From IMG/VR virus record IMGVR_UViG_3300035182_001709: a stretch of DNA of 64,000 nucleotides. The stretch is one strand, 5' to 3'. The translations under genes and the position numbers were made by a program. Numbering within the stretch: position 1 is the first letter of the stretch; each line of letters starts with the position of its first letter. The stretch comes from a virus (taxonomy: Duplodnaviria > Heunggongvirae > Uroviricota > Caudoviricetes). Shown piece after piece: positions 1 to 64,000 of the stretch. The notes beneath the pieces are model-generated. The model worked only from the letters and a program-made list of their open reading frames with translations. It had not been told where the DNA came from and did not search any database.

Positions 1-1221
1 ACCCACCTCGATGACCTTGTGGGTCCCGACCGGCAGCGACTTGAACTCGCTGACATCGTGAGGCGTGTAGTCATGGTTCTCGTGGTCGTCGTCATCGGTA
101 AAGACGACGTTGAGCTCTAGCGATTCGCCCGCAGTCCGCTCCTTCTCGCTGTCGTGAACGTTGGCATTGAGGGCGAGTTGGTCGCTCGTCGGGCTGTGCG
201 GCGCAGTGTCATTGCCTGCCGCGACCACGTTACGATTGAACGTCCACTCCCAGACTCGCCAGGAGTAGTACGCCTGGTAGACGGGATCGTTGCGATAGCG
301 CGCTTCCCGGCGAGTTCCCGTCCGAGTACAGTACTTCGTCGAGCATGATTGCCCGCCGCCGGTGCAGACGGTGTCGCCGCCGGTGCAGGTTGCAGAACCG
401 TTCTTGTTTGAAGTGCAAGACCGCGAGGTCTTAGAACAGGTTCGCGGGATTTGCGTGCACGTCTGCCCACAGGCCTCCTGGTACATATAAGAAACCGTGT
501 CGTAGTGGTCGAGGACGTGGTTGTAGTGGTGGATGCGTTCGCCCTCGTTGTTAACGTTAAGCGCGTCAAGGGGCGGCGACCACCCATCGTGGTGATTGAT
601 CTGGTAGCGCTGGACCTCGACCGTGTCGGTCCATCGCGTGGCGGTGACGACCGAGTAATGCGTCACGGTGTGAAAGATGAGATAGAGAACGAGGCTGATG
701 AAGGCGATCGCACCAGCAACGCCTCCCACAATGCCCCAAAGAACCTTGGACGGCGGATGCCATCCCATGTCTTCCTCGTACATCAGTTGGCTCGCCCGCT
801 TCTTGACGACGGGCTTCGGAGGCCAATCCTGTGACTGCTTGGTCACCCGGCGTTCAAACTCAGAATGATTGCGTCCGCCGAGGACGTCCTGTTCGGCCGC
901 AGAGATCGGCAACTTCGACGCTTCCTCGATCTCCTGGATGACTTTCTCGGAATGAGCGGGTGAACCGCAACGCTGGCAACTGTCGTCCACTTTCCATTGC
1001 GAAGAACCGCAGTACTCGCAGTGCCGGTCCTCGCCGCCCTCGAACTTGTTCAGCAGTTCGGCATCGCGCACGGCGGCCTCGTGAGAGATATCGTCCGGCA
1101 GCCACTCCTCCACGTCAGGAGTTCGAAATTGACCGCAGTTGTAGCAAGCCTTGTAGCGTCCCAGGACGGTGCTACGGCAGGCAGGACACTTCCACAGCAT
1201 TTCTACAATGTCGACGGGCAT
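1..1221 (-). CDS. Partial CDS; its C-terminus lies beyond the window start. The N-terminus has two CxxC zinc-ribbon pairs, followed by one predicted TM helix (VLWGIVGGVAGAIAFISLVLYLIF) and a Cys/Thr-rich region.
   Basis: Manual translation of the minus strand from ATG (cat at 1219-1221) runs to position 1 with no stop. It is absent from the ORF track because there is no in-window stop. Its frame differs from ORFs 117..587 and 860..1105. Confidence 0.5.
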   Translation of the reverse strand, partial: MPVDIVEMLWKCPACRSTVLGRYKACYNCGQFRTPDVEEWLPDDISHEAAVRDAELLNKFEGGEDRHCEYCGSSQWKVDDSCQRCGSPAHSEKVIQEIEEASKLPISAAEQDVLGGRNHSEFERRVTKQSQDWPPKPVVKKRASQLMYEEDMGWHPPSKVLWGIVGGVAGAIAFISLVLYLIFHTVTHYSVVTATRWTDTVEVQRYQINHHDGWSPPLDALNVNNEGERIHHYNHVLDHYDTVSYMYQEACGQTCTQIPRTCSKTSRSCTSNKNGSATCTGGDTVCTGGGQSCSTKYCTRTGTRREARYRNDPVYQAYYSWRVWEWTFNRNVVAAGNDTAPHSPTSDQLALNANVHDSEKERTAGESLELNVVFTDDDDHENHDYTPHDVSEFKSLPVGTHKVIEVG

Positions 1222-1230
1222 GTGATTTCT

Positions 1231-1731
1231 TTAGCGAACGACGGCCAAATAGGCGATGGGCAGCAGGAAGGCGATGTGCAGGAACTGGTCCATCGTGATC
1301 ATCAGGACCAGACCCCGAGGAGTCAGGGCGAAGGCCTTGAGGGCCTCTTCGTTGGTGCGATACCTGGGCGACTCGATGACGCGGTCAGACCAACCCACGG
1401 GAGCCGGCAGGTCCTTACCCACAGAATCGAATTGAGGCGCCTTTCGCAGGAACTTGGCCCACAGTAGTACCGGCACATAGGAGTCGATGACGTAGTGTGA
1501 AGCGAAGAGAATTACCATCGACCACTCGAAGGCCCCGTCTGGGAAGCTCGCCCACCAGAACAACGGAACGAACACCAGGGCATACTTGAGACAGTGCCAG
1601 GCGCGGACTAGCCTGTCATTGGACTTTTGCATTTCCTCTTTGTGCGACTGGAAGACCCAATCTGCGAGGAAATGCCAGAAGACGAGGACTGCAAAGACGC
1701 CGCCGACTTTCGCGAACATGTTCAAGGCCAT
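1231..1731 (-). CDS. Integral membrane protein (DUF3307-like; 'FLADWVFQSHKEE' motif); start probably at the internal Met (MALNMF)
   Basis: ORF 1231..1770, hydrophobic segments, TAA stop 9 nt before next gene ATG. Confidence 0.5.
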   Translation of the reverse strand: MALNMFAKVGGVFAVLVFWHFLADWVFQSHKEEMQKSNDRLVRAWHCLKYALVFVPLFWWASFPDGAFEWSMVILFASHYVIDSYVPVLLWAKFLRKAPQFDSVGKDLPAPVGWSDRVIESPRYRTNEEALKAFALTPRGLVLMITMDQFLHIAFLLPIAYLAVVR

Positions 1732-1960
1732 TACTCGTTGTCGTACTCGCAGTACGTGTTCTTGTCCCAATCCCAGTGACGGTCATCGTAGACCGACACG
1801 CCAAAATAGAGTGGACCCAGCTCCACATGGAATCTCAGACCTGGATGGTCGCCCTTCGTGGTGAATGAGAACCTGACCGAAAAGTCGGTCTCATTGTCGC
1901 GGGCGGCGTCGACCTCCACGTGTTTGTGGCGAGTGAACGGAACGTCGAATGCAATGGACT

Positions 1961-3319
1961 TCACTGGGCCATCTCCTTGGCGAGGTACGCCTCGCCCGCG
2001 GCTATCACCTTAGGATCCACGTCGCCGGGCGACCGAACGCGAATGTAGACTGGAAAGCGAACCTTGCCGTCGACAGTGAGCCCGTCCTTCGTCAGTGGGT
2101 CAGGTTGGCCTTCTACCTCAACGATCTTGCCCAACCAAGAGTCAGCCATCTCAAGCATGATCTCGGCACGCAGCTTGTCAGAGAAGCCCCCGCCCACGCG
2201 AGTGACCACGCCGTTGGGCAGCACCACGTTGAAGCCACCGAAAAGTCCCTCGCGTTTGGTACCGCGGCGACCCTCGTACCAGCCCACTACGACGCCCTCG
2301 AAGGTCGTCACGGGCTTCAGCTTCAGGATGTTCCGCGAGCGGTCCCACTCGTAGGTGGAATCGAGCGTCTTCAGCATGACACCCTCGTACCCCTCATTCA
2401 TGCACTTGGCGAAGAAGGCCTTGAGCTCAGCCTCGTCCTTGGCCATGATGTGGGGCACCTGGCGCACACAGCCGGTGTTGACCATTTCGACCACGGTGGC
2501 GACCAGCTCGCAGCGGTCTGAATAGATGACCGTCGTCTCTTGGTCGATCCAATCGTCGACTGCCATCGCGTCGAAGACGTTGTAGAATATGTTGCTGTCG
2601 TCCTTCTTGTTCTTGGACGACATCAGGACACTACTGGACTCGTTCCAGTCCTCGCCCATCGCCTCGCCGTCGAGGACGACGTTGTCGTATTCTGCGGCTT
2701 CCAACGCGGCCTTGATTCGCGGCAGGGTCTCGAGCTCGGTGCCATTGCGGGTGAAGAACGTGACCCTGCCGTCCTTCTTCACCGCGATGCAACGCAGACC
2801 GTCAAGCTTGGGCTCCACGCGTACGGGATATGCGATCTTCTCGAGGATCTTGATGCCCTCGCCTTTGACGAAGGTGCTCTTCACCGAAGACGCCAGGGCA
2901 ACGGCGAAGCTCTTGATGGTGCCAGGCCAGATCTTGTTGACCGTCGACTCCTGGACGCCGCAGCGCAGGTTCTTCAAGAGGATTCGAAGGCACCACTTCT
3001 GCTGGCGAGCGTCCATCAGCTGAAACGCCGCTGAGACCGTGAACTTGGCCTCGTTACCCGTCAACTTCCGCGACGATAGGTCGGGAAGGAGGACGTCGAG
3101 AAACGCCGTCAGCGTCTTGTCGTCGCCCACGGGGGCACTCGCCTGTGCCTGAGGCATCTTGAACTTGTTGACGTAGTAAACCATGTACGGGTCCTGGGCC
3201 GCTGCGAAGACGCGGCGGAGCAGCTCGTTGTCGCAGTTGCGCTTGAGGATGTCGCGCTTCGCGTTTGAACCCGCGGTGGTCTCGAGACTCTCCAGGATGT
3301 CGATGACGGTATCGCTCAT
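1961..3319 (-). CDS. ATP-dependent DNA ligase
   Basis: 452-aa ORF; adenylation motif I KxDG ('EPKLDGLRCIAVKKDG'); ligase-like OB/NTase architecture; TGA stop. Confidence 0.85.
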   Translation of the reverse strand: MSDTVIDILESLETTAGSNAKRDILKRNCDNELLRRVFAAAQDPYMVYYVNKFKMPQAQASAPVGDDKTLTAFLDVLLPDLSSRKLTGNEAKFTVSAAFQLMDARQQKWCLRILLKNLRCGVQESTVNKIWPGTIKSFAVALASSVKSTFVKGEGIKILEKIAYPVRVEPKLDGLRCIAVKKDGRVTFFTRNGTELETLPRIKAALEAAEYDNVVLDGEAMGEDWNESSSVLMSSKNKKDDSNIFYNVFDAMAVDDWIDQETTVIYSDRCELVATVVEMVNTGCVRQVPHIMAKDEAELKAFFAKCMNEGYEGVMLKTLDSTYEWDRSRNILKLKPVTTFEGVVVGWYEGRRGTKREGLFGGFNVVLPNGVVTRVGGGFSDKLRAEIMLEMADSWLGKIVEVEGQPDPLTKDGLTVDGKVRFPVYIRVRSPGDVDPKVIAAGEAYLAKEMAQ

Positions 3320-3363
3320 GGCTCTAGTTTACCCCAACGTGAGGAGGGAATACACTGACACTG

Positions 3364-3588
3364 TCAGACGGCAATGAAAAAGGTCGCTTTTTCGATTGCG
3401 AACTCAATATCAGTCAGGAACTCCACGATGACGACCCGCGAGCAGCATGTCACCTTCACCGGGCGTCCTTCGGGTTTCAGGCGCAAAAACGTGCTGGCGG
3501 TGCCGCCATTCTTCTGGGCATCATCCTGGAGGAATGCGATCCACTGAATGAGCCCGTCCTCGCTTACGAGAGGCTCTTCGAGTTCCAT
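3364..3588 (-). CDS. hypothetical protein (74 aa)
   Basis: ORF with protein-like composition, co-oriented with neighbours. Confidence 0.4.
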   Translation of the reverse strand: MELEEPLVSEDGLIQWIAFLQDDAQKNGGTASTFLRLKPEGRPVKVTCCSRVVIVEFLTDIEFAIEKATFFIAV

Positions 3589-3731
3589 TGCGACTTCTCA
3601 GCCGAGATCGGCCTCGGCCTGAAACTCGCGCTTGTGATTTCGAGCACCCCCGCGAGGTGCGCGGCGATCCTTCATCGGACCACCCTTACAGTTGAGGATC
3701 ATGCCGAGCGTGACGAGCTCACGCGGCTCCT

Positions 3732-4025
3732 TCATCTTGTGCTTGCGAATCTTGCTTGCCATGATGGGTCGATCCTACCAGGTTCGGAGTGATAAATACA
3801 CTCACGAATCTTCGATTTGGACCCGAACGTCTCATAGAGAGCTTTTTCGGGCTTGGCGGGCTCGAACTTCGTCATGTGCCAACAACGATACCCTCGCGGG
3901 CCTCCGCACGAGTGGTACGTGCCGAGGTACTTCGAATCCCGCGAGAGCACGTCCTTCTTCGACATCCTCACGATGTCGATGACGGTGTGGTTGCCACAGT
4001 TAGGACAGACCCGCGACCATATCAC
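3732..4025 (-). CDS. small zinc-ribbon protein (CPNC ... C-x7-C), probable GTG start
   Basis: C-terminal 97 aa of ORF 3732..4319 is protein-like; the N-terminal part of that ORF is an S/T/R-rich out-of-frame overlap with the 4072..4308 gene. Confidence 0.4.
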   Translation of the reverse strand: MIWSRVCPNCGNHTVIDIVRMSKKDVLSRDSKYLGTYHSCGGPRGYRCWHMTKFEPAKPEKALYETFGSKSKIRECIYHSEPGRIDPSWQARFASTR

Positions 4026-4071
4026 CTGGTCATAGCGGGCCTTGTCGAGTCGATTCGCCGCTTGGAGGACA

Positions 4072-4308
4072 TCAGGCACCGCCCTTGGGCTCGAAGAGCT
4101 TCCGCAGCGACTCGTAGAGTGCCCACGAGTTCTCAACATCGAGGCGCGCAGCCATCGACTCGCCTTCAACGTTGACCATGGTGATGTCGATCGCCCAAAC
4201 ACGCGTGTCCACGTGGATCTGCAGGTCGACGTCGCCGGACTCAGCTTCGAAAACCGTCTTCCACTTGTCGTAATACAGGTTGAAGTCGATGACGTTGTCT
4301 CGCGACAT
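4072..4308 (-). CDS. hypothetical protein (78 aa)
   Basis: ORF, balanced composition. Confidence 0.5.
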   Translation of the reverse strand: MSRDNVIDFNLYYDKWKTVFEAESGDVDLQIHVDTRVWAIDITMVNVEGESMAARLDVENSWALYESLRKLFEPKGGA

Positions 4309-4312
4309 GGTT

Positions 4313-4495
4313 TCACCAACCTAGGATCTTCGCCGCGACGATGGCGTGGTGCGCCTCGTAGGAGCGAAAGCCACTGTCGACCAGAAGTTGATGGACACGG
4401 GCCTCTTCGAGACCGAATTCAAGGCAGGCACGAGCACGCAGGATGGCGCCTTCGAGGCGGCCACTGCTGTTGTGCTTCAGGCTCACCGTGAACAT
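4313..4495 (-). CDS. hypothetical small helical protein (60 aa)
   Basis: ORF immediately downstream of 4549..4959. Confidence 0.4.
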   Translation of the reverse strand: MFTVSLKHNSSGRLEGAILRARACLEFGLEEARVHQLLVDSGFRSYEAHHAIVAAKILGW

Positions 4496-4548
4496 AGTCT
4501 TAGTGTATCACAGCGCGAGCTGAAGATACACTGCTCGCGGGCAATTTC

Positions 4549-4959
4549 TCATGGGAGTTGCAGGGTGCAACGAACCTTTTGCGCAAGGCTCGGGAGCTCG
4601 TCAGCCAACTCTTCATAGACAGGCCACGTTCGCTGGACCATCCGGTGACAGGTGTAGTATGACATGCGCCCCAAGGTCTCGATGGTCTCACGGTGTTCAG
4701 CGATGGCACCTGGCATGATTGTCGCGGTCCAGAGGACCCAGTCGCCGATTCGTTGAAAGTGCTCGAAGTTCCCGTGATCACGGGCATTGGCAAAGGCCAC
4801 CACGATCGAGCGATCGCTCAGATCACCATCTGCACGCTTAAAGCTGCTCAACACGCTGACCACATAGGCCCTGGCATCAGGACTGCAGTTGACCGCCTCG
4901 AGGCGCTCAGCGAACCAGTCATCGAGCCTGACCACGATCTGCACCGTCCCCATCAACAA
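4549..4959 (-). CDS. hypothetical protein (136 aa)
   Basis: ORF. Confidence 0.5.
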   Translation of the reverse strand: MLMGTVQIVVRLDDWFAERLEAVNCSPDARAYVVSVLSSFKRADGDLSDRSIVVAFANARDHGNFEHFQRIGDWVLWTATIMPGAIAEHRETIETLGRMSYYTCHRMVQRTWPVYEELADELPSLAQKVRCTLQLP

Positions 4960-4973
4960 TATGTATGCCCTCG

Positions 4974-5330
4974 TCAGTCACCGTAAACCTTGCTCAGGTA
5001 AGAACGCAGTTGGTCAGCGGCGCGCTCTCCCGAGGTCACAATTTCACGGAGGCGCTCGTCGTCAATCCCGAGGTGATTGATCCGATCGACCAGCCGTTGG
5101 ATCTCATAGGCACCCTGCAGTGCACCGAGCGAGTGGGCTCGCTTAGCGTATTCCTGCGCGGCCCTGATGACGGGTTGGGCCTCGAGCGACTTGGGCTCGG
5201 ATTGTTGCAGGGTCGCGGAAACACCACGCCCTCGCTTTCGATTGCGGCCATTCGTCGGCGCCGCCTTTGCCGTGCCCGGCATCTCGATCATCACGCGTCG
5301 AGGCCGTTGGCAGTTCGCCGGTTCACTCAT
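4974..5330 (-). CDS. hypothetical protein (118 aa)
   Basis: ORF; overlaps upstream gene by 8 nt. Confidence 0.45.
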   Translation of the reverse strand: MSEPANCQRPRRVMIEMPGTAKAAPTNGRNRKRGRGVSATLQQSEPKSLEAQPVIRAAQEYAKRAHSLGALQGAYEIQRLVDRINHLGIDDERLREIVTSGERAADQLRSYLSKVYGD

Positions 5331-5751
5331 TTGCGTTGCCTTGTTGGTGGCCTTCCTTCTTTTTTCTCGCCTTTTTCGTGGGACCTTTCAGGGCCCCAGA
5401 CTGGACCGCGAGCAGACCGTCGATCTGACCTGGCTCAGTCAAGACGACGACCTCGCCATGTTGAGCGTCTTCGGCGTCTACGTCGATGACTTCACCCGTC
5501 GATTCCTTGATGACCTTGGGCGCCTCGAGGACAACGACGCCCTCCGGGGGCGAGCTGACACGAACGACGACGACTTTTTCGAAGTCTTCGCGTTCTGGCG
5601 GCGCGACGCCCATGCGTTCACACCGGGCAAGGAGCCCTTCGTATGTGGTGATGCCGAACTCATTGAGGTACGACCGGAGCGCCGTCTTGCGGCGGCGCAG
5701 CAGATCAGTCAACCTTAGGCGCGGCAAGTTCTTAACGTGAATCCTGCTCAT
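5323..5751 (-). CDS. hypothetical protein (142 aa), acidic C-terminal half
   Basis: ORF. Confidence 0.45.
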   Translation of the reverse strand: MSRIHVKNLPRLRLTDLLRRRKTALRSYLNEFGITTYEGLLARCERMGVAPPEREDFEKVVVVRVSSPPEGVVVLEAPKVIKESTGEVIDVDAEDAQHGEVVVLTEPGQIDGLLAVQSGALKGPTKKARKKKEGHQQGNANE

Positions 5752-5794
5752 CCTGTCTCCGGTTAGGTGCCGCGGGGCGCGGCCGTAGTACTAA

Positions 5795-6109
5795 CTATGG
5801 CTCCGACCGCACGCGGATCACGCGACGGCGAGCTTCGATGGCATGGAGCACTTCAGCGACACCCTGCTGGAAATCGGGCGACTTGGCGATCTCGTCAATG
5901 CGCTTCTCGGTCAGCTCGAGACCGTAGCGCTCTGAGAGCGCACCCGCAAACTTCCGCATGACGCGGAGGACATAGTTACGGGCCGAGGAGTGGTTCATAG
6001 AGAACCCGAGTTCTGTCATGATATCCGCGATCTCGCGGTAGTTGACGCCCTCGTCCTCCGCCACAGTGGAATACCCACGCTCGACCTTGGTGCCCTTCTT
6101 CAGTGCCAT
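5795..6109 (-). CDS. small helix-turn-helix DNA-binding protein (sigma region-4-like 'YREIADIMTELGFSMNHSSARNYVLRVMRK')
   Basis: ORF 5795..6157, likely start at internal MALKKG; lies next to the sigma factor gene. Confidence 0.45.
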   Translation of the reverse strand: MALKKGTKVERGYSTVAEDEGVNYREIADIMTELGFSMNHSSARNYVLRVMRKFAGALSERYGLELTEKRIDEIAKSPDFQQGVAEVLHAIEARRRVIRVRSEP

Positions 6110-6153
6110 GCCTTTTCCTCTTCCTCTGTTGTACCACCATTGCGGGTGGAGCT

Positions 6154-6441
6154 TCACTCGTCGCCAGCCGGAGTGCGACCGACGATTCCCGGACGTCCGC
6201 GCGTCGGAGTCAACCGTCCTGCGGGTGAGCGCATGCGATCGATAGGCACGCCGAACTGCTGCTGCCTGAATGCGTTGAGGCGCTTCTCGAGGTCGGTCTC
6301 TTCCTCTGGCGTCTCCTCACGGGCAAACAAACGCTTACGAATGTTGACCTCGGTGATGACCTTATAAGCGTGCGCACAGGCGACAATCAGGCAAGCCAGG
6401 CCGATTCCAACGCACATCAGGAAGACGCCGATCTCAATCAT
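6154..6441 (-). CDS. small membrane protein (one TM helix), probable start MIEIGVF
   Basis: ORF 6154..6537 hydrophobic core; a second ~45-aa TM micro-ORF follows at ~6450-6580. Confidence 0.4.
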   Translation of the reverse strand: MIEIGVFLMCVGIGLACLIVACAHAYKVITEVNIRKRLFAREETPEEETDLEKRLNAFRQQQFGVPIDRMRSPAGRLTPTRGRPGIVGRTPAGDE

Positions 6442-6578
6442 CGTCTTTTTCTCTTCTTCGTAGTGACTCAGCCTGAGTGATTGTTCTGAGCACAAGAAGC
6501 AGGACGAGGGCGATGAGGCCGCCGATGAATACGCCACCTAGTGAGGCAAAAACATCGACGACTCCACCGCCCATGCCA

Positions 6579-7381
<803 letters not shown>

Positions 7382-7382
<1 letters not shown>

Positions 7383-7768
7383 CAGCGGTACACCATCACG
7401 AACTTGAGGTTGTCGAAGTCGGCCGCGGGCAGATCGCGCTCTTCTTCGGCAAAGAGGCGTGCCTGCTCCCTGATGAAGGCCTCGTGCGCCTCGCGACGAC
7501 CACGCCGGAGCTGAATCTCACGGCGAATATAGGCGATCTCTTCCTCCCATGGACGGGCATCGAGCCGCGATTCCACGACCTTGACCCGGTCGGCCTCGAG
7601 GGCATTGAGACGTCCATAGACGTCCTCGTCCATCATCCCCGCGAGGATGTCCATGTTGATGACCTCTGGCACCGCGACCGGGTACCGAGGACGCTGCGGC
7701 TCAACGTAGTGGTTGTGAAACGTTTCATGCTGCGACTGCCGCTGAGATGACTTCTTGTTCTTCGACAC
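7382..7768 (-). CDS. hypothetical protein (128 aa), GTG start with GGAGGT Shine-Dalgarno
   Basis: ORF; SD 7 nt upstream of GTG. Confidence 0.5.
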
Positions 7769-7845
7769 CGTGTACCTCCGATTGACTCAACCTTTACAAC
7801 TGCGTGTGTTGATTCTATGCTACAGGCGTGGCTTATACACCACTT

Positions 7846-8235
7846 CTACTTCGCGCGTTTCTTAACAGGCCTAATTGCGTTGGCATCTTGGACGATCACG
7901 GGTAGACACTCGTCATAGACGATGCAGATGCCGGTGTGCGTCTTGGAGCCCACCTTGACAATCACGTCGACGACGTTGATGTCGCGCTCGTCCTCGTGAT
8001 GCTCTTGGTTCTTGGTGATGCGAATGACCTCGAGCAGCTTGCGACGCTCGGCGCCAAACTCCACCGTAAACTCCTGTCCTTCCTTGATGGTGATGTCGAG
8101 AGGCAGCTGGACTGTGTGTGGTTGAGGCTGCTTGGCGAGCGCGGCCTCGTAGTTGTCGCGGTACTGATTGGCCCACGAGGCGGGCCAGATCATGAGCCGC
8201 ACGTTGCTCAGAGCCTTGAAGGTCCCAGCCTGCAT
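7846..8235 (-). CDS. hypothetical protein (129 aa)
   Basis: ORF. Confidence 0.45.
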   Translation of the reverse strand: MQAGTFKALSNVRLMIWPASWANQYRDNYEAALAKQPQPHTVQLPLDITIKEGQEFTVEFGAERRKLLEVIRITKNQEHHEDERDINVVDVIVKVGSKTHTGICIVYDECLPVIVQDANAIRPVKKRAK

Positions 8236-8459
8236 CAGGGCACCTTGATACGGTACGTTCGACTGAGATCTGACAGGGCACGGACGAAGGCCAAGGCCCG
8301 GGCCATCTGCCCCTGCGAGTCACCACGAACCACGGAGGTCGCCAACTTGTCTGCCAGGCCCAAGGCCTCGAGCATCGCCGCCTGTGCCTCGTCATTGAGA
8401 GGCTGCTTAGGTCCAGGTTTGCCGACGGTTCCACGGACCTCAGCGATCGTCTTCGCCAT
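8235..8459 (-). CDS. hypothetical protein (74 aa)
   Basis: ORF; partial GTGAAAGGACAC-TGAAC element directly before ATG. Confidence 0.45.
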   Translation of the reverse strand: MAKTIAEVRGTVGKPGPKQPLNDEAQAAMLEALGLADKLATSVVRGDSQGQMARALAFVRALSDLSRTYRIKVP

Positions 8460-8623
8460 GTTCAGTGTCCTTTCACTTGGTAGACGCGCTCGGTGCCGCC
8501 GCAGGCGCTGAATACCAAGACGGTTGTCGCCAAGATGACCGCAAACGGGCCGGGCCCGTCATCGTAGTATGACATGTTGTTGACCTTCAGTCTACCATCC
8601 AGTGATGGTGGTTTGCACTTCCA

Positions 8624-8866
8624 TCACTTGTCGAAGATTTCCTTGAAGGTGCGCAGGATGTGACCTGCGTGGCGACCGCGCCAAGTGATGCTAGCACTGT
8701 CAATTGCATTGATCGGAATCTCCTGGACTTCCTGGAGGCGCTGCAGTTCCTTGCCACTGGCCTCGACAGAGACGAGCTTGCCGTTGAGCGTGGGCCATGA
8801 TTGTCCCGCCGTGTAGGTCTGAACAATGTCCTGCCTGTTGATGTTGACGATAATCCTCAACATCAT
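8624..8866 (-). CDS. hypothetical protein (80 aa)
   Basis: ORF. Confidence 0.4.
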   Translation of the reverse strand: MMLRIIVNINRQDIVQTYTAGQSWPTLNGKLVSVEASGKELQRLQEVQEIPINAIDSASITWRGRHAGHILRTFKEIFDK

Positions 8867-8940
8867 TCCCTCGTCTCACCACAGGTCATTGCACTATAAC
8901 CTCTAAGCGAGGGTCTGTACAACATTGGTAAAATCTGTGC

Positions 8941-9357
8941 TTAAATCGCAAAGCGAATGACCTGCTTGATCTCGGTCTTCTTGTCGTGGTACGCCGCGAA
9001 CTCGCCGGTGCGGTCCTTGACGATGGAGTAGCGACCATCGGGCATCAACTCCCAGATGAAATCGACATTACGTTCCAGGCCCGCGGGCGAGGGCATGATC
9101 AGCCAGGGCAAGCGCTCGAGGCGAGCGATCCTTGTCAGGTGGAGGCGTCCGTCGGTGTCAACGCCGAGCCACGAAAATGGCAGCGACAATGCATTGAAAT
9201 CGTTCACGCACTTGCGGACCATGCTGCGCGTCTTCGACCTGCGTTCTTCGCTGCGATTTTCGCCCATCATGTGAACGATGGCCTTGATCTGCCGGACCAA
9301 GGCCATCGTTTCCCGGTTCCTGTTCGTTGACCAGGCCCGCTCACGTTCAAGCTGCAT
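8941..9357 (-). CDS. hypothetical protein, probable start at internal MQLERERA
   Basis: ORF 8941..9453 trimmed to avoid overlap with 9389..9985. Confidence 0.4.
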   Translation of the reverse strand: MQLERERAWSTNRNRETMALVRQIKAIVHMMGENRSEERRSKTRSMVRKCVNDFNALSLPFSWLGVDTDGRLHLTRIARLERLPWLIMPSPAGLERNVDFIWELMPDGRYSIVKDRTGEFAAYHDKKTEIKQVIRFAI

Positions 9358-9388
9358 GGTCTTTTTTACCACGCAACTCAACGGTTTT

Positions 9389-9985
9389 TCACTGGCAATC
9401 GGCGGGCTTCCACGCGCGGATCGCGGTGACTGCGTCAGCCTGTGAAATCGCACCCGACTTCAGGCCCGTGTAGACTTTGTCCTCCACCACATCCTTCTTG
9501 TTGGCATCCGAGAGTGGCTGGGGCCACAGGTTGGTGACGTCGTTGGCGCCGCCGGCGGCCAACGGGATGTAATGGTCGAACTCGTACTTCGAGTAGTCGG
9601 CCTCTGCGATGCCGTAGGCCTTGGCGACGGTGTCCTTCATCTTCTTGGTGATGTGGCGCTGACAGTAGGCGATCTTGCCCGGGTAGCGCAGCTCCTTAAA
9701 GTCAGGATCGTCCTTAGTGCACAGCTTGCCCGGCGTCAACGCAGGATCGGGCAACCGCCGCTTCCCATCTGAGGTAAGACACGGCGTTGCCACTGAGACC
9801 TCGACCGATGAGTCGACCCCTGCGTCCACAGAGGCCTCGACGTCTGCACCGGCGCCAGAAGCGGAAGTAGATGCAGACGCGGAAGAAGTCACTCCAGTCT
9901 CGTAATCGCTGGACGGCAGTGTCGATGACTGGCACGCAACGAACGAGAACACGACTGCAACGGTGAGAATCGATTTCTTTAGCAT
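9389..9985 (-). CDS. lipoprotein with C-terminal HNH (His-Me finger) nuclease domain
   Basis: Signal peptide plus lipobox 'VVFSFVAC'; HNH motif 'EFDHYIPLAAGGANDVTNLWPQP'. Confidence 0.55.
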   Translation of the reverse strand: MLKKSILTVAVVFSFVACQSSTLPSSDYETGVTSSASASTSASGAGADVEASVDAGVDSSVEVSVATPCLTSDGKRRLPDPALTPGKLCTKDDPDFKELRYPGKIAYCQRHITKKMKDTVAKAYGIAEADYSKYEFDHYIPLAAGGANDVTNLWPQPLSDANKKDVVEDKVYTGLKSGAISQADAVTAIRAWKPADCQ

Positions 9986-10249
9986 GCGCCCATCATACTA
10001 CGGAGACGGGCTGGTGTTCACTGGCTGGTCGACTGTCTTTTGTGAACAATATTCTTGCCGCAAAAGTCTTAGTTTGAGAGTGACAATTCTGAACGTACGT
10101 GTGATGTCGTGAATCCACAAGCACACTTGATAGAACAGAATCTACCCGATCCATACGACCCATCATGGGGATTCTGACACTTTTCACACAAACTCATGTT
10201 TTACGTGTTCGAACTTAGTTCGAAACACAACTCAGTTCAAGCGGTTTGG

Positions 10250-10321
10250 ATCAGGGAGTGGGATTCGAACCCACATTTTTTCCGTTCAAAGCGGAAGGTC
10301 CTGCCGTTAGACGACCCCTGA
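10250..10321 (-). tRNA. tRNA-Gln (anticodon UUG)
   Basis: T-loop GGTTCGAATCC on minus strand; cloverleaf folded by eye; anticodon loop CUUUGAA. Confidence 0.7.
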
Positions 10322-10413
10322 ATGATTCATGCTGCCTTGTCCTGCCTGGTATAGACGATCGATCAACGTGGCTGTAACCTACGTTCCAATTGTCCCGAAT
10401 ATTCTCGGGATGG

Positions 10414-10485
10414 CTGGGAGAGGTGGATTCGAACCACCGTGAGCAGAGTCAAAGTCTGCCATCCTTGCCGCTGAATGATCTCCCA
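10414..10485 (-). tRNA. tRNA-Gln (UUG), second copy
   Basis: cloverleaf; anticodon loop CUUUGAC. Confidence 0.65.
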
Positions 10486-10498
10486 ATGTTTACATTTA

Positions 10499-10574
10499 TG
10501 GCTGCCCGCCCAGGATTCGAACCTGGATTTTCTACGTTCAGAGCGTAGGGTCCTCCCATTTAGACGACCGGACA
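10499..10574 (-). tRNA. tRNA-Gln (CUG), CCA encoded
   Basis: anticodon loop CUCUGAA; one mismatch in acceptor stem. Confidence 0.6.
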
Positions 10575-10681
10575 ATAAGCGTCACCGTGGTCTGGATCGA
10601 ACAGACGTTGCGATAGCAGCCGCATTCGCTTTCGCGTGGTAAGATTCTGTGAACCTCACAACTTTCCTCAAACACGGTGAC

Positions 10682-10758
10682 TGGCAGGGGTGCTCGGATT
10701 CGAACCGAGACGAGCCGTTTTGGAGGCGGCCATGCTAGCCGTTGAACATCACACCCCT
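10682..10758 (-). tRNA. tRNA-Trp (CCA) probable; CCA encoded
   Basis: loop CUCCAAA with C31-A39 mismatch (alternative is a 9-nt loop). Confidence 0.5.
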
Positions 10759-10779
10759 GTGAACTGAGAAGACGTATCT

Positions 10780-10854
10780 TGGCACCGGCGAGGGGGATTC
10801 GAACCCCGTTTCCGGGTAGACAGCGCGGCGTCCTAGCCACTGAACGACGCCGGC
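10780..10854 (-). tRNA. tRNA, anticodon GUC read (Asp?), atypical loop CUGUCUA (U37)
   Basis: cloverleaf with 4/5 anticodon stem; CCA encoded. Confidence 0.45.
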
Positions 10855-10871
10855 ATGATGAATGAAGAACT

Positions 10872-10945
10872 TGGCGGAGACGACGGGATTCGAACCCGCG
10901 TACATTCCCTAGACAGGGGAGTGGCCTCCAGTGGCCCACGCCTCC
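10872..10945 (-). tRNA. tRNA, anticodon GUC read (Asp?), same atypical loop CUGUCUA
   Basis: cloverleaf; short D-loop. Confidence 0.45.
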
Positions 10946-11178
10946 AAGAAAACCCGATCACGCTGAGCTTCGCGTCGGGGTCATTAGTTCGTTCTCGCAT
11001 TCACCTTCCGAGTGTTTAGCCCGGCTCAGGCGGTTACATGCGCACCCCATCACAGCGTACCCGACGTGACAAATTCATTCAGCCTTCGTGAAATGATCAT
11101 CAATGCGGTGGTACACCACCGGTCAGATGTCCTGTTCAACCCGTGCCTATTCGAGCTTACCACGCTGTGAAGCGTCGG

Positions 11179-11251
11179 TGGAGCTGATGGGATTCGAACC
11201 CACGACCTCCTGCGTGCAAGGCAGGCGCTCTCCCAGTTGAGCTACAGCCCC
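11179..11251 (-). tRNA. tRNA-Ala (UGC)
   Basis: GGGGCUGUAGCUCA... G3-U70; loop CUUGCAC. Confidence 0.8.
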
Positions 11252-11389
11252 AAATGTTCTCGGGTGTCTTTGAAGATACTTCACCAATGATTAGATCGAG
11301 GGCCTTTTTATCGATCTACACCCAAGATTCGGCTTTCACCTGCAAAAGGCGCCCTCTGCCCAAACGGTTACTGGCTACGGTGGAGCTGA

Positions 11390-11462
11390 AGGGATTCGAA
11401 CCCTCTACCTCCTCGTTGCGAACGAGGCGCTCTCCCAACTGAGCTACAGCCCCATGAAATAG
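11390..11462 (-). tRNA. tRNA-Ala (CGC)
   Basis: G3-U70; loop UUCGCAA. Confidence 0.75.
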
Positions 11463-11533
11463 GATTTTTACGATGAACTTTGACCTGAGAGGCGTTTGTC
11501 CGGTGGCCGGGTCTGATCATCACTATTCCATCT

Positions 11534-11609
11534 TGGTGGAGCACAAGGGATTCGAACCCATCACCTCTTGCATGCCGTGCAAGCGCTCTTCCAACTGAGC
11601 TAGTGCCCC
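11534..11609 (-). tRNA. tRNA-Ala (GGC), CCA encoded
   Basis: GGGGCAC... loop ACGGCAU (C33). Confidence 0.65.
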
Positions 11610-11802
11610 GCGTGCCAACAGTTACTTTGCCCGCCTCATATATGATTTCAGAGGAACATTTCATTTCACCTATTGACTTGTCCGGATCTGCGTGCATTTT
11701 CTCTGTCTAATCCTGACAGGACTTTGTCGCAGCATCCTCAGTAGTTCGGTCGCTATTGGCTTAGCGGCCTAGCAACAGGATAATCCCCGTGAGGGGGAAG
11801 TT

Positions 11803-12561
11803 TCACTTCTTGCGTCTCTCCGTGATCGTGTTGATCTTACCGCCACCACGAACGTTCGACATGCCAAGATCAATCAGGACCAGCGTCCCATCGTCACGGG
11901 TCATCATATTGCCCGCATGGTAGTCGTGAAAGTCGATGCCGAGTTCCGTCAGCGTGTTGAACATGTCGCGGAGACCGTACTTGGTGACCAGCGCATTCCA
12001 CTTGCTGTTGATGTCCTTGACGAACTCTTGAGCCTCTGGCGAGTTCAGGTTGCCGCCGTACTTCTTCTTGACTTGAGAGACGATAAACTCCTTCGTCAAC
12101 TTCTTGGCATTGTCCCAAGAGCCCTCGGCTCGCTTGATCCAGATTGGTAGACCCGTGGCAACAAGAGCGTTATTGAAGGCCTTGGCCTCGTCCTTCGGAA
12201 GCGGTTGCAACTTTTCCTGCAGGATTCCGAAAAATCCCGTGTCGCCAAAGCGCCACACCGCGTAGAAGTGAACGACGTTCTTGATGTCCTTACCTACCAG
12301 CGCCGAGGCTGCCTCAGCCTCCTTGTCGTCATTGGTCACCTTCAGGACCTTGCCCCCGCCGATGTCCAAGGCGGTTCCACGCGTTCCCGTTCCGAGAACA
12401 GGCAGTGAATCGATCTTGTTGACGTTGAGACCCAACTTGGCCATGCCCTTTGGGAACTTCTTCAACAGTTCCTTGGACTTATCAGCATCGATCGCCTCAC
12501 CTTCGCGGATGAGGATCTCGAGCAGCGTCCTAAGCCTACCTACCGTGATGACGATTGCCAT
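11803..12561 (-). CDS. protein kinase-like protein (Gly-rich loop LGTGTRGTALDIGGGKVLKV, catalytic HDYHAGNMM, DLG) carrying the N-terminal leader motif (MAIVITVGRLRTLLEILIRE)
   Basis: 252-aa ORF; kinase subdomain motifs by eye. Confidence 0.6.
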   Translation of the reverse strand: MAIVITVGRLRTLLEILIREGEAIDADKSKELLKKFPKGMAKLGLNVNKIDSLPVLGTGTRGTALDIGGGKVLKVTNDDKEAEAASALVGKDIKNVVHFYAVWRFGDTGFFGILQEKLQPLPKDEAKAFNNALVATGLPIWIKRAEGSWDNAKKLTKEFIVSQVKKKYGGNLNSPEAQEFVKDINSKWNALVTKYGLRDMFNTLTELGIDFHDYHAGNMMTRDDGTLVLIDLGMSNVRGGGKINTITERRKK

Positions 12562-12664
12562 GCAATAGGTTATTCGTTTTGGTGTGCCTGGAGGGATTTA
12601 AGCCGAACGTCTCTGGATTATGGGCCCCAGCGGGAACCGTCCCTCCTCCGGGTCAATCTAATAC

Positions 12665-12739
12665 TGGTAGCGGGAGACGGAATCGAACCGCCGACCTCTA
12701 GGTTATGAGCCTAGCAAGCTACCGCTGCTCTATCCCGCT
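12665..12739 (-). tRNA. tRNA-Met (CAU) elongator-type (or Ile2)
   Basis: anticodon arm CUAGG-CUCAUAA-CCUAG; A1-U72 paired; CCA encoded. Confidence 0.7.
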
Positions 12740-12753
12740 ATGATCTATCTAGG

Positions 12754-12825
12754 TGGGTCCGGAGGTAATCGAAACCCCACGCGCCAGTTTAAAAGACTGG
12801 TCTCTTCCACTTGAGTTACGGACCC
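12754..12825 (-). tRNA. tRNA-Lys (UUU)
   Basis: loop CUUUUAA. Confidence 0.75.
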
Positions 12826-12842
12826 AATATCACACCTTTCAC

Positions 12843-12912
12843 CTGCTACCCCCGGATTCGAACCGAGGTCTTGCAGGTTCAAAGCCTGCTGTGCTACCAT
12901 CACACTCGCATT
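12843..12912 (-). pseudogene. tRNA-like fragment or pseudo-tRNA (T-arm plus Gln-like anticodon arm, no D-arm or acceptor pairing found)
   Basis: GGTTCGAATCC T-loop and hairpin GCAGG-CUUUGAA-CCUGC, but no complementary 5' acceptor strand. Confidence 0.3.
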
Positions 12913-12928
12913 TGGTTACTTGCTGTGA

Positions 12929-13004
12929 CTGGTGCGCGAGGGTGGAGTTGAACCACCGACCCCCAAGGATAATCCTTGGTGCTCTTCTGCCTGAGCTACT
13001 CGCA
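12929..13004 (-). tRNA. tRNA with canonical 76-nt cloverleaf whose anticodon loop GAUUAUC places UUA at positions 34-36 (suppressor-like or undetermined; A33, U37)
   Basis: perfect arms, CCA encoded; loop lacks U33. Confidence 0.5.
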
Positions 13005-13005
13005 C

Positions 13006-13081
13006 ATGGTGGGGAGGGCAGGACTTGAACCTACGACCCCCGGCTTATTCTGCCGGCGCTCTTTCACTGAGCTACCTCCCC
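13006..13081 (-). tRNA. tRNA with anticodon loop AGAAUAA (AAU at 34-36; Ile-like or undetermined), CCA encoded
   Basis: perfect cloverleaf; G33; 1-nt spacer to next tRNA. Confidence 0.45.
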
Positions 13082-13128
13082 GTGACCGTCACTGTACCCT
13101 GTCCGCTAGAACGTGTACACTGACTTAG

Positions 13129-13203
13129 TGCGTCTGGTGGGATTCGAACCCACGACCTTCTAGGTAAGAACTAGTTGCTCTGGTTCCACTGAGCTACAAG
13201 CGC
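13129..13203 (-). tRNA. tRNA-Lys (CUU)
   Basis: loop UUCUUAC; one acceptor mismatch. Confidence 0.55.
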
Positions 13204-13264
13204 ATGAATGATCGAACCTCACCTTCGACTTCATGTGTCGTGTTGAGTGGTTACTATTCGATCG

Positions 13265-13340
13265 GTCGGTCCGGCGGGATTCGAACCCGCACCTGTCTCC
13301 TTAAGAGGGAGCTATGCAATACCAGTAACACCTCGGACCG
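13265..13340 (-). tRNA. tRNA-Lys (CUU) probable second copy; atypical (A8, 10-nt D-loop)
   Basis: loop CUCUUAA. Confidence 0.45.
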
Positions 13341-13453
13341 AGGTTGCGACGGAAGTTCTGCTGAGAGTTTGGCCGTCGCTCCGTGGGCTCTCATGTCTGC
13401 GCCATCGCAAGGCTACCGCTCCCACGATTACGGAGTCTGCGGTTTGTCTTGCT

Positions 13454-13540
13454 GACGGCTGGCTCACAGGGCAGGATTCGAACCCGCGTTAGGCTTTCAC
13501 CGTTACGGGTTAACAGCCCGCTGCCTGGCCACTAGGCTAC
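13454..13540 (-). tRNA. tRNA with long variable arm (type II-like), anticodon loop CUGUUAA (GUU); CCA encoded
   Basis: 87 nt; canonical T-arm and acceptor. Confidence 0.45.
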
Positions 13541-13564
13541 CTGTGAATGATGATCCCAAAGGAT

Positions 13565-13653
13565 CTGGCTGCGTCGGAAGGAGTCGAACCCTCATCCCCT
13601 CGATTAACAGTCGAGTGCACTGCCTCTCCGGCTTTACGGTTGTGCTACGACGC
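13565..13653 (-). tRNA. tRNA-like, anticodon arm CUCGA-CUGUUAA-UCGAG (GUU) with oversized D region; CCA encoded
   Basis: 89 nt; good acceptor and T arms. Confidence 0.4.
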
Positions 13654-13654
13654 A

Positions 13655-13728
13655 ATGGCTCCGGCACAAGGATTCGAACCTCGATGATCTAGTAAACAGC
13701 TAGACGTCCTCCCGTTGAACGATACCGG
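13655..13728 (-). tRNA. tRNA, anticodon GUU read (Asn?), loop CUGUUUA; CCA encoded
   Basis: canonical cloverleaf; 1-nt spacer from previous tRNA. Confidence 0.55.
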
Positions 13729-13731
13729 AAT

Positions 13732-13806
13732 GTGGCCCCCGAGGACGGATTCGATACCGTCATATCCGACCTAAGGCGGCCGGCGCTCGAGCTTGAGCTA
13801 CTCAGG
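13732..13806 (-). tRNA. tRNA-like with irregular anticodon arm (6-bp stem, 6-nt loop GCCUUA) and 8-nt T-loop; possible pseudo-tRNA
   Basis: acceptor and D arms fine; CCA encoded. Confidence 0.35.
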
Positions 13807-13855
13807 GATTTGGAACGTAGATTGTCAGAGAACAAGGAAAGGCATGCACCTTGCC

Positions 13856-13945
13856 TGGTGTAGCGGGTGGGATTCGAACCCACAATGTTCACCACATTGG
13901 GACCCGGGTTACAGCCGGGCGAGCACACCGTTGCTCAACCGCTAC
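13856..13945 (-). tRNA. tRNA-Tyr (GUA), long variable arm, CCA encoded
   Basis: arm CCCGG-CUGUAAC-CCGGG; variable-arm hairpin CAAUG/CAUUG. Confidence 0.7.
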
Positions 13946-13971
13946 ATACAGTCGATCATCGAGATGATCGG

Positions 13972-14053
13972 TGGAGTGCCTAGGAGTCGAACCTAGTTGT
14001 GCACAGCAAACTGATTTACAGTCAGCCCCCGAGCCCTACGGGACTAGCACTCC
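13972..14053 (-). tRNA. tRNA-Tyr (GUA), second copy
   Basis: loop CUGUAAA; long variable arm. Confidence 0.6.
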
Positions 14054-14272
14054 ATTTGGAGGACCCACTGCTGTCGACCACCGGTTCAGTTTCGATTTTG
14101 GCTTCTTCCTGCCATCATCTCAGCTGCCCCGGAAGCGGACGGGGCAGCGAGGCCCCCATCACACTTGCGTATTGGCATACGCGGTGGCATTATCTTGCCA
14201 CTGCTTCTGCTGATACTGCTTGTTGACGTTCGTTTTCATGACAGTTTCTTCTTCGTACGACCCTTACGGGCT

Positions 14273-14349
14273 TGGTCGACCGGGGGAGAGTCGAACTCCC
14301 GACAACACGTGTATCAGACGTGTGCTCTAACCGACTGAGCTACCGGTCG
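14273..14349 (-). tRNA. tRNA-Ile (GAU), CCA encoded
   Basis: arm CACGU-CUGAUAC-ACGUG. Confidence 0.75.
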
Positions 14350-14375
14350 GTTGCTGTTACTGTAAGGATACTCTA

Positions 14376-14873
14376 TCAGGTTTCAGTTTCTTGTACACAC
14401 TCTTTTTTAGTTTCGAGTACTTTTTGTCTTCCATGACGTTTGCGGTTCTTCCAACCGAAGGTTGGTGTTTGAGAATGACAGTTAGGACACAAGAACCTTA
14501 GGTTGGTTCGTTCTTGATTCCTGTTGTCGCCGTCAATGTGATCAACCTGCAATGTCAATGACCTGCCGTTGTGAACAGGCGGTTGGCCGCAACACTCACA
14601 TCGATAATCACGGCCAATTTCTAGAAGGAGATCTCGTAGATTTCCAGGTTTCTCACGATCCTTCACCAGGATTTCATCGATTGATTTTGATCGCCGGCCT
14701 CGGTTCCAGGCATGGCGTGTTCCGTCCTTGTAACCACGATTTGGATCGCCACCTTCATGAACTTGCCAGATGTGGGCTCGCAGGCCCATTAACTTGAAAG
14801 TACGTGGACAGTGTGGGCAAGGATAAGTTAGAGCACTCGATTGCTTCATCCACTCTAATGATAACAGTTTCAC
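14376..14873 (-). CDS. HNH endonuclease with N-terminal C2H2-like zinc finger
   Basis: 'LQVDHIDGDNRNQERTNLRFLCPNCHSQ'; sits immediately next to the tRNA array. Confidence 0.6.
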   Translation of the reverse strand: MKLLSLEWMKQSSALTYPCPHCPRTFKLMGLRAHIWQVHEGGDPNRGYKDGTRHAWNRGRRSKSIDEILVKDREKPGNLRDLLLEIGRDYRCECCGQPPVHNGRSLTLQVDHIDGDNRNQERTNLRFLCPNCHSQTPTFGWKNRKRHGRQKVLETKKECVQETET

Positions 14874-14894
14874 CCTACTGCTTCAGTTTTTCGC

Positions 14895-15275
14895 CTAAGC
14901 TTGCTTTTTTCTCTTCTGGGGACCCCGCGTGATCGTCAGCACGGAGTTGTCAGCGCGGATGCGACCCTTGTCGTTGCGCTCTTCACCTTGCCACCGGATC
15001 GTGCCTGTCACGGTCACGCCCCAGGGCTCAAGGTGACGGTCGATGATGTGGTTCAACCACTCAATGTAGTTGTAGAACTTCTCGCCGCCATCCCACTCTA
15101 GGTACTTGCGATCGCCCGTGACGATCCATTGGCAGTAGTAGCCAGGAAACGCCGGGTCCTCGGCAATGTTGCCGCCATGACGGGTTTCTGCCAGCTCGTG
15201 CATGACGGCAGACTCAACCTCGGTCAGTTGACGTGAGAACTTGAGGCGGCCTCTGAACTCGGTGGTGTAACCCAT
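14895..15275 (-). CDS. hypothetical protein (126 aa)
   Basis: ORF. Confidence 0.45.
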   Translation of the reverse strand: MGYTTEFRGRLKFSRQLTEVESAVMHELAETRHGGNIAEDPAFPGYYCQWIVTGDRKYLEWDGGEKFYNYIEWLNHIIDRHLEPWGVTVTGTIRWQGEERNDKGRIRADNSVLTITRGPQKRKKQA

Positions 15276-15457
15276 GACTGTTACTCTAACACGGTCGTCT
15301 GAAGGTTTACACTGCCTCTTGTGAGGGCTTCAGGCGCTCTCACGACGTCGAAATCTCACCGCCATCATATAGACGACCCAGACGATCATCGCCAATGCGT
15401 GAATGAAGTCAATGTATCACGCAATGCCGGGAGGTTGCATCATCACCAGTCGTCCCT

Positions 15458-16963
15458 CTAGTCATAGTTGTTATTCCATTCGACCTTAAAGACCTTGATG
15501 GGTCCGATGCCAACAACCTCTTTTTCATCTGGGAATTCATTGAAGCCGTCGACCTTGTAAAGCCCACCAGGACCCGTCAGGAAACGCTTTGGATTCTGTT
15601 CTGTCTTTGCGTGTAGGATGACGTTGAAGTTTCCATCACCCGAGCTCTTGAAGCCCTGTGCGACACTCTTGCTGGTCGACCACGAGGACGAGCCACCCCG
15701 TGGAGTGAATGTAAACGACTTGGTCACAGAACCGTGATTAGACAGCTTCTTGACCTTCAGTGCCATCTTCAACCAGTCGGCGTTGACCGACATGCCACGA
15801 TAGATGCTGCCGTTGGGCTCGTGAAAGACATCCTCGTACCATCCTTTATCGAGGAAGGTCTTCAGCAACTTGGCGTCTGCAGCGTTAAGTGGCTCGTTCT
15901 CGTTAAAGTGAGCGCTGATGTCGTTGTATAGCTCTTCTTCGCGTTCAGTGTCAGCCTCGAACGGTTTATTCTTACGGTGTCCCGGAAAGGCAAGCCGACC
16001 CAGGGGTGCCTTGGGCGGCGCCTCGGCAGCCTTCTCGACCTGTTCTTTTTCCTTGGCGATGATCTTCGGAACCTTCGCCAGGTCTGGCGGCAATGCGCGA
16101 AGGTTCGTCAGGAACCCGTCAAGCTGGTTCATCATGTTCTTTTTGCTAAATTCGTGGTTTGCCTTCTTGACCTGCGAAAACTTGAAGTCAAACAGCTTAA
16201 CGATCTTGGCGACCGCGACCTTGGAGCTAAACTTTCCGTGAAAGTCATCCATGACTTGAGCATCACGTAGGACGCTCAATGATCCTAGCCGAGAGAACAA
16301 ATTCTCTGCACGCGCCTTAGCGTTTTCACCTGAGCCATCGCGGGGCATGATGACATCGCGCAATTCTTGACTTCCGGCTAGCATCTCAGCGACCGTGGTT
16401 GCGAGTTCAACCACTTCGGCCTTCAACTTGGGATCGCCGGTAACAAACGCCTTCTCAAGCGTGGCATGTTGGACCAACGCTTTTTTCGCCAAGACTTCAA
16501 ACTTGGCGAGCGAAGCAGACATGACCTCGGCGGTGGGTGCCGCGAGCGCTGCGACCGCAGTAGACAAGGCCTTGATGGCCTTCGCGGCCTTCTGCAGGCC
16601 CATCGCATCGACTACGACGTTGGTCGCTATCCTTTCCGTTCCGTGCTCGCCATAGATGACGCTATAAATGAACTCATTGACCTCAGCTTGAGGATCGGGA
16701 TAGCTCGTCACAGCAGGAATGTGTGCATTGACGATTTTGCGAGCCTTCTCGTAAAACTTCTGAATGCCGTCGTACCACTTCTTGTTGAAGTCTGTCAGAG
16801 TACTTGTATTGCTGATCGAGTTGAACAACTTCTTGTATTTCTTCTCAAGTTCAGCGATCGGCTTGATCGCCTGAATCAAGGGGTCAAGCAGGCTCGGCAT
16901 TTGAGCCCTCTTTGTTAGAGGCGACTTCTTGATCGAAGGAACAGACTTGAAGGGCGGCGGCAC
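15458..16963 (-). CDS. ADP-ribosyltransferase-domain protein (R-S-E class; Alt/Mod-like), 501 aa
   Basis: C-terminal motifs YRGMSV (Arg), SWSTS (STS), PDEKEV (ExE). Paralog of 53340..55685 (shared LYND..AHF...SFTFTP...GPG.LY.V.GF.E). Stop is TAG. Confidence 0.65.
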   Translation of the reverse strand: MPPPFKSVPSIKKSPLTKRAQMPSLLDPLIQAIKPIAELEKKYKKLFNSISNTSTLTDFNKKWYDGIQKFYEKARKIVNAHIPAVTSYPDPQAEVNEFIYSVIYGEHGTERIATNVVVDAMGLQKAAKAIKALSTAVAALAAPTAEVMSASLAKFEVLAKKALVQHATLEKAFVTGDPKLKAEVVELATTVAEMLAGSQELRDVIMPRDGSGENAKARAENLFSRLGSLSVLRDAQVMDDFHGKFSSKVAVAKIVKLFDFKFSQVKKANHEFSKKNMMNQLDGFLTNLRALPPDLAKVPKIIAKEKEQVEKAAEAPPKAPLGRLAFPGHRKNKPFEADTEREEELYNDISAHFNENEPLNAADAKLLKTFLDKGWYEDVFHEPNGSIYRGMSVNADWLKMALKVKKLSNHGSVTKSFTFTPRGGSSSWSTSKSVAQGFKSSGDGNFNVILHAKTEQNPKRFLTGPGGLYKVDGFNEFPDEKEVVGIGPIKVFKVEWNNNYD

Positions 16964-16981
16964 AGGACTAAATATTCAGAG

Positions 16982-17133
16982 CGCTCGTCACTTCTTTTTG
17001 GGAGTTACCCCGTTCAGCACCTCGTCGGCTGCCACAATAACCGTGACGATGGCTGCACCCAACTTGAACCACGCCAAGACGCGGGGCGTGCGAAGCGAGG
17101 CGACAATACGAACGACCTTCTTCAGTGCATCCT
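16982..17133 (-). CDS. small single-TM protein (about 50 aa, not in ORF track)
   Basis: manual translation MDYKDALKKVVRIVASLRTPRVLAWFKLGAAIVTVIVAADEVLNGVTPKKK. Confidence 0.3.
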
Positions 17134-17158
17134 TGTAGTCCATTTCAGATGTATCTCC

Positions 17159-17557
17159 TCAGGCTGGCTCGCGCCACCGTGAATGACGTTTTTCTAGCAG
17201 CGCGGCAATGACCTCTTGAGCGCGCTCGTCCAAGTTCTTGGCATCGTGGTGGATGCCCTTCGTGTTGTTGCAACGCTCGCACGCCAGCGCCAAATTGTGC
17301 AAGTCGGTTCCACTGCCGCCCGCTGTCAGCGGCATAATGTGCTCAATGGTGGCCTCAGTGCGTCCTGACATCGTCACGGTCAACATGGTGCCGCAGTGGA
17401 TGCACTTTCCCACGTGAATCGACGGGTCAGTGTAGCCCACATAGAAGCTGTTGTCGGTCCGGACGATGTCGAGCACCAATTGTTCCCTTGAAGAACCTTT
17501 CGGCCTCGGGTCAGTGGCTTCTGCCTTCGACTTTTTGCCTTTTTTCTTGAGGCCCAT
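17159..17557 (-). CDS. HNH endonuclease
   Basis: 'TIEHIMPLTAGGSGTDLHNLALACERCNNTKG'. Confidence 0.6.
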   Translation of the reverse strand: MGLKKKGKKSKAEATDPRPKGSSREQLVLDIVRTDNSFYVGYTDPSIHVGKCIHCGTMLTVTMSGRTEATIEHIMPLTAGGSGTDLHNLALACERCNNTKGIHHDAKNLDERAQEVIAALLEKRHSRWREPA

Positions 17558-17595
17558 GGTGTCAACAATACCATGGTCGGAATGTGGCGTTCAAC

Positions 17596-17964
17596 CTACT
17601 TAGGCGGTGCTTGCCCCTCGGGCGTTTCTGCTTCGCCTTCAGTACCTTCTTTGCCCGTGAGTTCATCGGCAGGCATCCCGTCAGGCGCGTCCTCGCCCGG
17701 CGTGTTGACCGCGTTATCGGACGGGGGCTTCTGGCCGATGTAGACGGCCGCATCATCGGGTCGAAATGGGTCGCCGTCGCCGCCCATGGGTCGACCAGGC
17801 GACTTGTACCAAAATCCGTGGATGTCAGCGCCACGCTCAATTTCGTATGGATAGAACCCGTCGGGTTTGGTCGGATCGGTGCCCGAGGCACCGGTGGGTC
17901 CGCCGAACTCGCGAAGCAGGACGCCACGGATGATGCGACGGAGTTCGCCAAGCCTGATCCTCAT
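17596..17964 (-). CDS. acidic Gly/Pro-rich protein with N-terminal leader MRIRLGELRRIIRGVLLRE
   Basis: ORF; member of leader family. Confidence 0.55.
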   Translation of the reverse strand: MRIRLGELRRIIRGVLLREFGGPTGASGTDPTKPDGFYPYEIERGADIHGFWYKSPGRPMGGDGDPFRPDDAAVYIGQKPPSDNAVNTPGEDAPDGMPADELTGKEGTEGEAETPEGQAPPK

Positions 17965-18389
17965 CGCCGTGCCCCTTCACGGCGAGCGGCAGAGCGATGC
18001 TTGAAGGCCGACTGCTCGGCCTCGATGGCCCGTTCGTCGCAGTCATTGGCTGACTTGTTGTCGCCCAACTTAGCGAACAACGTGGAGGCCTTGTTGAAGT
18101 ATCCGTAGGCACGCATGAAGGTGTTGTCCGCGTGGAGGTAATCGGACCGCGAGGCATAACCCTGGGCAACTGACATGGCCTTAAGGCCACGCTCACGGTA
18201 GAACTCGGCCTCGTGTCGACCGGGATCGAGCTGACCCGATTCTTCCTCATCGACCTCACCGAGGCGCTCGAGGTCCTCTTCATCCGCGGGTTCACCGCTG
18301 TTGGCGGCCCACTTGCCGGGCGGAACGGCCTCCTGGTTGAGCGCCTCACGAATGATCTGGCGAATGCCGGAAAACGTCGATGCCATGCA
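17961..18389 (-). CDS. TPR-like repeat protein with leader MASTFSGIRQIIREAL
   Basis: ORF 17961..18524, start moved to internal Met; ATGA overlap with downstream paralog. Confidence 0.5.
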   Translation of the reverse strand, partial: CMASTFSGIRQIIREALNQEAVPPGKWAANSGEPADEEDLERLGEVDEEESGQLDPGRHEAEFYRERGLKAMSVAQGYASRSDYLHADNTFMRAYGYFNKASTLFAKLGDNKSANDCDERAIEAEQSAFKHRSAARREGARR

Positions 18390-18597
18390 AGTAACTATCG
18401 AGTCAGTTCTGCCCAACGTGCCTCGAGAAACCGAGAGTACACTAACAACGCTAGACCATAGCACCCGACGTGGGATATCGTTGGCCTCGACCAGCAACGT
18501 CTCACCCGATTCTGTGACGCCCATGTCTAGGACGTAAGTGGCCGCGTACGTGTTGGTATCATCCGGGAAGTTTCTTGTCGAGCATGTCTCATCGTAT

Positions 18598-19038
18598 CTA
18601 ACGCGAGGCCAGCATTACACCGATGAGGACCAGGCCGATGCCAATCACTGACTTCAATGATGGTTGCTCGCCCAGGAACAACGCCGACAACATCAAGGTG
18701 ATAATGGGTGACGCCGAGCCCAATGCGCTGACGAGCCCCACGTCGTTGCGAATCTGCAGGGCATACATGAAGGCGATGGAGCCCACGATGTTCAAGCAGA
18801 CCGCCGCGATCGACCACAACATCCCGCGAGCGTCCCAGTCATTGTGTTGGACGAGATTCTGTTGGAGCAGGGCTAGATACAACGGGATCAATGCTGCGTG
18901 GATGATTCCCGAGATGGCCTCGAATTGCAGAGGGCGCAGACGATTCAGCGCAACCTTGCGCATCAACGTGACGATGCCGAAGACGACCGTGGAAAAGCCG
19001 ATCAACAGCGCCCGCTCTCGGGAGATTGGATCGCTCAC
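18598..19038 (-). CDS. EamA/DMT-like small membrane protein (4 TM helices)
   Basis: hydrophobic ORF. Confidence 0.5.
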   Translation of the reverse strand: MSDPISRERALLIGFSTVVFGIVTLMRKVALNRLRPLQFEAISGIIHAALIPLYLALLQQNLVQHNDWDARGMLWSIAAVCLNIVGSIAFMYALQIRNDVGLVSALGSASPIITLMLSALFLGEQPSLKSVIGIGLVLIGVMLASR

Positions 19039-19057
19039 TTAATGAAGTATCCCGACG

Positions 19058-19492
19058 TCAGCCTGGAACTCGAACATCGATGTTGATCCACCACGGGGGC
19101 ATCGGCGGTTGCACGCTGAACTTCACGTGGATCTCACCTGATTCTGCAGGATGCGATTCAAAGATGACGCCGTTACCTCGACCGTCGTTGGAGACGATCA
19201 ATGCCTTGATGTTTCCCAATTTGTCCAAGACTGGGTCGCCGGGCGCAGCGCCCAGCTCTAGGTCGTTGACCTCGCGTAGGGCCGGCACGCGACCCGCCCT
19301 GACAGATTCGATCTTGAATTTGTTGATGGTGCCACCGGTGACGAGGTTGTGCAGCGTCGAATTTACGGCGCTCTGGATGGCGCCCACGTTGAACGCCTTG
19401 TCAGGACCGAGGATATAGTTGTTGCACGTCCTCTTGACGAGGTCAGCGACCAACTTTCGAACGCGAGCAGTCTCGAGTTCAACTGACGCCAT
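19058..19492 (-). CDS. hypothetical protein
   Basis: ORF 19058..19534, start at MASVELET. Confidence 0.45.
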   Translation of the reverse strand: MASVELETARVRKLVADLVKRTCNNYILGPDKAFNVGAIQSAVNSTLHNLVTGGTINKFKIESVRAGRVPALREVNDLELGAAPGDPVLDKLGNIKALIVSNDGRGNGVIFESHPAESGEIHVKFSVQPPMPPWWINIDVRVPG

Positions 19493-19540
19493 CACAGTTC
19501 CTCTCTTTCCTCTCCACTCCGTCCATGAGAGCATCGTACA

Positions 19541-20827
19541 TCAGCCGGTCTCAAATAGACTGACGTAACGCTGTGCCACACGGTCCCACGTGTTTTCGTC
19601 AATGTAACGCAGCTGACGTTCCACCTGATCATGGCGCGCCAACGGGTTCGAAAACATCCTGTCGAGCGCCTCAGCGAGCGCCTCGGGCGTGTCAGCCTTG
19701 AGGGTGGGCACGTCAGAAAAGTGGTTGACGTTGGTGGTGACCACAGGGGCACACTTCGCCATCGCATAGCGTGCGGCGCCCGAGACGCCGAAGACCTCGT
19801 GAGCGGGGTGCGAGACGTACGGGAAGATGACGGCAGCGTTCGTCCGAATGTATGAGTCCAAGGCGGCATCGCTCTGGTAGCCCCTGATGATCGCCACGTT
19901 ATCGCGGAGGCCCAGGGAATCAACGAGGCGCATCAGCTCATCGTAGTAGACCTGGTGCTCGACGGCGTTGAAGGGCGACTCAGAGAACAGGCCTGTGAAG
20001 AAAACGTCCTCGTATTTCTTCTTGAGTTCCGCGGCAGCTCGAATCGACAGTTCCCAACCTTTATAGCGAAAGCCGAAGCCGAACTGCATGAAGGTGTGAT
20101 CAGACTTGTAGAAGTTCCACAGGCGTTCCTTGGAATCGACGGGCTGGCAACCGTGTGGGATGACAGTGACCTTGCCGGGCACGCCCTTTTCTTCCTTGAG
20201 GACCTTTGCTGCGCCCTCGAGGTGGACGACGATCTCTGGAATCGCGGCCTCAACGATCGTCTTGTCGCGGTGGTGAAAAACGCTGTGCATTGTGACAACG
20301 GGCCGCGTCCACTGCGACAGCCGCGCCATAAAGGGCAGCCACCGGCTGGCATCGGGCCAGATGCCGAACTCGTGTTGAATCCAGACGATATCGGGAGCAT
20401 ACGCCTCGAGCTCGCGCTCCAGATCGGCCAAAGATTCGCCACGCTTCCAACAGGAGACGACCTTCTCGTGAGGAAGCAACACTTCGCCCATCACATGGAC
20501 GGGCCCAGTCGGCTTGTCATTGCGCTCGATGAACAGCTTGAAGTCACCCACGCGGCGGGCGACCGCGGGCCACAGTTGCTCAGAGTAGGTGGCGATGCCG
20601 CAGCGCATCTTCCAGTTGCCGACGAACGCCACGCGCAGGTGTTTGGCAGGCCTGAAGACCTGCCGCGAGACCAGGTGACCGTTGTTGACACGGTAGCCCG
20701 TGATCAATTCTGCGTTGGTCAACCCGTCGAGGCCTTCAGGAACCTCGATGACCGTCAGATTGGGACCGCTGAACCGGTGCGTTGACACCGTAACAATGTG
20801 ATCACCTCGAGCGCCAATCCACCTCAT
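19541..20827 (-). CDS. glycosyltransferase, GT-B fold (GT4-like)
   Basis: 428 aa; C-terminal 'EVFGVSGAARYAMAKCAPVVTT' nucleotide-sugar-binding signature. Confidence 0.7.
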   Translation of the reverse strand: MRWIGARGDHIVTVSTHRFSGPNLTVIEVPEGLDGLTNAELITGYRVNNGHLVSRQVFRPAKHLRVAFVGNWKMRCGIATYSEQLWPAVARRVGDFKLFIERNDKPTGPVHVMGEVLLPHEKVVSCWKRGESLADLERELEAYAPDIVWIQHEFGIWPDASRWLPFMARLSQWTRPVVTMHSVFHHRDKTIVEAAIPEIVVHLEGAAKVLKEEKGVPGKVTVIPHGCQPVDSKERLWNFYKSDHTFMQFGFGFRYKGWELSIRAAAELKKKYEDVFFTGLFSESPFNAVEHQVYYDELMRLVDSLGLRDNVAIIRGYQSDAALDSYIRTNAAVIFPYVSHPAHEVFGVSGAARYAMAKCAPVVTTNVNHFSDVPTLKADTPEALAEALDRMFSNPLARHDQVERQLRYIDENTWDRVAQRYVSLFETG

Positions 20828-21870
20828 TTGACCTCCAGACCATCGATGAAAGATCTCACTGCTGCATCGTATCCATCGGTGGGAGGAACGTACTGCTCAC
20901 CTGAGAGCAACAATTTTCTGAACGCAACGTGAAGGTCTGCCTTGGAGATGGCGTTGAATGGCACCGCTGCAGTGGGTTGAAAGTGCTCGTCCGGCCTCAA
21001 CTTGTCATGGTGGTGAATCGACAGGCATGGAACGTTGGCCATCCTCGACAGAATCGCGCCGTGAAATCTCTGTGAGATGACAGCGCGGTACGAGGAAATC
21101 GTGGCGGTGGCGACCGTCGACAGCGTCGACAGTGTCTTGCCCCTCAGGAACTGGGTACGGCGATTCCGCATGCGACCGATGATCTCAGCCGCAGGCCAGG
21201 CATCGTCCTGATATGGGTTAAGGCAGCAACCGACGAACTCGGGCAACCAGCCGTCCGCGACGATGTCGTCGAGAAACTGCGCAAACTCATTCTTGAACAA
21301 TTCCCAACCCACGTGAGACCAGTGAGGGCCCGTGTGGTCAGGAACCGTCTCCACGTTGGGAAGAACCAACAGGCGTTTCGACGAGGCCCAGGAACTGTTC
21401 TGAACGGCGCGGAAGGAAGGCAGGGTGAAGACCGCATCAGGCAATGAGACCCAAGCGTCAGTAATTCCTAGCTGTTGCTTGATCTGGTCGCCCCTCGCTA
21501 CCGACGAGCGGTGGACAACCAGGCGAGCGCGCTTGAGCAGCTCATGGTGACCGTGGTGAATGCTGGTCTCAAGGCCGACGGAGACATAAGCCAGCGGCAT
21601 ATATGCCATGTCGATGCTGGGATCAATGTCGGGCGGACCGTCCAGCAGCGAGCCTCCACCGATGATGAGGCCGTGCAGGCCCGCAGCGGTCCGCGGGGTT
21701 AACGTGCCCGACAGCGGAACAGGTTCGGCACCGGCGGCCTGGATCTGGTTGCAGATAGCAGCGCGGAGCAACTCGTCACCGACGTTGCCCCGCCCGATCC
21801 ATCCCAGGACGCCGACCCTCAGGGCGCGGTGATGCTCCACTTGACCGTCCTCGGGTATGCCACACGCCAC
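20824..21870 (-). CDS. polysaccharide pyruvyl transferase family protein
   Basis: N-terminal 'GWIGRGNVGDELL'; 4-nt overlap with GT gene. Confidence 0.55.
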   Translation of the reverse strand: MACGIPEDGQVEHHRALRVGVLGWIGRGNVGDELLRAAICNQIQAAGAEPVPLSGTLTPRTAAGLHGLIIGGGSLLDGPPDIDPSIDMAYMPLAYVSVGLETSIHHGHHELLKRARLVVHRSSVARGDQIKQQLGITDAWVSLPDAVFTLPSFRAVQNSSWASSKRLLVLPNVETVPDHTGPHWSHVGWELFKNEFAQFLDDIVADGWLPEFVGCCLNPYQDDAWPAAEIIGRMRNRRTQFLRGKTLSTLSTVATATISSYRAVISQRFHGAILSRMANVPCLSIHHHDKLRPDEHFQPTAAVPFNAISKADLHVAFRKLLLSGEQYVPPTDGYDAAVRSFIDGLEVK

Positions 21871-22199
21871 TTGATCCGCAGGACCAGGATGTCCTTCTGA
21901 TCGTGGTGCGGGTGGTGGCTATGGTGCTCGTGTGAGTGACACGGGCGAACGACAACCTCCCAGTCGAGCCAGTCATCGTCTGACCCGTCGGGATTGCAGG
22001 GGTAACAGCCTTCTTCAATCGGGCCGAGGTCCACCTTGATGTGTTGTTCAGGGTGGTGATAGACACCGCGAGAACGAATCAGGTCATCCTCAATGTCAAC
22101 CTCGCCGGTGCCGACCGCGAGAACCTCTCCTCTGACTGTAGTCCTCATGATGACCCTACCTTTTGAACCCATGGAGATGATAAGTATCGTCCTTCTTCC

Positions 22200-22694
22200 T
22201 CAGGGAGAGGTCAGGTGCCGCGAACGAACGTACAACCTTTGTTGCGCCCTGGCGCCGTTGCGGTACTGTTGCAGGTCTTCCATCATGACGGAAAACATCT
22301 CGACTGTGCAGTCGTTGTCCTCGAGGGCGCGCTGAAAGGCCTCGGCGACCTCACCGTCCTCAAAGATGCCGATGATCCCATCGAATGCGCCCTCGATGGC
22401 GTCCTTTGCCTCCTTCAGGCCGCAACCCGTGTACTCACGGATGATCTTGATGGAAGCGATCTTCTTTGCAGGGTCGAAGTTCGTCAGCCTGACGATACAC
22501 GGGGTCTGGCCCAGGTTGAACATCCGCGAGATGGCCATGCCGGTGAACTTGAACCACTCGGCGATTTTGATAAGCTCCACGTCATCGGCGAAGGTGATCC
22601 AACGTCCGTCTTCTTCTGAGCCGACTGAAAACGAAATGCGCAGGCGTGTGGAACGTGGGCGGTGCTCGCCCGACTGCAGGTCATTGTCGTTCAT
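22200..22694 (-). CDS. protein with ribosomal bL12 (L7/L12) C-terminal-domain-like region
   Basis: 'ASIKIIREYTGCGLKEAKDAIEGA...FEDG..EVAEAFQRALEDNDCTVE' aligns by eye to the bL12 CTD. Confidence 0.5.
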   Translation of the reverse strand: MNDNDLQSGEHRPRSTRLRISFSVGSEEDGRWITFADDVELIKIAEWFKFTGMAISRMFNLGQTPCIVRLTNFDPAKKIASIKIIREYTGCGLKEAKDAIEGAFDGIIGIFEDGEVAEAFQRALEDNDCTVEMFSVMMEDLQQYRNGARAQQRLYVRSRHLTSP

Positions 22695-23282
22695 TTCAAA
22701 ATAATACCTCAGGTTGATGTCAATATTCACTGCAGCGCGTCTCAGTGACCAACACAGCATCTCGTGTATAAAGATGAGTTCCATGGGGAACCATCTTTGA
22801 GCTTCTCTTGCAACTTAATGCCGCTAAGCGCGATGGGGCCGATGGCGATGCATTATGCCTCATCTTCGTACTCACCGAAGCCCTCTAGGTCATAGAGGCC
22901 GTCGTTGCCATTGATGCGTTTGCCCTTAACATCAAATGGATGTAGGACGAAAGTGCAGATGGACGCGGCGCAGGTAGAGTACAACAGGCCTGAACATACG
23001 AATTTATCACCGCGCAGTTAGGTGACCAATCAATCGACTTTTCGACTAATTTCCGAGGGTCTCTCACGAGGGTTGGCGCCATGGGATGCATGGGCTTGCC
23101 CTTATAGGTGTACAAGACCCTAAGCGCGTCAATACGGACCGGTCATCCACGTGAATAGCTCAACTGAGCCTTTCACTGCGAATACGTCTCTCATCGGGCA
23201 GGCCAGTGAGTGAGCGCAGTCCTTGATGATTCCATGAAACCCGCGTGCCCACCATCATATCACCGCGCGAGATGGTGAACTT

Positions 23283-23567
23283 TCATCGACCCCGCGAGCC
23301 GGATCCCATGACGTAGAGCATCGAACCCGTCAGCAGGCCATTTTCGACCGCGATGATGGCAGGAGGGGTCTCAGGATCGCGGGACCACGAGGCCGAGACG
23401 AAATCGCGGCCGCGATGAGTCACAGAACCTGAGGGAATGGCACCTTCAGGGATGCCCAACCTGAGGCCCTGCAGCTTCCAGGGCACCGTCAGTAGAGAGC
23501 CCGACAGAACACAAGGTGGGTTCCAGCAGCCGTTCCAGAGCAGATGATGTACCACGGGAAAAGACAT
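23283..23567 (-). CDS. hypothetical protein (94 aa)
   Basis: ORF 50 nt downstream of 23617..23958. Confidence 0.35.
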   Translation of the reverse strand: MSFPVVHHLLWNGCWNPPCVLSGSLLTVPWKLQGLRLGIPEGAIPSGSVTHRGRDFVSASWSRDPETPPAIIAVENGLLTGSMLYVMGSGSRGR

Positions 23568-23616
23568 GCCTCTAAGTATGGCCCGACCACATGATCAAGA
23601 AGCGCTCGTCTCATCG

Positions 23617-23958
23617 TCATTCTGCGGCCTTGACGGTGCTGCGCAGCTCGCGGTCTGCATCACAGGCGAGCTCGCGTGTAAAGTGGTCGGCCTGATCCAA
23701 CAGTGCCTCAACCGCGAACCAAAGATCCAACGAGTCTCGCGATTCGCAGAGGCTAAGTAGCTGGCCTGCATACCACTCGAGGGTCTCGCGGGATCCCTCT
23801 GCCAGCTTGCGGCCCACATGGGCTCCAGGAGTGAAGCCCAGGGTCCGCAGGGAGTAGGCGGCTAGGTCACGGGCCTCGGGCCCGTGGAGACTTAACAGCG
23901 AACACGTTAGGAGGACGTCGGTCCTGAGGAGCTGCTCTTCACGGGTGTGGTTGACCAT
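23617..23958 (-). CDS. hypothetical protein (113 aa); first gene carrying the upstream promoter cassette
   Basis: ORF; GTGAAACTGTGCACC ... GGGATACAC ... ATG upstream. Confidence 0.45.
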   Translation of the reverse strand: MVNHTREEQLLRTDVLLTCSLLSLHGPEARDLAAYSLRTLGFTPGAHVGRKLAEGSRETLEWYAGQLLSLCESRDSLDLWFAVEALLDQADHFTRELACDADRELRSTVKAAE

Positions 23959-24288
23959 GTTTCATGTGTATCCCATGTTGGTGCACAGTTTCACAGGAGG
24001 GCACTTGAATTTTCTCGAAAAATCCCGCGTGAAATTTGCGCACAGTGGGCCCAGAGGGAAAGGCAGTTCGATCGGGAAATTGCCTGCGTCGTATGTGATG
24101 CCTTAGCGCGGGAGGCCTCCCGAGAAGGCCCCACAAAGGCTGCCAGAAGGGGCGGGGCCCCGCCCCCTATTTAGGGGGCCATTTAGGGGGTCCCGAAGGG
24201 GCCCTTTTAGGGGGCTGAAATAGGGGGCCCTGATGGCCCCGTTGAAGAGCCCCTCTCGCGGGTGGGGCCGGCGCCCCCCCCCACGTCA

Positions 24289-24471
24289 CTAGATCATCTC
24301 CACGTTGTGGCGGACAGCGAACCATGTCGTACATGACGGTGTCGGTCCCCGGTGCCGCGTGTAGTGACCCTCCGTCAGGAAGACTTCCTCATCGCGATGG
24401 CAGCGGCACGTCGCGGTTCGCTGAGGCACTACGACAGTGACCGGAAGAGGTGTGGTTGTCTCCGTCGTCAT
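24289..24471 (-). CDS. small Cys-rich protein, paralog of 24924..25202 (shared RDEEVFLTEGH...NVE)
   Basis: ORF. Confidence 0.45.
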   Translation of the reverse strand: MTTETTTPLPVTVVVPQRTATCRCHRDEEVFLTEGHYTRHRGPTPSCTTWFAVRHNVEMI

Positions 24472-24923
24472 CTGTAATTGCTACTCGCAGGAAGAATTGT
24501 CTACTGCTGAACGAGCGTGGCAGCTCGAGACCGGATGCTTCGAGCTCGCAATGGCTTCACGGGCACCGCGGCTCCTACGAGGCGACCGTCACTGCCGGGC
24601 GAAAGGGTGGCGACCCTCTGACTGCCATGATGAAGAGCACGTCTCCGCTCGCCGGCCTGTCGCCCGAAGAACGGAGAGAGTACTTCCGAGCCGCCGGCGG
24701 GGCGCGGCAAAGAGCAGGCAACACACCTGAGTCGTGCTCAGTCATTGAAGACGACGATGTAAAAGCGGCAGCAACTCCCCGCCTCTCGCGCTGACCGCGA
24801 CGGCGGACCCTCAGGGTCGACTGGAACTCGGGTACATCATCTGCTGCTGGGCGGCTTCCATGATCTCTATCCAGACACCCCAAATCAGTCGGGAGACTTG
24901 CGCGGTCTTCGGCGCACCCTGCG

Positions 24924-25202
24924 TCACCAGTTCTCCACGTTGTAGCGGACAGAGGAGACCAGCCGCTCGCCGCCCAGCGGACCAACGCGGACCAGGTCGT
25001 ACGTGACCACGTCGGCCCCTCGGCGCCGCGTGGAGTGGAACGCCTTGGCCGCCGACTTAGCCTCGGCCTCCGTGGCGTGGCCCTCCGTCAGGAAGACTTC
25101 CTCATCGCGGCAGCAGTCCTCCTCGTGGCCGCAGCACGGGCAGCAGAGGCACTCGTAGTAGCCCTTGACCTTGTACGTGACCGGCTTGGTGTTCTTGCTC
25201 AT
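24924..25202 (-). CDS. small Cys-rich protein (CLCCPCCGHEEDCC), leaderless start
   Basis: cassette 25203..25238 directly upstream of ATG. Confidence 0.5.
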   Translation of the reverse strand: MSKNTKPVTYKVKGYYECLCCPCCGHEEDCCRDEEVFLTEGHATEAEAKSAAKAFHSTRRRGADVVTYDLVRVGPLGGERLVSSVRYNVENW

Positions 25203-25238
25203 GATCCAGTTATATCCGGTTCGCTGTTGAAGATTCAC
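25203..25238 (-). promoter_or_regulatory. promoter cassette: box A GTGAATCTTCAAC - CGAAC - TATAAC-like -10 - ATG (leaderless)
   Basis: about 22 near-identical copies between 23.96 and 38.9 kb. Confidence 0.6.
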
Positions 25239-25882
25239 CGAGCCTCCAGGTGCCGCGGGTCGATCCAGTCGCCCTGGGCATTGCGGTCCCGCCAGCTGGC
25301 GTCCGGCTTCAGCAGCACGCGGCCGCTGTGGTGGATGTAGGCGATGGTGCCCAGCGTCCCGGGCTTCACCTTGCTGCCGCTCTTGACCCGCATCTGCTTG
25401 CCCACCTCGGGGCGGTCACGGGCTTCCTTCAGCCTGCGGGCCTGCTCTTCTGCTTCCCGCTTCGCCTGCTTCTCAGCGGCTTCCTTGGCGTTCTGTTCCT
25501 GGATCGCGGTCCATGCCTCCAGGTCCTGGAACAGTTCCGGGATCGCCAGCGCGATGTAGTCGACCGAGGGCTCGCGGTGGGGCAAGCCACGCCAGGTGAA
25601 GATGTTGGTGCAGTCGACCCAGGCGAACCGGTCGGCGGGAGCGAGCTGCACCACAGGATTGGTCTCGGACTCGGGCAGCCCGGATATCGTTGTTTGCTCC
25701 CGCCCGAGCCAGACCAGCGCCTCCGTGACGGTGCAGCTGCGGAAGTCCGTGTAGTCGAGCGTGTCCGAGAAGTTCCGGATGGCCACGTAGCTGCGAACCT
25801 TGACAACACGCCCGAGGTGGGTAATCTCAGACCGCTCGACGTTGCCGGTGTTCGGATTGGCGTAGGTCTCGATGATCGGCAT
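25235..25882 (-). CDS. hypothetical protein (215 aa)
   Basis: ORF with cassette at 25883..25922. Confidence 0.55.
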   Translation of the reverse strand: MPIIETYANPNTGNVERSEITHLGRVVKVRSYVAIRNFSDTLDYTDFRSCTVTEALVWLGREQTTISGLPESETNPVVQLAPADRFAWVDCTNIFTWRGLPHREPSVDYIALAIPELFQDLEAWTAIQEQNAKEAAEKQAKREAEEQARRLKEARDRPEVGKQMRVKSGSKVKPGTLGTIAYIHHSGRVLLKPDASWRDRNAQGDWIDPRHLEAR

Positions 25883-26523
25883 GAGTCTAGTCTACCACGA
25901 TCGCCCCGCACATTGCACAGATTTCCGCGACAATTCTCCAGAGGACCGTGAAGCCGACACCTCCCGTGAGGCAGCCTCGCAGTCGGAGTTCGGACCCGTC
26001 ACGGGAGGCGAACCCGGGAAAGAAGCATAGACGTCGATCGTCCCGCCGCGGTGCCTGAAGTGGCGACTTCCATGATCGTCGCACCTTCTCATTGCCTCGC
26101 GGCGTATCTCCAGATACGGATCTCTGTCTCTATCTCTGTCTCTGCCCAGCTGACGTTGTGGACCGTGGACCAAGCACACATTGACCGTAAGGGTCACCCG
26201 GACGTTCTTAGAGTCCGCGCCACGATGGAGGCAGTCTTCTTAACAGCGGGCTTCTTGACCGTGTTTAGATCATGTCTCACGCCGCCCGTGGAGATTCACA
26301 GTCAGTCTGCGTTCCATTGTCCCGTCTTTACCATGTGCTTGACCAGCGAGCCGAGCTTCGTCTGCGGCTTCTCGTTCAAGACAAGAAAGGCATAGATGAT
26401 CAGAACGCAGGCTCCCGCTGCAAGCAATCGCTTACTATCGTCCGTCATTGGGCCTTGAAGAAGTCATCGACTGAGCAACCGTGGCTCTCAGCCCGCAATG
26501 CTGCCACTGCGGGCGCTCTGGCT

Positions 26524-26778
26524 CTAAGGCTCGTGGTGCGTCTGCACCGTCTTGATGTTGACGGTGACCTTCCCGCTCTCGCCCAAGGCAGTGAAGACGC
26601 GCTTGAGGCGGTCGCTCTCCTCGTCGGTGTCGAACTCGCGGTTGACGTCGATGTCATCGTCGTTGAGCGTGAAGGGGATGTTGTACTCGTTGCACAGGAT
26701 CTGTAGGGCCCGAGCGAAGGAGGTCTTGCCCGAGGCGCAGGGTCCGGAGATGACGATGTTGAGGGTCCTGTTCTTCAT
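26524..26778 (-). CDS. mini P-loop NTPase (84 aa, Walker A ISGPCASGKTS)
   Basis: ORF with cassette upstream (GTGAACACTAACC...TGATAGGATAGAG). Confidence 0.5.
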   Translation of the reverse strand: MKNRTLNIVISGPCASGKTSFARALQILCNEYNIPFTLNDDDIDVNREFDTDEESDRLKRVFTALGESGKVTVNIKTVQTHHEP

Positions 26779-27523
26779 GGCTTTACTCTATCCTATCATG
26801 TCGCAGGGTTAGTGTTCACTCAGCAACGTGCGATTCACGCTTGAAGTGGTACCACCACGTGGACCCAAGCACGATGACCGTGACCAGGTCCCAACCCTGG
26901 TCACCCTTTTCTTTCAGGAAGATCTCGAGCTTGCCATGAGGCAACTCGAGAGGACTCAGACGCATGACATTGTATTCGAAAGTCTTCACGAGCTTGTCCT
27001 GTCTTGAGGGTCAGACGGGTTCACTTCATCATGAAGAAGATGAAGACGCTGCTGCTCACGATGAGCAGATTCATCACGATGAAAAAGATCGTGACCTCGC
27101 GCCAATCGACGTTGCCCAGGAAGGGAGTGCGACCTTTGTTGAACATGATCTTACTGTACCACTCAAGTCAGAGGGAGTTCACAGAGGATTCATCACAACA
27201 TGTCGGGGTTCCGCTGATGATCCTATGTCCGCCTCAGGTCACAGTCGAGGCTCGGGCAGCTCTCTCTCTCCAAGTCCGTGATCCGCTGCAGTGCAATCGC
27301 AAACTGAGATTCCAGCTCTGTGACCCGGGATTCCAAGGACTTTCTCCTGCTCGCGGTCTTGAGCCTGTGCTACGTGCCCGTGAACCGGGCAGTCTGGTTC
27401 TTCCGCGATGAAGGGCCCGCGAGGCGGCGGTCCTGAGCACGTCCCTGCTTTCCATCATAAAGTCGCATCCCTCCGGCGACTCGCATGATATCGAGCTTCC
27501 TGTGTCGCGCGCTACCTCACACA

Positions 27524-27766
27524 TCAACGCCCAGACGGGCGCGGGTTGGCGAGGCACTCGATGTCTCCACAGGTACAGTCCCAATGGACGAACTGCATGC
27601 CCTTGATGTAGTGCCGCGTGCCCTTGCTGCGGTTGTTCTGCGAGTGCTTCACCGCCTCTTCCCAGCGGATGTGCCGCATGCGGGACTGCGGGAGGAAGAC
27701 ACCACCGTTGGCCTTGAAGCCACTGTCGCGGCGGATCTTGTTGCTGACACGTTCGTAGATCCTCAT
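27524..27766 (-). CDS. hypothetical small protein (80 aa)
   Basis: ORF plus cassette 27767..27807. Confidence 0.5.
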   Translation of the reverse strand: MRIYERVSNKIRRDSGFKANGGVFLPQSRMRHIRWEEAVKHSQNNRSKGTRHYIKGMQFVHWDCTCGDIECLANPRPSGR

Positions 27767-27807
27767 GTCTCTACTCTACCCCGATCGCAGTTGAAGATTC
27801 ACCGGGA
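27767..27807 (-). promoter_or_regulatory. promoter cassette GTGAATCTTCAAC-TGCGATC-GGGGTAGAGTAG-agac-ATG
   Basis: repeat family. Confidence 0.6.
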
Positions 27808-27844
27808 CTGAGTCACCCGGTTGAACTGTGGAACAAGGTTCATC

Positions 27845-28099
27845 TCAGTTATCGACGCGGGAGCTCAAGTAGCGGACGATTCGCTGGTACCCGTCGACCA
27901 TGCCGGTATCCGCGTCCAGGATCAGGTCGGCCAGGAAGGGATCGTGCTCGCGGAGGGCGTTCAGCATCTGGGCATAGCGATCGTCCTGCGCGGCAGCCGT
28001 AAGCTGGTCGGCCATGACGCTATGCGACGCCAACAGCTGCGTGATCGCGGTGTTGAACTCCTGTTTCGACAAGGCGGGCTTCTTGGGCTTGCTCATCAT
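27845..28099 (-). CDS. hypothetical small protein (84 aa)
   Basis: ORF plus cassette variant. Confidence 0.5.
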   Translation of the reverse strand: MMSKPKKPALSKQEFNTAITQLLASHSVMADQLTAAAQDDRYAQMLNALREHDPFLADLILDADTGMVDGYQRIVRYLSSRVDN

Positions 28100-28120
28100 G
28101 GGTTAATCCTATGCTCAGAG

Positions 28121-28351
28121 CTAGGGCTTTTTCACTGTGGCACGGCAGAGGTTTCTGGTGTCCGCGGACTTGATGAACTCACACCAGCTCGGGTCCTTCT
28201 TGGTTGTCGCCAGGCAGAAGTTCCGCCCGTCGGGATCCTTGATGAACTCGCAGTTGCTCGTTGCGGCCCGCGCCGTCATCAAGAAGAGCAACACTGTCAG
28301 CCCAATCAAGGCTGCGAAGACCAGCATCAGGAACTTCTCACGGGGCATCAA
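28121..28351 (-). CDS. secreted or membrane small protein with internal repeat (CEFIKDPDGRNFCLATTKKDP / CEFIKSADTRNLCRATVKKP)
   Basis: signal-peptide-like N-terminus. Confidence 0.5.
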   Translation of the reverse strand: MMPREKFLMLVFAALIGLTVLLFLMTARAATSNCEFIKDPDGRNFCLATTKKDPSWCEFIKSADTRNLCRATVKKP

Positions 28352-28656
28352 AATATTCTTTGATATTGTAGAATGGTTCTACACCACCTAAGCACTCGGG
28401 ACCAGTCTTGAAACTGGCGCCTCTGATCTGGTCCCCCACCCAGGAGTCGAACCTAGTCGATTCACCGTCAACCCTGGAGGGCGCCGCTACCCGCGAGCCT
28501 TTTTGACGATGTGGGAGAGAGTTGAAGGGAAAGTTTTTTACGAGCGTTGCATCCCAATTGCTCGAATTGAAGTGGTCTCTTTTTGATTCGGCTGGGAGAC
28601 CGTGACCAGCCAGTGAGTCTACTCTATCCAAATCGTGGTGGAGAGTTCACTGTCTC
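28352..28656 (-). ncRNA. noncoding segment downstream of a cassette promoter, containing a tRNA 3' half (T-arm CTAGG-TTCGACT-CCTGG, acceptor strand, discriminator, CCA) and a following hairpin
   Basis: no ORF; T-arm nearly identical to that of tRNA 13972..14053. Confidence 0.35.
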
Positions 28657-28884
28657 TCAACCGTACTTCTTCAGCTCTGCCAGAGCCCACCGCTTCAGCT
28701 CGGGCTCGAAGCGCTCCACCCGCGAGCGCGTCTCAGGATCCAGGTCAGGGTCCTCCGCCAGTGCGAAGAAAATGCTCTCGAGGTGATCCACCGCGCCCTC
28801 ACCGTCCTGCGAGCCACAGTCACTCGCGAGCCCTTCCCACGCCGCCGCGACCGCACACTTGAAGTCTCGTTCGGTGATTGCCAT
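28657..28884 (-). CDS. hypothetical small protein (75 aa)
   Basis: ORF plus cassette 28885..28924. Confidence 0.55.
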   Translation of the reverse strand: MAITERDFKCAVAAAWEGLASDCGSQDGEGAVDHLESIFFALAEDPDLDPETRSRVERFEPELKRWALAELKKYG

Positions 28885-28924
28885 GAATCTATCCTACCCT
28901 GTTCAGAGGCGAAGGTTCACTGCG
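28885..28924 (-). promoter_or_regulatory. promoter cassette GTGAACCTTCGCC-TCTGAAC-AGGGTAGGATAG-attc-ATG
   Basis: repeat family. Confidence 0.6.
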
Positions 28925-29123
28925 CCCACCGAGCCGCGCCCAGCATCTCCTTGCTCGAGAGGATCTCTGCGTCGAGCATCAGCATATCGTGGCTCAGCCA
29001 ACGCCGGGCCCGCTTGATCGCCTCACCTTCGGTGGCGGCCTTGATCTTGATGGCGCTGGGCTTCACTGCGACCGCACCGAGCTTGCGGAAGAGAACGCGG
29101 AAGATGCGAATGTCAGGCGGCAT
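28917..29123 (-). CDS. hypothetical small protein (68 aa)
   Basis: ORF; start overlaps upstream gene stop. Confidence 0.5.
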   Translation of the reverse strand: MPPDIRIFRVLFRKLGAVAVKPSAIKIKAATEGEAIKRARRWLSHDMLMLDAEILSSKEMLGAARWAQ

Positions 29124-29290
29124 CGAGCTGCTCCTTCATGGCGTCCCGGGCCTCGATACGCTTGGCGCGGCGGTTGATGGCGCGCTTGATGCGGGCCGCG
29201 GGCTTGCTGAGTCCACCGCCACAGTCCTTGCTGGTGTAGCGGCCGGCTTCTTCCCAGTGCTTGTTGGCGATCTTCTTCCAGGTGGCCATG
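29114..29290 (-). CDS. hypothetical small protein (58 aa; not in ORF track)
   Basis: manual translation MATWKKIANKHWEEAGRYTSKDCGGGLSKPAARIKRAINRRAKRIEARDAMKEQLDAA; cassette 29291..29331. Confidence 0.45.
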
Positions 29291-29307
29291 TGTCTACTCT
29301 ACCACGA

Positions 29308-29661
29308 TCAACCGGGAGTTTGCACCAGGCCCGCCTTGACTGCCGCGAGCTCCGCGAGCTGGGTTCGGGCATATGTGTGGGCCAGCTTCCGCGCCTGCTC
29401 CAGGTGGATGCCGGTGAGGTGGTTCCCGCGGGCCAGCCACTTGCCGTAGTAGGCAATGCGATGCCCATGACTGTGACGGACGCCCACTTGGTTGTTAACG
29501 TGAGTGCTCTCGGTCGCCTTCTCGGAAGTGGTCTGGCGCTCGTAGAGGACCTTGATGGCACGCTCCACCGCGGCAGGATTGGCGTCCAGGGACGCGCGGA
29601 CCTTCGCGGTCATCTCAGAGCGAACCTTGCTAGAGAGCTTGATGCGAGCGGGGTGGGCCAT
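29308..29661 (-). CDS. hypothetical protein (117 aa)
   Basis: ORF plus cassette 29662..29700. Confidence 0.55.
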   Translation of the reverse strand: MAHPARIKLSSKVRSEMTAKVRASLDANPAAVERAIKVLYERQTTSEKATESTHVNNQVGVRHSHGHRIAYYGKWLARGNHLTGIHLEQARKLAHTYARTQLAELAAVKAGLVQTPG

Positions 29662-29700
29662 GATTTGATTCTATCCCGATCGATGTTGAAGATTCACGGA
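29662..29700 (-). promoter_or_regulatory. promoter cassette GTGAATCTTCAAC-ATCGATC-GGGATAGAATCA-aatc-ATG
   Basis: repeat family. Confidence 0.6.
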
Positions 29701-29987
29701 GTCGCGCGGATCGTGAGACCCTCCACGTTGGTGAGCCCGAGCTCCTTGGCCGACCAGGGCGTGAAGATGACGTCAACGGTGCACTTCCACTTCGCGGTGG
29801 CCAAGAACTGGGTGATGGCTTTGGCGATCTCCGAGGTGTGGCGGCACTTCCCGAAGCGCTGAGCGCCCTCGCAGGTGCAGCGTCCACGGTTGTCCAGCCG
29901 GTAGACGCGATCGTCAAATGGGTTGTCCGAGAAGACGTATGCCATCGTGGTGTGGAGAGACTCTCGGTGGGCCTTGATCCGTGCCAT
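29694..29987 (-). CDS. small SWIM-type zinc-finger protein (CTCEGAQRFGKCRH)
   Basis: ORF plus cassette 29988..30027. Confidence 0.55.
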   Translation of the reverse strand: MARIKAHRESLHTTMAYVFSDNPFDDRVYRLDNRGRCTCEGAQRFGKCRHTSEIAKAITQFLATAKWKCTVDVIFTPWSAKELGLTNVEGLTIRATP

Positions 29988-30027
29988 GAGACAATCCTAC
30001 CTCAGTTCACCAAGGATTTGCACCGTC
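29988..30027 (-). promoter_or_regulatory. promoter cassette GTGCAAATCCTTG-GTGAAC-TGAGGTAGGATTG-tctc-ATG
   Basis: repeat family. Confidence 0.6.
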
Positions 30028-30191
30028 ACCCGTGAGGCCCTCTCAGGCCCGGTAGGTAGGAAACCCTGTCCTGACCGGGAAGGCACTCACGGGGGTCACT
30101 GGTGGGTCCGGTCAGGGGTCCCGCTTGGGCAGTGATCGATCATTGCATCGAGTTCGTTGTTCTGGCTCGTGTTCTTCCCCTCTCTCTCCCC

Positions 30192-30557
30192 TCAGTCGAC
30201 CGAGCACATCAGCGCTTCCTGGACCAGCGTCTGGTTGAGGCCCTGCTTGAAACCGTGGAACGTGCGCCAGGTGAAGCGCTTGGTGGGCTGCCCGTAACGC
30301 TTGAAGTTCCACCGCTCGTCCGCGATGATGGACTTGACGAGCTTCAGCACGTCCTTCGGGGACGAGGACTTTGCCTTCATGTGGAGGCGCTCCTCGAAAC
30401 CCGTGGTGTCGCCGGATCCGTCCATGCCGCCAACCGGCGAGCTGGAAGAGACGATCACGTGAACCAGGCGGGTATCTGCGTCGAGCTGGACCTCCATGCG
30501 ATCCGTGTACCGCGAGTCACCTGCGATGTTGGCGTAGATGTAACCGAGTTGGATCAT
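30192..30557 (-). CDS. hypothetical protein (121 aa)
   Basis: ORF plus cassette 30558..30598. Confidence 0.55.
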   Translation of the reverse strand: MIQLGYIYANIAGDSRYTDRMEVQLDADTRLVHVIVSSSSPVGGMDGSGDTTGFEERLHMKAKSSSPKDVLKLVKSIIADERWNFKRYGQPTKRFTWRTFHGFKQGLNQTLVQEALMCSVD

Positions 30558-30648
30558 GGGTCTAGTCTACCTCATCTTCTGGGAGAAATACACAGCCCCG
30601 TGAGAGCTTCTAGCGCTCGCGGGCTTGCAACTCATTGCACTGCTTGGG

Positions 30649-30861
30649 TCAGTCGTCGTAGCGACTGAAGTACTTGCCGCAGCACGGGCAGCTGGCATTG
30701 TTCCCGAGGCCCGGGTGGGAGCACCACTCGCGAGTCTCAGCGAGCAGCGCTCGACTGAGCTTGAGCTCGGTCTCCAACGCTTTGATGTGCTCCAGGACGC
30801 TCTGAACCGCGGGCGCGACCTGGTCCTGCGTCATCGGGAACTCAATCTTCGGGATCGCCAT
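30649..30861 (-). CDS. small Cys-containing protein (start MAIPKIEF) preceded by 24-aa micro-ORF 30862..30936 (TGATG coupling)
   Basis: ORF 30649..31044 trimmed; cassette at 30937..30975. Confidence 0.45.
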   Translation of the reverse strand: MAIPKIEFPMTQDQVAPAVQSVLEHIKALETELKLSRALLAETREWCSHPGLGNNASCPCCGKYFSRYDD

Positions 30862-30967
30862 CACTTCTTCTCTTTGCGTTTGAAGGGCCCCTCGTGGAGG
30901 ATCGCCTGCTTGATCTGCTCGCGGGTTTTGGCCATGTCTCTGTTGTACCTTGTTTCGTTGTTGAAGT

Positions 30968-31186
30968 TCACAGCTGCGCGGCACGCTGGAGGCAATCACG
31001 CCACTCTCGGCAGAAGTAGTCCCACTCCTCGTGGCTGGGATCACGGCCCAGCACGCCCGAGACAGTGCGGCGGACTGCGTGGTCGGGCTCGTGGCCCAGT
31101 TCAGCCCACTCCTCGGCCATGCCGCTGCCGATCGTGATGTCCCAGGCCGTGCTCTCGAGGATCCGACGGGTGCCTTGGTTGACCAT
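30968..31186 (-). CDS. hypothetical small protein (72 aa)
   Basis: ORF plus cassette 31187..31228. Confidence 0.55.
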   Translation of the reverse strand: MVNQGTRRILESTAWDITIGSGMAEEWAELGHEPDHAVRRTVSGVLGRDPSHEEWDYFCREWRDCLQRAAQL

Positions 31187-31228
31187 GAGATTATCCTACC
31201 ATGTTCAGATGTGAATTTGCACTCGCAA
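31187..31228 (-). promoter_or_regulatory. promoter cassette GTGCAAATTCACA-TCTGAAC-ATGGTAGGATAAT-ctc-ATG
   Basis: repeat family. Confidence 0.6.
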
Positions 31229-31533
31229 CGGACATTGGACGGTGCCCACCAGCCACGCCACGTGATCCACGAGCGTCATCAGCACCAGCTCGAGGCGGGC
31301 CATGCGCTTCTAACTTGTCCGCGAGGCCTATTGTAGGCCCAAGTCACAGACGATTTGCACAATGACACACGTGAATACTCACGGGCCCAAGTGGGGTAAC
31401 CCATTACCCTGACATGAAAGCACTCACGTGGGTCCCACGGGGGCTGTGACCGTGGCCCGAAACGGGGTCAAGGCCTGACCCAGTGAGGATCGCGGCCTTG
31501 ACTGTTGGAGTTTACCTTGTGAACTTCTGCGAA

Positions 31534-32181
31534 TCAGGCGTCCGTGCCCGTCGCCTCACGATCGGCCGCAGCCAGTGGCTCGACGTCCGAGGTGAAGCAG
31601 TACACCGGCTTGTTGACGCCCTCGATCTCGACGTAGCAGCGGATGCGCTGCGCCTTGGTGACCGTACCCGTCTTGCCGATGAAGCGCGGGTCGCCGCCAA
31701 CGATGGTGACCGTATGACCGGCCTCGATCCTCGTGTCCAGTGCTCGCTCCGTCGCCTTGACGCGGTTGAAGTGCTGGATGTGCAGCGCCAGGCTCGCCAG
31801 GTCGGCGCGGCCCAGGTTCGCGGTCGCATCACCGAAGAGGATCTGCGCGGCACCCGCGAGCTGCGGAAGCTTCTCGCCTGCCTTGGTGACCTTGCTCATG
31901 TGCGCCGGCTTGCGGGCTGCCAGCTTCTCGGCGCGGGCCTTCTCGCGGGCCGCTGTCTTCGCAGCCTTGCGCTCCGCGCGCTCCGCCTCGAGCTTCGTCT
32001 TGCGGGCCTCGCGCTCTTCGTCGGTGAGCTTCGGCTTCGCAGCTGCCCTCGCGGGCTTCTCCGCCTTCGTCTCCGCGGTCTTCGTCGCGGTCTCGCCCTT
32101 GGCCTTGGCCGCTGCGCGGGCCTTGGCCGCCGCAATCGCTGCATCGATCTTCGAGGTCTTCTCGTCCGACTTGTCACTCAT
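31534..32181 (-). CDS. Ala/Lys-rich histone-like (H1/HU-tail-like AKA repeats) protein with C-terminal KOW-like barrel
   Basis: 215 aa; promoter with ~45-nt leader and GGAGAG RBS. Confidence 0.55.
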   Translation of the reverse strand: MSDKSDEKTSKIDAAIAAAKARAAAKAKGETATKTAETKAEKPARAAAKPKLTDEEREARKTKLEAERAERKAAKTAAREKARAEKLAARKPAHMSKVTKAGEKLPQLAGAAQILFGDATANLGRADLASLALHIQHFNRVKATERALDTRIEAGHTVTIVGGDPRFIGKTGTVTKAQRIRCYVEIEGVNKPVYCFTSDVEPLAAADREATGTDA

Positions 32182-32293
32182 GGTGTTCTCTCCGTGAATC
32201 CTTGGTTTTGGTGGGTGCCAGCTTGTAGGTTGAATCTATGTCACACCGCAGGTGCTTTACACCCACGAAGTTCGCAAAGATTCGTTGATGATT

Positions 32294-32533
32294 TCAGGCA
32301 TCGAGCTCGAACCAGGTCTCGACCAGCGCCTTCGCGTGGGGCTTGCGCTGCTTGACCGTGATGCTGCCGTCGTCGTTGACGCTCTCGACGGTGGCCGGGA
32401 CGTCCTTGCGGAAGGCGCTCGCCTCCCCATCCTTTTCCGCGACGAACCCGTAGAGGACGCCCTTGTGGCAGAGGGCGAGGGTACCCATGGTCGAGTAGAT
32501 GCGGCGCGGCGAGTCGGAGGTCTTCATGCTCAT
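32294..32533 (-). CDS. hypothetical small protein (79 aa)
   Basis: ORF; cassette with 40-nt leader. Confidence 0.5.
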   Translation of the reverse strand: MSMKTSDSPRRIYSTMGTLALCHKGVLYGFVAEKDGEASAFRKDVPATVESVNDDGSITVKQRKPHAKALVETWFELDA

Positions 32534-32612
32534 GGTGTGCTCTCTTCCGTGGTGGTAAGGTTGGAGGGGGCTTGATTAGCCTATCACGTGATCTGGGGAA
32601 CTTGCACTGCGT

Positions 32613-32876
32613 TCAGTCATTGAAGATGTGAAGCCGGGTGCCCTGCTCGTCGGCCGACTTGTAGATCCAGGCAGCGATCTCGCCGTCGTTCACCTCGGTG
32701 TTCTCGTAGAGGAAGTCCTTGGTGCGCCCGGTGCGGTGGCTCTGAACCGTCAGCTTCATCGGGGCGCACCAGTCTGGGCTCATGCAGGCGATGCTGGAGG
32801 CCTCCGTGATGCCAACGTTATCCTTCCAGATGAAGATGAAGCCAGGGATGACCGGGATGTCGCAGGAAGTTTCCAT
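32613..32876 (-). CDS. hypothetical small protein (87 aa)
   Basis: ORF plus cassette 32877..32912. Confidence 0.55.
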   Translation of the reverse strand: METSCDIPVIPGFIFIWKDNVGITEASSIACMSPDWCAPMKLTVQSHRTGRTKDFLYENTEVNDGEIAAWIYKSADEQGTRLHIFND

Positions 32877-32908
32877 GGTTCTAGTCTACCACGATCCTCA
32901 CTAAAGGT

Positions 32909-33094
32909 TCACATCTCGCGGGTGATGATCTCCTCATCGTCAACGTCTTTGTTCCAGACGTTGATCGACAGGCACCGCGCCTTCTAGGAGGCGAGCTCTG
33001 TTGCTTCCTCCTCCGTCGCAGCCTCGACCTCAACGCCCCGCGAGAGGCGTTGGATGACCTTAACGGTCTAGGTGCGGACCTTGGGCTTAGGCAT
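32909..33094 (-). pseudogene. cassette-driven 61-codon reading frame interrupted by two in-frame TAG codons (pseudogene or readthrough candidate)
   Basis: ATG placed exactly like other cassette genes (cassette 33095..33139); TGA stop embedded in next cassette; TAGs at 33068-33070 and 32984-32986. Confidence 0.3.
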
Positions 33095-33168
33095 GTCTAG
33101 ATCCTAAACACGCCGGGACTTGAAGATTCACAGTGCAAACTTTCGTCCATGTGTGGTAGACTAGAACC
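33095..33168. promoter_or_regulatory. back-to-back divergent cassettes sharing CACAGTG core (minus GTGAATCTTCAAG...; plus GTGCAAACTTTCG...GTGGTAGACTAGaacc-ATG)
   Basis: strand switch of the small-gene array. Confidence 0.55.
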
Positions 33169-33393
33169 ATGGAAACCATCCAGTGCCGGACCTGCGGCGG
33201 CGTCGCCCATCCCGCGACCGGGTGCGCCTACACCGCGACCTTCATCGTCTGCGGGCCGTGCACCCGCGAGTTCTGGGCCTGGCTGCGCTCGCGGGTCAAC
33301 AGCCGCCCGAGTCGGCGCCACGGTGGCCCGAGCTTTTACGATCACGTCAACCGCGTCGCTCCCCCTGTGCAAATCCACCACGAAACGGAGTAA
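33169..33393 (+). CDS. small Cys-rich zinc-binding protein (CRTCGG...CGPC)
   Basis: ORF; plus-strand cassette 33140..33168. Confidence 0.55.
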   Translation: METIQCRTCGGVAHPATGCAYTATFIVCGPCTREFWAWLRSRVNSRPSRRHGGPSFYDHVNRVAPPVQIHHETE

Positions 33394-33402
33394 GATCTAA
33401 TC

Positions 33403-33771
33403 ATGGCCAACACCACCAACGAAATCATCGGCTACCGCGTCGTCAACACCCGTGACCAGGTCTTCGTCGACCATAACCCTAGCTTCTCTGGGTCCGGCAA
33501 CTTCCAGACCTCCCGTGAGCCGACGCCCATCTCGCGCGGCGATGCCTTCCGACGCCTCGCGGCCTTCCTCGATGCCTTCCCCGAGGAAGATCACCAGAAA
33601 TTCGCCGTCGAGCCCGTCTACCGTGAGCTGACGCCCATCGAGTCCAGTGCCCGCGAGCTCGGGAGTCTCCTGTCTTCCCTCTGCCAACGCCACGGGATCA
33701 ATCTCGGTATGTCCCAGGCCGAGATCGAGGCCCAGCTCGTCCGCGAGCTCCGGGCGTTCGGCGCCCGCTGA
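33403..33771 (+). CDS. hypothetical protein (122 aa)
   Basis: ORF. Confidence 0.55.
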   Translation: MANTTNEIIGYRVVNTRDQVFVDHNPSFSGSGNFQTSREPTPISRGDAFRRLAAFLDAFPEEDHQKFAVEPVYRELTPIESSARELGSLLSSLCQRHGINLGMSQAEIEAQLVRELRAFGAR

Positions 33772-33859
33772 GTTCACACCACAACTAGCGCACACGGGGC
33801 TCGGGCAATCGCTCGGGCCCCGTGTGCATTTTATCCCGCGATCGTGATACACTAGAACC

Positions 33860-34162
33860 ATGGCAACCAACCTCAAGTTCGCTGATGTGCTAAACTACCT
33901 CGCCACGTGCCAGCTCACCCCCACGGAGACGCAGCAGCTGGCCAAGGCCTGGAACGCCAACATCAAACGGCAGCGTACCGCGACGAAGGAGACCGCGATC
34001 GCCCAGTTCCGCGTCGGACAGCGCGTCAGCTTCACGGCCCGTGGCGGGTTTCCCTGCACCGGCGTCATCGAGAAGGTGATGCGGGTCAACTGCTGGGTCC
34101 GTGAGGATATGACGAAGCAGCGCTTCTACTGCCCGTCGACCTGCCTCAAGATCATCGCCTGA
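33860..34162 (+). CDS. hypothetical protein (100 aa)
   Basis: ORF plus cassette ending CACTAGAACC-ATG. Confidence 0.55.
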   Translation: MATNLKFADVLNYLATCQLTPTETQQLAKAWNANIKRQRTATKETAIAQFRVGQRVSFTARGGFPCTGVIEKVMRVNCWVREDMTKQRFYCPSTCLKIIA

Positions 34163-34177
34163 TCCTCGCTCGCGGGT

Positions 34178-34223
34178 GTGCAACTCGTTGCAAAGGCACC
34201 GACAGGTGTGGTAGGATAAATCC
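34178..34223 (+). promoter_or_regulatory. plus-strand cassette TGTGCAACTCGTTGCA...GGTGTGGTAGGATAaatcc-ATG
   Basis: repeat family; preceded by conserved GCGCTCGCGGG extension. Confidence 0.55.
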
Positions 34224-34679
34224 ATGACCTGGGGCAAGCGACCCTCATCACGTGGTAGGGGACCGATCAACTGGAAGAAGGACGCAGAGACCTTCGCGGT
34301 GCCGGTTGGCAAGATTCGGCGTCATACCCACGAGGAAGACGTCCCACTCGAGAAGCAAGAACTATACGCCGCCCACATGGTCCCGGGCGCGATGTGGGAG
34401 GTGATGAAGGACCTCGAGCTGGTCAAGCTCGGTCCCAACGTGGTGCAGCCGCCCTTTCCACTGCTGCAGGTCCACATACCTCGCACCTGGGATCCGACCT
34501 ACGATCCCAACAAGTCGACCGTTGCCCGCGCCAAGGCCATCGCTCTCTACGTTGACTCCGTCCGCGTGGATGAGCAGGGCAAGCAGGGCACGCTCCGCGT
34601 GGTCCGCCACACCTTCATCGTCGGCGGCGGGCGCTACATCATCACAGATCTCAACTGGGTCAGGCCGATTGATGACTGA
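34224..34679 (+). CDS. hypothetical protein (151 aa)
   Basis: ORF plus cassette 34178..34223. Confidence 0.55.
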   Translation: MTWGKRPSSRGRGPINWKKDAETFAVPVGKIRRHTHEEDVPLEKQELYAAHMVPGAMWEVMKDLELVKLGPNVVQPPFPLLQVHIPRTWDPTYDPNKSTVARAKAIALYVDSVRVDEQGKQGTLRVVRHTFIVGGGRYIITDLNWVRPIDD

Positions 34680-34959
34680 GAAGAAGCGTTCTCCACGGCA
34701 GCTGGCCCGCCTAGCGTTGGGCGAACTCGTCATCTACAACGAACACCCGTCCCGGAAGGACGAGCCCGACCGCTTAGCGATGGTCATCGGCTGCTGGCGC
34801 TGGGGTGCTGACAGCAAGACACGGGAGGACCTCTTCAACGTCTGCCCCCGCGAGGTCGACTGGGCACAGGGCTACCTGCTACTGCCCAACTCAGAATCGC
34901 GCTGGGTCCGTTGCTGGTTCGGCGACATAGACACACCCGAAAAGCTCCGCCGCGCTTAA
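34673..34959 (+). CDS. hypothetical protein (95 aa), ATGACTGA overlap with upstream gene
   Basis: C-terminal part of ORF 34522..34959. Confidence 0.5.
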
Positions 34960-34967
34960 ACGACTTT

Positions 34968-35012
34968 CGCCCCCGAAACTCTGTGGAGTCCGGGGGCGAA
35001 CCTCATTTTCGA
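34968..35012. terminator. perfect 10-bp GC hairpin (TTCGCCCCCG/CGGGGGCGAA) between convergent gene blocks; bidirectional terminator candidate
   Basis: inverted repeat followed by CATTTT. Confidence 0.5.
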
Positions 35013-35137
35013 GGCCTAGGTTACAGGGACTACGTCGGTTCGCCCTTTCACCTGCTTATAAAATATATTTGCTCAGGGCATGCACCATGCCATACCCGAC
35101 CCCCGAGCGACGCTGGTTGATGGGAAGTCCCTACGGA

Positions 35138-35545
35138 CTATCCCTCTTTCTTCCCATCGCTTGACTCCTCCTCTCGCTTGATGGTCTTGAGCTGCTTGAC
35201 CATCGGCTCAACCTTGGTCTTCATGACTTCATCGTAGACAGCCTGCTTGCGCGCCAGCCTCTGCCTCCGTGAAGGTCGCGTCGGCTTGCCTTTCTTTGGG
35301 ACGGCAACGTATTTGTTCTTGACGAGCTTCTTTCGCTCCTCGGGCAGCTTCACCAGCTGCTTCTTCATCTGCTTACGCCACAGCTTGCGAAACTTCCGCT
35401 TCAAGCGTCGGGCATCTTCCTGCTGCAGGCCTTTCAACGCACGGCGGACGTCCATCGTCGGGTCTTCCATCGGGACGATGCCCTCTTGGAACATTGCCGT
35501 ATGGATGAAGATTCGCGTGGCGTCGTTGAGCTTGTTGTTGCGCAT
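35138..35545 (-). CDS. basic Lys/Arg-rich protein (135 aa)
   Basis: ORF. Confidence 0.5.
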   Translation of the reverse strand: MRNNKLNDATRIFIHTAMFQEGIVPMEDPTMDVRRALKGLQQEDARRLKRKFRKLWRKQMKKQLVKLPEERKKLVKNKYVAVPKKGKPTRPSRRQRLARKQAVYDEVMKTKVEPMVKQLKTIKREEESSDGKKEG

Positions 35546-35880
35546 CAGCTGCCTCCGACCTTCTGCTGCCAGACTCGTCGAATCGATTCTATCGCCTGGT
35601 GCATCCGTTGTGCACCGACGGGATTGGCCGAATGAACGCTGATGATCTCAGGCGGGATGAAGTCCTGACGGGCGCACTGCTCTTCCAACCAGCAGACAAC
35701 ATCGTAGCCGGTGCCTGCGCTCAGAGGTCCCAGATCGTGGTCGAGGCTTAGCTCCACCACGCGGCCCGTCTCCAACAGGCGCTGCGCGCCCGCCGCTGTC
35801 TTGGCGTGGATCCAACCTGAGGGCGCAGGCCGCTCATCATCAAGCCACAGTCGCATCGTCATCTGCTTCTGCTGGGTCAT
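35545..35880 (-). CDS. hypothetical protein (111 aa)
   Basis: ORF. Confidence 0.5.
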   Translation of the reverse strand: MTQQKQMTMRLWLDDERPAPSGWIHAKTAAGAQRLLETGRVVELSLDHDLGPLSAGTGYDVVCWLEEQCARQDFIPPEIISVHSANPVGAQRMHQAIESIRRVWQQKVGGS

Positions 35881-36427
35881 CGTATTTCTCGTATCCAGGC
35901 GCCTTCGTCGCCCAGAGCAGGTATGTCCGCAGCATGGCGACCCGCGTCCTGTCGAAGGCTGCCTTGTCTTTCTTGGTCAACGCACCCAGGCGCCGCGCTA
36001 GCTTCCAACCACGGTGCCAGGCCTCGAACTCTTCATCAACGATGTCAATTCGATGATGAAATGAACGCTTAACGTCGGGATCCTGGTTGCCGTAGCCCAT
36101 CCCGTAGCGCTCATATTTGTCCTTGCTGCCGATCAGGTGGTGCCCACACTCATGCAGGAGGATGTGCAGCTGGTGCTTCGGCGAAGCCCGGCCGCTGACC
36201 TTGATCTCCTTGTCAGCCGTGTAGTAGATACCACCGCTGCGCTTGCAGAAGGTCACTGTCAGCGACCGGGCCTCACACCACTCCACCACCACGCGGAGTG
36301 CCGAAACGTAGTGGCGATCTTCCGTCCACCGCTTGGTGGCCCGGTCTGCGTTCTTGCCCGCTTGGATCGCTTTTTGAAAGCGATCCCAGGCACGTGCATT
36401 CCACAGCTCGAGATCGAAGGCCGCCAT
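35840..36427 (-). CDS. zinc metallopeptidase-like protein (HExxH: LLHECGHHLIG)
   Basis: ORF; immediately downstream of MoxR-like ATPase. Confidence 0.5.
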   Translation of the reverse strand: MAAFDLELWNARAWDRFQKAIQAGKNADRATKRWTEDRHYVSALRVVVEWCEARSLTVTFCKRSGGIYYTADKEIKVSGRASPKHQLHILLHECGHHLIGSKDKYERYGMGYGNQDPDVKRSFHHRIDIVDEEFEAWHRGWKLARRLGALTKKDKAAFDRTRVAMLRTYLLWATKAPGYEKYDDPAEADDDATVA

Positions 36428-36440
36428 GCAGGTAACTAGG

Positions 36441-37601
36441 TCACTTCTTCTTCCCTCCCGCCCCGGGCGACTTGAAGATGCCGGGGATGTCAGGAACGAT
36501 GCCGATGCCAGCCTCGCCCATCGGGACGCCGAAGACGTCCAGGACTGCGGCCGCGCAGTACTTGTGGATGCTGCGTGCCAGCTCCATTTTGTCGGTGCCA
36601 GGCAGGGTCAGCTTGGACCAGCAGTTGACGCGCTGCTCACCCGGCAGGTCCTTGAGAAACTGCTTCAGGTTGGTGCCTTGCTTCTCGGTCAGACTGTTGA
36701 GGTTCTTGGTCACGTGGTCCGAGACCTTATCGACCAGATCGTTGATGCGGTCGGCCGTGAACTTCTTGACCTTGTGCTGGACCTTGTCGTACCCGTCGAT
36801 CACGTCTTTGCCCGAGACGCGGGTGTCGACGGTGACCGCGAAATCGTGGAAGGCGATCGCCGCCTCGACACCGACGAAGCCCACGGCTATGTGGTAGAAC
36901 AGCGGGTTGCTGGGATCATCCGCGACCCCGGCGTGCTTGTGCGAGCGGTCCATACGCTCCCAGCTACGCCGCGAGGAATGAACGCTGCCGGCCTCGGCGC
37001 CCTTGGGCGGGTCGAGCCACTTCTCGCCGTTGGCAGCGTGGAAGTCGATCAGGGTCGGGTGAATGTCACCCTCGCCCTTTGCCCAGGCGAGCCAGTCCTT
37101 GACGTCCGGCTTGAGGTCGACGACCCAGAAGCGATCGAGGAGCGCCGGATCCATCTCGTTGACCGTGTACTCCTGTGAGGAGTTGATGGCCGACCAGACG
37201 CGGGTCTGGGGGTGCAGCTTCCAGCCGTTGAGCTCACGGTCGAGCACGATCTGGAACGCTGCCTGCATGACCTCCTGGGTCGCGCGGTTCAGCTCGTCCA
37301 GCAGGAGGAAGCAGGGCCGGACGCAGGCACGCTTGTACCAGTCGGGCGGATTGAAGCGCGTGACCTCGCCGTCGGTGCTGGGGAGGCCGATGAGATCGCC
37401 TTCCGTCTTCTGCGACAGGCGCTGGTCGATGAACTCGAAGTCCTTGATCTGCTCCGCGTGAGCGATGATGCGGGCGACCTGGCGAGCCAGCTGCGACTTG
37501 CCGATCCCGTGAGGACCGCGCAGCAGGACGGAGATGAAGGCGGGGAGCTTGGGAGAGACGTCCACAAGGGTATGGATCGCCATGGAGTTGGGAGTTGCCA
37601 T
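36441..37601 (-). CDS. MoxR/AAA_5-type AAA+ ATPase
   Basis: Walker A GPHGIGKS; 'LLLDELNRATQEVMQAAFQIVLDRE'. Confidence 0.75.
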   Translation of the reverse strand: MATPNSMAIHTLVDVSPKLPAFISVLLRGPHGIGKSQLARQVARIIAHAEQIKDFEFIDQRLSQKTEGDLIGLPSTDGEVTRFNPPDWYKRACVRPCFLLLDELNRATQEVMQAAFQIVLDRELNGWKLHPQTRVWSAINSSQEYTVNEMDPALLDRFWVVDLKPDVKDWLAWAKGEGDIHPTLIDFHAANGEKWLDPPKGAEAGSVHSSRRSWERMDRSHKHAGVADDPSNPLFYHIAVGFVGVEAAIAFHDFAVTVDTRVSGKDVIDGYDKVQHKVKKFTADRINDLVDKVSDHVTKNLNSLTEKQGTNLKQFLKDLPGEQRVNCWSKLTLPGTDKMELARSIHKYCAAAVLDVFGVPMGEAGIGIVPDIPGIFKSPGAGGKKK

Positions 37602-37645
37602 GTGGTGGTGTCTCTATCCTAACTTAGCGAGTCCCGGCTTTACAC

Positions 37646-38341
37646 TCAGGAGACGCGGTGGAGGTGCGAGGTGTTCGGCCGCCGCTCGTCGACGGTGATG
37701 GTGTACTTGCGCTCGACCTTGCCGTTGTAATCGTCCCGCGAGACGGGGTAGACGCCCGTCTTGATGCCCGGCAGCAGCGAGGAGGGGATGTTGCGATCCT
37801 GACCCACGCGCATACCCTTGCGGACCATGTCGGCGGCCTCGTGGAGAACACGCTCGATGCGGGCTTCCTCGGCCTTGCGTTCCTGCTCGGCCATGAACGC
37901 CGCCTGCTCCTCCGCGGTGCGGATGCAGACCGCGATCCCGTCGCCGATTTCCGCGTTGATCGCCTCCGTGAGCTCGACGACCCTGGTGTAGAACTCCAGG
38001 CGCGCCTTGGCGAGGGCGGGCCGCGTGTCTCCGTGGCTGGGCCAGTTGACCTCGACGCGGAACTTGTAGTTCCGCCAGATCGACCCGTCCTCACGGGGCT
38101 TCAGGTCGCGGGTCCAGTCGATCGTATCGAACCGCACGTAGAGGTCACAGCTCGTGTCGATCTGCTCCGTGGTATCGCGGAACATCACGGACACGTTGCC
38201 CGCGGAGCCCGACTTGCGCTGCTCGCGGAGCGACTGCATGGTGTGCGGGGACAGGTACTTCTGCGCGATCTCGCTGGCAAGGATGAGGTCGATGGCCTTG
38301 TGAGCGCGGTCGATGATGAGGGGCTGTTGCATGGCGTTCAT
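37646..38341 (-). CDS. hypothetical protein (231 aa)
   Basis: ORF plus cassette 38342..38383. Confidence 0.55.
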   Translation of the reverse strand: MNAMQQPLIIDRAHKAIDLILASEIAQKYLSPHTMQSLREQRKSGSAGNVSVMFRDTTEQIDTSCDLYVRFDTIDWTRDLKPREDGSIWRNYKFRVEVNWPSHGDTRPALAKARLEFYTRVVELTEAINAEIGDGIAVCIRTAEEQAAFMAEQERKAEEARIERVLHEAADMVRKGMRVGQDRNIPSSLLPGIKTGVYPVSRDDYNGKVERKYTITVDERRPNTSHLHRVS

Positions 38342-38373
38342 GAGTCTATCCTACCAGGATCAGAGATGAAGGT

Positions 38374-38667
38374 TCACAGCAGCGCCAGCGAGATCGCCAG
38401 CTCCAGTCCGGGCTCCGTCAGTGCAAACACGTGAGCACCTGACTTCGTCTTGCCGACGACCTCGATGAAGCCTCGGTGCACCAGGGACGCTCGCCAGCCG
38501 TACCCGTCTCGTCCGGAGGTGACGAGGGAGTGCCCCCACGTCGGGCTCTGGAGCGCTCGTCGCTTCTGTTGGATCACTGCGAAATCTTTCACCGTTGCCG
38601 TCTTGTTGCGGACGAGGGTGAACAGGATATCGCGGATCGTGGGAGAAATGCGGCTTGGATTGACCAT
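38374..38667 (-). CDS. hypothetical protein (97 aa), possible winged-helix
   Basis: ORF plus cassette 38668..38703. Confidence 0.5.
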   Translation of the reverse strand: MVNPSRISPTIRDILFTLVRNKTATVKDFAVIQQKRRALQSPTWGHSLVTSGRDGYGWRASLVHRGFIEVVGKTKSGAHVFALTEPGLELAISLALL

Positions 38668-38703
38668 GAGACTATCCTACCAGGTTCAGCGTTGAAGATT
38701 CAC
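38668..38703 (-). promoter_or_regulatory. promoter cassette GTGAATCTTCAAC-GCTGAAC-CTGGTAGGATAG-tctc-ATG (consensus copy); box A supplies the TGA stop of the upstream gene
   Basis: repeat family. Confidence 0.6.
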
Positions 38704-38855
38704 TGCGCGCCACAGGCGCTTGACCTCACGCCATAGTTCCTCGACTGTGCACGCAATCTCCTTGCGGAACTCTTTTGAGAGAGGACGCGAGGACTGTGCC
38801 CGGACGTTGTCCGTTAGGATCTCGATGTCCGCGTCGGTCAAGGGGCGCTTGCCAT
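38703..38855 (-). pseudogene. cassette-driven small gene with frame disruption directly after ATG (ATG-GCA-AGC-GCC-CCT-TGA; protein-like frame continues in -1 frame)
   Basis: cassette 38856..38891 positions the ATG; the open frame KRPLTDADIEILTDNVRAQ... lacks a start. Confidence 0.3.
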
Positions 38856-39337
38856 GGTTCTAGTTTAACTCAGCGAACCCAAAGTTTGCACTGCGAGCAC
38901 AGAATATTCGTAGAATCAAGCCATAAGATACCCCGTCGGGCCCATGAAAGCCCTCCCGTGGGTCCCCTGTGGGCACAGTTTTGGTTGCTCATGGGCCCGA
39001 GAAGTGTAAGAGCTCATGGGCCCAGGGTACTATAAGACCATGAGCAACGCCTTCTAGAACTTCGTCAGGCAGCACGATACAGGCATCTCGCGGACCGGGT
39101 GTCCACGCGGCACCTCTCGGGTTCGATCTTGACCTGACTCACCTGTCGGAGCTGCTGCGGCTTGCCCAGCAGACGGGTTACCAGCTCTGCAACACGGGCT
39201 GGGATGACTGCATCATGGTCACCTAGACTTTCAGCGTTGGCTGATCGCGCTCGCGAGTGTGCAACCCATTGCACTGGGTGAAAATCAGCGCCTGGGCGTG
39301 ATAGACTGTAGACCTCCACCACCACGGGGTAAGATAT

Positions 39338-40102
39338 ATGGCGAGCATGAACCTCAACGTCGGAATCAAGGGCCTGAAGCAGGGCACCAACATCATGGAT
39401 GTTGAGGTGCCTGAGAAGCTGAAGCAGCGCATCAAGACCGGCATCACCTGGTTCGATGACGCGGTTGGTGGCCAGGGTTTCGTGCCCAGCTCCGTCATGA
39501 TGCTGACCGGTACGCCTGGCGCCGGCAAGACCACGATGCTGCTGCAGCTGGCGGACGCCATCACCGGGCAGGGGAACATCTGCCTCTACAACACCGGCGA
39601 GGAGTCGCTCTACCAGGTGCGCATGGTGACCGAGCGCCTGAAGTTGAAGCACGGCTTCATCTGTGGCCAGGACATCATGGTGCCCGACCTGCTGAAGCAC
39701 GCGGACGCGCTGCGCAAGGCCAACCCGAAGAAGCAGGTCTTCATTCTGCAGGACTCGCTGCAGACCCTGGACGACGGCAAGTACTCCAACGGTACCAATG
39801 GCGCCACGCCGCTGCGCTGCGTCGAGATGCTGACCGACTGGGCGAAGAGCACCTACGGCATCGTCATCTTCATCGGACAGGTCAACAAGAGCGGCGAATT
39901 CGCCGGCAAGAACGGGATCCTCCACGCGATCGACGTCCGCGGGTCGCTCTACATCGACCAGGAGAAGAACAGCGAGACCTACGGGGAGCGCATCTTCGAG
40001 GTCACCAAGAACCGCTTCGGTTGCTCGGGCCGCGCCTACGTCCTCGGCTTCCAGGAGAAGGGGCTCTTCGAGAAGGGCAGCTTCGGCATGAACGAGCGCT
40101 GA
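39338..40102 (+). CDS. RecA-superfamily ATPase (Sak4/RadA/KaiC-like recombination protein)
   Basis: Walker A TGTPGAGKTT; 254 aa. Confidence 0.65.
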   Translation: MASMNLNVGIKGLKQGTNIMDVEVPEKLKQRIKTGITWFDDAVGGQGFVPSSVMMLTGTPGAGKTTMLLQLADAITGQGNICLYNTGEESLYQVRMVTERLKLKHGFICGQDIMVPDLLKHADALRKANPKKQVFILQDSLQTLDDGKYSNGTNGATPLRCVEMLTDWAKSTYGIVIFIGQVNKSGEFAGKNGILHAIDVRGSLYIDQEKNSETYGERIFEVTKNRFGCSGRAYVLGFQEKGLFEKGSFGMNER

Positions 40103-40194
40103 ACCCGCGATCTGGGGGCGCAATTCTCGGGAGAGACGGGGGCACGGGTCCTTAGGGACCCAAGCTCACGCGGCCAACGGGAGACCAATAGCGC

Positions 40195-40232
40195 CGAACC
40201 CGGTTCGATTCCGGGGCGCTCCACGAGAGACG
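40195..40232 (+). ncRNA. tRNA-like minihelix (acceptor stem stacked on T-arm, CCA encoded) with no D or anticodon arms
   Basis: AGCGCC-GAA-CCCGG-TTCGATT-CCGGG-GCGCT-CCA. Confidence 0.35.
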
Positions 40233-40514
40233 GATATACTGACAAGGGCAACACCACGTGCCGGGAGGTAAAGGAACAACTAGTCGAAGTCGTCAGTTGA
40301 CAGATGCCTTGACAAGACTGGATCTACGTAGCATTGCAAGAACCTGCCAGATCAAGTCAAAAGAGGTCGTTTCTCTCTTTCAATGACGATGTTAGCTCGT
40401 GATTCTTCTCCTTTGCGGGAGAAATGTCAGCCAACATCTACGTTCTATAAGTTGACCGTAGATCTCGTAAGACAGATGCATGTTTAACAATGACAGGGAG
40501 AGGAAGAGAAAGTC

Positions 40515-40552
40515 TCTGCTCCCCGGTCAACCCCATCTCAACACCGGGGTTT
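40515..40552 (+). terminator. rho-independent terminator candidate (CCCCGGT...ACCGGGG TTTTT)
   Basis: 7-bp GC stem, U5 tract. Confidence 0.45.
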
Positions 40553-40900
40553 TTACGGCTTCTTAGCCTGAGACTTGCGGAGGCGTTCCGCCTTCTCCTT
40601 GTCCTTCTTTTCTTTTTCCTCGGCACGCTCGTCTGAGGTCTTGACGGTGTGCAGGGACTTCTCATCATCGAGATAGTAATAGAGGGTACGCTTGGCAACG
40701 CCCAGCTCGCTGGCTGCCTTGGCAGCATCGCCCCCGTGACCGTTTACGGCGGCGCGGACCCTGTTGCGGAACTTCTCAGGGTTGAGCTGGCGCACTGCCC
40801 CGATGTCGGTGCGCGGCCCGCCGGGCTTGGCGTGGCGCTTCTTCTCGTCGAGGAGATCCAACGTCTCCTTGATGAACTCCTTCAACAGTGCTGCACTCAT
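40553..40900 (-). CDS. Fis/NtrC-C-terminal-type HTH DNA-binding protein
   Basis: 'AAKAASELGVAKRTLYYYL'; start at internal MSAALLKEF. Confidence 0.5.
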   Translation of the reverse strand: MSAALLKEFIKETLDLLDEKKRHAKPGGPRTDIGAVRQLNPEKFRNRVRAAVNGHGGDAAKAASELGVAKRTLYYYLDDEKSLHTVKTSDERAEEKEKKDKEKAERLRKSQAKKP

Positions 40901-41134
40901 GGGTCTAAGTAGGCAGCCCGCGCTCGCGGGTGTGCAACTCATTGCACAGTTGATACCCATGAGAGGGCCCAATTCCGCAACTCACAGGTAGAGTTCATAG
41001 TCGAAGTTCCACACGGGGATGCGGGCACGGGCCCAAGAAAAAGCTTCCAACCCCGCGGCAACCCCATCTCTTTGCCGGCATTTATGCAAATGTTCTGAGT
41101 GCAAAGCTCGCTTGGGAAGGGATAGAATCTGAAC

Positions 41135-41800
41135 ATGGGCAAGAAGGCAACCGCAGATAAGTCTCCTGAGCTGGTCCCCACGAGCCTCACGGGACCCGCG
41201 GAAGATAACCCTGGCATCACGTCGGAGCTGCAGGCACCCCCGGGACTCTCGGACGAGGACCTGGAGCTGCAGGCTGCGCTGACCGATCCCATGGCTGCGC
41301 AGGCGGCCCGTGATGCTCGCAAGCCCGATATCACGTGGCTGGAAGACGCAGTGGTCGAGGCCGAGGGCATGAAGGTCCCCCTCTTCAACGTGGGCGACCG
41401 GATCGTCATCGAGCGCTACTGCCGCATGCTGCAGGGGTCCCCGTGGCTCGATACGCAGACCTACGAAGTCCAGTCCATCGACGATGAGACGGGCGATCTC
41501 CGCCTGTGGAACCCGGATCTCAAGCAGTTCGCCATGTCCAACTTCATCAAGGGCCCCGCGAGGGGCGACGTCTTCAAGCTGGCCCCCGCCAAGGGCAGCA
41601 TCGGCAAGAAGAAGCGTGGCCGCCCGCGGAAGCACCCTCTTGGTGCTCCCAAGCCCGAGGTCAAGCCCGGTGAGAAGCGTGGCCGGGGTCGCCCGAAGGG
41701 CAGCAAGAACCGGCCCAAGGACGTCATCAAGGCCGAGAAGGCTCGCCTGCAGCAGGAGCGCCAGGCCAGGGCCTCGCGGAAGCGCCGGGTGAAGAAGTGA
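41135..41800 (+). CDS. AT-hook DNA-binding protein (KRGRPRK, RGRGRPKGSK)
   Basis: 221 aa; cassette 41095..41134. Confidence 0.55.
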   Translation: MGKKATADKSPELVPTSLTGPAEDNPGITSELQAPPGLSDEDLELQAALTDPMAAQAARDARKPDITWLEDAVVEAEGMKVPLFNVGDRIVIERYCRMLQGSPWLDTQTYEVQSIDDETGDLRLWNPDLKQFAMSNFIKGPARGDVFKLAPAKGSIGKKKRGRPRKHPLGAPKPEVKPGEKRGRGRPKGSKNRPKDVIKAEKARLQQERQARASRKRRVKK

Positions 41801-42039
41801 TCAAGCGCATCCGCGATCTGATCAGGAGCCTCCGGGGCGGGAGCCAAAATCAACAGGTCCCTGCCCCGGAGGAGCAGCTGCTACCCAGTTTTTCGCCAGG
41901 CGATCGCGTTACGCCCATCTGGCAGCCAGCTCGCGAGCCACTGGTGGTGGTAGTAGTGGAGGGGCAGATGGTGCTGGTGGAAGACGCTCAGGGGATGCGC
42001 CAGATCATGCACGTCTGGGAACTGCTGCATCATCAGTGA
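41797..42039 (+). CDS. hypothetical protein (80 aa)
   Basis: ORF with 4-nt overlap. Confidence 0.45.
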   Translation: MIKRIRDLIRSLRGGSQNQQVPAPEEQLLPSFSPGDRVTPIWQPAREPLVVVVVEGQMVLVEDAQGMRQIMHVWELLHHQ

Positions 42040-42585
42040 TTTACGCGGCCCAGATTTATCATGTGGTGTGCACCAGCAGCAAAAAGTGCCCTCCGCGACT
42101 GGAGCTAAGGCCCGATCTATTCTTCTTAGACAAATGTCGCACCATCTCACAGGACAGCCTTTGTTCCCGCGGGATTTCCTTATCCTTGGGCCCAAAGTCC
42201 ATACCAAATGTCCACTTCGCCAGTGACACTGCCACATATTAGTCCCCCTCATGCCCGCGAGTGCAGGCACGCGGGCCGAGGCGCGCGGCGAGAGTGCAAT
42301 TCAGTGATCATCACTGGTGATCTGCTTCCTCAAGATTAAAGCTGCCCAACAGGTTTCGTTCAGTTCATTTACTGACCTGTGTCCCTGTTGAGTGTGAACA
42401 TGCCAGTCACCTGTTGAGTCTGCATCAGCAACTATGATGTCAGGATCAAGCGCGGGTTCCTGACTGACAAGGCCAAGATCATTTCTCGATATTGAGATTT
42501 TGTCCGCGCCCAGAACTCAGAGCAGCTGAATAACAAGAAATCCTGTGAGTGATACAAGTGGTCCACGGTGGATAATAGTTAAACG

Positions 42586-42978
42586 GTGCGCCCTATGATG
42601 AAGGAATCCAAGCTTTCCGAGCCCACCGCTGACCCGCGGGTGGCCGAGTCAGTTTCGAATTTCAAGCAGATGGTCGCAGCCTCAAAGTTGATGCCGGGTG
42701 ACATGATCATCCCGTCCCGCCCTTGGGACAAGAACGAGTTCTGCGAGCTTCCCCACAATCGTAGGTGGTCCTCGCGCATCGTCATCTCACGGTCTGAACC
42801 TTGGATCAAAGGAGTAGTTGGCGAAGTAGACCAGTATGGCATGCCCGTGGAGCCCGAAGAAGTCGTCACGGTTCATCTGATGACGATATACACTGATGGT
42901 AGCATTCAGATGATCTCGGGTGACTTTGAATCCGAGACGCAGTTCTGTGTTATGGCTCTTGAAGATCAAGAGCGGTAG
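42586..42978 (+). CDS. hypothetical protein (130 aa)
   Basis: ORF. Confidence 0.5.
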   Translation: MRPMMKESKLSEPTADPRVAESVSNFKQMVAASKLMPGDMIIPSRPWDKNEFCELPHNRRWSSRIVISRSEPWIKGVVGEVDQYGMPVEPEEVVTVHLMTIYTDGSIQMISGDFESETQFCVMALEDQER

Positions 42979-43483
42979 CCTGATGAAGGGCATGCCCAAT
43001 GCTCATGCCGATGAGCACCAACTTCTGGTTCCAGATGATGTTGCTCAGACGGTCTGACCCATTGTGAAGGTCTGGTGTTTTCACATAGTCATTAGACTGT
43101 GGTGACTGACGGGCACGTGGAGCCTAAACAAGGCGACTATTTTCTTGATTCTGAGTGGGAGATTGTCCACCGTGCCTGACACAATCGAACAGGTGGCAAT
43201 TGCCGCACCCGCTTCCTGACCGTGAGCTGCAAACCCGTCGAAGTCACATGGGTCCCCGAGGCGATGGTGTGCTTTTTAGGTCGGTGAATCTTCACGGCCT
43301 CCCGTGTTAAGATAAGCTCATGGATCTGCTCCTTCGCATTGGAGCATCACCCGCGAGTACGCTGGTTGCATCGACGGGATTCTGTACCGCGAACCTGTAG
43401 AAACTCTTCTGACAAGAAGGTCAGGTTCGAATTTGAAGACCTCTGCCGGCTGCGATGCCCTATGGCACCCGCTCTGAAGACCC

Positions 43484-43912
43484 ATGACGCCCTATAGCAA
43501 CAACCTTAATGCCGGTAACTACTGCAGGGAATCATACGGGATCCTCCGATACTCGCAGGGAACCCAAGGTCCGCGCCTCGTCCTCGAGTGCGACTGGGGC
43601 ATCGCCATGGTCACTCGGGCCTTGATCCCGAAATACTACCCCGTGAGGCCGCAGAAGTATGCGCCTCACGTGACTGTCGTTCGTCACGAGCGTCCGCGCA
43701 TGGACGCCTGGAAGCGCTACGAGGGAAAGCGCGTCGACTTTCTGTATGATCCTTGGGTCTACAACGATGAGACCTACTGGTGGCTCTCGGTCTCCTGCGA
43801 CTTCCTGAAGCAGGTTCGCATTGAGTTGGGCCTGAAGCCCACGCGGTTCACGCCCCAGGATGCCTTGGGTGGGTTTCACATGACGGTGGGCAATACCAAG
43901 AACGCCCCATGA
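43484..43912 (+). CDS. 2H phosphoesterase superfamily protein (two HxTx motifs: HVTV, HMTV)
   Basis: 142 aa; motif spacing ~80 aa. Confidence 0.6.
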   Translation: MTPYSNNLNAGNYCRESYGILRYSQGTQGPRLVLECDWGIAMVTRALIPKYYPVRPQKYAPHVTVVRHERPRMDAWKRYEGKRVDFLYDPWVYNDETYWWLSVSCDFLKQVRIELGLKPTRFTPQDALGGFHMTVGNTKNAP

Positions 43913-44130
43913 TCAAGAAGTTCAACGAGAAATTGCAGGAATCTACGCTGCAGCCTGGGGACTTGGTGCAGTTGCTACCTCCCAAGAACTCGCTCAACGA
44001 GAATCACTCGATTTTTCTCCGTCACGTTAATGAACCCAGGGGGATCCGCACTGGCTTTGACTTCCTGTCTGGGCCCGTCATTAAGTGCTCAGACAGATGT
44101 CTTCGCGTGGGCCGTCGTCTATCGTCATGA
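43909..44130 (+). CDS. hypothetical protein (73 aa)
   Basis: ATGA-coupled ORF. Confidence 0.4.
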   Translation: MIKKFNEKLQESTLQPGDLVQLLPPKNSLNENHSIFLRHVNEPRGIRTGFDFLSGPVIKCSDRCLRVGRRLSS

Positions 44131-44545
44131 GCCAAAATGGCATTTGGATGATCGCTGGGACGTGTTGTTGCTGACTCCCGCTGGGAACATGGGTTGGTGT
44201 ACGCAGAACTATCTGAGGCAGGTCTGACGCATGGAAAACGCGTGACCCATCTACCCAGGCGACATGGTGACGTCACCATCCTGTTGCCCGACCTGCGACT
44301 TGGGATCCTTTATGAATCCCGTTTGTGGTTGCTGTTCCCGTGACGGTTTTATGCCCTCACGTGTGATGGTGAGGCACCAACACTTTTTTCACGAGATATT
44401 CGTGGGTCACCCTGAGGGCCTCAAACTTGTTTCTGCACGCTTATACAAGGATGGCTTGATAGAGGACAATTGAGACACTGGTTTCAAGACCCGAGAGTGG
44501 TTACAGTAACCGCTGGGTCCTTTCACATAAGGAAGAGGACATCAC

Positions 44546-53339: not shown

Positions 53340-55685
53340 ATGAGGGCGAAGGTACAAGAAGTCGCACTGCTGTTGGAGATCAGTTTCAACGGTTTCGTTG
53401 ATCGCTTTAAGCAGCTTGCCAAGCAGATCAAGGCGACAGCTATCGTCAAGGCCATCGACTCGCTAGACGATGCGCCCCCAGGCCTCAAGGCCAAGCTACA
53501 TGACGCATTCGATGCCTGGGTGGATTCTGGCGGGCTGAGCAACAGCGGTTACTACAGTGAAGTTCTCTTCACTAAGCTGAAGGCTGCTTTGGGCAGTCTG
53601 TCAGACGATCAGCTCGATGATCTCTTTTCAAAGATCACAAACTTTGAGGCGGTCCCAAGCCACGCTGACAAGAGCATTCAGGACATTGCGTTCAACTCGA
53701 TCCTGAAGCGACTGTCACACATCCCAATTCCGATCCTGCGTGACCTCAGGGAAGACCTGCAGGACCTGCAGCTTAACGTCAAGAACCACGCCACGGCTCG
53801 TGACTTCTTGAATTACGCCCTGGGCGCAGTGATTGAAAGCAACCCGACTGAAAAGCACTTCAGGTTGCAGTCGTCCAAAGGTTACTTCACGCGCTGGTTG
53901 GAACAACTGGACAGCGAGGACGCTGAGTCCGAGATCGACAAGCTCGACAAGATCATCGCTGGGTTTGAGGCCAAGAAGGCCGAGGCCGCCTGGGACGTGG
54001 TCGACGCAGGCCGCGAATTGCTCGACCTTCTGAAGGAGAAGGTTCCGAGCGACCTAAAGCCCTACTATGAGACCGTAATCTCATACGACTACCACATTGG
54101 TATGTCGGACTACAATTCCATCAACACGTTCAATGCGTATCTTAACGAGGATGAAAACGAGTTTCTCGAAGAGTACGCAAGGATTGCAGAACGCTCGAGC
54201 AGGCTAGCGCGCAAGGTCATCACGCAGATCAAGGCAATGCTCGAGCGCGAGACTCCCAAAGCCGCCAGGTACGTGCAGACCCTGAAGGGTGAACTGACCG
54301 AGGAACAGCTGCAGGACCTGCAGACGCTCGCGGATTACGCTCGCTTCACTCACAAGTTGGGCGGCGCCAAAGTTTCAAGGGACTACTTCGGCAAGAGCAT
54401 TTGGAACTTTCCCAACGACTTTACTGACAAAATCGACAAGATCACCAAGATCGATCCCGAGGTCGGACCTAAGTCAATGACACGCTTGCGAGCTGTCATG
54501 GCCTACTCGCAGATCATCAACTCCTCTGAGTTGCATGAATACATCAAGAACCTGAGAGACGATCTCGCTCAGGTCAAGGAACAGCTCAAGGCAAAGGACG
54601 ATCCTCAATTCATTGCGTTGATCGATGGCCTGATCAAGTTGTCGGACACCATCAGATCGATGCCCGATGATGACATCGTGGATACGTTTGAAACGCTTGG
54701 ACCCGAGAAGTCATCGAACGAGACCTACTTTTGGGGCAGCATCATTTCGACAATGCGCTCCAAAGGTGATGACTTCACCAAACAGCCCAATGATCTCAAA
54801 CGCGCCCTGAAAGCATGGGCACTGACCTCAGAAGGTGACAGGCCAAAACTGCTGCAGCGCGCCAAGAAGATCGCCAGCAGTTGGATCAAAAAGACGAAGG
54901 CGAAGAACGCCGAGCTGTTGAAGAAGGCGCCTCCTGAAGCAGAGCCCTCAGCGCCCCTACAGCAGTGGGCCTTTGCCGACCAGCGCAAGGGAAAGGTTCC
55001 GTATGAGGCAAACTCGAAGGAAGAGCAGAAGTTGTACAATGACCTGTATGCCCACTTCGTCAACAACGATCCGATCTCACCCGCTCACGCTAAGCTGATC
55101 CAGTCCTTCCTGCAAAAGGGTCAATACGCTAGCGTCTTCCGCGAGCCTAAGCAGGCGTACGTCCTCCGTGGCATGAACGTTCCTGCAGATTATCTGCGCA
55201 AGGCCTTGAAGCTAAAGCCCGGAGATGATCTGCCACCGAAGGGAAACAAGGCCGCATCATTCACGTTCACGCCGTTGTCAGGTCGCGGGGCCACTAGCTG
55301 GTCATCAACGTCGCAAGGTGCTGTCAAGTTTTCAAACGATGGAGGTTACGGTTCTTACGCCATCATCATGGTCGCCTCTGTCAAGAAGAATCCAAACAAG
55401 TTCTGCATGGGACCGGGCGCTCTCTACAACGTTCAGGGCTTCGATGAGTACGAGACTGAAGACGAGGTCATTGCCTTGGGCGAGATCAATGTCTCAAAGG
55501 TCTTCTGGTCAATCAACTCCATCACCAAGTCGACGCCGGGCCTGCCAAAGGGCGGTGTTGGCCACAAGACGTTGAAGAAAAAGAAGAAGGTGGCGACCAA
55601 TAAGTCAGTGGCTAAGAAACCGATCGCCAAGAAGAAACCTGTGGCCGCCAAGAAGCTCGTCAATAAATCCACGAAAAAGAAGTGA
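53340..55685 (+). CDS. ADP-ribosyltransferase-domain protein (R-S-E; Alt-like), 781 aa, with Lys-rich H1-like C-terminal tail
   Basis: LRGMNV / SWSSTS / TEDEV motifs; N-terminus MRAKVQEVALLLE resembles leader; paralog of 15458..16963. Confidence 0.7.
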   Translation: MRAKVQEVALLLEISFNGFVDRFKQLAKQIKATAIVKAIDSLDDAPPGLKAKLHDAFDAWVDSGGLSNSGYYSEVLFTKLKAALGSLSDDQLDDLFSKITNFEAVPSHADKSIQDIAFNSILKRLSHIPIPILRDLREDLQDLQLNVKNHATARDFLNYALGAVIESNPTEKHFRLQSSKGYFTRWLEQLDSEDAESEIDKLDKIIAGFEAKKAEAAWDVVDAGRELLDLLKEKVPSDLKPYYETVISYDYHIGMSDYNSINTFNAYLNEDENEFLEEYARIAERSSRLARKVITQIKAMLERETPKAARYVQTLKGELTEEQLQDLQTLADYARFTHKLGGAKVSRDYFGKSIWNFPNDFTDKIDKITKIDPEVGPKSMTRLRAVMAYSQIINSSELHEYIKNLRDDLAQVKEQLKAKDDPQFIALIDGLIKLSDTIRSMPDDDIVDTFETLGPEKSSNETYFWGSIISTMRSKGDDFTKQPNDLKRALKAWALTSEGDRPKLLQRAKKIASSWIKKTKAKNAELLKKAPPEAEPSAPLQQWAFADQRKGKVPYEANSKEEQKLYNDLYAHFVNNDPISPAHAKLIQSFLQKGQYASVFREPKQAYVLRGMNVPADYLRKALKLKPGDDLPPKGNKAASFTFTPLSGRGATSWSSTSQGAVKFSNDGGYGSYAIIMVASVKKNPNKFCMGPGALYNVQGFDEYETEDEVIALGEINVSKVFWSINSITKSTPGLPKGGVGHKTLKKKKKVATNKSVAKKPIAKKKPVAAKKLVNKSTKKK

Positions 55686-55695
55686 TAAACGCACT

Positions 55696-56565
55696 ATGAA
55701 GATAAAGGTAAAAGACCTACGCCGCACCATCCGCGAGGCACTCGTTACCGAAGTCGGTATCGATAAGCTCAAGGGCATGAAGGGCACCTTGGGCTCCACC
55801 CATGAGATGAACGTGGCCAAATTGGTGGGCTCGGAGGAGAAGTTCTTCGTCAAGTTCTCTGACATCGCAGAGGACCTTTGGAACGAAGGCGACCCCGATC
55901 CTAGCATGCAGTGCATGAGCGAGTACCTCGCCTACAAGCTGTATGCCCTCTACCCGGGCGTCAAGATTCCCAGCCGTATTGAGTTGGTCTATGATCCTAA
56001 CAACTCACGGGTCGGTATTGCCACGGCTGCTGTCAAAGGCAAGATGGCGCTCGGTCGCATCAAGCCTCAGGCGCTGGCGAAGCAGCTCGAGGCAGGCGTC
56101 TACGTCGACATTTTCCTGGCCAATTACGACGTCATCGGTACTGGCGCCGGCAACCTGATATCGTCGGACGACGGCTCAGTCACCCGTATCGACCCGGGTT
56201 CATCGTTCAAGTACCGTGCACGGGGTGGTCGCAAGGGACCTGGCTTCAACGACAAGGCTGGTGAGCTGAACACAATGTTGGACCCTGACTTCGGCTATGG
56301 CGAGGCAGCCGGGTCAGTCTATCAGTACGCTGACCTCAAGGTCGCAGCCAAGGAGTTCATGACAGTAAGTTGGCCCGCAATCGCCGCGCGTATCGATGAG
56401 GTTCAGGGGTCAGTCGCGGCTGAACTTGAGGAGAACGGCATGGACGACCTGCTGCAACAGTGGCACGCCGAGGTCAACGACATCAAGAAGGTCCTGGCTG
56501 GCCGTTACAAGGTTGTTACAATGCACGCGCAGAAGGTCCTCGCTGCCGACAAGAAGACACGTTGA
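55696..56565 (+). CDS. atypical protein-kinase-like protein with leader MKIKVKDLRRTIREAL
   Basis: catalytic-loop-like 'DIFLANYD', 'IDPGSS'. Confidence 0.5.
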   Translation: MKIKVKDLRRTIREALVTEVGIDKLKGMKGTLGSTHEMNVAKLVGSEEKFFVKFSDIAEDLWNEGDPDPSMQCMSEYLAYKLYALYPGVKIPSRIELVYDPNNSRVGIATAAVKGKMALGRIKPQALAKQLEAGVYVDIFLANYDVIGTGAGNLISSDDGSVTRIDPGSSFKYRARGGRKGPGFNDKAGELNTMLDPDFGYGEAAGSVYQYADLKVAAKEFMTVSWPAIAARIDEVQGSVAAELEENGMDDLLQQWHAEVNDIKKVLAGRYKVVTMHAQKVLAADKKTR

Positions 56566-56942
56566 TATTGCGACAACGATTCATTGCCACAATCAACTCC
56601 ACTCGCGGGGCCTAACTCTTTTGTTCAAAACGATAGAGGCTCTCAAAGAACTTGTCAAGTATTTTGACCCGTTTGACGGGTATTCCGACGTGTTCAGCGT
56701 ACTACTACAGGTACTTGGCATCACGTTGGTCGCTCTCTAGGCGATGCATGTCACCGCAAATGCAGGACTTTCCATCCTAGAGACCGCTGGCCCACCAGTA
56801 ACCTGGACCGCCGAGGTCACTTCGTCTGACCAGGCGCTCAACGCCTTGAAGGCCGCGTAGCAGACGTTAATCACCGCCAACGCCAAGAAGAACATCATGA
56901 TCTCGTAGTGACTACACCACGTGAACAGCATCTCTGCGTTCG

Positions 56943-57199
56943 TCACTTTGAGCGCCAGGCAACACGGCCCCGCGTCAGGTCGTAAGGCGAGACTTCAATC
57001 GTCACTCGATCGCCGGGCAGCAGGCGAATGTGGTGGAGCCGCAGCTTGCCCGACAGGGTGCACAGCACCTTGATGCCATTGTCACAGATGACCCTAAACA
57101 GGGTTCCCGGCAACGCTTCGTCGATCATGCCCTGAAGTTCGATCGAGTCCTCGCGCTCGGGCTGCTCTTGCGCCGAGTTGCTCCAGTTCTTCTTGTTCT
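56943..57199 (-). CDS. infA: translation initiation factor IF-1
   Basis: '[66 protein letters not shown]' aligns to bacterial IF-1. Confidence 0.75.
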
Positions 57200-57372
57200 T
57201 CTTTGCCATCGTCTTGTGTCTCGTCGTCACCGAGTTCGGGCGGGGGTGCGGCACCATTGCCGCCATTGTAGCCACCCTCTTGTCCGCCGCTAAAGATTCC
57301 TGCGCTCCAGCGCATGTTGCGCTCGACTTCTTCTCGAATTAGAGCGCGCAGTTCGCGGATGGTGATCCTCAT
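57200..57372 (-). CDS. leader-motif ORF ([17 protein letters not shown]..., Gly-rich) running into the IF-1 gene in another frame
   Basis: ORF 57094..57372; the downstream part is an Arg-rich out-of-frame overlap. Confidence 0.35.
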
Positions 57373-57380
57373 CCATCTAA

Positions 57381-58007
57381 CTATGCCTTGACGATCACCG
57401 TCGAGATACTGATCAACCAGTCTGCGGCAATCTCATAACGACCCTGCGGGCTGCCAGAAGCATCGAGCTGCACCGTGTGCCCGTGGTCGATGGGCCAGGC
57501 CTGACCGGGAGGAAAATACTTGGCGGGCGCGGACATCATCGTGCCGTCACCCGTGATGAAGTCAATGTCAGCCCTTCTCGTCACGCGACCACACGCCAAG
57601 ATCATCTTGGATCGCTGAGGGGCATCATTGACCTCGACCATCTCGCGGTCACTGAGGACGTTGAAGTGCTCAGGAACAACAATTTCATAGTCGCCATCGA
57701 CCGTGATGGGATCTGAACTACCGTTGAGCTCCAACCTCATGTCCACCACTAGGATGTAATCCGTCACACGATGCTGTACAACGGAATCATGGGTCTCAGT
57801 CGAACTCGGTCGCTGTCGTCGACAATTGACAAATATTGCAAGACAGTACCAACCATGGTCCATCACGTGAATAAACCTGGGATCTCTGTGGGTCCCGAGG
57901 GTGGCACCTACGACCTCTTGAGAACCATAGTTACGAGTCGGCCAAGCCATGTCGGACCCGGGACTACTCGCGCCCATCCTGATGTTGTTCGGGATGGGCT
58001 TGATCAT
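57381..58007 (-). CDS. hypothetical protein (208 aa)
   Basis: ORF. Confidence 0.45.
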   Translation of the reverse strand: MIKPIPNNIRMGASSPGSDMAWPTRNYGSQEVVGATLGTHRDPRFIHVMDHGWYCLAIFVNCRRQRPSSTETHDSVVQHRVTDYILVVDMRLELNGSSDPITVDGDYEIVVPEHFNVLSDREMVEVNDAPQRSKMILACGRVTRRADIDFITGDGTMMSAPAKYFPPGQAWPIDHGHTVQLDASGSPQGRYEIAADWLISISTVIVKA

Positions 58008-58402
58008 CGCTCAGTTGGCAGAACAAGCTAAGACGCGTGATACCCACCCCTTCGTTCAAGACCTACGTGATATGGAGCGTGGACGCTGCCCTGAGTGCCA
58101 CAGTGTCCATCCTGAAGCTGCAAACCACGATGGGCCGGAAGGGTTTTGGACTGTTTTTGCGTGCCCTGAATGTGGTTTCAAGCTTCGAGCACACGTACAC
58201 TCCACGGATCCCAAGCCCTGAGTTGAAGCCAGGGTCCTACGTGGTCCAGGTAGGAAGACACAAGCAGATCGGCCTCATCACTTCTCGCGGGACGAGCTAT
58301 GCTTTGAGGCCGGCGTCTTGGAAGACGGTCGCTCGGTGACTTGGCTTCTATGGGAACGTGACAGAGGTCTGACGTGGCACGTTTGCTCTGAACTATGATA
58401 CA

Positions 58403-59002
58403 ATGGCACAGAGGTCGACCGTGTTCAAGAAGTTCTTCGTTGGTTTGTTCGCCGCGCTGATGATCACCGGCTGCGCTCATGTCGTCAAGGAACCCGTCCC
58501 GGGTGGCTCGTGCCCGTCAGGGGGCTGCCACGAGGAACTGCAGACGTCACATGAGATCAAGGGAACGGGATGGTCGTTGACGTTGCCAGATTCCTATATC
58601 ATTAAGTCTGTTCCGGCGCGTTCCGTCAAGGTGGCTGAAGGCAACCGTGAACTGTTGGCAATGACGAAGCAGAAGGAGCCGGTCGGCCGCGGGCCCATCA
58701 TCGTCACCGTTACCGTCGCTGACCTCGACAAGGACCTGCCACCCGAGAAGTACGGGTTGACTGCCATGGGCGCCCTGCTGTCACAGGAAGATATCATACC
58801 GTTGGGAATGAAGGAAATCAAACTAGGCGCCTACCCGGGCACATTGACTGTCGTCCTTGCCGATGGCAACGTTGCCATCGCTCAGCTGGCGGTCGGCAAG
58901 GGAGCCCGCGGAATCATGCTGGCGTGCGGCGGCGAGGCTCACGAGTACAAGAAGGTCGCCGAGGCCTGTGGTGATGTGATCAAGTCCTTCAAGCTATTGT
59001 GA
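58403..59002 (+). CDS. lipoprotein (signal peptide plus lipobox LMITGC)
   Basis: 199 aa. Confidence 0.55.
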   Translation: MAQRSTVFKKFFVGLFAALMITGCAHVVKEPVPGGSCPSGGCHEELQTSHEIKGTGWSLTLPDSYIIKSVPARSVKVAEGNRELLAMTKQKEPVGRGPIIVTVTVADLDKDLPPEKYGLTAMGALLSQEDIIPLGMKEIKLGAYPGTLTVVLADGNVAIAQLAVGKGARGIMLACGGEAHEYKKVAEACGDVIKSFKLL

Positions 59003-59211
59003 TGCCTGACGAGTGGCTGCAGCGCCTGACCCCGGGCACATTATTGGCGAGGCCTTCCGGCGAGGTGGTGATGGTGATCACTTGCGAGGTGCAAACGCTG
59101 CCCATCGGCTGGATTCAGCTCAACTTCACCACGATTGGACCCTCGGGCCTGCTGCGAAACAGCGTCGAAGCCAACACATTCGATAGAACGTGGAAAACCT
59201 TGACCTCATGA
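58999..59211 (+). CDS. KOW/SH3-like small protein
   Basis: ORF. Confidence 0.4.
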   Translation: MMPDEWLQRLTPGTLLARPSGEVVMVITCEVQTLPIGWIQLNFTTIGPSGLLRNSVEANTFDRTWKTLTS

Positions 59212-59459
59212 GGCAGCTGATCCCGCGCCCGGGTGACATGGTCATCGCTCGCAAAACGATGGCGGCGTGGTTCTCTGACAGCGAGCGTCGTCCCGTTGGG
59301 ATCCAGGTCGATCCAGGTGATGTCTGTCTGGTCGTCCAATCGTGGATGGTAGGTGCCAACGTGCGGCTCAGATTGATCGCCAGGGGGACCATGTCGATGT
59401 TTTCCTGTCGGCTGGAACACGTGCGGCTCAATTGGACGGTTGTTCAAAATGCTGAATGA
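59190..59459 (+). CDS. KOW/SH3-like small protein (PRPGDMVIARK)
   Basis: ORF. Confidence 0.45.
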   Translation: MENLDLMRQLIPRPGDMVIARKTMAAWFSDSERRPVGIQVDPGDVCLVVQSWMVGANVRLRLIARGTMSMFSCRLEHVRLNWTVVQNAE

Positions 59460-59476
59460 AGTTGGCTACTTAAAGT

Positions 59477-59746
59477 GTGTCCACCCCTCCAATTCGTCCA
59501 GGTGACCTCGTCACATTCACGTTCTGGTCCTCGTACTTGGCGCCCTCAGCGGCGCCGACCGAGCTGGGCCTCATCAACTGGTATGAACTGCACCCCGGCG
59601 ACGCTGGCCTGGTCGTCTCGGTCGGGAGCGACGTTTCTGCGTCTAACACTCACGATAACACAGTCACCGTGATGTTCTCAAGGGTCAACAAGCTGCTGCG
59701 GGTTCACTTGAACCAACTGACCAGGGCCAATGACTCCACCAGGTGA
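59477..59746 (+). CDS. KOW/SH3-like small protein (IRPGDLVTF)
   Basis: ORF. Confidence 0.45.
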   Translation: MSTPPIRPGDLVTFTFWSSYLAPSAAPTELGLINWYELHPGDAGLVVSVGSDVSASNTHDNTVTVMFSRVNKLLRVHLNQLTRANDSTR

Positions 59747-60168
59747 TTGTCTCGAATAATCCTGAGTCACTCTATGGACTCCAAATCCAAGGCAGCGATC
59801 CACCAGAGTGACCCTTCTAACAGGACCAATGATAGTTGTTCGCCGAGTTCATTGCAGCGATAGTGGTGAGCGATGAGCAGGCCGATCCCCTCGTGCCACA
59901 TCTCGCAGTAGCCTCCCAGCTGTTCGATCAAGACTTGGCCTTTGGTCGCGACCAAATCACCAGGCAGGAGCGTCTGAGACATGACTGAGCTCGGATGAAA
60001 AAAGTGGTCCACTAATGCCGCTGCACGTCAAGACGTAGTAAACCCACGGGTAGCGGTCAGACCGTGCTGATCCCGCTGCCAGTGGGTCTCGGTTCGCCTT
60101 GGTGGCGCAGATGACCAGACCGAACTTGGGGCGCCCCGCGAACGGATCACAGATGACCAATTCGCCGA

Positions 60169-60396
60169 TCAGGTGGCGAGGTGCCATCGACCCTCCACCT
60201 GCTTAGCGTTGTGATCATTGACGACGAGGAGCGCATCGGCAAGGTGGACCTTGAAACCGACGCGATCATCCTCGTGCCACATCACAAGCCACTCGCCTTC
60301 CCTGATTTGACCGATAACCAGACCGAACTGTTGAGCGTCAACGCCCCAGCGTATCCTACGCACCACTAGCTCGCCCGATTGCAGGCCGCTACCCAC
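60169..60396 (-). CDS. KOW/SH3-like small protein (SGELVVRRIRWG...)
   Basis: ORF; two further overlapping minus ORFs (59767..60012, 59957..60187) may be members. Confidence 0.4.
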   Translation of the reverse strand: MGSGLQSGELVVRRIRWGVDAQQFGLVIGQIREGEWLVMWHEDDRVGFKVHLADALLVVNDHNAKQVEGRWHLAT

Positions 60397-60417
60397 AAAT
60401 ATAAATATCGTCTTGAT

Positions 60418-60801
60418 TCAATGATCGTCTGCGGGCATGCGTTGCTTGAACGTCGTCACCATCTCCATTGTGTCCTTGACGGCCCGATCGTGCAACAGCT
60501 TGGAACCCGAGCTCGCCAGCGCTGTGATTGCTGACATAAACAACTGCAGGCCCGCGGTGCAGACCAGGATAGTACCCGCGGCCACGTGGAATAGCGCTAG
60601 GACCAGCGCCAAGACCATGGTGAAGACCAGCATGGAAACTCGGCTGTTGCTGGCGCTAGCTGCGGTCACCCAGGCCATCGCTGCCTTCTCGAGGACGATC
60701 ATCTGCAACGTGAAGTTGATCTTCTGCTTGTCGCTGACCGTCTCCCAATCAACGTTTTCCAGCTTCTTCGCGAGTTGTTCCTTGGCCTCTTCCACCTTCA
60801 T
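60418..60801 (-). CDS. small membrane protein (2 TM helices)
   Basis: ORF. Confidence 0.5.
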   Translation of the reverse strand: MKVEEAKEQLAKKLENVDWETVSDKQKINFTLQMIVLEKAAMAWVTAASASNSRVSMLVFTMVLALVLALFHVAAGTILVCTAGLQLFMSAITALASSGSKLLHDRAVKDTMEMVTTFKQRMPADDH

Positions 60802-62405
60802 TCCTTCTTCTCCTCTTCCTCGACCACAACCGCATCGAGCGACAGGAACGTCACCGCGACGGAGACGGCGTTCTTCAGGGCGGTGCGAGTCACCTTGACG
60901 GGATCCACGACGCCAGCGGCGATTAGGTCCTCGTAGGTCTCCTTAGCTGCGTTGTAGCCCAGGGTGACGTCATTGAGGTGCAACTTGTGCAGCTCATTGA
61001 TGACCACGTCGGGAGAGACGCCCGCGTTGGTGACGATGCGCCGCAGGGGCGCAACACATGCAGCCTGCACCACCTTGGCACCGGCGCCGAACGTGGAGAC
61101 TGGAATCTGCTGGCTCGCAGCCGCCAGTGCCATGCCGCCGCCGGGAACGATGCCCTCTTCTGCGGCAGCCTTCGTGGCATTGAGAGCGTCTTCAATGCGG
61201 TACTTGCGTTCCACCATCTCGACTTCCGTCGCGCCACCGACGCGGATGATGGCGACGCCGCTCGCCAACTTGGCGATTCGCATCTTCAGCTTGGTGACCT
61301 CATCCTGCGTCTTGGTGACGTCTTCCACCTGCGATCGCAGGTTGGCCACGTGAGCGTCGACCTCGGGCTTCGTGGTACCGGTGCCGACCAGCGTCGTGGA
61401 CTTGGCGTCGACCGTGACACGCTTGATGGTGCCGAGGTCAGCCAACGTCAGTGTCTCGAGCTTCAATCCCTGCGATGCAGAGACGAGCTTTGCGCCCGTC
61501 AGGGTGGCGATGTCCTGCAGTAGCTCGTCGCGGTGCTGCCCATAGCCCGGTGCCTTAACGGCCACAATCGGCAGGTTGCCCTGGACACGGTTGAGAACCA
61601 GGCCGTGCAGCGCCTCACCTTCCACGTCTTCTGCGATGATCAGCAGTGGCGTCCGCGTCTGGAGAACCTTCTCTAGGATTGGCACTAGGTCCTTCAACAC
61701 GCTGATCTTCTTGTCAGTGACCAGGACTCGGGCGCCCTCGTAGGTCGCCAACATCCTGTCGGGATTGGTGACGAAGTACGGCGATAGGTAGCCGCGGTCG
61801 AACTGCATACCTTCGACGACGTCGAGGCTGGTCGTCATGCCTTTGGCGTCCTCAACAGTGATAATACCGTCCTTACCGACCTTGCTCATGGCCTGAGCGA
61901 TCAGTTGCCCGATTTTCTCGTCACCGTTCGCGGAGATAGTGCCAACCTGGGCGATCTCTTCCGCCGTCGTTAGCTGCTTCGCAGCGCGGATCAGCTCCTC
62001 ATCGACAGTGGCCCGTGCCAGCTCGATGCCTTCACATAGTTCCTTCGCCGAGAAGCCAGCCTCCAGCAGTTTCAGGCCTTCCCTGACCATGGCGTGGGTC
62101 AACACCGTTGCTGTTGTCGTGCCGTCACCGGCGACCTCGTTGGTCTGCGATGCGGCCTCCCGGATCAGCTCTGCGCCCATCCTCGCGATGGGGTCCTTCA
62201 GCTTGACAGACTTGGAGACCGTGACGCCATCCTTGGTGACAACCGGCGCCTCGCCCTTGCGCTGGATCAGTACCGTTTTGCCCTTCGGGCCCAGCGTGCA
62301 GCTGACGGCCTCCGCGGCGATCTCGAGACCGTTGTAAAGCTTACGGCGGGCCTCGTCCTTGAAAACAACCTTGGTGACTGCGGGAGTGTCGACGTCTTGA
62401 AACAT
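60798..62405 (-). CDS. groEL: chaperonin GroEL (Cpn60)
   Basis: 535 aa; 'AGDGTTTATVL', 'GGG' C-terminal region; TGA stop. Confidence 0.85.
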   Translation of the reverse strand: MFQDVDTPAVTKVVFKDEARRKLYNGLEIAAEAVSCTLGPKGKTVLIQRKGEAPVVTKDGVTVSKSVKLKDPIARMGAELIREAASQTNEVAGDGTTTATVLTHAMVREGLKLLEAGFSAKELCEGIELARATVDEELIRAAKQLTTAEEIAQVGTISANGDEKIGQLIAQAMSKVGKDGIITVEDAKGMTTSLDVVEGMQFDRGYLSPYFVTNPDRMLATYEGARVLVTDKKISVLKDLVPILEKVLQTRTPLLIIAEDVEGEALHGLVLNRVQGNLPIVAVKAPGYGQHRDELLQDIATLTGAKLVSASQGLKLETLTLADLGTIKRVTVDAKSTTLVGTGTTKPEVDAHVANLRSQVEDVTKTQDEVTKLKMRIAKLASGVAIIRVGGATEVEMVERKYRIEDALNATKAAAEEGIVPGGGMALAAASQQIPVSTFGAGAKVVQAACVAPLRRIVTNAGVSPDVVINELHKLHLNDVTLGYNAAKETYEDLIAAGVVDPVKVTRTALKNAVSVAVTFLSLDAVVVEEEEKKE

Positions 62406-62442
62406 ACAGCCATTCTACCGCGTGGGTAGGGCTCTGTACACA

Positions 62443-62724
62443 TCAACCGTCCTTTGTGACGGGCAACCAGACAGGCTGTCCCTTGCGCCAGGCGATGGCG
62501 ACGAGGCCCTTCTTGTAGTTGGTGATCAACTCCTTCAGGGTTGCCTTCTGTTGCGGGTCCTTGACTTTGTCGGCATAGCGGAGCAGCCGGTGTTCGGTGT
62601 AGTCAATCACCTTGTGCATGATCCCTGCAAAGATTGACTGCTGAGACTTGTGGAGGTGAAACTCCGTGCCTTCAACGTCCACCTTTGTGCCACCGGGATT
62701 ACGAGTCGCCATGCTAGCATTCAT
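62443..62724 (-). CDS. hypothetical 93-aa protein in the position of a co-chaperonin (no clear GroES/gp31 motifs)
   Basis: ORF immediately upstream of groEL. Confidence 0.45.
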   Translation of the reverse strand: MNASMATRNPGGTKVDVEGTEFHLHKSQQSIFAGIMHKVIDYTEHRLLRYADKVKDPQQKATLKELITNYKKGLVAIAWRKGQPVWLPVTKDG

Positions 62725-62894
62725 AATTACTTGTCACCTCCCTTTTTGTCTCGCGCTCAGTTTATCCACATTCGCAATGGCGATATTGTCGACTTCTATG
62801 AGTGCCCGTGTCCAGAGTGCACGAATATTCGCCTGTCCGTGATCCTCACGGTGTAGCTTATCACGCGCCCGTGTCGACGCAGGGCCTGAAATGC

Positions 62895-62927
62895 AAATCA
62901 GCCCGGTGCCGAAAGACGGCACCGGGC
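62895..62927. terminator. perfect 12-bp hairpin CAGCCCGGTGCC/GGCACCGGGCTG
   Basis: inverted repeat downstream of the AAA gene. Confidence 0.35.
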
Positions 62928-63174
62928 TGATTGATTCGCAGACGACACTGCAAGACACAGTTACTTGTTCACCCTGTGTTGAGCGGGTTCTTGACCCTAG
63001 GCGTCGGCGGTGTGTGGCAAACATGACTTCTCGAGACCATCGTACATAAGTACGTGTCTACGAGACAACGCTTCGGCGGCATGAGCTTTTTCTGCATGCC
63101 ATGAAGGCGCCTCAAATGTTGCATTGTCCTGAACGGGGGCTTGCCATTGTGATCAGCGTGCACCTTGTCGAACT

Positions 63175-63999
63175 TCACTTTCGATCGAAAGAGCGCTCAA
63201 CCTCTTCGACCTCATCGTGCGAGACCTTCACGATTTCGACATCCTTGTCGAGGTTGTAGTTGGGATCGGGCGGGTCGGTGTCAGGCCCGTCTTCCTCGTC
63301 ATCCTCTTCAATTTCGACCTTCGTCATCTTGAGGTGCTTGCGGGTCAGGCGATGCATCCGCTCGACCTCATCGACATCCTTGTACTTCTCGAGACGCTTG
63401 ACGCGGTCGGCCAACTCCTTGGTTGAGGCCTCGGCCTCTTCGGCGCTCATGAAACGTCGGCGCTTGACGTACTCCTGGATGAAGGCGATGGGCCAATCCT
63501 TGACACTTTTCATGGCGTCCTTCAGTTCGGGACCCAGCACGGCCTCGATGACCTCAGGCTCCATCTCGTTGATCAACAACAGCTCATCGAAGCGACCGGG
63601 GCGCAGAATCGCCTCGTCCAGCGAGTTGCGGTCGTTGACCGTCGCGATGACCAACTTCACGTGACGTTGGAAGAACTCCAGCGTCTCCAGGAGCTGCGCC
63701 TGAGCGTGAGCCCGATCGAAGTCATCCAAGATGATCGCGTCTGGTTCGAAGATGCTGATGGCCTCGAACAACGTCGAGCTCTCCAGGCCCGCCACATCTT
63801 CCACGCGGATGCGGAAAGAGCGCATCTTCAGCTCGGTGACGATGGTTCGCGCCATCGTCGACTTGCCGGTTCCCGGCGGCCCGTACAACATGACAGACCG
63901 CGAGACGTTGGCATCGATGCAGCGCTTCAGATAGGCCGCGTAGTTTGAGGCCCGCCTCGAGGGCATCGAGTGGAAAGCATCGTCCAATTCGAACAACAC
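63175..63999 (-). CDS. classical AAA ATPase (Walker A GPPGTGKST, Walker B DDFD, sensor RPGRFD); N-terminus at window edge
   Basis: 274 aa ORF. Confidence 0.7.
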   Translation of the reverse strand: MLFELDDAFHSMPSRRASNYAAYLKRCIDANVSRSVMLYGPPGTGKSTMARTIVTELKMRSFRIRVEDVAGLESSTLFEAISIFEPDAIILDDFDRAHAQAQLLETLEFFQRHVKLVIATVNDRNSLDEAILRPGRFDELLLINEMEPEVIEAVLGPELKDAMKSVKDWPIAFIQEYVKRRRFMSAEEAEASTKELADRVKRLEKYKDVDEVERMHRLTRKHLKMTKVEIEEDDEEDGPDTDPPDPNYNLDKDVEIVKVSHDEVEEVERSFDRK

Positions 64000-64000
64000 T

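What the first reader, a model, noticed from the sequence alone, without database searches (positions are those of the whole stretch)
30607..40950. Conserved plus-strand 30-bp element GCGCTCGCGGGTGTGCAACTCATTGCAC containing a 7-4-7 palindrome (TGTGCAA-N4-TTGCACA)
At least four copies lie at strand-switch or operon-start positions: 30607-30640, 34163-34195, 39238-39272 and 40916-40950. There is a related copy at 42293. The palindromic core contains box A (GTGCAA) in both orientations and sits between divergent promoters, as at 40900/41135. It is a candidate operator for a dimeric regulator, or a bidirectional -35 element, or both.
Basis: seen in the sequence. Interest (0 to 1): 0.5.

Follow-up and report, generated by a model that had tools for sequence, protein, structure and literature searches.

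The report
Jumbo-phage operator palindrome near promoters
Four copies of a 28-30 bp element in an uncultivated 309-kb phage are most likely binding sites (operators) for a small phage-encoded helix-turn-helix protein that controls its own gene and a few neighbouring early/replication genes - an ordinary kind of phage switch, but with an uncharacterised protein family and a half-site that copies the phage's own -35 promoter box.

Summary
The 28-mer GCGCTCGCGGGTGTGCAACTCATTGCAC has exactly four copies (30613, 34166, 39247, 40920), all on the + strand and all intergenic, against 0 expected. The "copy" at 42293 is not one.

The window belongs to a 309-kb jumbo-phage contig. GTGCAA is the -35 box of a leaderless promoter class with 21 exact copies (0.01 expected).

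The core palindrome, GTGCAAC-GR-GTTGCAC, is conserved and multi-copy in nine related phage lineages. All of them encode a homologue of the 115-aa Fis/NtrC-like HTH protein (40553-40900). Fourteen related loci lack that gene. They have as many GTGCAA promoters but no palindrome. The two kinds of lineage interleave on a RadA/KaiC-like tree.

The palindrome overlaps or abuts the -35 box. It lies in the HTH gene's own promoter in three lineages and before the RadA-like gene in three.

RNA hairpin, terminator, sigma-54 and bidirectional-promoter readings fail their tests.

Best reading: an operator for that autoregulated dimeric regulator (confidence about 0.55; binding not shown).

Two features are unexplained: the GC box found only in this genome, and the fixed chromosomal polarity of the central dinucleotide (27 of 29).

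This is a new member of a known kind, of moderate interest.

The parts
30613..30641 (+). Copy 1: GC box GCGCTCGCGGG plus palindrome cTTGCAAC-TC-ATTGCACt (16-bp core 30625-30640). It starts 8 bp downstream of the stop codon (30649-30651) of minus gene 30649-30861. It ends 19 bp upstream of the -35 box (GTGTAT, 30593-30588) of the leaderless promoter of minus gene 30192-30557. Its centre is about -75.5.
34166..34194 (+). Copy 2: TCGCTCGCGGG plus TGTGCAAC-TC-GTTGCAAa (core 34178-34193). It starts 3 bp after the stop codon of gene 33860-34162. Its right half, TTGCAA (34188-34193), is the -35 box of the promoter TTGCAA-N18-TAGGAT-N6-ATG(34224). Its centre is -38.5.
39247..39275 (+). Copy 3: GCGCTCGCGAG plus TGTGCAAC-CC-ATTGCACt (core 39259-39274). 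It lies in the 450-bp non-coding stretch upstream of the RadA/KaiC-like gene. Three bp downstream comes the promoter GTGAAA(39278-39283)-N18-TAGACT(39302-39307). Its centre is about -47.5.
   Evidence: same architecture in L114
40920..40948 (+). Copy 4, the consensus copy: GCGCTCGCGGG plus the perfect palindrome TGTGCAA-CTCA-TTGCACA (core 40932-40947). On the minus strand it reads TTGCAC-N20-TACTTA-N5-ATG(40900), so it overlaps the -35 region of the HTH gene's own promoter. Its centre is -39.5.
40553..40900 (-). Candidate regulator of 115 aa. It has the conserved motif PGGPRTDxGAxRQL and a C-terminal Fis/NtrC-type helix-turn-helix, GDAAKAASELGVAKRTLYYYLDD.
   Evidence: Pfam HTH_8 E=0.0027, 17.8 bits, below the 22-bit cut-off; 12 homologues; AF2 pLDDT 81; best fold hits are NtrC-type DNA-binding domains and Fis, with weak E-values; PDB sequence hit to an HTH_8 consensus peptide, E=0.2
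39338..40102 (+). RadA/KaiC-like ATPase gene, a putative regulated target downstream of copy 3. In L114 and L119 the same gene is also preceded by the palindrome.
34224..34679 (+). 151-aa gene of unknown function, a putative regulated target whose -35 box lies inside copy 2. It has orthologues in all relatives.
30192..30557 (-). 121-aa gene of unknown function. Its leaderless promoter lies downstream of copy 1, making it a possible target.
41099..41137 (+). Reference example of the canonical leaderless promoter, GTGCAA-N18-TAGAAT-N6-ATG, of gene 41135-41800. It has no palindrome and is conserved in relatives.

Best explanation
The element is an operator. Its 16-bp core, GTGCAAC-NN-GTTGCAC (7-2-7), is bound by a dimer of a phage-encoded sequence-specific DNA-binding protein. 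The most likely binder is the 115-aa Fis/NtrC-type HTH protein encoded at 40553-40900. Each half-site is nearly identical to the -35 hexamer (GTGCAA) of the phage's own leaderless promoter class. The sites overlap or abut the -35 box of a subset of promoters. The bound protein is therefore inferred to compete with, or contact, sigma region 4. This would tune its own gene (copy 4), the 151-aa gene at 34224 (copy 2), the RadA/KaiC-like gene (copy 3) and possibly the gene at 30557 (copy 1). What is shown: the repeat, its conservation, its positions, and its co-occurrence with the HTH gene. What is inferred: binding, dimerisation, and the sign of regulation. Repression is most likely at copies 2 and 4. 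The sign is open at copies 1 and 3. The one-sided GC box GCGCTCGCGGG is specific to this genome and its role is unknown.
For: 1. Four near-identical intergenic copies against 0 expected.
2. The core is conserved and multi-copy in nine further lineages carrying the HTH homologue: L098, L101, L102, L104, L114/L016, L118, L119, L120 and L121. With the window that makes 32 copies, 29 of them intergenic.
3. Phylogenetic profile. The first seven HTH+ loci (166 kb, including the window) hold 24 palindromes (23 unique) at up to 1 mismatch. The 14 HTH-negative related loci (232 kb) hold 0. The two sets have similar numbers of GTGCAA hexamers (141 and 190) and canonical promoters (58 and 65). The four extra HTH contigs of 3.4-5.6 kb all hold 1-3 perfect copies. 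HTH+ and HTH- lineages interleave on the RadA/KaiC-like NJ tree.
4. Autoregulatory geometry. The palindrome lies in the HTH gene's own promoter in the window, in L118 (21 nt before the ATG) and in L119 (GTGCAA-N18-TATACT).
5. The module palindrome-N2-5-(-35 box) recurs at window copy 3, L104 8737 and three sites in L114. Only a subset of promoters carries it.
6. The protein has an HTH_8-like motif, and its nearest folds are NtrC-type DNA-binding domains and Fis.
7. The divergent HTH in L016/L114 (RTAHYHI instead of RTLYYYL) goes with a variant site, ATGCAAC-TA-GTTGCAC.
Against: - No binding data exist, and the Pfam, fold and PDB matches of the protein are all below significance.
- Eight of the ten HTH+ loci were retrieved through the HTH protein itself. 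HTH-negative status refers only to the 10-22 kb sampled, so the profile could reflect linkage within one mosaic module.
- Distances from site to transcription start vary widely (-28.5 to -110.5). About 10 sites sit 2-14 nt after a stop codon, which is not what a simple repressor model predicts.
- The palindrome is not at the HTH promoter in most relatives.
- The central dinucleotide keeps one chromosomal polarity in 27 of 29 copies, and this genome's copies carry a one-sided GC box. A symmetric dimer explains neither.
- Unrelated phage groups without this HTH family also carry multi-copy GTGCAAC-NN-GTTGCAC palindromes.
Confidence: 0.55

Rival explanations
1. RNA-level hairpin. The palindrome is transcribed and forms a 6-7 bp stem-loop that terminates transcription, stabilises 3' ends or serves as a processing site between closely packed transcription units.
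For: About 10 of 29 intergenic copies in the clade lie 2-14 nt after a stop codon. Examples are window copies 1 and 2, L101 7985, L104 11420 and 11819, and L098 10363 between convergent genes.
Against: - No U tract follows any copy, and the terminator scan does not flag them. The phage does have a canonical terminator at 33790-33827.
- Folding energies are no better than shuffles (z from -1.6 to +0.9) and no common fold emerges.
- The stem sequence is invariant, without compensatory changes.
- The loop orientation does not follow the direction of transcription.
- Copies 3 and 4 lie upstream of divergent gene starts.
- There is no Rfam hit.
Confidence: 0.1
2. Protein-free promoter architecture. 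Two -35 boxes face each other and act as a bidirectional or mutually exclusive promoter pair, or as a sigma/RNA polymerase decoy.
For: Each half equals or nearly equals the -35 hexamer. One half does serve as the -35 box in copy 2, in L098 5561 and in L119 2085.
Against: - No copy has -10 boxes on both sides, and copies 1 and 3 have none at 17-19 bp from either half.
- Relatives with the same promoter class, 65 promoters in 232 kb, have no palindrome.
- The seventh base differs: canonical -35 boxes read GTGCAAA, the palindromes GTGCAAC or GTGCAAT.
Confidence: 0.1
3. DNA-level polar or mobile element. The roughly 30-bp unit is a recombination or cassette-junction site, or a replication- or packaging-linked signal, spread by copy-and-paste. 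This is analogous to promoter-stem-loop (PeSL) junctions in T4-like phages.
For: - All four copies are direct repeats sharing a one-sided GC box with sharp edges.
- Sites are more alike within a genome than between genomes (L104 four copies, L114 three copies).
- The central dinucleotide has a fixed chromosomal polarity in 27 of 29 copies.
- The region is highly mosaic between relatives, and the RadA-like gene next to copy 3 is inverted relative to four lineages.
Against: - No recombinase or endonuclease gene is consistently linked.
- Arms of 6-7 bp with a 2-4 bp centre do not fit known tyrosine or serine recombinase sites (from general knowledge).
- Gene order around the sites is otherwise syntenic.
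- This reading does not explain the tie to promoters and to the HTH gene.
Confidence: 0.1
4. Operator for a different protein, either a host regulator or another phage protein such as the winged-helix EarA-like protein 38374-38667.
For: Similar palindromes occur in unrelated phage groups that lack the HTH family. That would fit a widespread host factor. A winged-helix gene lies 580 bp from copy 3.
Against: The winged-helix gene has orthologues in palindrome-free L108 and L109, and none was detected in L098, L102 or L104. A host factor does not explain the strict co-occurrence with the HTH gene among closely interleaved lineages.
Confidence: 0.12

Closest known systems
Phage repressor/operator switches (lambda CI/Cro with OR/OL and similar), from general knowledge
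   Same: Several near-identical 16-18 bp inverted-repeat sites overlap -35/-10 regions. The regulator gene is adjacent to, and preceded by, one of its own sites. A subset of early promoters is controlled.
   Different: The sites are single and scattered over 10 kb, not tandem triplets. The protein is not a Cro/CI (HTH_3) fold but a Fis/NtrC-like HTH with a PGGPRTD motif. The genome is a 309-kb jumbo phage with its own sigma-like gene. The half-site duplicates the -35 hexamer.
NtrC/Fis-family (Pfam HTH_8) DNA-binding domains and their sites; NtrC site TGCACC-N5-GGTGCA recalled from memory
   Same: The HTH motif is GxxxxAAxxLGVxxRTLY. The nearest folds are the NtrC1 and NtrC4 DNA-binding domains and Fis. 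The half-site TGCAAC resembles TGCACC. L102 even has TGCACC-N4-GGTGCA just after its HTH gene.
   Different: There is no AAA+ or receiver domain and no sigma-54 promoter. The spacing is N2 rather than N5. The Pfam score is below threshold.
T4 MotA/MotA-box middle promoters, from general knowledge
   Same: A phage-encoded factor acts at the -35 position of a subset of promoters to re-programme transcription.
   Different: The MotA box is not palindromic. MotA is a monomeric activator that works with AsiA. No homology was found here.
LacI/GalR-family operators (GTGNAANCGNTTNCAC), from general knowledge
   Same: It is a 16-bp palindrome with GTGxAA / TTxCAC half-sites.
   Different: The central CG that defines LacI-family sites is never present; the centre is GA, GG or TA. 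There is no LacI-type gene.
PeSL (promoter-early stem-loop) modules of T4-like phages, from general knowledge
   Same: Repeated intergenic stem-loop-plus-promoter modules occur in a mosaic early region.
   Different: PeSL stems are terminator-like and not conserved in sequence. Here the sequence is invariant and lacks a U tract.

Membership tests
Operator of a dimeric HTH regulator (phage switch type) | Inverted-repeat site of 14-18 bp, repeated, far beyond chance | tested here: met
   4 copies against 0 expected. Clade consensus is GTGCAAC-GR-GTTGCAC with 2-bit columns.
Operator of a dimeric HTH regulator (phage switch type) | Sites lie in non-coding DNA at or next to promoters | tested here: met
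   4 of 4 in the window and 29 of 32 in the clade are intergenic. They overlap or abut -35 boxes at copies 2, 3 and 4, L098 5561, L104 8737, three L114 sites, L118 and L119. Some sites lie 75-110 bp upstream.
Operator of a dimeric HTH regulator (phage switch type) | A cognate regulator gene co-occurs with the sites and is itself preceded by a site | tested here: met
   10 of 10 HTH+ lineages have sites and 0 of 14 HTH- loci do. The site is in the gene's own promoter in the window, L118 and L119.
Operator of a dimeric HTH regulator (phage switch type) | Physical, sequence-specific binding of the protein to the site | not testable with these tools
   Needs EMSA or footprinting.
Pfam HTH_8 / Fis family (for protein 40553-40900) | Score above the Pfam gathering threshold, or a significant fold match | tested here: inconclusive
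   17.8 bits against a 22-bit cut-off. Foldseek top hits are NtrC-type DNA-binding domains and Fis, but E is at least 0.6. PDB profile hit to an HTH_8 consensus peptide, E=0.2.
Bidirectional promoter sharing a -35 region | -10 boxes at 17-19 bp from the -35 box on both strands | tested here: not met
   At most one direction per copy; none for copies 1 and 3 from the palindrome halves.
Intrinsic (rho-independent) terminator | G+C-rich stem followed by a U tract; structure conserved rather than sequence | tested here: not met
   Not flagged by the scan, and no T run follows. Fold z-scores are about 0. The stem is invariant.
Sigma-54 promoter (-24 GG / -12 GC) | GG-N10-GC with TGGCAC-N5-TTGCW | tested here: not met
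   Read from the sequence: the -12-like TTGCA is present, but the position 10 nt upstream reads GT, not GG.
LacI/GalR-family operator | Central CG step in a 14-16 bp palindrome | tested here: not met
   The centre is GA, GG, TC, CC or TA in all 32 copies.
Known RNA family (Rfam 15) | Covariance-model match | tested here: not met
   There is no match at or near any copy even at E up to 1.

The most novel reading that the evidence does not exclude
The palindrome may be a '-35 mimic' operator with chromosomal polarity. A new family of small Fis/NtrC-like proteins in huge phages would recognise an inverted pair of the phage's own -35 hexamers. It would so compete directly with the possibly phage-encoded sigma factor at a chosen subset of leaderless promoters. 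The fixed orientation of the asymmetric centre (27 of 29) and the one-sided GC box would reflect a second, direction-dependent role. Examples of such a role are a polar roadblock to transcription or replication, or a copy-and-paste regulatory cassette.
Probability: 0.15. Interest if true: 0.6.

Novelty: new member of a known kind. Interest (0 to 1): 0.35.

Why it matters
Gene regulation in uncultivated huge phages is almost unknown. This locus gives a concrete, testable regulator-operator pair. It also defines a promoter grammar, GTG(C/A)AA-N18-TAGnnT-N6-ATG with leaderless starts, shared by a clade of 300-kb-class phages that carry their own sigma-like factor. If confirmed, it would show how such phages carve a small regulon out of a uniform promoter class. 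That regulon includes a RadA-like recombination/replication ATPase and the regulator itself. It would also provide a compact orthogonal repressor/operator part. As a kind of system it is conventional.

Tried and rejected
- Exact-pattern scan of IMG/VR for the whole element found nothing. Scans of the JGI metagenome collection gave only chance single hits. The source contig is not in those collections.
- Megablast of 15 kb against cultured phages found no match. tblastn of the RadA-like protein found only hits at or below about 34% identity.
- Relatives found through the vault-like protein (L074-L086) share the promoter class but have no palindrome and no HTH gene.
- RNA folding of all copies on both strands gave no common structure and no energy excess. 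Rfam gave nothing.
- I considered a promoter of its own class, with -35 and -10 inside the 28-mer, and a sigma-54 promoter. I rejected both by inspection, because there is no constant distance to start codons (19 to 187 nt).
- I considered a MerR-like spacer operator, because the GC box fills a 20-bp spacer at copy 4. I rejected it because the other three copies lack that geometry.
- I considered the GC box as an independent motif. GCTCGCGRG is over-represented (18 against 3.2), but the other copies are in coding sequence with no shared context.
- A literature search for the motif returned nothing relevant.
- The Cpn60 look-up failed, probably because the start codon differs.
- A whole-genome census was not possible. 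Only 81 of 309 kb could be read.

Full report
**Observation**

The 28-mer GCGCTCGCGGGTGTGCAACTCATTGCAC occurs at 30613, 34166, 39247 and 40920. All four copies are on the + strand, with 0-3 mismatches, against 0.00 expected from shuffles. The 7-4-7 palindrome alone gives 3 hits at up to 2 mismatches against 0.22 expected. No other site in the window has fewer than 10 mismatches. The alignment shows a sharply bounded block of about 30 bp (family D3). Only copy 4 is a perfect 7-4-7 palindrome. The invariant part is TGCAA-N4-TTGCA plus the left-hand GC box. The claimed copy at 42293 shares only GTGCAA and is followed by a different palindrome, CAGTGAT-C-ATCACTG.

**Context**

The window is part of a jumbo phage. 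It carries:
- 21 tRNA genes;
- a sigma-70-family gene, an ATP-dependent ligase and Cpn60;
- a vault-like protein, an AAA_5 ATPase and a RadA/KaiC-like ATPase.

An exact protein look-up places the window on a 309,481-bp JGI contig. Other assemblies of the same phage are identical over the elements. About 8 kb of extra sequence on each side holds no further copy. So in 81 kb read, the four copies are confined to 10.3 kb around the HTH gene.

**What GTGCAA is**

The pattern GTG(C/A)A(A/C/T)-N18-TAnnnT-N6-ATG occurs 21 times in the window against 0.01 expected, mostly between 25 and 43 kb. The start codon sits where transcription should begin, so these are leaderless promoters and GTGCAA(A) is their -35 box. 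The same class occurs in related phages.

**Anatomy of the four copies**

| Copy | Position | Centre relative to the start |
|---|---|---|
| 2 | Its right half, TTGCAA, is the -35 box of TTGCAA-N18-TAGGAT-N6-ATG(34224) | -38.5 |
| 4 | On the minus strand it gives TTGCAC-N20-TACTTA-N5-ATG(40900), the promoter of the HTH gene. The TACTTA-N5-ATG part is conserved in relatives | -39.5 |
| 3 | Followed after 3 bp by GTGAAA-N18-TAGACT upstream of the RadA-like gene | about -47.5 |
| 1 | Starts 8 bp after the stop codon of gene 30649-30861 and ends 19 bp upstream of the weak -35 box of the leaderless promoter of 30192-30557 | -75.5 |

No copy has a -10 box on both sides.

**Relatives**

Relatives found through the vault-like protein (66-70% identity) keep the promoter class. 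They have no palindrome and no HTH homologue.

Homologues of the 115-aa protein (44-60% identity) led to contigs with conserved synteny. The shared genes are the 221-aa gene, the HTH gene, the RadA-like gene and the AAA_5 gene. Every one of these contigs carries several copies of GTGCAA-N4-TTGCAC. An IMG/VR relative, L104, has four identical copies within 3 kb.

A RadA-like query brought 11 more loci. Only L114/L115 and L117 had palindromes. The L114 contig does encode a divergent HTH homologue, on L016. Four further small HTH contigs all have 1-3 perfect copies.

Totals for the first seven HTH+ loci against the HTH- loci:

| Loci | Sequence | Palindromes (up to 1 mismatch) | GTGCAA hexamers | Canonical promoters |
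|---|---|---|---|---|
| HTH+ (first seven) | 166 kb | 24 (23 unique) | 141 | 58 |
| HTH- (14 loci) | 232 kb | 0 | 190 | 65 |

The four extra HTH contigs add 8 perfect copies. On a RadA-like NJ tree the two kinds of lineage interleave: the window is sister to an HTH- locus. The association is therefore not one clade against another.

The clade consensus is kGTGCAAYGRGTTGCAMw, that is 7-2-7. The GC box is not conserved outside this genome.

**Regulon hints**

The palindrome lies in the HTH gene's own promoter in the window, in L118 and in L119, where GTGCAA-N18-TATACT uses the distal half as the -35 box. It precedes the RadA-like gene in the window, in L114 (palindrome-N5-GTGCAA-N18-TAAACT plus leader) and in L119. 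In L114 only 3 of about 18 canonical promoters carry the upstream palindrome. This is what a regulated subset looks like.

**The protein**

- The family has invariant PGGPRTD.GA.RQL and GD...AA..L.VA.RTLY.YL motifs.
- Pfam HTH_8 is sub-threshold at 17.8 bits against a 22-bit cut-off.
- The AF2 model has mean pLDDT 81.
- Its best PDB fold matches are DNA-binding domains of sigma-54 activators (2m8g; NtrC1 4l5e at rmsd 0.5 A over 35 residues; NtrC4) and Fis. All have E of at least 0.6.
- A PDB profile search hits only an HTH_8 consensus peptide, E=0.2.

'Fis/NtrC-like HTH' is therefore a reasonable description, but family membership is not established. From memory, NtrC sites are TGCACC-N5-GGTGCA. 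The half-site here is TGCAAC.

**Rivals tested**

- RNA hairpin or terminator. Folds are no better than shuffles. No U tract follows. A canonical terminator exists elsewhere, at 33790-33827. The stem is invariant without covariation. There is no Rfam match. However, about 10 copies sit 2-14 nt after stop codons. This keeps a roadblock or 3'-end role alive at low probability.
- Bidirectional -35 element: not met.
- Sigma-54 promoter and LacI-type operator: the defining GG and central CG are absent.
- Alternative binder. The EarA-like winged-helix protein 38374-38667 has orthologues in palindrome-free lineages.

**Unexplained**

1. The central dinucleotide is GA or GG on the strand encoding the HTH gene in 27 of 29 asymmetric copies, regardless of local gene direction. 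The naive binomial p is 1.6e-6, but the sites are not independent.
2. The one-sided GC box occurs only in this genome. There is similar within-genome homogeneity in L104 and L114.
3. Unrelated phage groups that lack this HTH family and this promoter class also carry multi-copy GTGCAAC-NN-GTTGCAC palindromes, with longer arms.

These points argue for some copy-and-paste or polar component. They also caution against treating the core sequence as unique to this protein family.

**Verdict**

The feature is real and non-random. It is best explained as the operator set of a small autoregulated phage HTH regulator acting at the -35 region of a subset of leaderless promoters (confidence about 0.55). 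It is a new member of a known kind, of moderate interest.

Noticed in passing
window 25880-47211 (21 sites listed): There is a very regular leaderless promoter class, GTG(C/A)A(A/C/T)-N18-(gg)TAGnnT-N6-ATG, with 21 exact matches against 0.01 expected. It is conserved in related huge phages. The phage also encodes a sigma-70-family protein (6579-7382, minus strand) that might read these promoters.
   Followed up: partly
window 44546-47125 (+): An 859-aa protein has major-vault-protein shoulder and repeat domains plus an SPFH/Band-7 domain (Pfam MVP_shoulder E=3e-28). It is conserved at 40-70% identity in 13 IMG/VR contigs of up to 369 kb.
   Followed up: partly
window 10247-14349 (-): An array of 21 tRNA genes includes one with anticodon TTA (reads UAA, suppressor type) at 12930-13005.
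   Followed up: no
window 39338-40102 versus L098, L101, L102, L104, L114 and L119: The RadA/KaiC-like ATPase gene is on the opposite strand to the HTH gene in the window, L114 and L119, but on the same strand in L098, L101, L102 and L104. Only in the 'opposite' arrangement is it preceded by its own palindrome-plus-promoter.
   Followed up: partly
window 42302-42316: A separate perfect 7-1-7 palindrome, CAGTGAT-C-ATCACTG, lies in a 550-bp non-coding stretch right after a lone GTGCAA hexamer. It is present only once.
   Followed up: no
window, 18 sites, for example 28719-28731 (-): GCTCGCGRG is over-represented, with 18 copies against 3.2 expected, and is often followed by T. Apart from the four elements, most copies lie in coding sequence. 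One is a 13-nt exact match to the GC box inside the small minus-strand gene 28657-28884.
   Followed up: partly
L053, L041, L031, L046 and L067 (IMG/VR contigs): Unrelated lower-GC phage groups carry 3-5 copies of longer palindromes with the same core. Examples are AAAGTTGTGCAACGCCTTGCACAACTT, and ACATTGTGCAACGYGTTGCACAATCT just upstream of ribosome-binding sites. No homologue of the HTH family was found in the fetched DNA.
   Followed up: partly
L098 9160, L101 5645, L102 3801, L121 62: A copy of the palindrome is conserved inside the coding sequence of the orthologue of window gene 41135-41800, the gene divergent from the HTH gene. The window lacks that copy and instead has copy 4 in the intergenic region.
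   Followed up: no
window 38855-38841 (-): The leaderless promoter at 38891 is followed by a 5-codon ORF (MASAP, then stop). Its stop codon overlaps the TTG start of gene 38686-38841, which suggests possible translational coupling or re-initiation.
   Followed up: no
window 28783-29862 (+): This 359-aa ORF is probably not a gene. Four minus-strand leaderless promoters with short ORFs (starts at 28884, 29289, 29661 and 29987) lie inside it.
   Followed up: no
protein P0001 (window 40553-40900): JGI's name for this protein is 'ribosomal protein S9', which does not fit its HTH motif and is probably an annotation error.
   Followed up: no

Follow-up and report, generated by a model that had tools for sequence, protein, structure and literature searches.

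What is encoded downstream of a RecA-like gene in a tailed phage, in 450 nt where no sizable open reading frame (ORF) is found? The window analyzed here is a 64,000-nt stretch of a Caudoviricetes virus (IMG/VR record IMGVR_UViG_3300035182_001709), in which a gene for a RecA/RadA/KaiC-like ATPase (39338–40102, plus strand; Pfam PF06745, E=3.5e-11) is followed by a segment, 40103–40552, whose ORFs are all ≤42 aa. The original prediction described this segment as an AT-rich, ORF-free island carrying a free tRNA-like minihelix, sigma-70-like promoters and an intrinsic terminator, and proposed either a small-RNA locus or a degraded tRNA. Homologs and fold support a tRNA-related RNA locus here. The lack of larger ORFs holds for the whole segment and the low GC content for 40233–40552; the first 120 nt are a GC-rich RNA gene.

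A tRNA-shaped RNA gene follows the RecA-like gene

The stretch from 40103 to 40223 has a GC content of 0.62–0.68 and contains a tRNA-shaped RNA gene of 109 nt on the plus strand (40115–40223, from G1 to the discriminator A73), which starts 12 nt past the RecA-like stop codon. The whole element folds with −54.5 kcal/mol (z −3.5), and none of 200 shuffled sequences folds as well. The fold is a five-helix cloverleaf comprising an acceptor stem, a D-like hairpin, a long central arm, an extra arm and a T-arm. The acceptor stem can be read directly from the sequence: its 5′ strand GGGGCGC (40115–40121) pairs with 40216–40222 and includes G3·U70, and its 3′ strand GCGCUCC is followed by A73 (40216–40223), so that the alanine identity set (G3·U70 with A73) is present. 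The letters that follow are CGA, and CCA is thus not encoded. The D-like hairpin UCUC-GGGA-GAGA (40125–40136) has a 4-nt loop with a conserved GG. At the position of the anticodon arm lies a central arm of 34 nt (40137–40170) with a base helix CGGGGGC/GCUCACG that contains a purine·purine mismatch, a 2x2 internal loop and an apical hairpin GGGUCC-UUAG-GGACCC with a loop of 4 nt. It is followed by an extra ("variable") arm (40171–40196) with a base helix CGGC/GCCG and an 18-nt lineage-specific apex, and by a canonical T-arm, CCCGG-UUCGAUU-CCGGG (40199–40215). Features of the tRNA elbow are present as well, namely G53, U54-U55-C56, R57, A58 and C61 in the T-arm and the GG in the D-loop.

This fold replaces the predicted minihelix, of which the T-arm had been read correctly. 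The two strands proposed to form a 6-bp acceptor-like stem around it, AGCGCC and GCGCT, do exist (40190–40195 and 40216–40220), in a motif that spans 40190–40223 rather than 40195–40232. However, this stem reuses G40215 of the T-stem and therefore competes with it, and the minihelix folded alone reaches −15.6 kcal/mol (z −1.6), a value equaled or bettered by 17 of 200 shuffles. For half of its six-base 5′ strand (A40190–C40192), alignment A5 shows no equivalent position in the homologs. AGCGCC belongs to the extra arm and not to an acceptor strand, and the terminal "CCA" corresponds to C71-C72-A73 of the 7-bp acceptor stem formed with 40115–40121.

The element is conserved in three phage lineages

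Two further phage lineages carry homologs of the element at this locus, one represented by L145 and L146, the other by L170, L171 and L001. In the window, L145, L170, L171 and L001 alike, the element follows the RecA-like gene on that gene's strand; in L145 it begins 5 nt past a small ORF, and L145, L170 and L001 share a gene order in which it stands between the RecA-like gene and a homolog of window positions 41135–41800. The homolog of the L170 group is 82 nt long. CCA is encoded in L145, where the sequence continues with ACCA, and L171 continues with ACC.

The three lineages support the same structure. When drawn by hand on alignment A4, 95% of cells are paired, compared with 32–59% when the partners are slid, and six pairs in four of the five helices are changed on both sides while remaining paired. 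RNAalifold returns the same cloverleaf, with 23 pairs of which 6 are compensatory, on an input alignment fitted to our model, which makes it a check that is not fully independent; the covariation comes from only three independent lineages and its statistics are thin. Acceptor pairs 1–5 are invariant and pairs 6–7 covary (G-C/C-G versus A-U/A-U), while two pairs of the T-stem are changed on both sides between lineages. The D-like hairpin keeps three invariant pairs, with the fourth broken in the L170 group, and its loop reads NGGA in all lineages (GGGA or AGGA). The central arm has a conserved base helix, in which one pair is compensatory (G-C to U-A), beneath a variable apex, giving arms of 21, 34 (window) and 53 nt in the three lineages. 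Similarly, the extra arm keeps its base helix, with G-C, G-U and C-G at the same pairs, below an apex of 5 nt in L145 and L170 versus 18 nt in the window. Divergence is thus restricted to the tips of two arms, and all three lineages keep G3·U70 and A73 unchanged.

The core of the element changes much more slowly than neutral positions nearby. Between the window and L145 it is 92% identical, against 58% for four-fold degenerate sites in the neighboring gene; the corresponding values for L170 are 72% and 41%. Together with the compensatory changes, this argues for continued function of the long forms (window and L145), and the comparison indicates that the element is under purifying selection in two related groups of giant phages. 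It is nonetheless dispensable, since it is missing from the close relatives L137–L144, whose RecA-like protein is 83–92% identical to that of the window or L145.

The family is small in the collections searched. A covariance model, R1, built partly from the trimmed window element, scores that element at 79.1 bits and any other site in the window at ≤37.5 bits, its best match outside the family being the phage's own class II tRNA-Tyr. Among loci with relatives of the RecA-like gene, those from IMG/VR (L001–L008) and those from an exact-protein look-up (P0002, P0004, P0005, P0006, P0008, P0009, P0010 and P0012) mostly lack the element. Near and distant DNA searches of a phage collection found no relative of the locus; the sole DNA matches there, 31–34 nt long, align the T-arm and acceptor strand with the 3′ ends of M. 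abscessus prophage tmRNAs. In a collection of 185,579 species genomes, the exact 3′ 22-mer has no match, and a D-arm 19-mer matches only coding sequence, which we read as probably of the RecN/SMC Walker-A type. Four further IMG/VR pattern scans for the family returned L001's contig only, plus one tmRNA-internal look-alike in L172, and a broader scan (GGGG...T-arm...CTCCA) yielded many unrelated tRNA-like or TLD-only (tRNA-like domain only) genes among which R1 recognizes no new member.

The AT-rich island is a separate insertion

GC content drops to 0.44–0.51 over 40200–40500, compared with about 0.62–0.66 in the flanks. The AT-rich spacer (40233–40552, unstranded), to which no function is assigned, forms an insertion together with an ORF of 115 aa on the minus strand (40553–40900) that converges on it and weakly matches a Fis-type helix-turn-helix (HTH) domain (PF02954, E=0.0027, below the curated cut-off). 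The exact HTH protein is present on 9 contigs and has no relatives in IMG/VR. The island itself is 100% identical in four contigs of the same strain (five loci, one contig contributing two), does not occur in L145, L170 or L001, and has no similar sequence among the fetched loci or in the phage collection; its structure signal is weak (z-scores −1.7 and −2.2). Judged from these comparisons, it is a separate insertion specific to the window's lineage. The small ORFs (≤42 aa) within it are unsupported. We also considered a sequence after the element, GGATATACT, as a repeated phage promoter motif, for which there is no enrichment in the window, and a 10-nt repeat flanking the island and the HTH gene, TAGTCGAAGT, which occurs at about chance level.

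The motifs read as promoters and as a terminator exist, with qualifications. Two TTGACA boxes (40297–40302 and 40309–40314) and a TAGCAT (40329–40334) lie on the plus strand (40297–40334), separated by spacers of 26 and 14 nt, outside the 16–18 nt of a sigma-70-type promoter; a promoter scan found no plus-strand site in 40233–40552, and by these measures the boxes do not make a credible sigma-70 promoter. The terminator-like hairpin (40521–40554, plus strand) consists of a 7-bp GC-rich stem, CCCCGGT/ACCGGGG (40521–40527/40543–40549), and five T residues (40550–40554), with −11.7 kcal/mol and z −2.2. Its loop of 15 nt is longer than typical, and the terminator scan missed it because it accepts loops of 3–8 nt. 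The hairpin sits between convergent transcription units, with its T-run overlapping the stop codon of the minus-strand HTH ORF, and is not conserved outside the strain. It is real but unremarkable. A small-RNA locus with sigma-70 promoters in the AT-rich part is unsupported, given the lack of homologs, the weak structure signal and the wrong promoter spacing.

The element differs from known tRNAs and tmRNAs

Standard tRNA and tmRNA finders miss the element in the window. At default settings ARAGORN overlooks it both here and in L145, and at lowered thresholds it proposes only a spurious alternative in the window. None of the forms is matched at E≤10 by the Rfam models for tRNA (RF00005) and tRNA-Sec. 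ARAGORN does call the 82-nt form of L170 and L001 a tRNA-Leu(taa), with two mismatches in the anticodon stem, yet the Rfam tRNA model rejects the L170 form. The tmRNA model RF00023 likewise fails to match the forms of the window, L145 and L170 at E≤10, while its positive controls score 43.2 bits (DS6A), 65.1 (L117), 56.9 (L035) and 42 (L100); the T-arm and 3′ acceptor strand alone give partial matches of 10–15 bits to permuted-tmRNA models. A permuted or two-piece tmRNA was rejected, as there is no downstream 5′ acceptor strand of the form GG[AG]G[CT]G[CT], no tag-like ORF and no hit in ARAGORN's tmRNA mode. A tRNA with a short intron was rejected too, for removing the apical hairpin leaves a tetraloop and no anticodon loop.

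The element is reminiscent of the TLD-only ("no CDS") tmRNA that, as cited in PMC4131195 and PMC11915505, was described in mycobacteriophage DS6A (Mao et al. 2009), and short forms resembling it occur in the IMG/VR contigs L117, L035 and L100. Both are phage-encoded RNAs of ~80–130 nt without a tag reading frame, with a GGGGC... acceptor carrying G3·U70, A73, a canonical T-arm with UUCGA, a GG in the D-region and a capped helix where the anticodon arm would be; both are presumably alanine-accepting and non-decoding. In contrast to tmRNA, the family described here forms a genuine D-stem closed by a 4-nt loop and carries one more stem-loop ahead of the T-arm; its T-stem is preceded by "AA" or "U" in place of "GGAC", and P2a-type pairing of 5′ and 3′ halves is missing. 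Since it has a D-stem and an extra arm and lacks the "GGAC", binding of SmpB is unsupported.

A second comparison is with class II tRNAs and with allo-tRNAs, which are tRNA-Sec-like molecules carrying G3:U70 (Mukai et al. 2017, reviewed in PMC7609411) and which, according to PMC7609411, have a 12-bp acceptor domain arranged as 8/4 or 9/3 and a functional anticodon loop. These RNAs share with our family a five-helix cloverleaf with a long extra arm, a stem of 6–7 bp at the anticodon-arm position and an alanine identity independent of the anticodon; the short 4-nt D-loop with GG recalls tRNA-Sec. The acceptor and T helices of this family, both supported by covariation, are 7/5 rather than 8/4 or 9/3. 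A conserved 7-nt anticodon loop is lacking, in a central arm of 21 to 53 nt, as is the conserved A14, and U8 is found in the L170 group only. A third parallel is offered by jakobid mitochondrial and plastid tmRNAs whose mRNA-like region is reported to be lost (Jacob et al. 2004; PMC11915505): in both cases an alanine-type tRNA-like module without a tag is retained by selection. Those RNAs are organellar, mostly permuted and recognized by dedicated tmRNA models, whereas this family is phage-borne, not permuted and equipped with extra arms.

Alternative explanations for the element

The element might act only in cis, as tRNA-like "punctuation" whose cleavage by RNase P or RNase Z defines and stabilizes the 3′ end of the RecA-like mRNA, the freed RNA being functionless. 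Its constant position just downstream of that gene on the same strand would fit, as would the failure of the promoter scan to find a promoter of its own. RNase P requires the acceptor/T-arm shape and not G3·U70 with A73. The invariance of pairs 1–5 and A73 while pairs 6–7 covary therefore speaks against this reading; moreover, conservation extends to the base helices of the central and extra arms, which mere cleavage does not need, and close relatives do without the element. We consider this explanation unlikely.

We think it rather improbable that the element is a non-canonical decoding class II tRNA with a long extra arm, be it a tRNA(UAA) in the L170 group or a suppressor with a UUA loop in the window. 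A decoding ancestor or role is possible in the L170 group given the tRNA-Leu(taa) call; the best outside match of R1, at 37.5 bits, is a class II tRNA; and the apical loop in the window reads CC-UUA-GG in a phage that also carries a "tRNA-Stop(tta)". On the other hand, the central arms of 21, 34 and 53 nt, with a 4-nt loop in the window, do not keep the distance from anticodon to acceptor end, the Rfam models reject every form, default ARAGORN passes over the two long ones, and G3·U70 would lead to charging with alanine regardless of the anticodon.

A decaying tRNA or tmRNA pseudogene without present function is improbable. It would account for the rejection by tRNA finders, for insertions of differing length at the anticodon-arm position, for the other tRNA or tRNA-like genes that relatives carry at this site (intact in L008, degenerate in L178), for the resemblance of the 3′ end to mycobacteriophage tmRNA 3′ ends and for the similarity of the 5′ 23 nt to the PK4 region (a pseudoknot) in a phage tmRNA, with 20 of the 23 positions matching. 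However, a pseudogene would not be expected to hold its core so far above neutral identity, to compensate six pairs, to retain the mutationally fragile G·U at 3:70 in every lineage or to diverge only at the tips of two arms. The degraded tRNA of the original prediction is thus at odds with the long forms. That prediction had taken an intact tRNA at this site in relatives as a sign of simple decay, and the 82-nt homolog answers it in part, being called a tRNA by ARAGORN but with the stem mismatches and Rfam rejection noted above.

It is very doubtful that a free minihelix accompanies an independent small RNA transcribed from the island, with the boxes as promoter and the hairpin as end: the motifs exist, the hairpin and U5 could terminate a plus-strand transcript and the island is identical in the same-strain contigs, but the lower minihelix stem lacks conservation in addition to competing with the T-stem, the promoter spacing is wrong without a scan hit, and the island is missing from the other lineages, without similar DNA elsewhere and with little sign of structure. 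That the element serves integration as an attachment site copied from the 3′ portion of a host tRNA or tmRNA gene is hardly credible, for although its 3′ 34 nt resemble tmRNA 3′ ends (88–90% identity) and tmRNA genes are common integration sites (PMC11915505), its 5′ half pairs and covaries with the 3′ half, which integration does not need, its exact 3′ 22-mer is found in none of the species genomes (the host possibly not being among those sampled), no integrase is seen among 27 window proteins scanned against Pfam (a minority of the ORFs), and the genome is of the jumbo-phage type, with contigs of 0.2–1 Mb.

A putative alanine-accepting tRNA mimic

We favor, at about even confidence, the reading that the element encodes a non-decoding, alanine-accepting tRNA mimic that would work like the tRNA-like domain of tmRNA. 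With central arms of 21, 34 and 53 nt and no anticodon loop at a fixed distance, decoding appears impossible. AlaRS reads the acceptor stem only. Its major determinant is G3·U70 (Hou and Schimmel 1988, as cited in PMC7609411), the pair kept in every lineage. The RNA would be cotranscribed with the upstream RecA-like gene, released by RNase P and 3′ trimming, completed with CCA (encoded in L145, and needing to be added to the window form) and charged with alanine by the host alanyl-tRNA synthetase. It would then most likely serve as a decoy or hijacker that engages partners of alanyl-tRNA or of tmRNA (SmpB, EF-Tu, AlaRS), the weakest step in the chain. Such a decoy could alter ribosome rescue during infection, an effect reported for a molecule like the TLD-only tmRNA of DS6A; according to PMC4131195 and PMC11915505, this molecule strongly inhibits tmRNA in E. 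coli.

The genomic setting is that of a phage that invests in translation, as seen from 21 tRNAs in the window (ARAGORN, default) and an encoded protein with an L7/L12 domain; tmRNA, SmpB and L7/L12 are known in huge phages (PMC7162821). More tentatively, we suggest that the element may belong to an undescribed family of alanine-accepting tRNA mimics of giant (>200 kb) phages, neither tRNA nor tmRNA, defined by a 7/5 cloverleaf in which the D-loop has 4 nt, the rod-like central arm is free to vary in length and an extra arm is present, and that it might tamper with host translation quality control or serve as a dedicated alanyl donor in a non-ribosomal reaction.

Although giant phages are rich in translation genes, their noncoding RNAs are annotated only by tRNA and tmRNA finders, both of which overlook this element. 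If the proposal is correct, it would represent a second route, by a different structure, to the effect that the DS6A-type TLD-only tmRNA seems to have, and would offer a testable handle on phage interference with ribosome rescue or on diverted aminoacyl-tRNA chemistry, in a small system consisting of a 109-nt RNA with three natural variants for comparison. The locus also shows that tRNA-like genes with remodeled anticodon arms can remain under selection instead of being pseudogenes.

A tRNA-shaped RNA gene downstream of the RecA-like gene

The region following the RecA/RadA/KaiC-like ATPase gene (39338-40102, + strand) contains a conserved 109-nt alanine-type, non-decoding tRNA mimic (40115-40223, + strand). 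The sequence GCGCTCC (40216-40222), which follows the T-arm, pairs over its full length with GGGGCGC (40115-40121), some 95 nt to its 5' side, with G·U as the third pair, and A40223, directly 3' of the acceptor 3' strand, takes the place of the discriminator A73. The acceptor stem thus has 7 bp and carries G3·U70, which together with A73 is the identity set for alanyl-tRNA synthetase (AlaRS) and is common to tRNA-Ala and tmRNA. The predicted fold is a cloverleaf of five helices (-54.5 kcal/mol, z -3.5, 0/200 shuffles as good): besides the acceptor stem there are a D-like hairpin (UCUC-GGGA-GAGA), a central arm of 34 nt with a UUAG tetraloop at its tip, an extra arm of 26 nt and a canonical T-arm. 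Neither ARAGORN (default settings) nor Rfam reports the window element.

An exact 9-nt direct repeat, GAGAGACGG, lies in the 3' strand of the D-like hairpin (40131-40139) and in the 3' trailer just past A73 (40225-40233), where it could compete for the UCUC strand of the hairpin. The trailer CGAGAG is common to the window element and the prophiGD54-2 tmRNA gene.

The original prediction had described a CCA-ended tRNA-like minihelix, sigma-70-like promoters and an intrinsic terminator in an AT-rich segment. All the motifs listed are present at slightly shifted coordinates. Overall, the observation is confirmed in part and its interpretation is supported in part. The minihelix motif spans 40190-40223, but as a free structure it folds no better than shuffled sequence (z -1.6); its lower stem must borrow the last G of the T-stem, and the "CCA" end is actually C71-C72-A73 of the acceptor stem and discriminator. 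Low GC content (0.44-0.51) is confined to about 40200-40500; the segment opens with 120 nt of GC-rich sequence.

The element is conserved in three phage lineages

Four same-strain contigs (five loci) add no information because they are 100% identical across the whole region. Synteny alone is insufficient for finding homologs: most relatives with a RecA-like protein 72-88% identical to that of the window are without the element. A pattern scan of metagenome contigs, requiring the same acceptor stem and T-loop 70-100 nt apart, recovered a homolog at L145:4628-4742 (Ga0315277_10035235), downstream of a RecA-like gene 88.6% identical to that of the window. A structure-aware rescan of the fetched loci added a shorter form of 82-83 nt in L170, L171 and L001, again downstream of a RecA-like gene (78-79% identical). 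The gene order in these contigs is RecA-like gene, element and a homolog of window 41135-41800; only the window has an AT-rich island and a helix-turn-helix (HTH) gene between the last two.

All three lineages share the acceptor stem and T-arm, a D-like hairpin with loop NGGA, the base of the extra arm and a central-arm base CNGGGGC/...C.G whose third layer is a purine·purine mismatch. The lineages differ at the tips of the central arm (21, 34 or 53 nt in total) and of the extra arm (apex of 5 or 18 nt). With the hand-drawn structure, 95% of the cells of the core alignment are standard pairs, vs 32-59% when partners are slid by 1-3 columns. Six pairs, two each in the acceptor and T-stem and one each in the central and extra arms, have changed on both sides with pairing kept, and the covariation score of the core alignment was equalled by 0/500 shuffles. 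R1, a covariance model built from this alignment and structure with the trimmed window element included, gave 79 bits for the untrimmed window sequence and 87 bits for L145. RNAalifold returned the same cloverleaf (23 pairs, 6 compensatory) from a full alignment that was itself fitted to R1 and so leans toward the drawn structure. Core identity to the window is 92% for L145 and 72% for L170; four-fold degenerate sites in the neighbouring RecA-like gene give 58% and 41% in these two comparisons. Stems and junctions that are conserved, tips that vary freely and a G·U pair that is kept argue for a functional RNA rather than a decaying pseudogene, with the caveat that no more than three independent lineages are known. 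We consider it highly probable that the element is a real, selected structured RNA gene.

Other relatives suggest that tRNA-type genes have a hotspot just after the RecA-like gene. At L008:3850-3925 this gene is directly followed by an intact tRNA whose anticodon is UUU, and at L178:1100-1175 by a degenerate tRNA-like sequence that ends in GCCA and is rejected by ARAGORN. Directly 3' of the element, L170 (3548-3580) and L001 (1561-1593) carry a 29-nt hairpin-forming insert with CTCCAC direct repeats at both sides, absent at L171:2010. On the 5' side of the element are tandem CACCCGAT repeats, four in L170 and three in L171. In the relatives with the RecA-like protein closest to that of L145 (92.5%), at L137-L139:2501-3499, a stop codon changed from TAA to TTA lets the RecA-like ORF run on for a further 78 codons, to 332 aa; these relatives lack the tRNA-like element.

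The AT-rich island

The other two lineages lack the island (40233-40552). We found nothing similar to it in the fetched loci or in the phage collection, no convincing ORF within it and only a weak structure signal (z -1.7 and -2.2). The proposed promoter boxes exist (TTGACA at 40297-40302 and 40309-40314, TAGCAT at 40329-40334), but spacers of 26 and 14 nt defeat the promoter idea, and a consensus promoter scan reports no site on the island + strand. The hairpin at 40521-40549 is reasonably stable (-11.7 kcal/mol, z -2.2), but its loop is 15 nt long, and the U-run that follows (T5, 40550-40554) extends into the stop codon of the convergent ORF. A hairpin of this kind, placed between two transcription units, is an unremarkable terminator candidate. 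We treat the island as spacer DNA that arrived with the HTH gene, with a terminator-like hairpin at its end.

Genomic setting

The window comes from the genome of a giant phage. The exact RecA-like protein adjoining the element was found on metagenomic contigs of 0.2-1 Mb and its IMG/VR relatives on viral contigs of up to 298 kb; a search of the GenBank phage collection found no close relative. The flagged segment lies between the RecA-like gene and a convergent ORF of 115 aa (40553-40900, - strand) that weakly matches a Fis-type HTH. The window also encodes an ATP-dependent DNA ligase (1961-3319), a sigma-70 factor (6579-7382), a 194-aa protein with a ribosomal L7/L12 C-terminal domain (22200-22784, - strand; PF00542, E=1.5e-10), an 859-aa Major-Vault-Protein-like protein (44546-47125, + strand; shoulder PF11978, E=3e-28, with vault repeat and SPFH/Band 7 domains) and GroEL (60798-62405). 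Genes for tmRNA, SmpB and L7/L12 are known from huge phages (PMC7162821).

An array of 21 tRNA genes (10247-14349, - strand) includes a "tRNA-Stop" with anticodon tta (12930-13005), a tRNA-Ile(aat), a 68-nt tRNA-Gln and a second tRNA-Tyr whose D-loop, by eye, looks unusually short (4 nt). Inside the array lies a 252-aa ORF (11803-12561) with no Pfam match.

Relation to tRNAs and tmRNAs

RF00023, the tmRNA family as currently modelled, can be rejected: it gives nothing for the element family and 43 bits for the known tmRNA of mycobacteriophage DS6A, which consists of the tRNA-like domain (TLD) only. Partial matches of 10-15 bits to permuted-tmRNA models cover only the T-arm and 3' acceptor strand. 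Nor does the element have the form of a decoding tRNA: the arm at the anticodon position varies more than two-fold in length and is tipped by a tetraloop in the window. The Rfam tRNA and tRNA-Sec models match no form at E<=10; ARAGORN does read the L170 short form as tRNA-Leu(taa), but only if two mismatches are allowed in a 5-bp stem, where our alignment instead has a 6-bp stem and a 9-nt loop. An attachment site is rejected, as the 5' half of the element covaries with its 3' half; the exact 3' 22-mer had 0 occurrences in 185,579 species genomes.

Outside the family R1 gave weak matches throughout, with 37.5 bits for the class II tRNA-Tyr of the phage itself, 33 bits for the 3' portion of the phage tmRNA in L172, 27 bits for the DS6A TLD and 25 bits for tRNA-Ala. 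The family therefore falls between class II tRNAs and tmRNA TLDs, a member of neither, and the element is a variant of the kind that TLD-only phage tmRNAs and non-canonical class II tRNAs both represent.

The L172 gene (11381-11758, IMG/VR_UViG_3300009111_000005) encodes a complete phage tmRNA whose tag is ANDNVGKPLGFAPVALAA. The PK4 pseudoknot region of this tmRNA (11675-11697, GGGGCGUUAUUCUCUGGAGAGAC) matches the 5' 23 nt of the window element at 20/23 positions; the search pattern left 9 of the 23 positions free, and 6 of those 9 agree. The family may have arisen from a tmRNA 3' part, or the likeness may be chance. Three IMG/VR loci carry short tmRNA genes (80-132 nt) that consist of the TLD only, without a tag frame: L117:2135-2214, L035:5115-5246 and L100:7357-7446, scoring 65, 57 and 42 bits with RF00023. 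To our knowledge DS6A is the single published phage case, and TLD-only tmRNAs thus appear to recur in uncultured phages.

A possible role in ribosome rescue

The canonical T-loop and the GG of the D-loop are predicted to form a tRNA elbow. The element would be co-transcribed with the RecA-like gene: it starts 12 nt past the end of that ORF, and we found no separate promoter for it. By analogy with tRNA maturation, RNase P and 3' trimming would release the RNA. The 3' CCA is encoded in L145 (ACCA), partly in L171 (ACC) and not in the window (ACGA), where it would have to be added. AlaRS needs the acceptor helix only, and established tRNA biology suggests that it would charge the RNA; on balance, we think that the element is alanylated.

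An alanylated RNA might alternatively serve a non-ribosomal transferase as alanyl donor; DNA modification by phage Mu Mom uses Gly-tRNA (PMC13219725), but we found nothing pointing to such a use here. For the tRNA mimic a role in ribosome rescue is a tentative proposal, drawn by analogy: the DS6A TLD-only gene is a precedent, and a similar molecule reportedly inhibits tmRNA strongly in E. coli, perhaps by titrating SmpB (PMC4131195, PMC11915505). Alanylated or uncharged, the RNA might act as a tmRNA TLD without the mRNA part, and by competing for SmpB, EF-Tu or AlaRS it might damp or redirect ribosome rescue.
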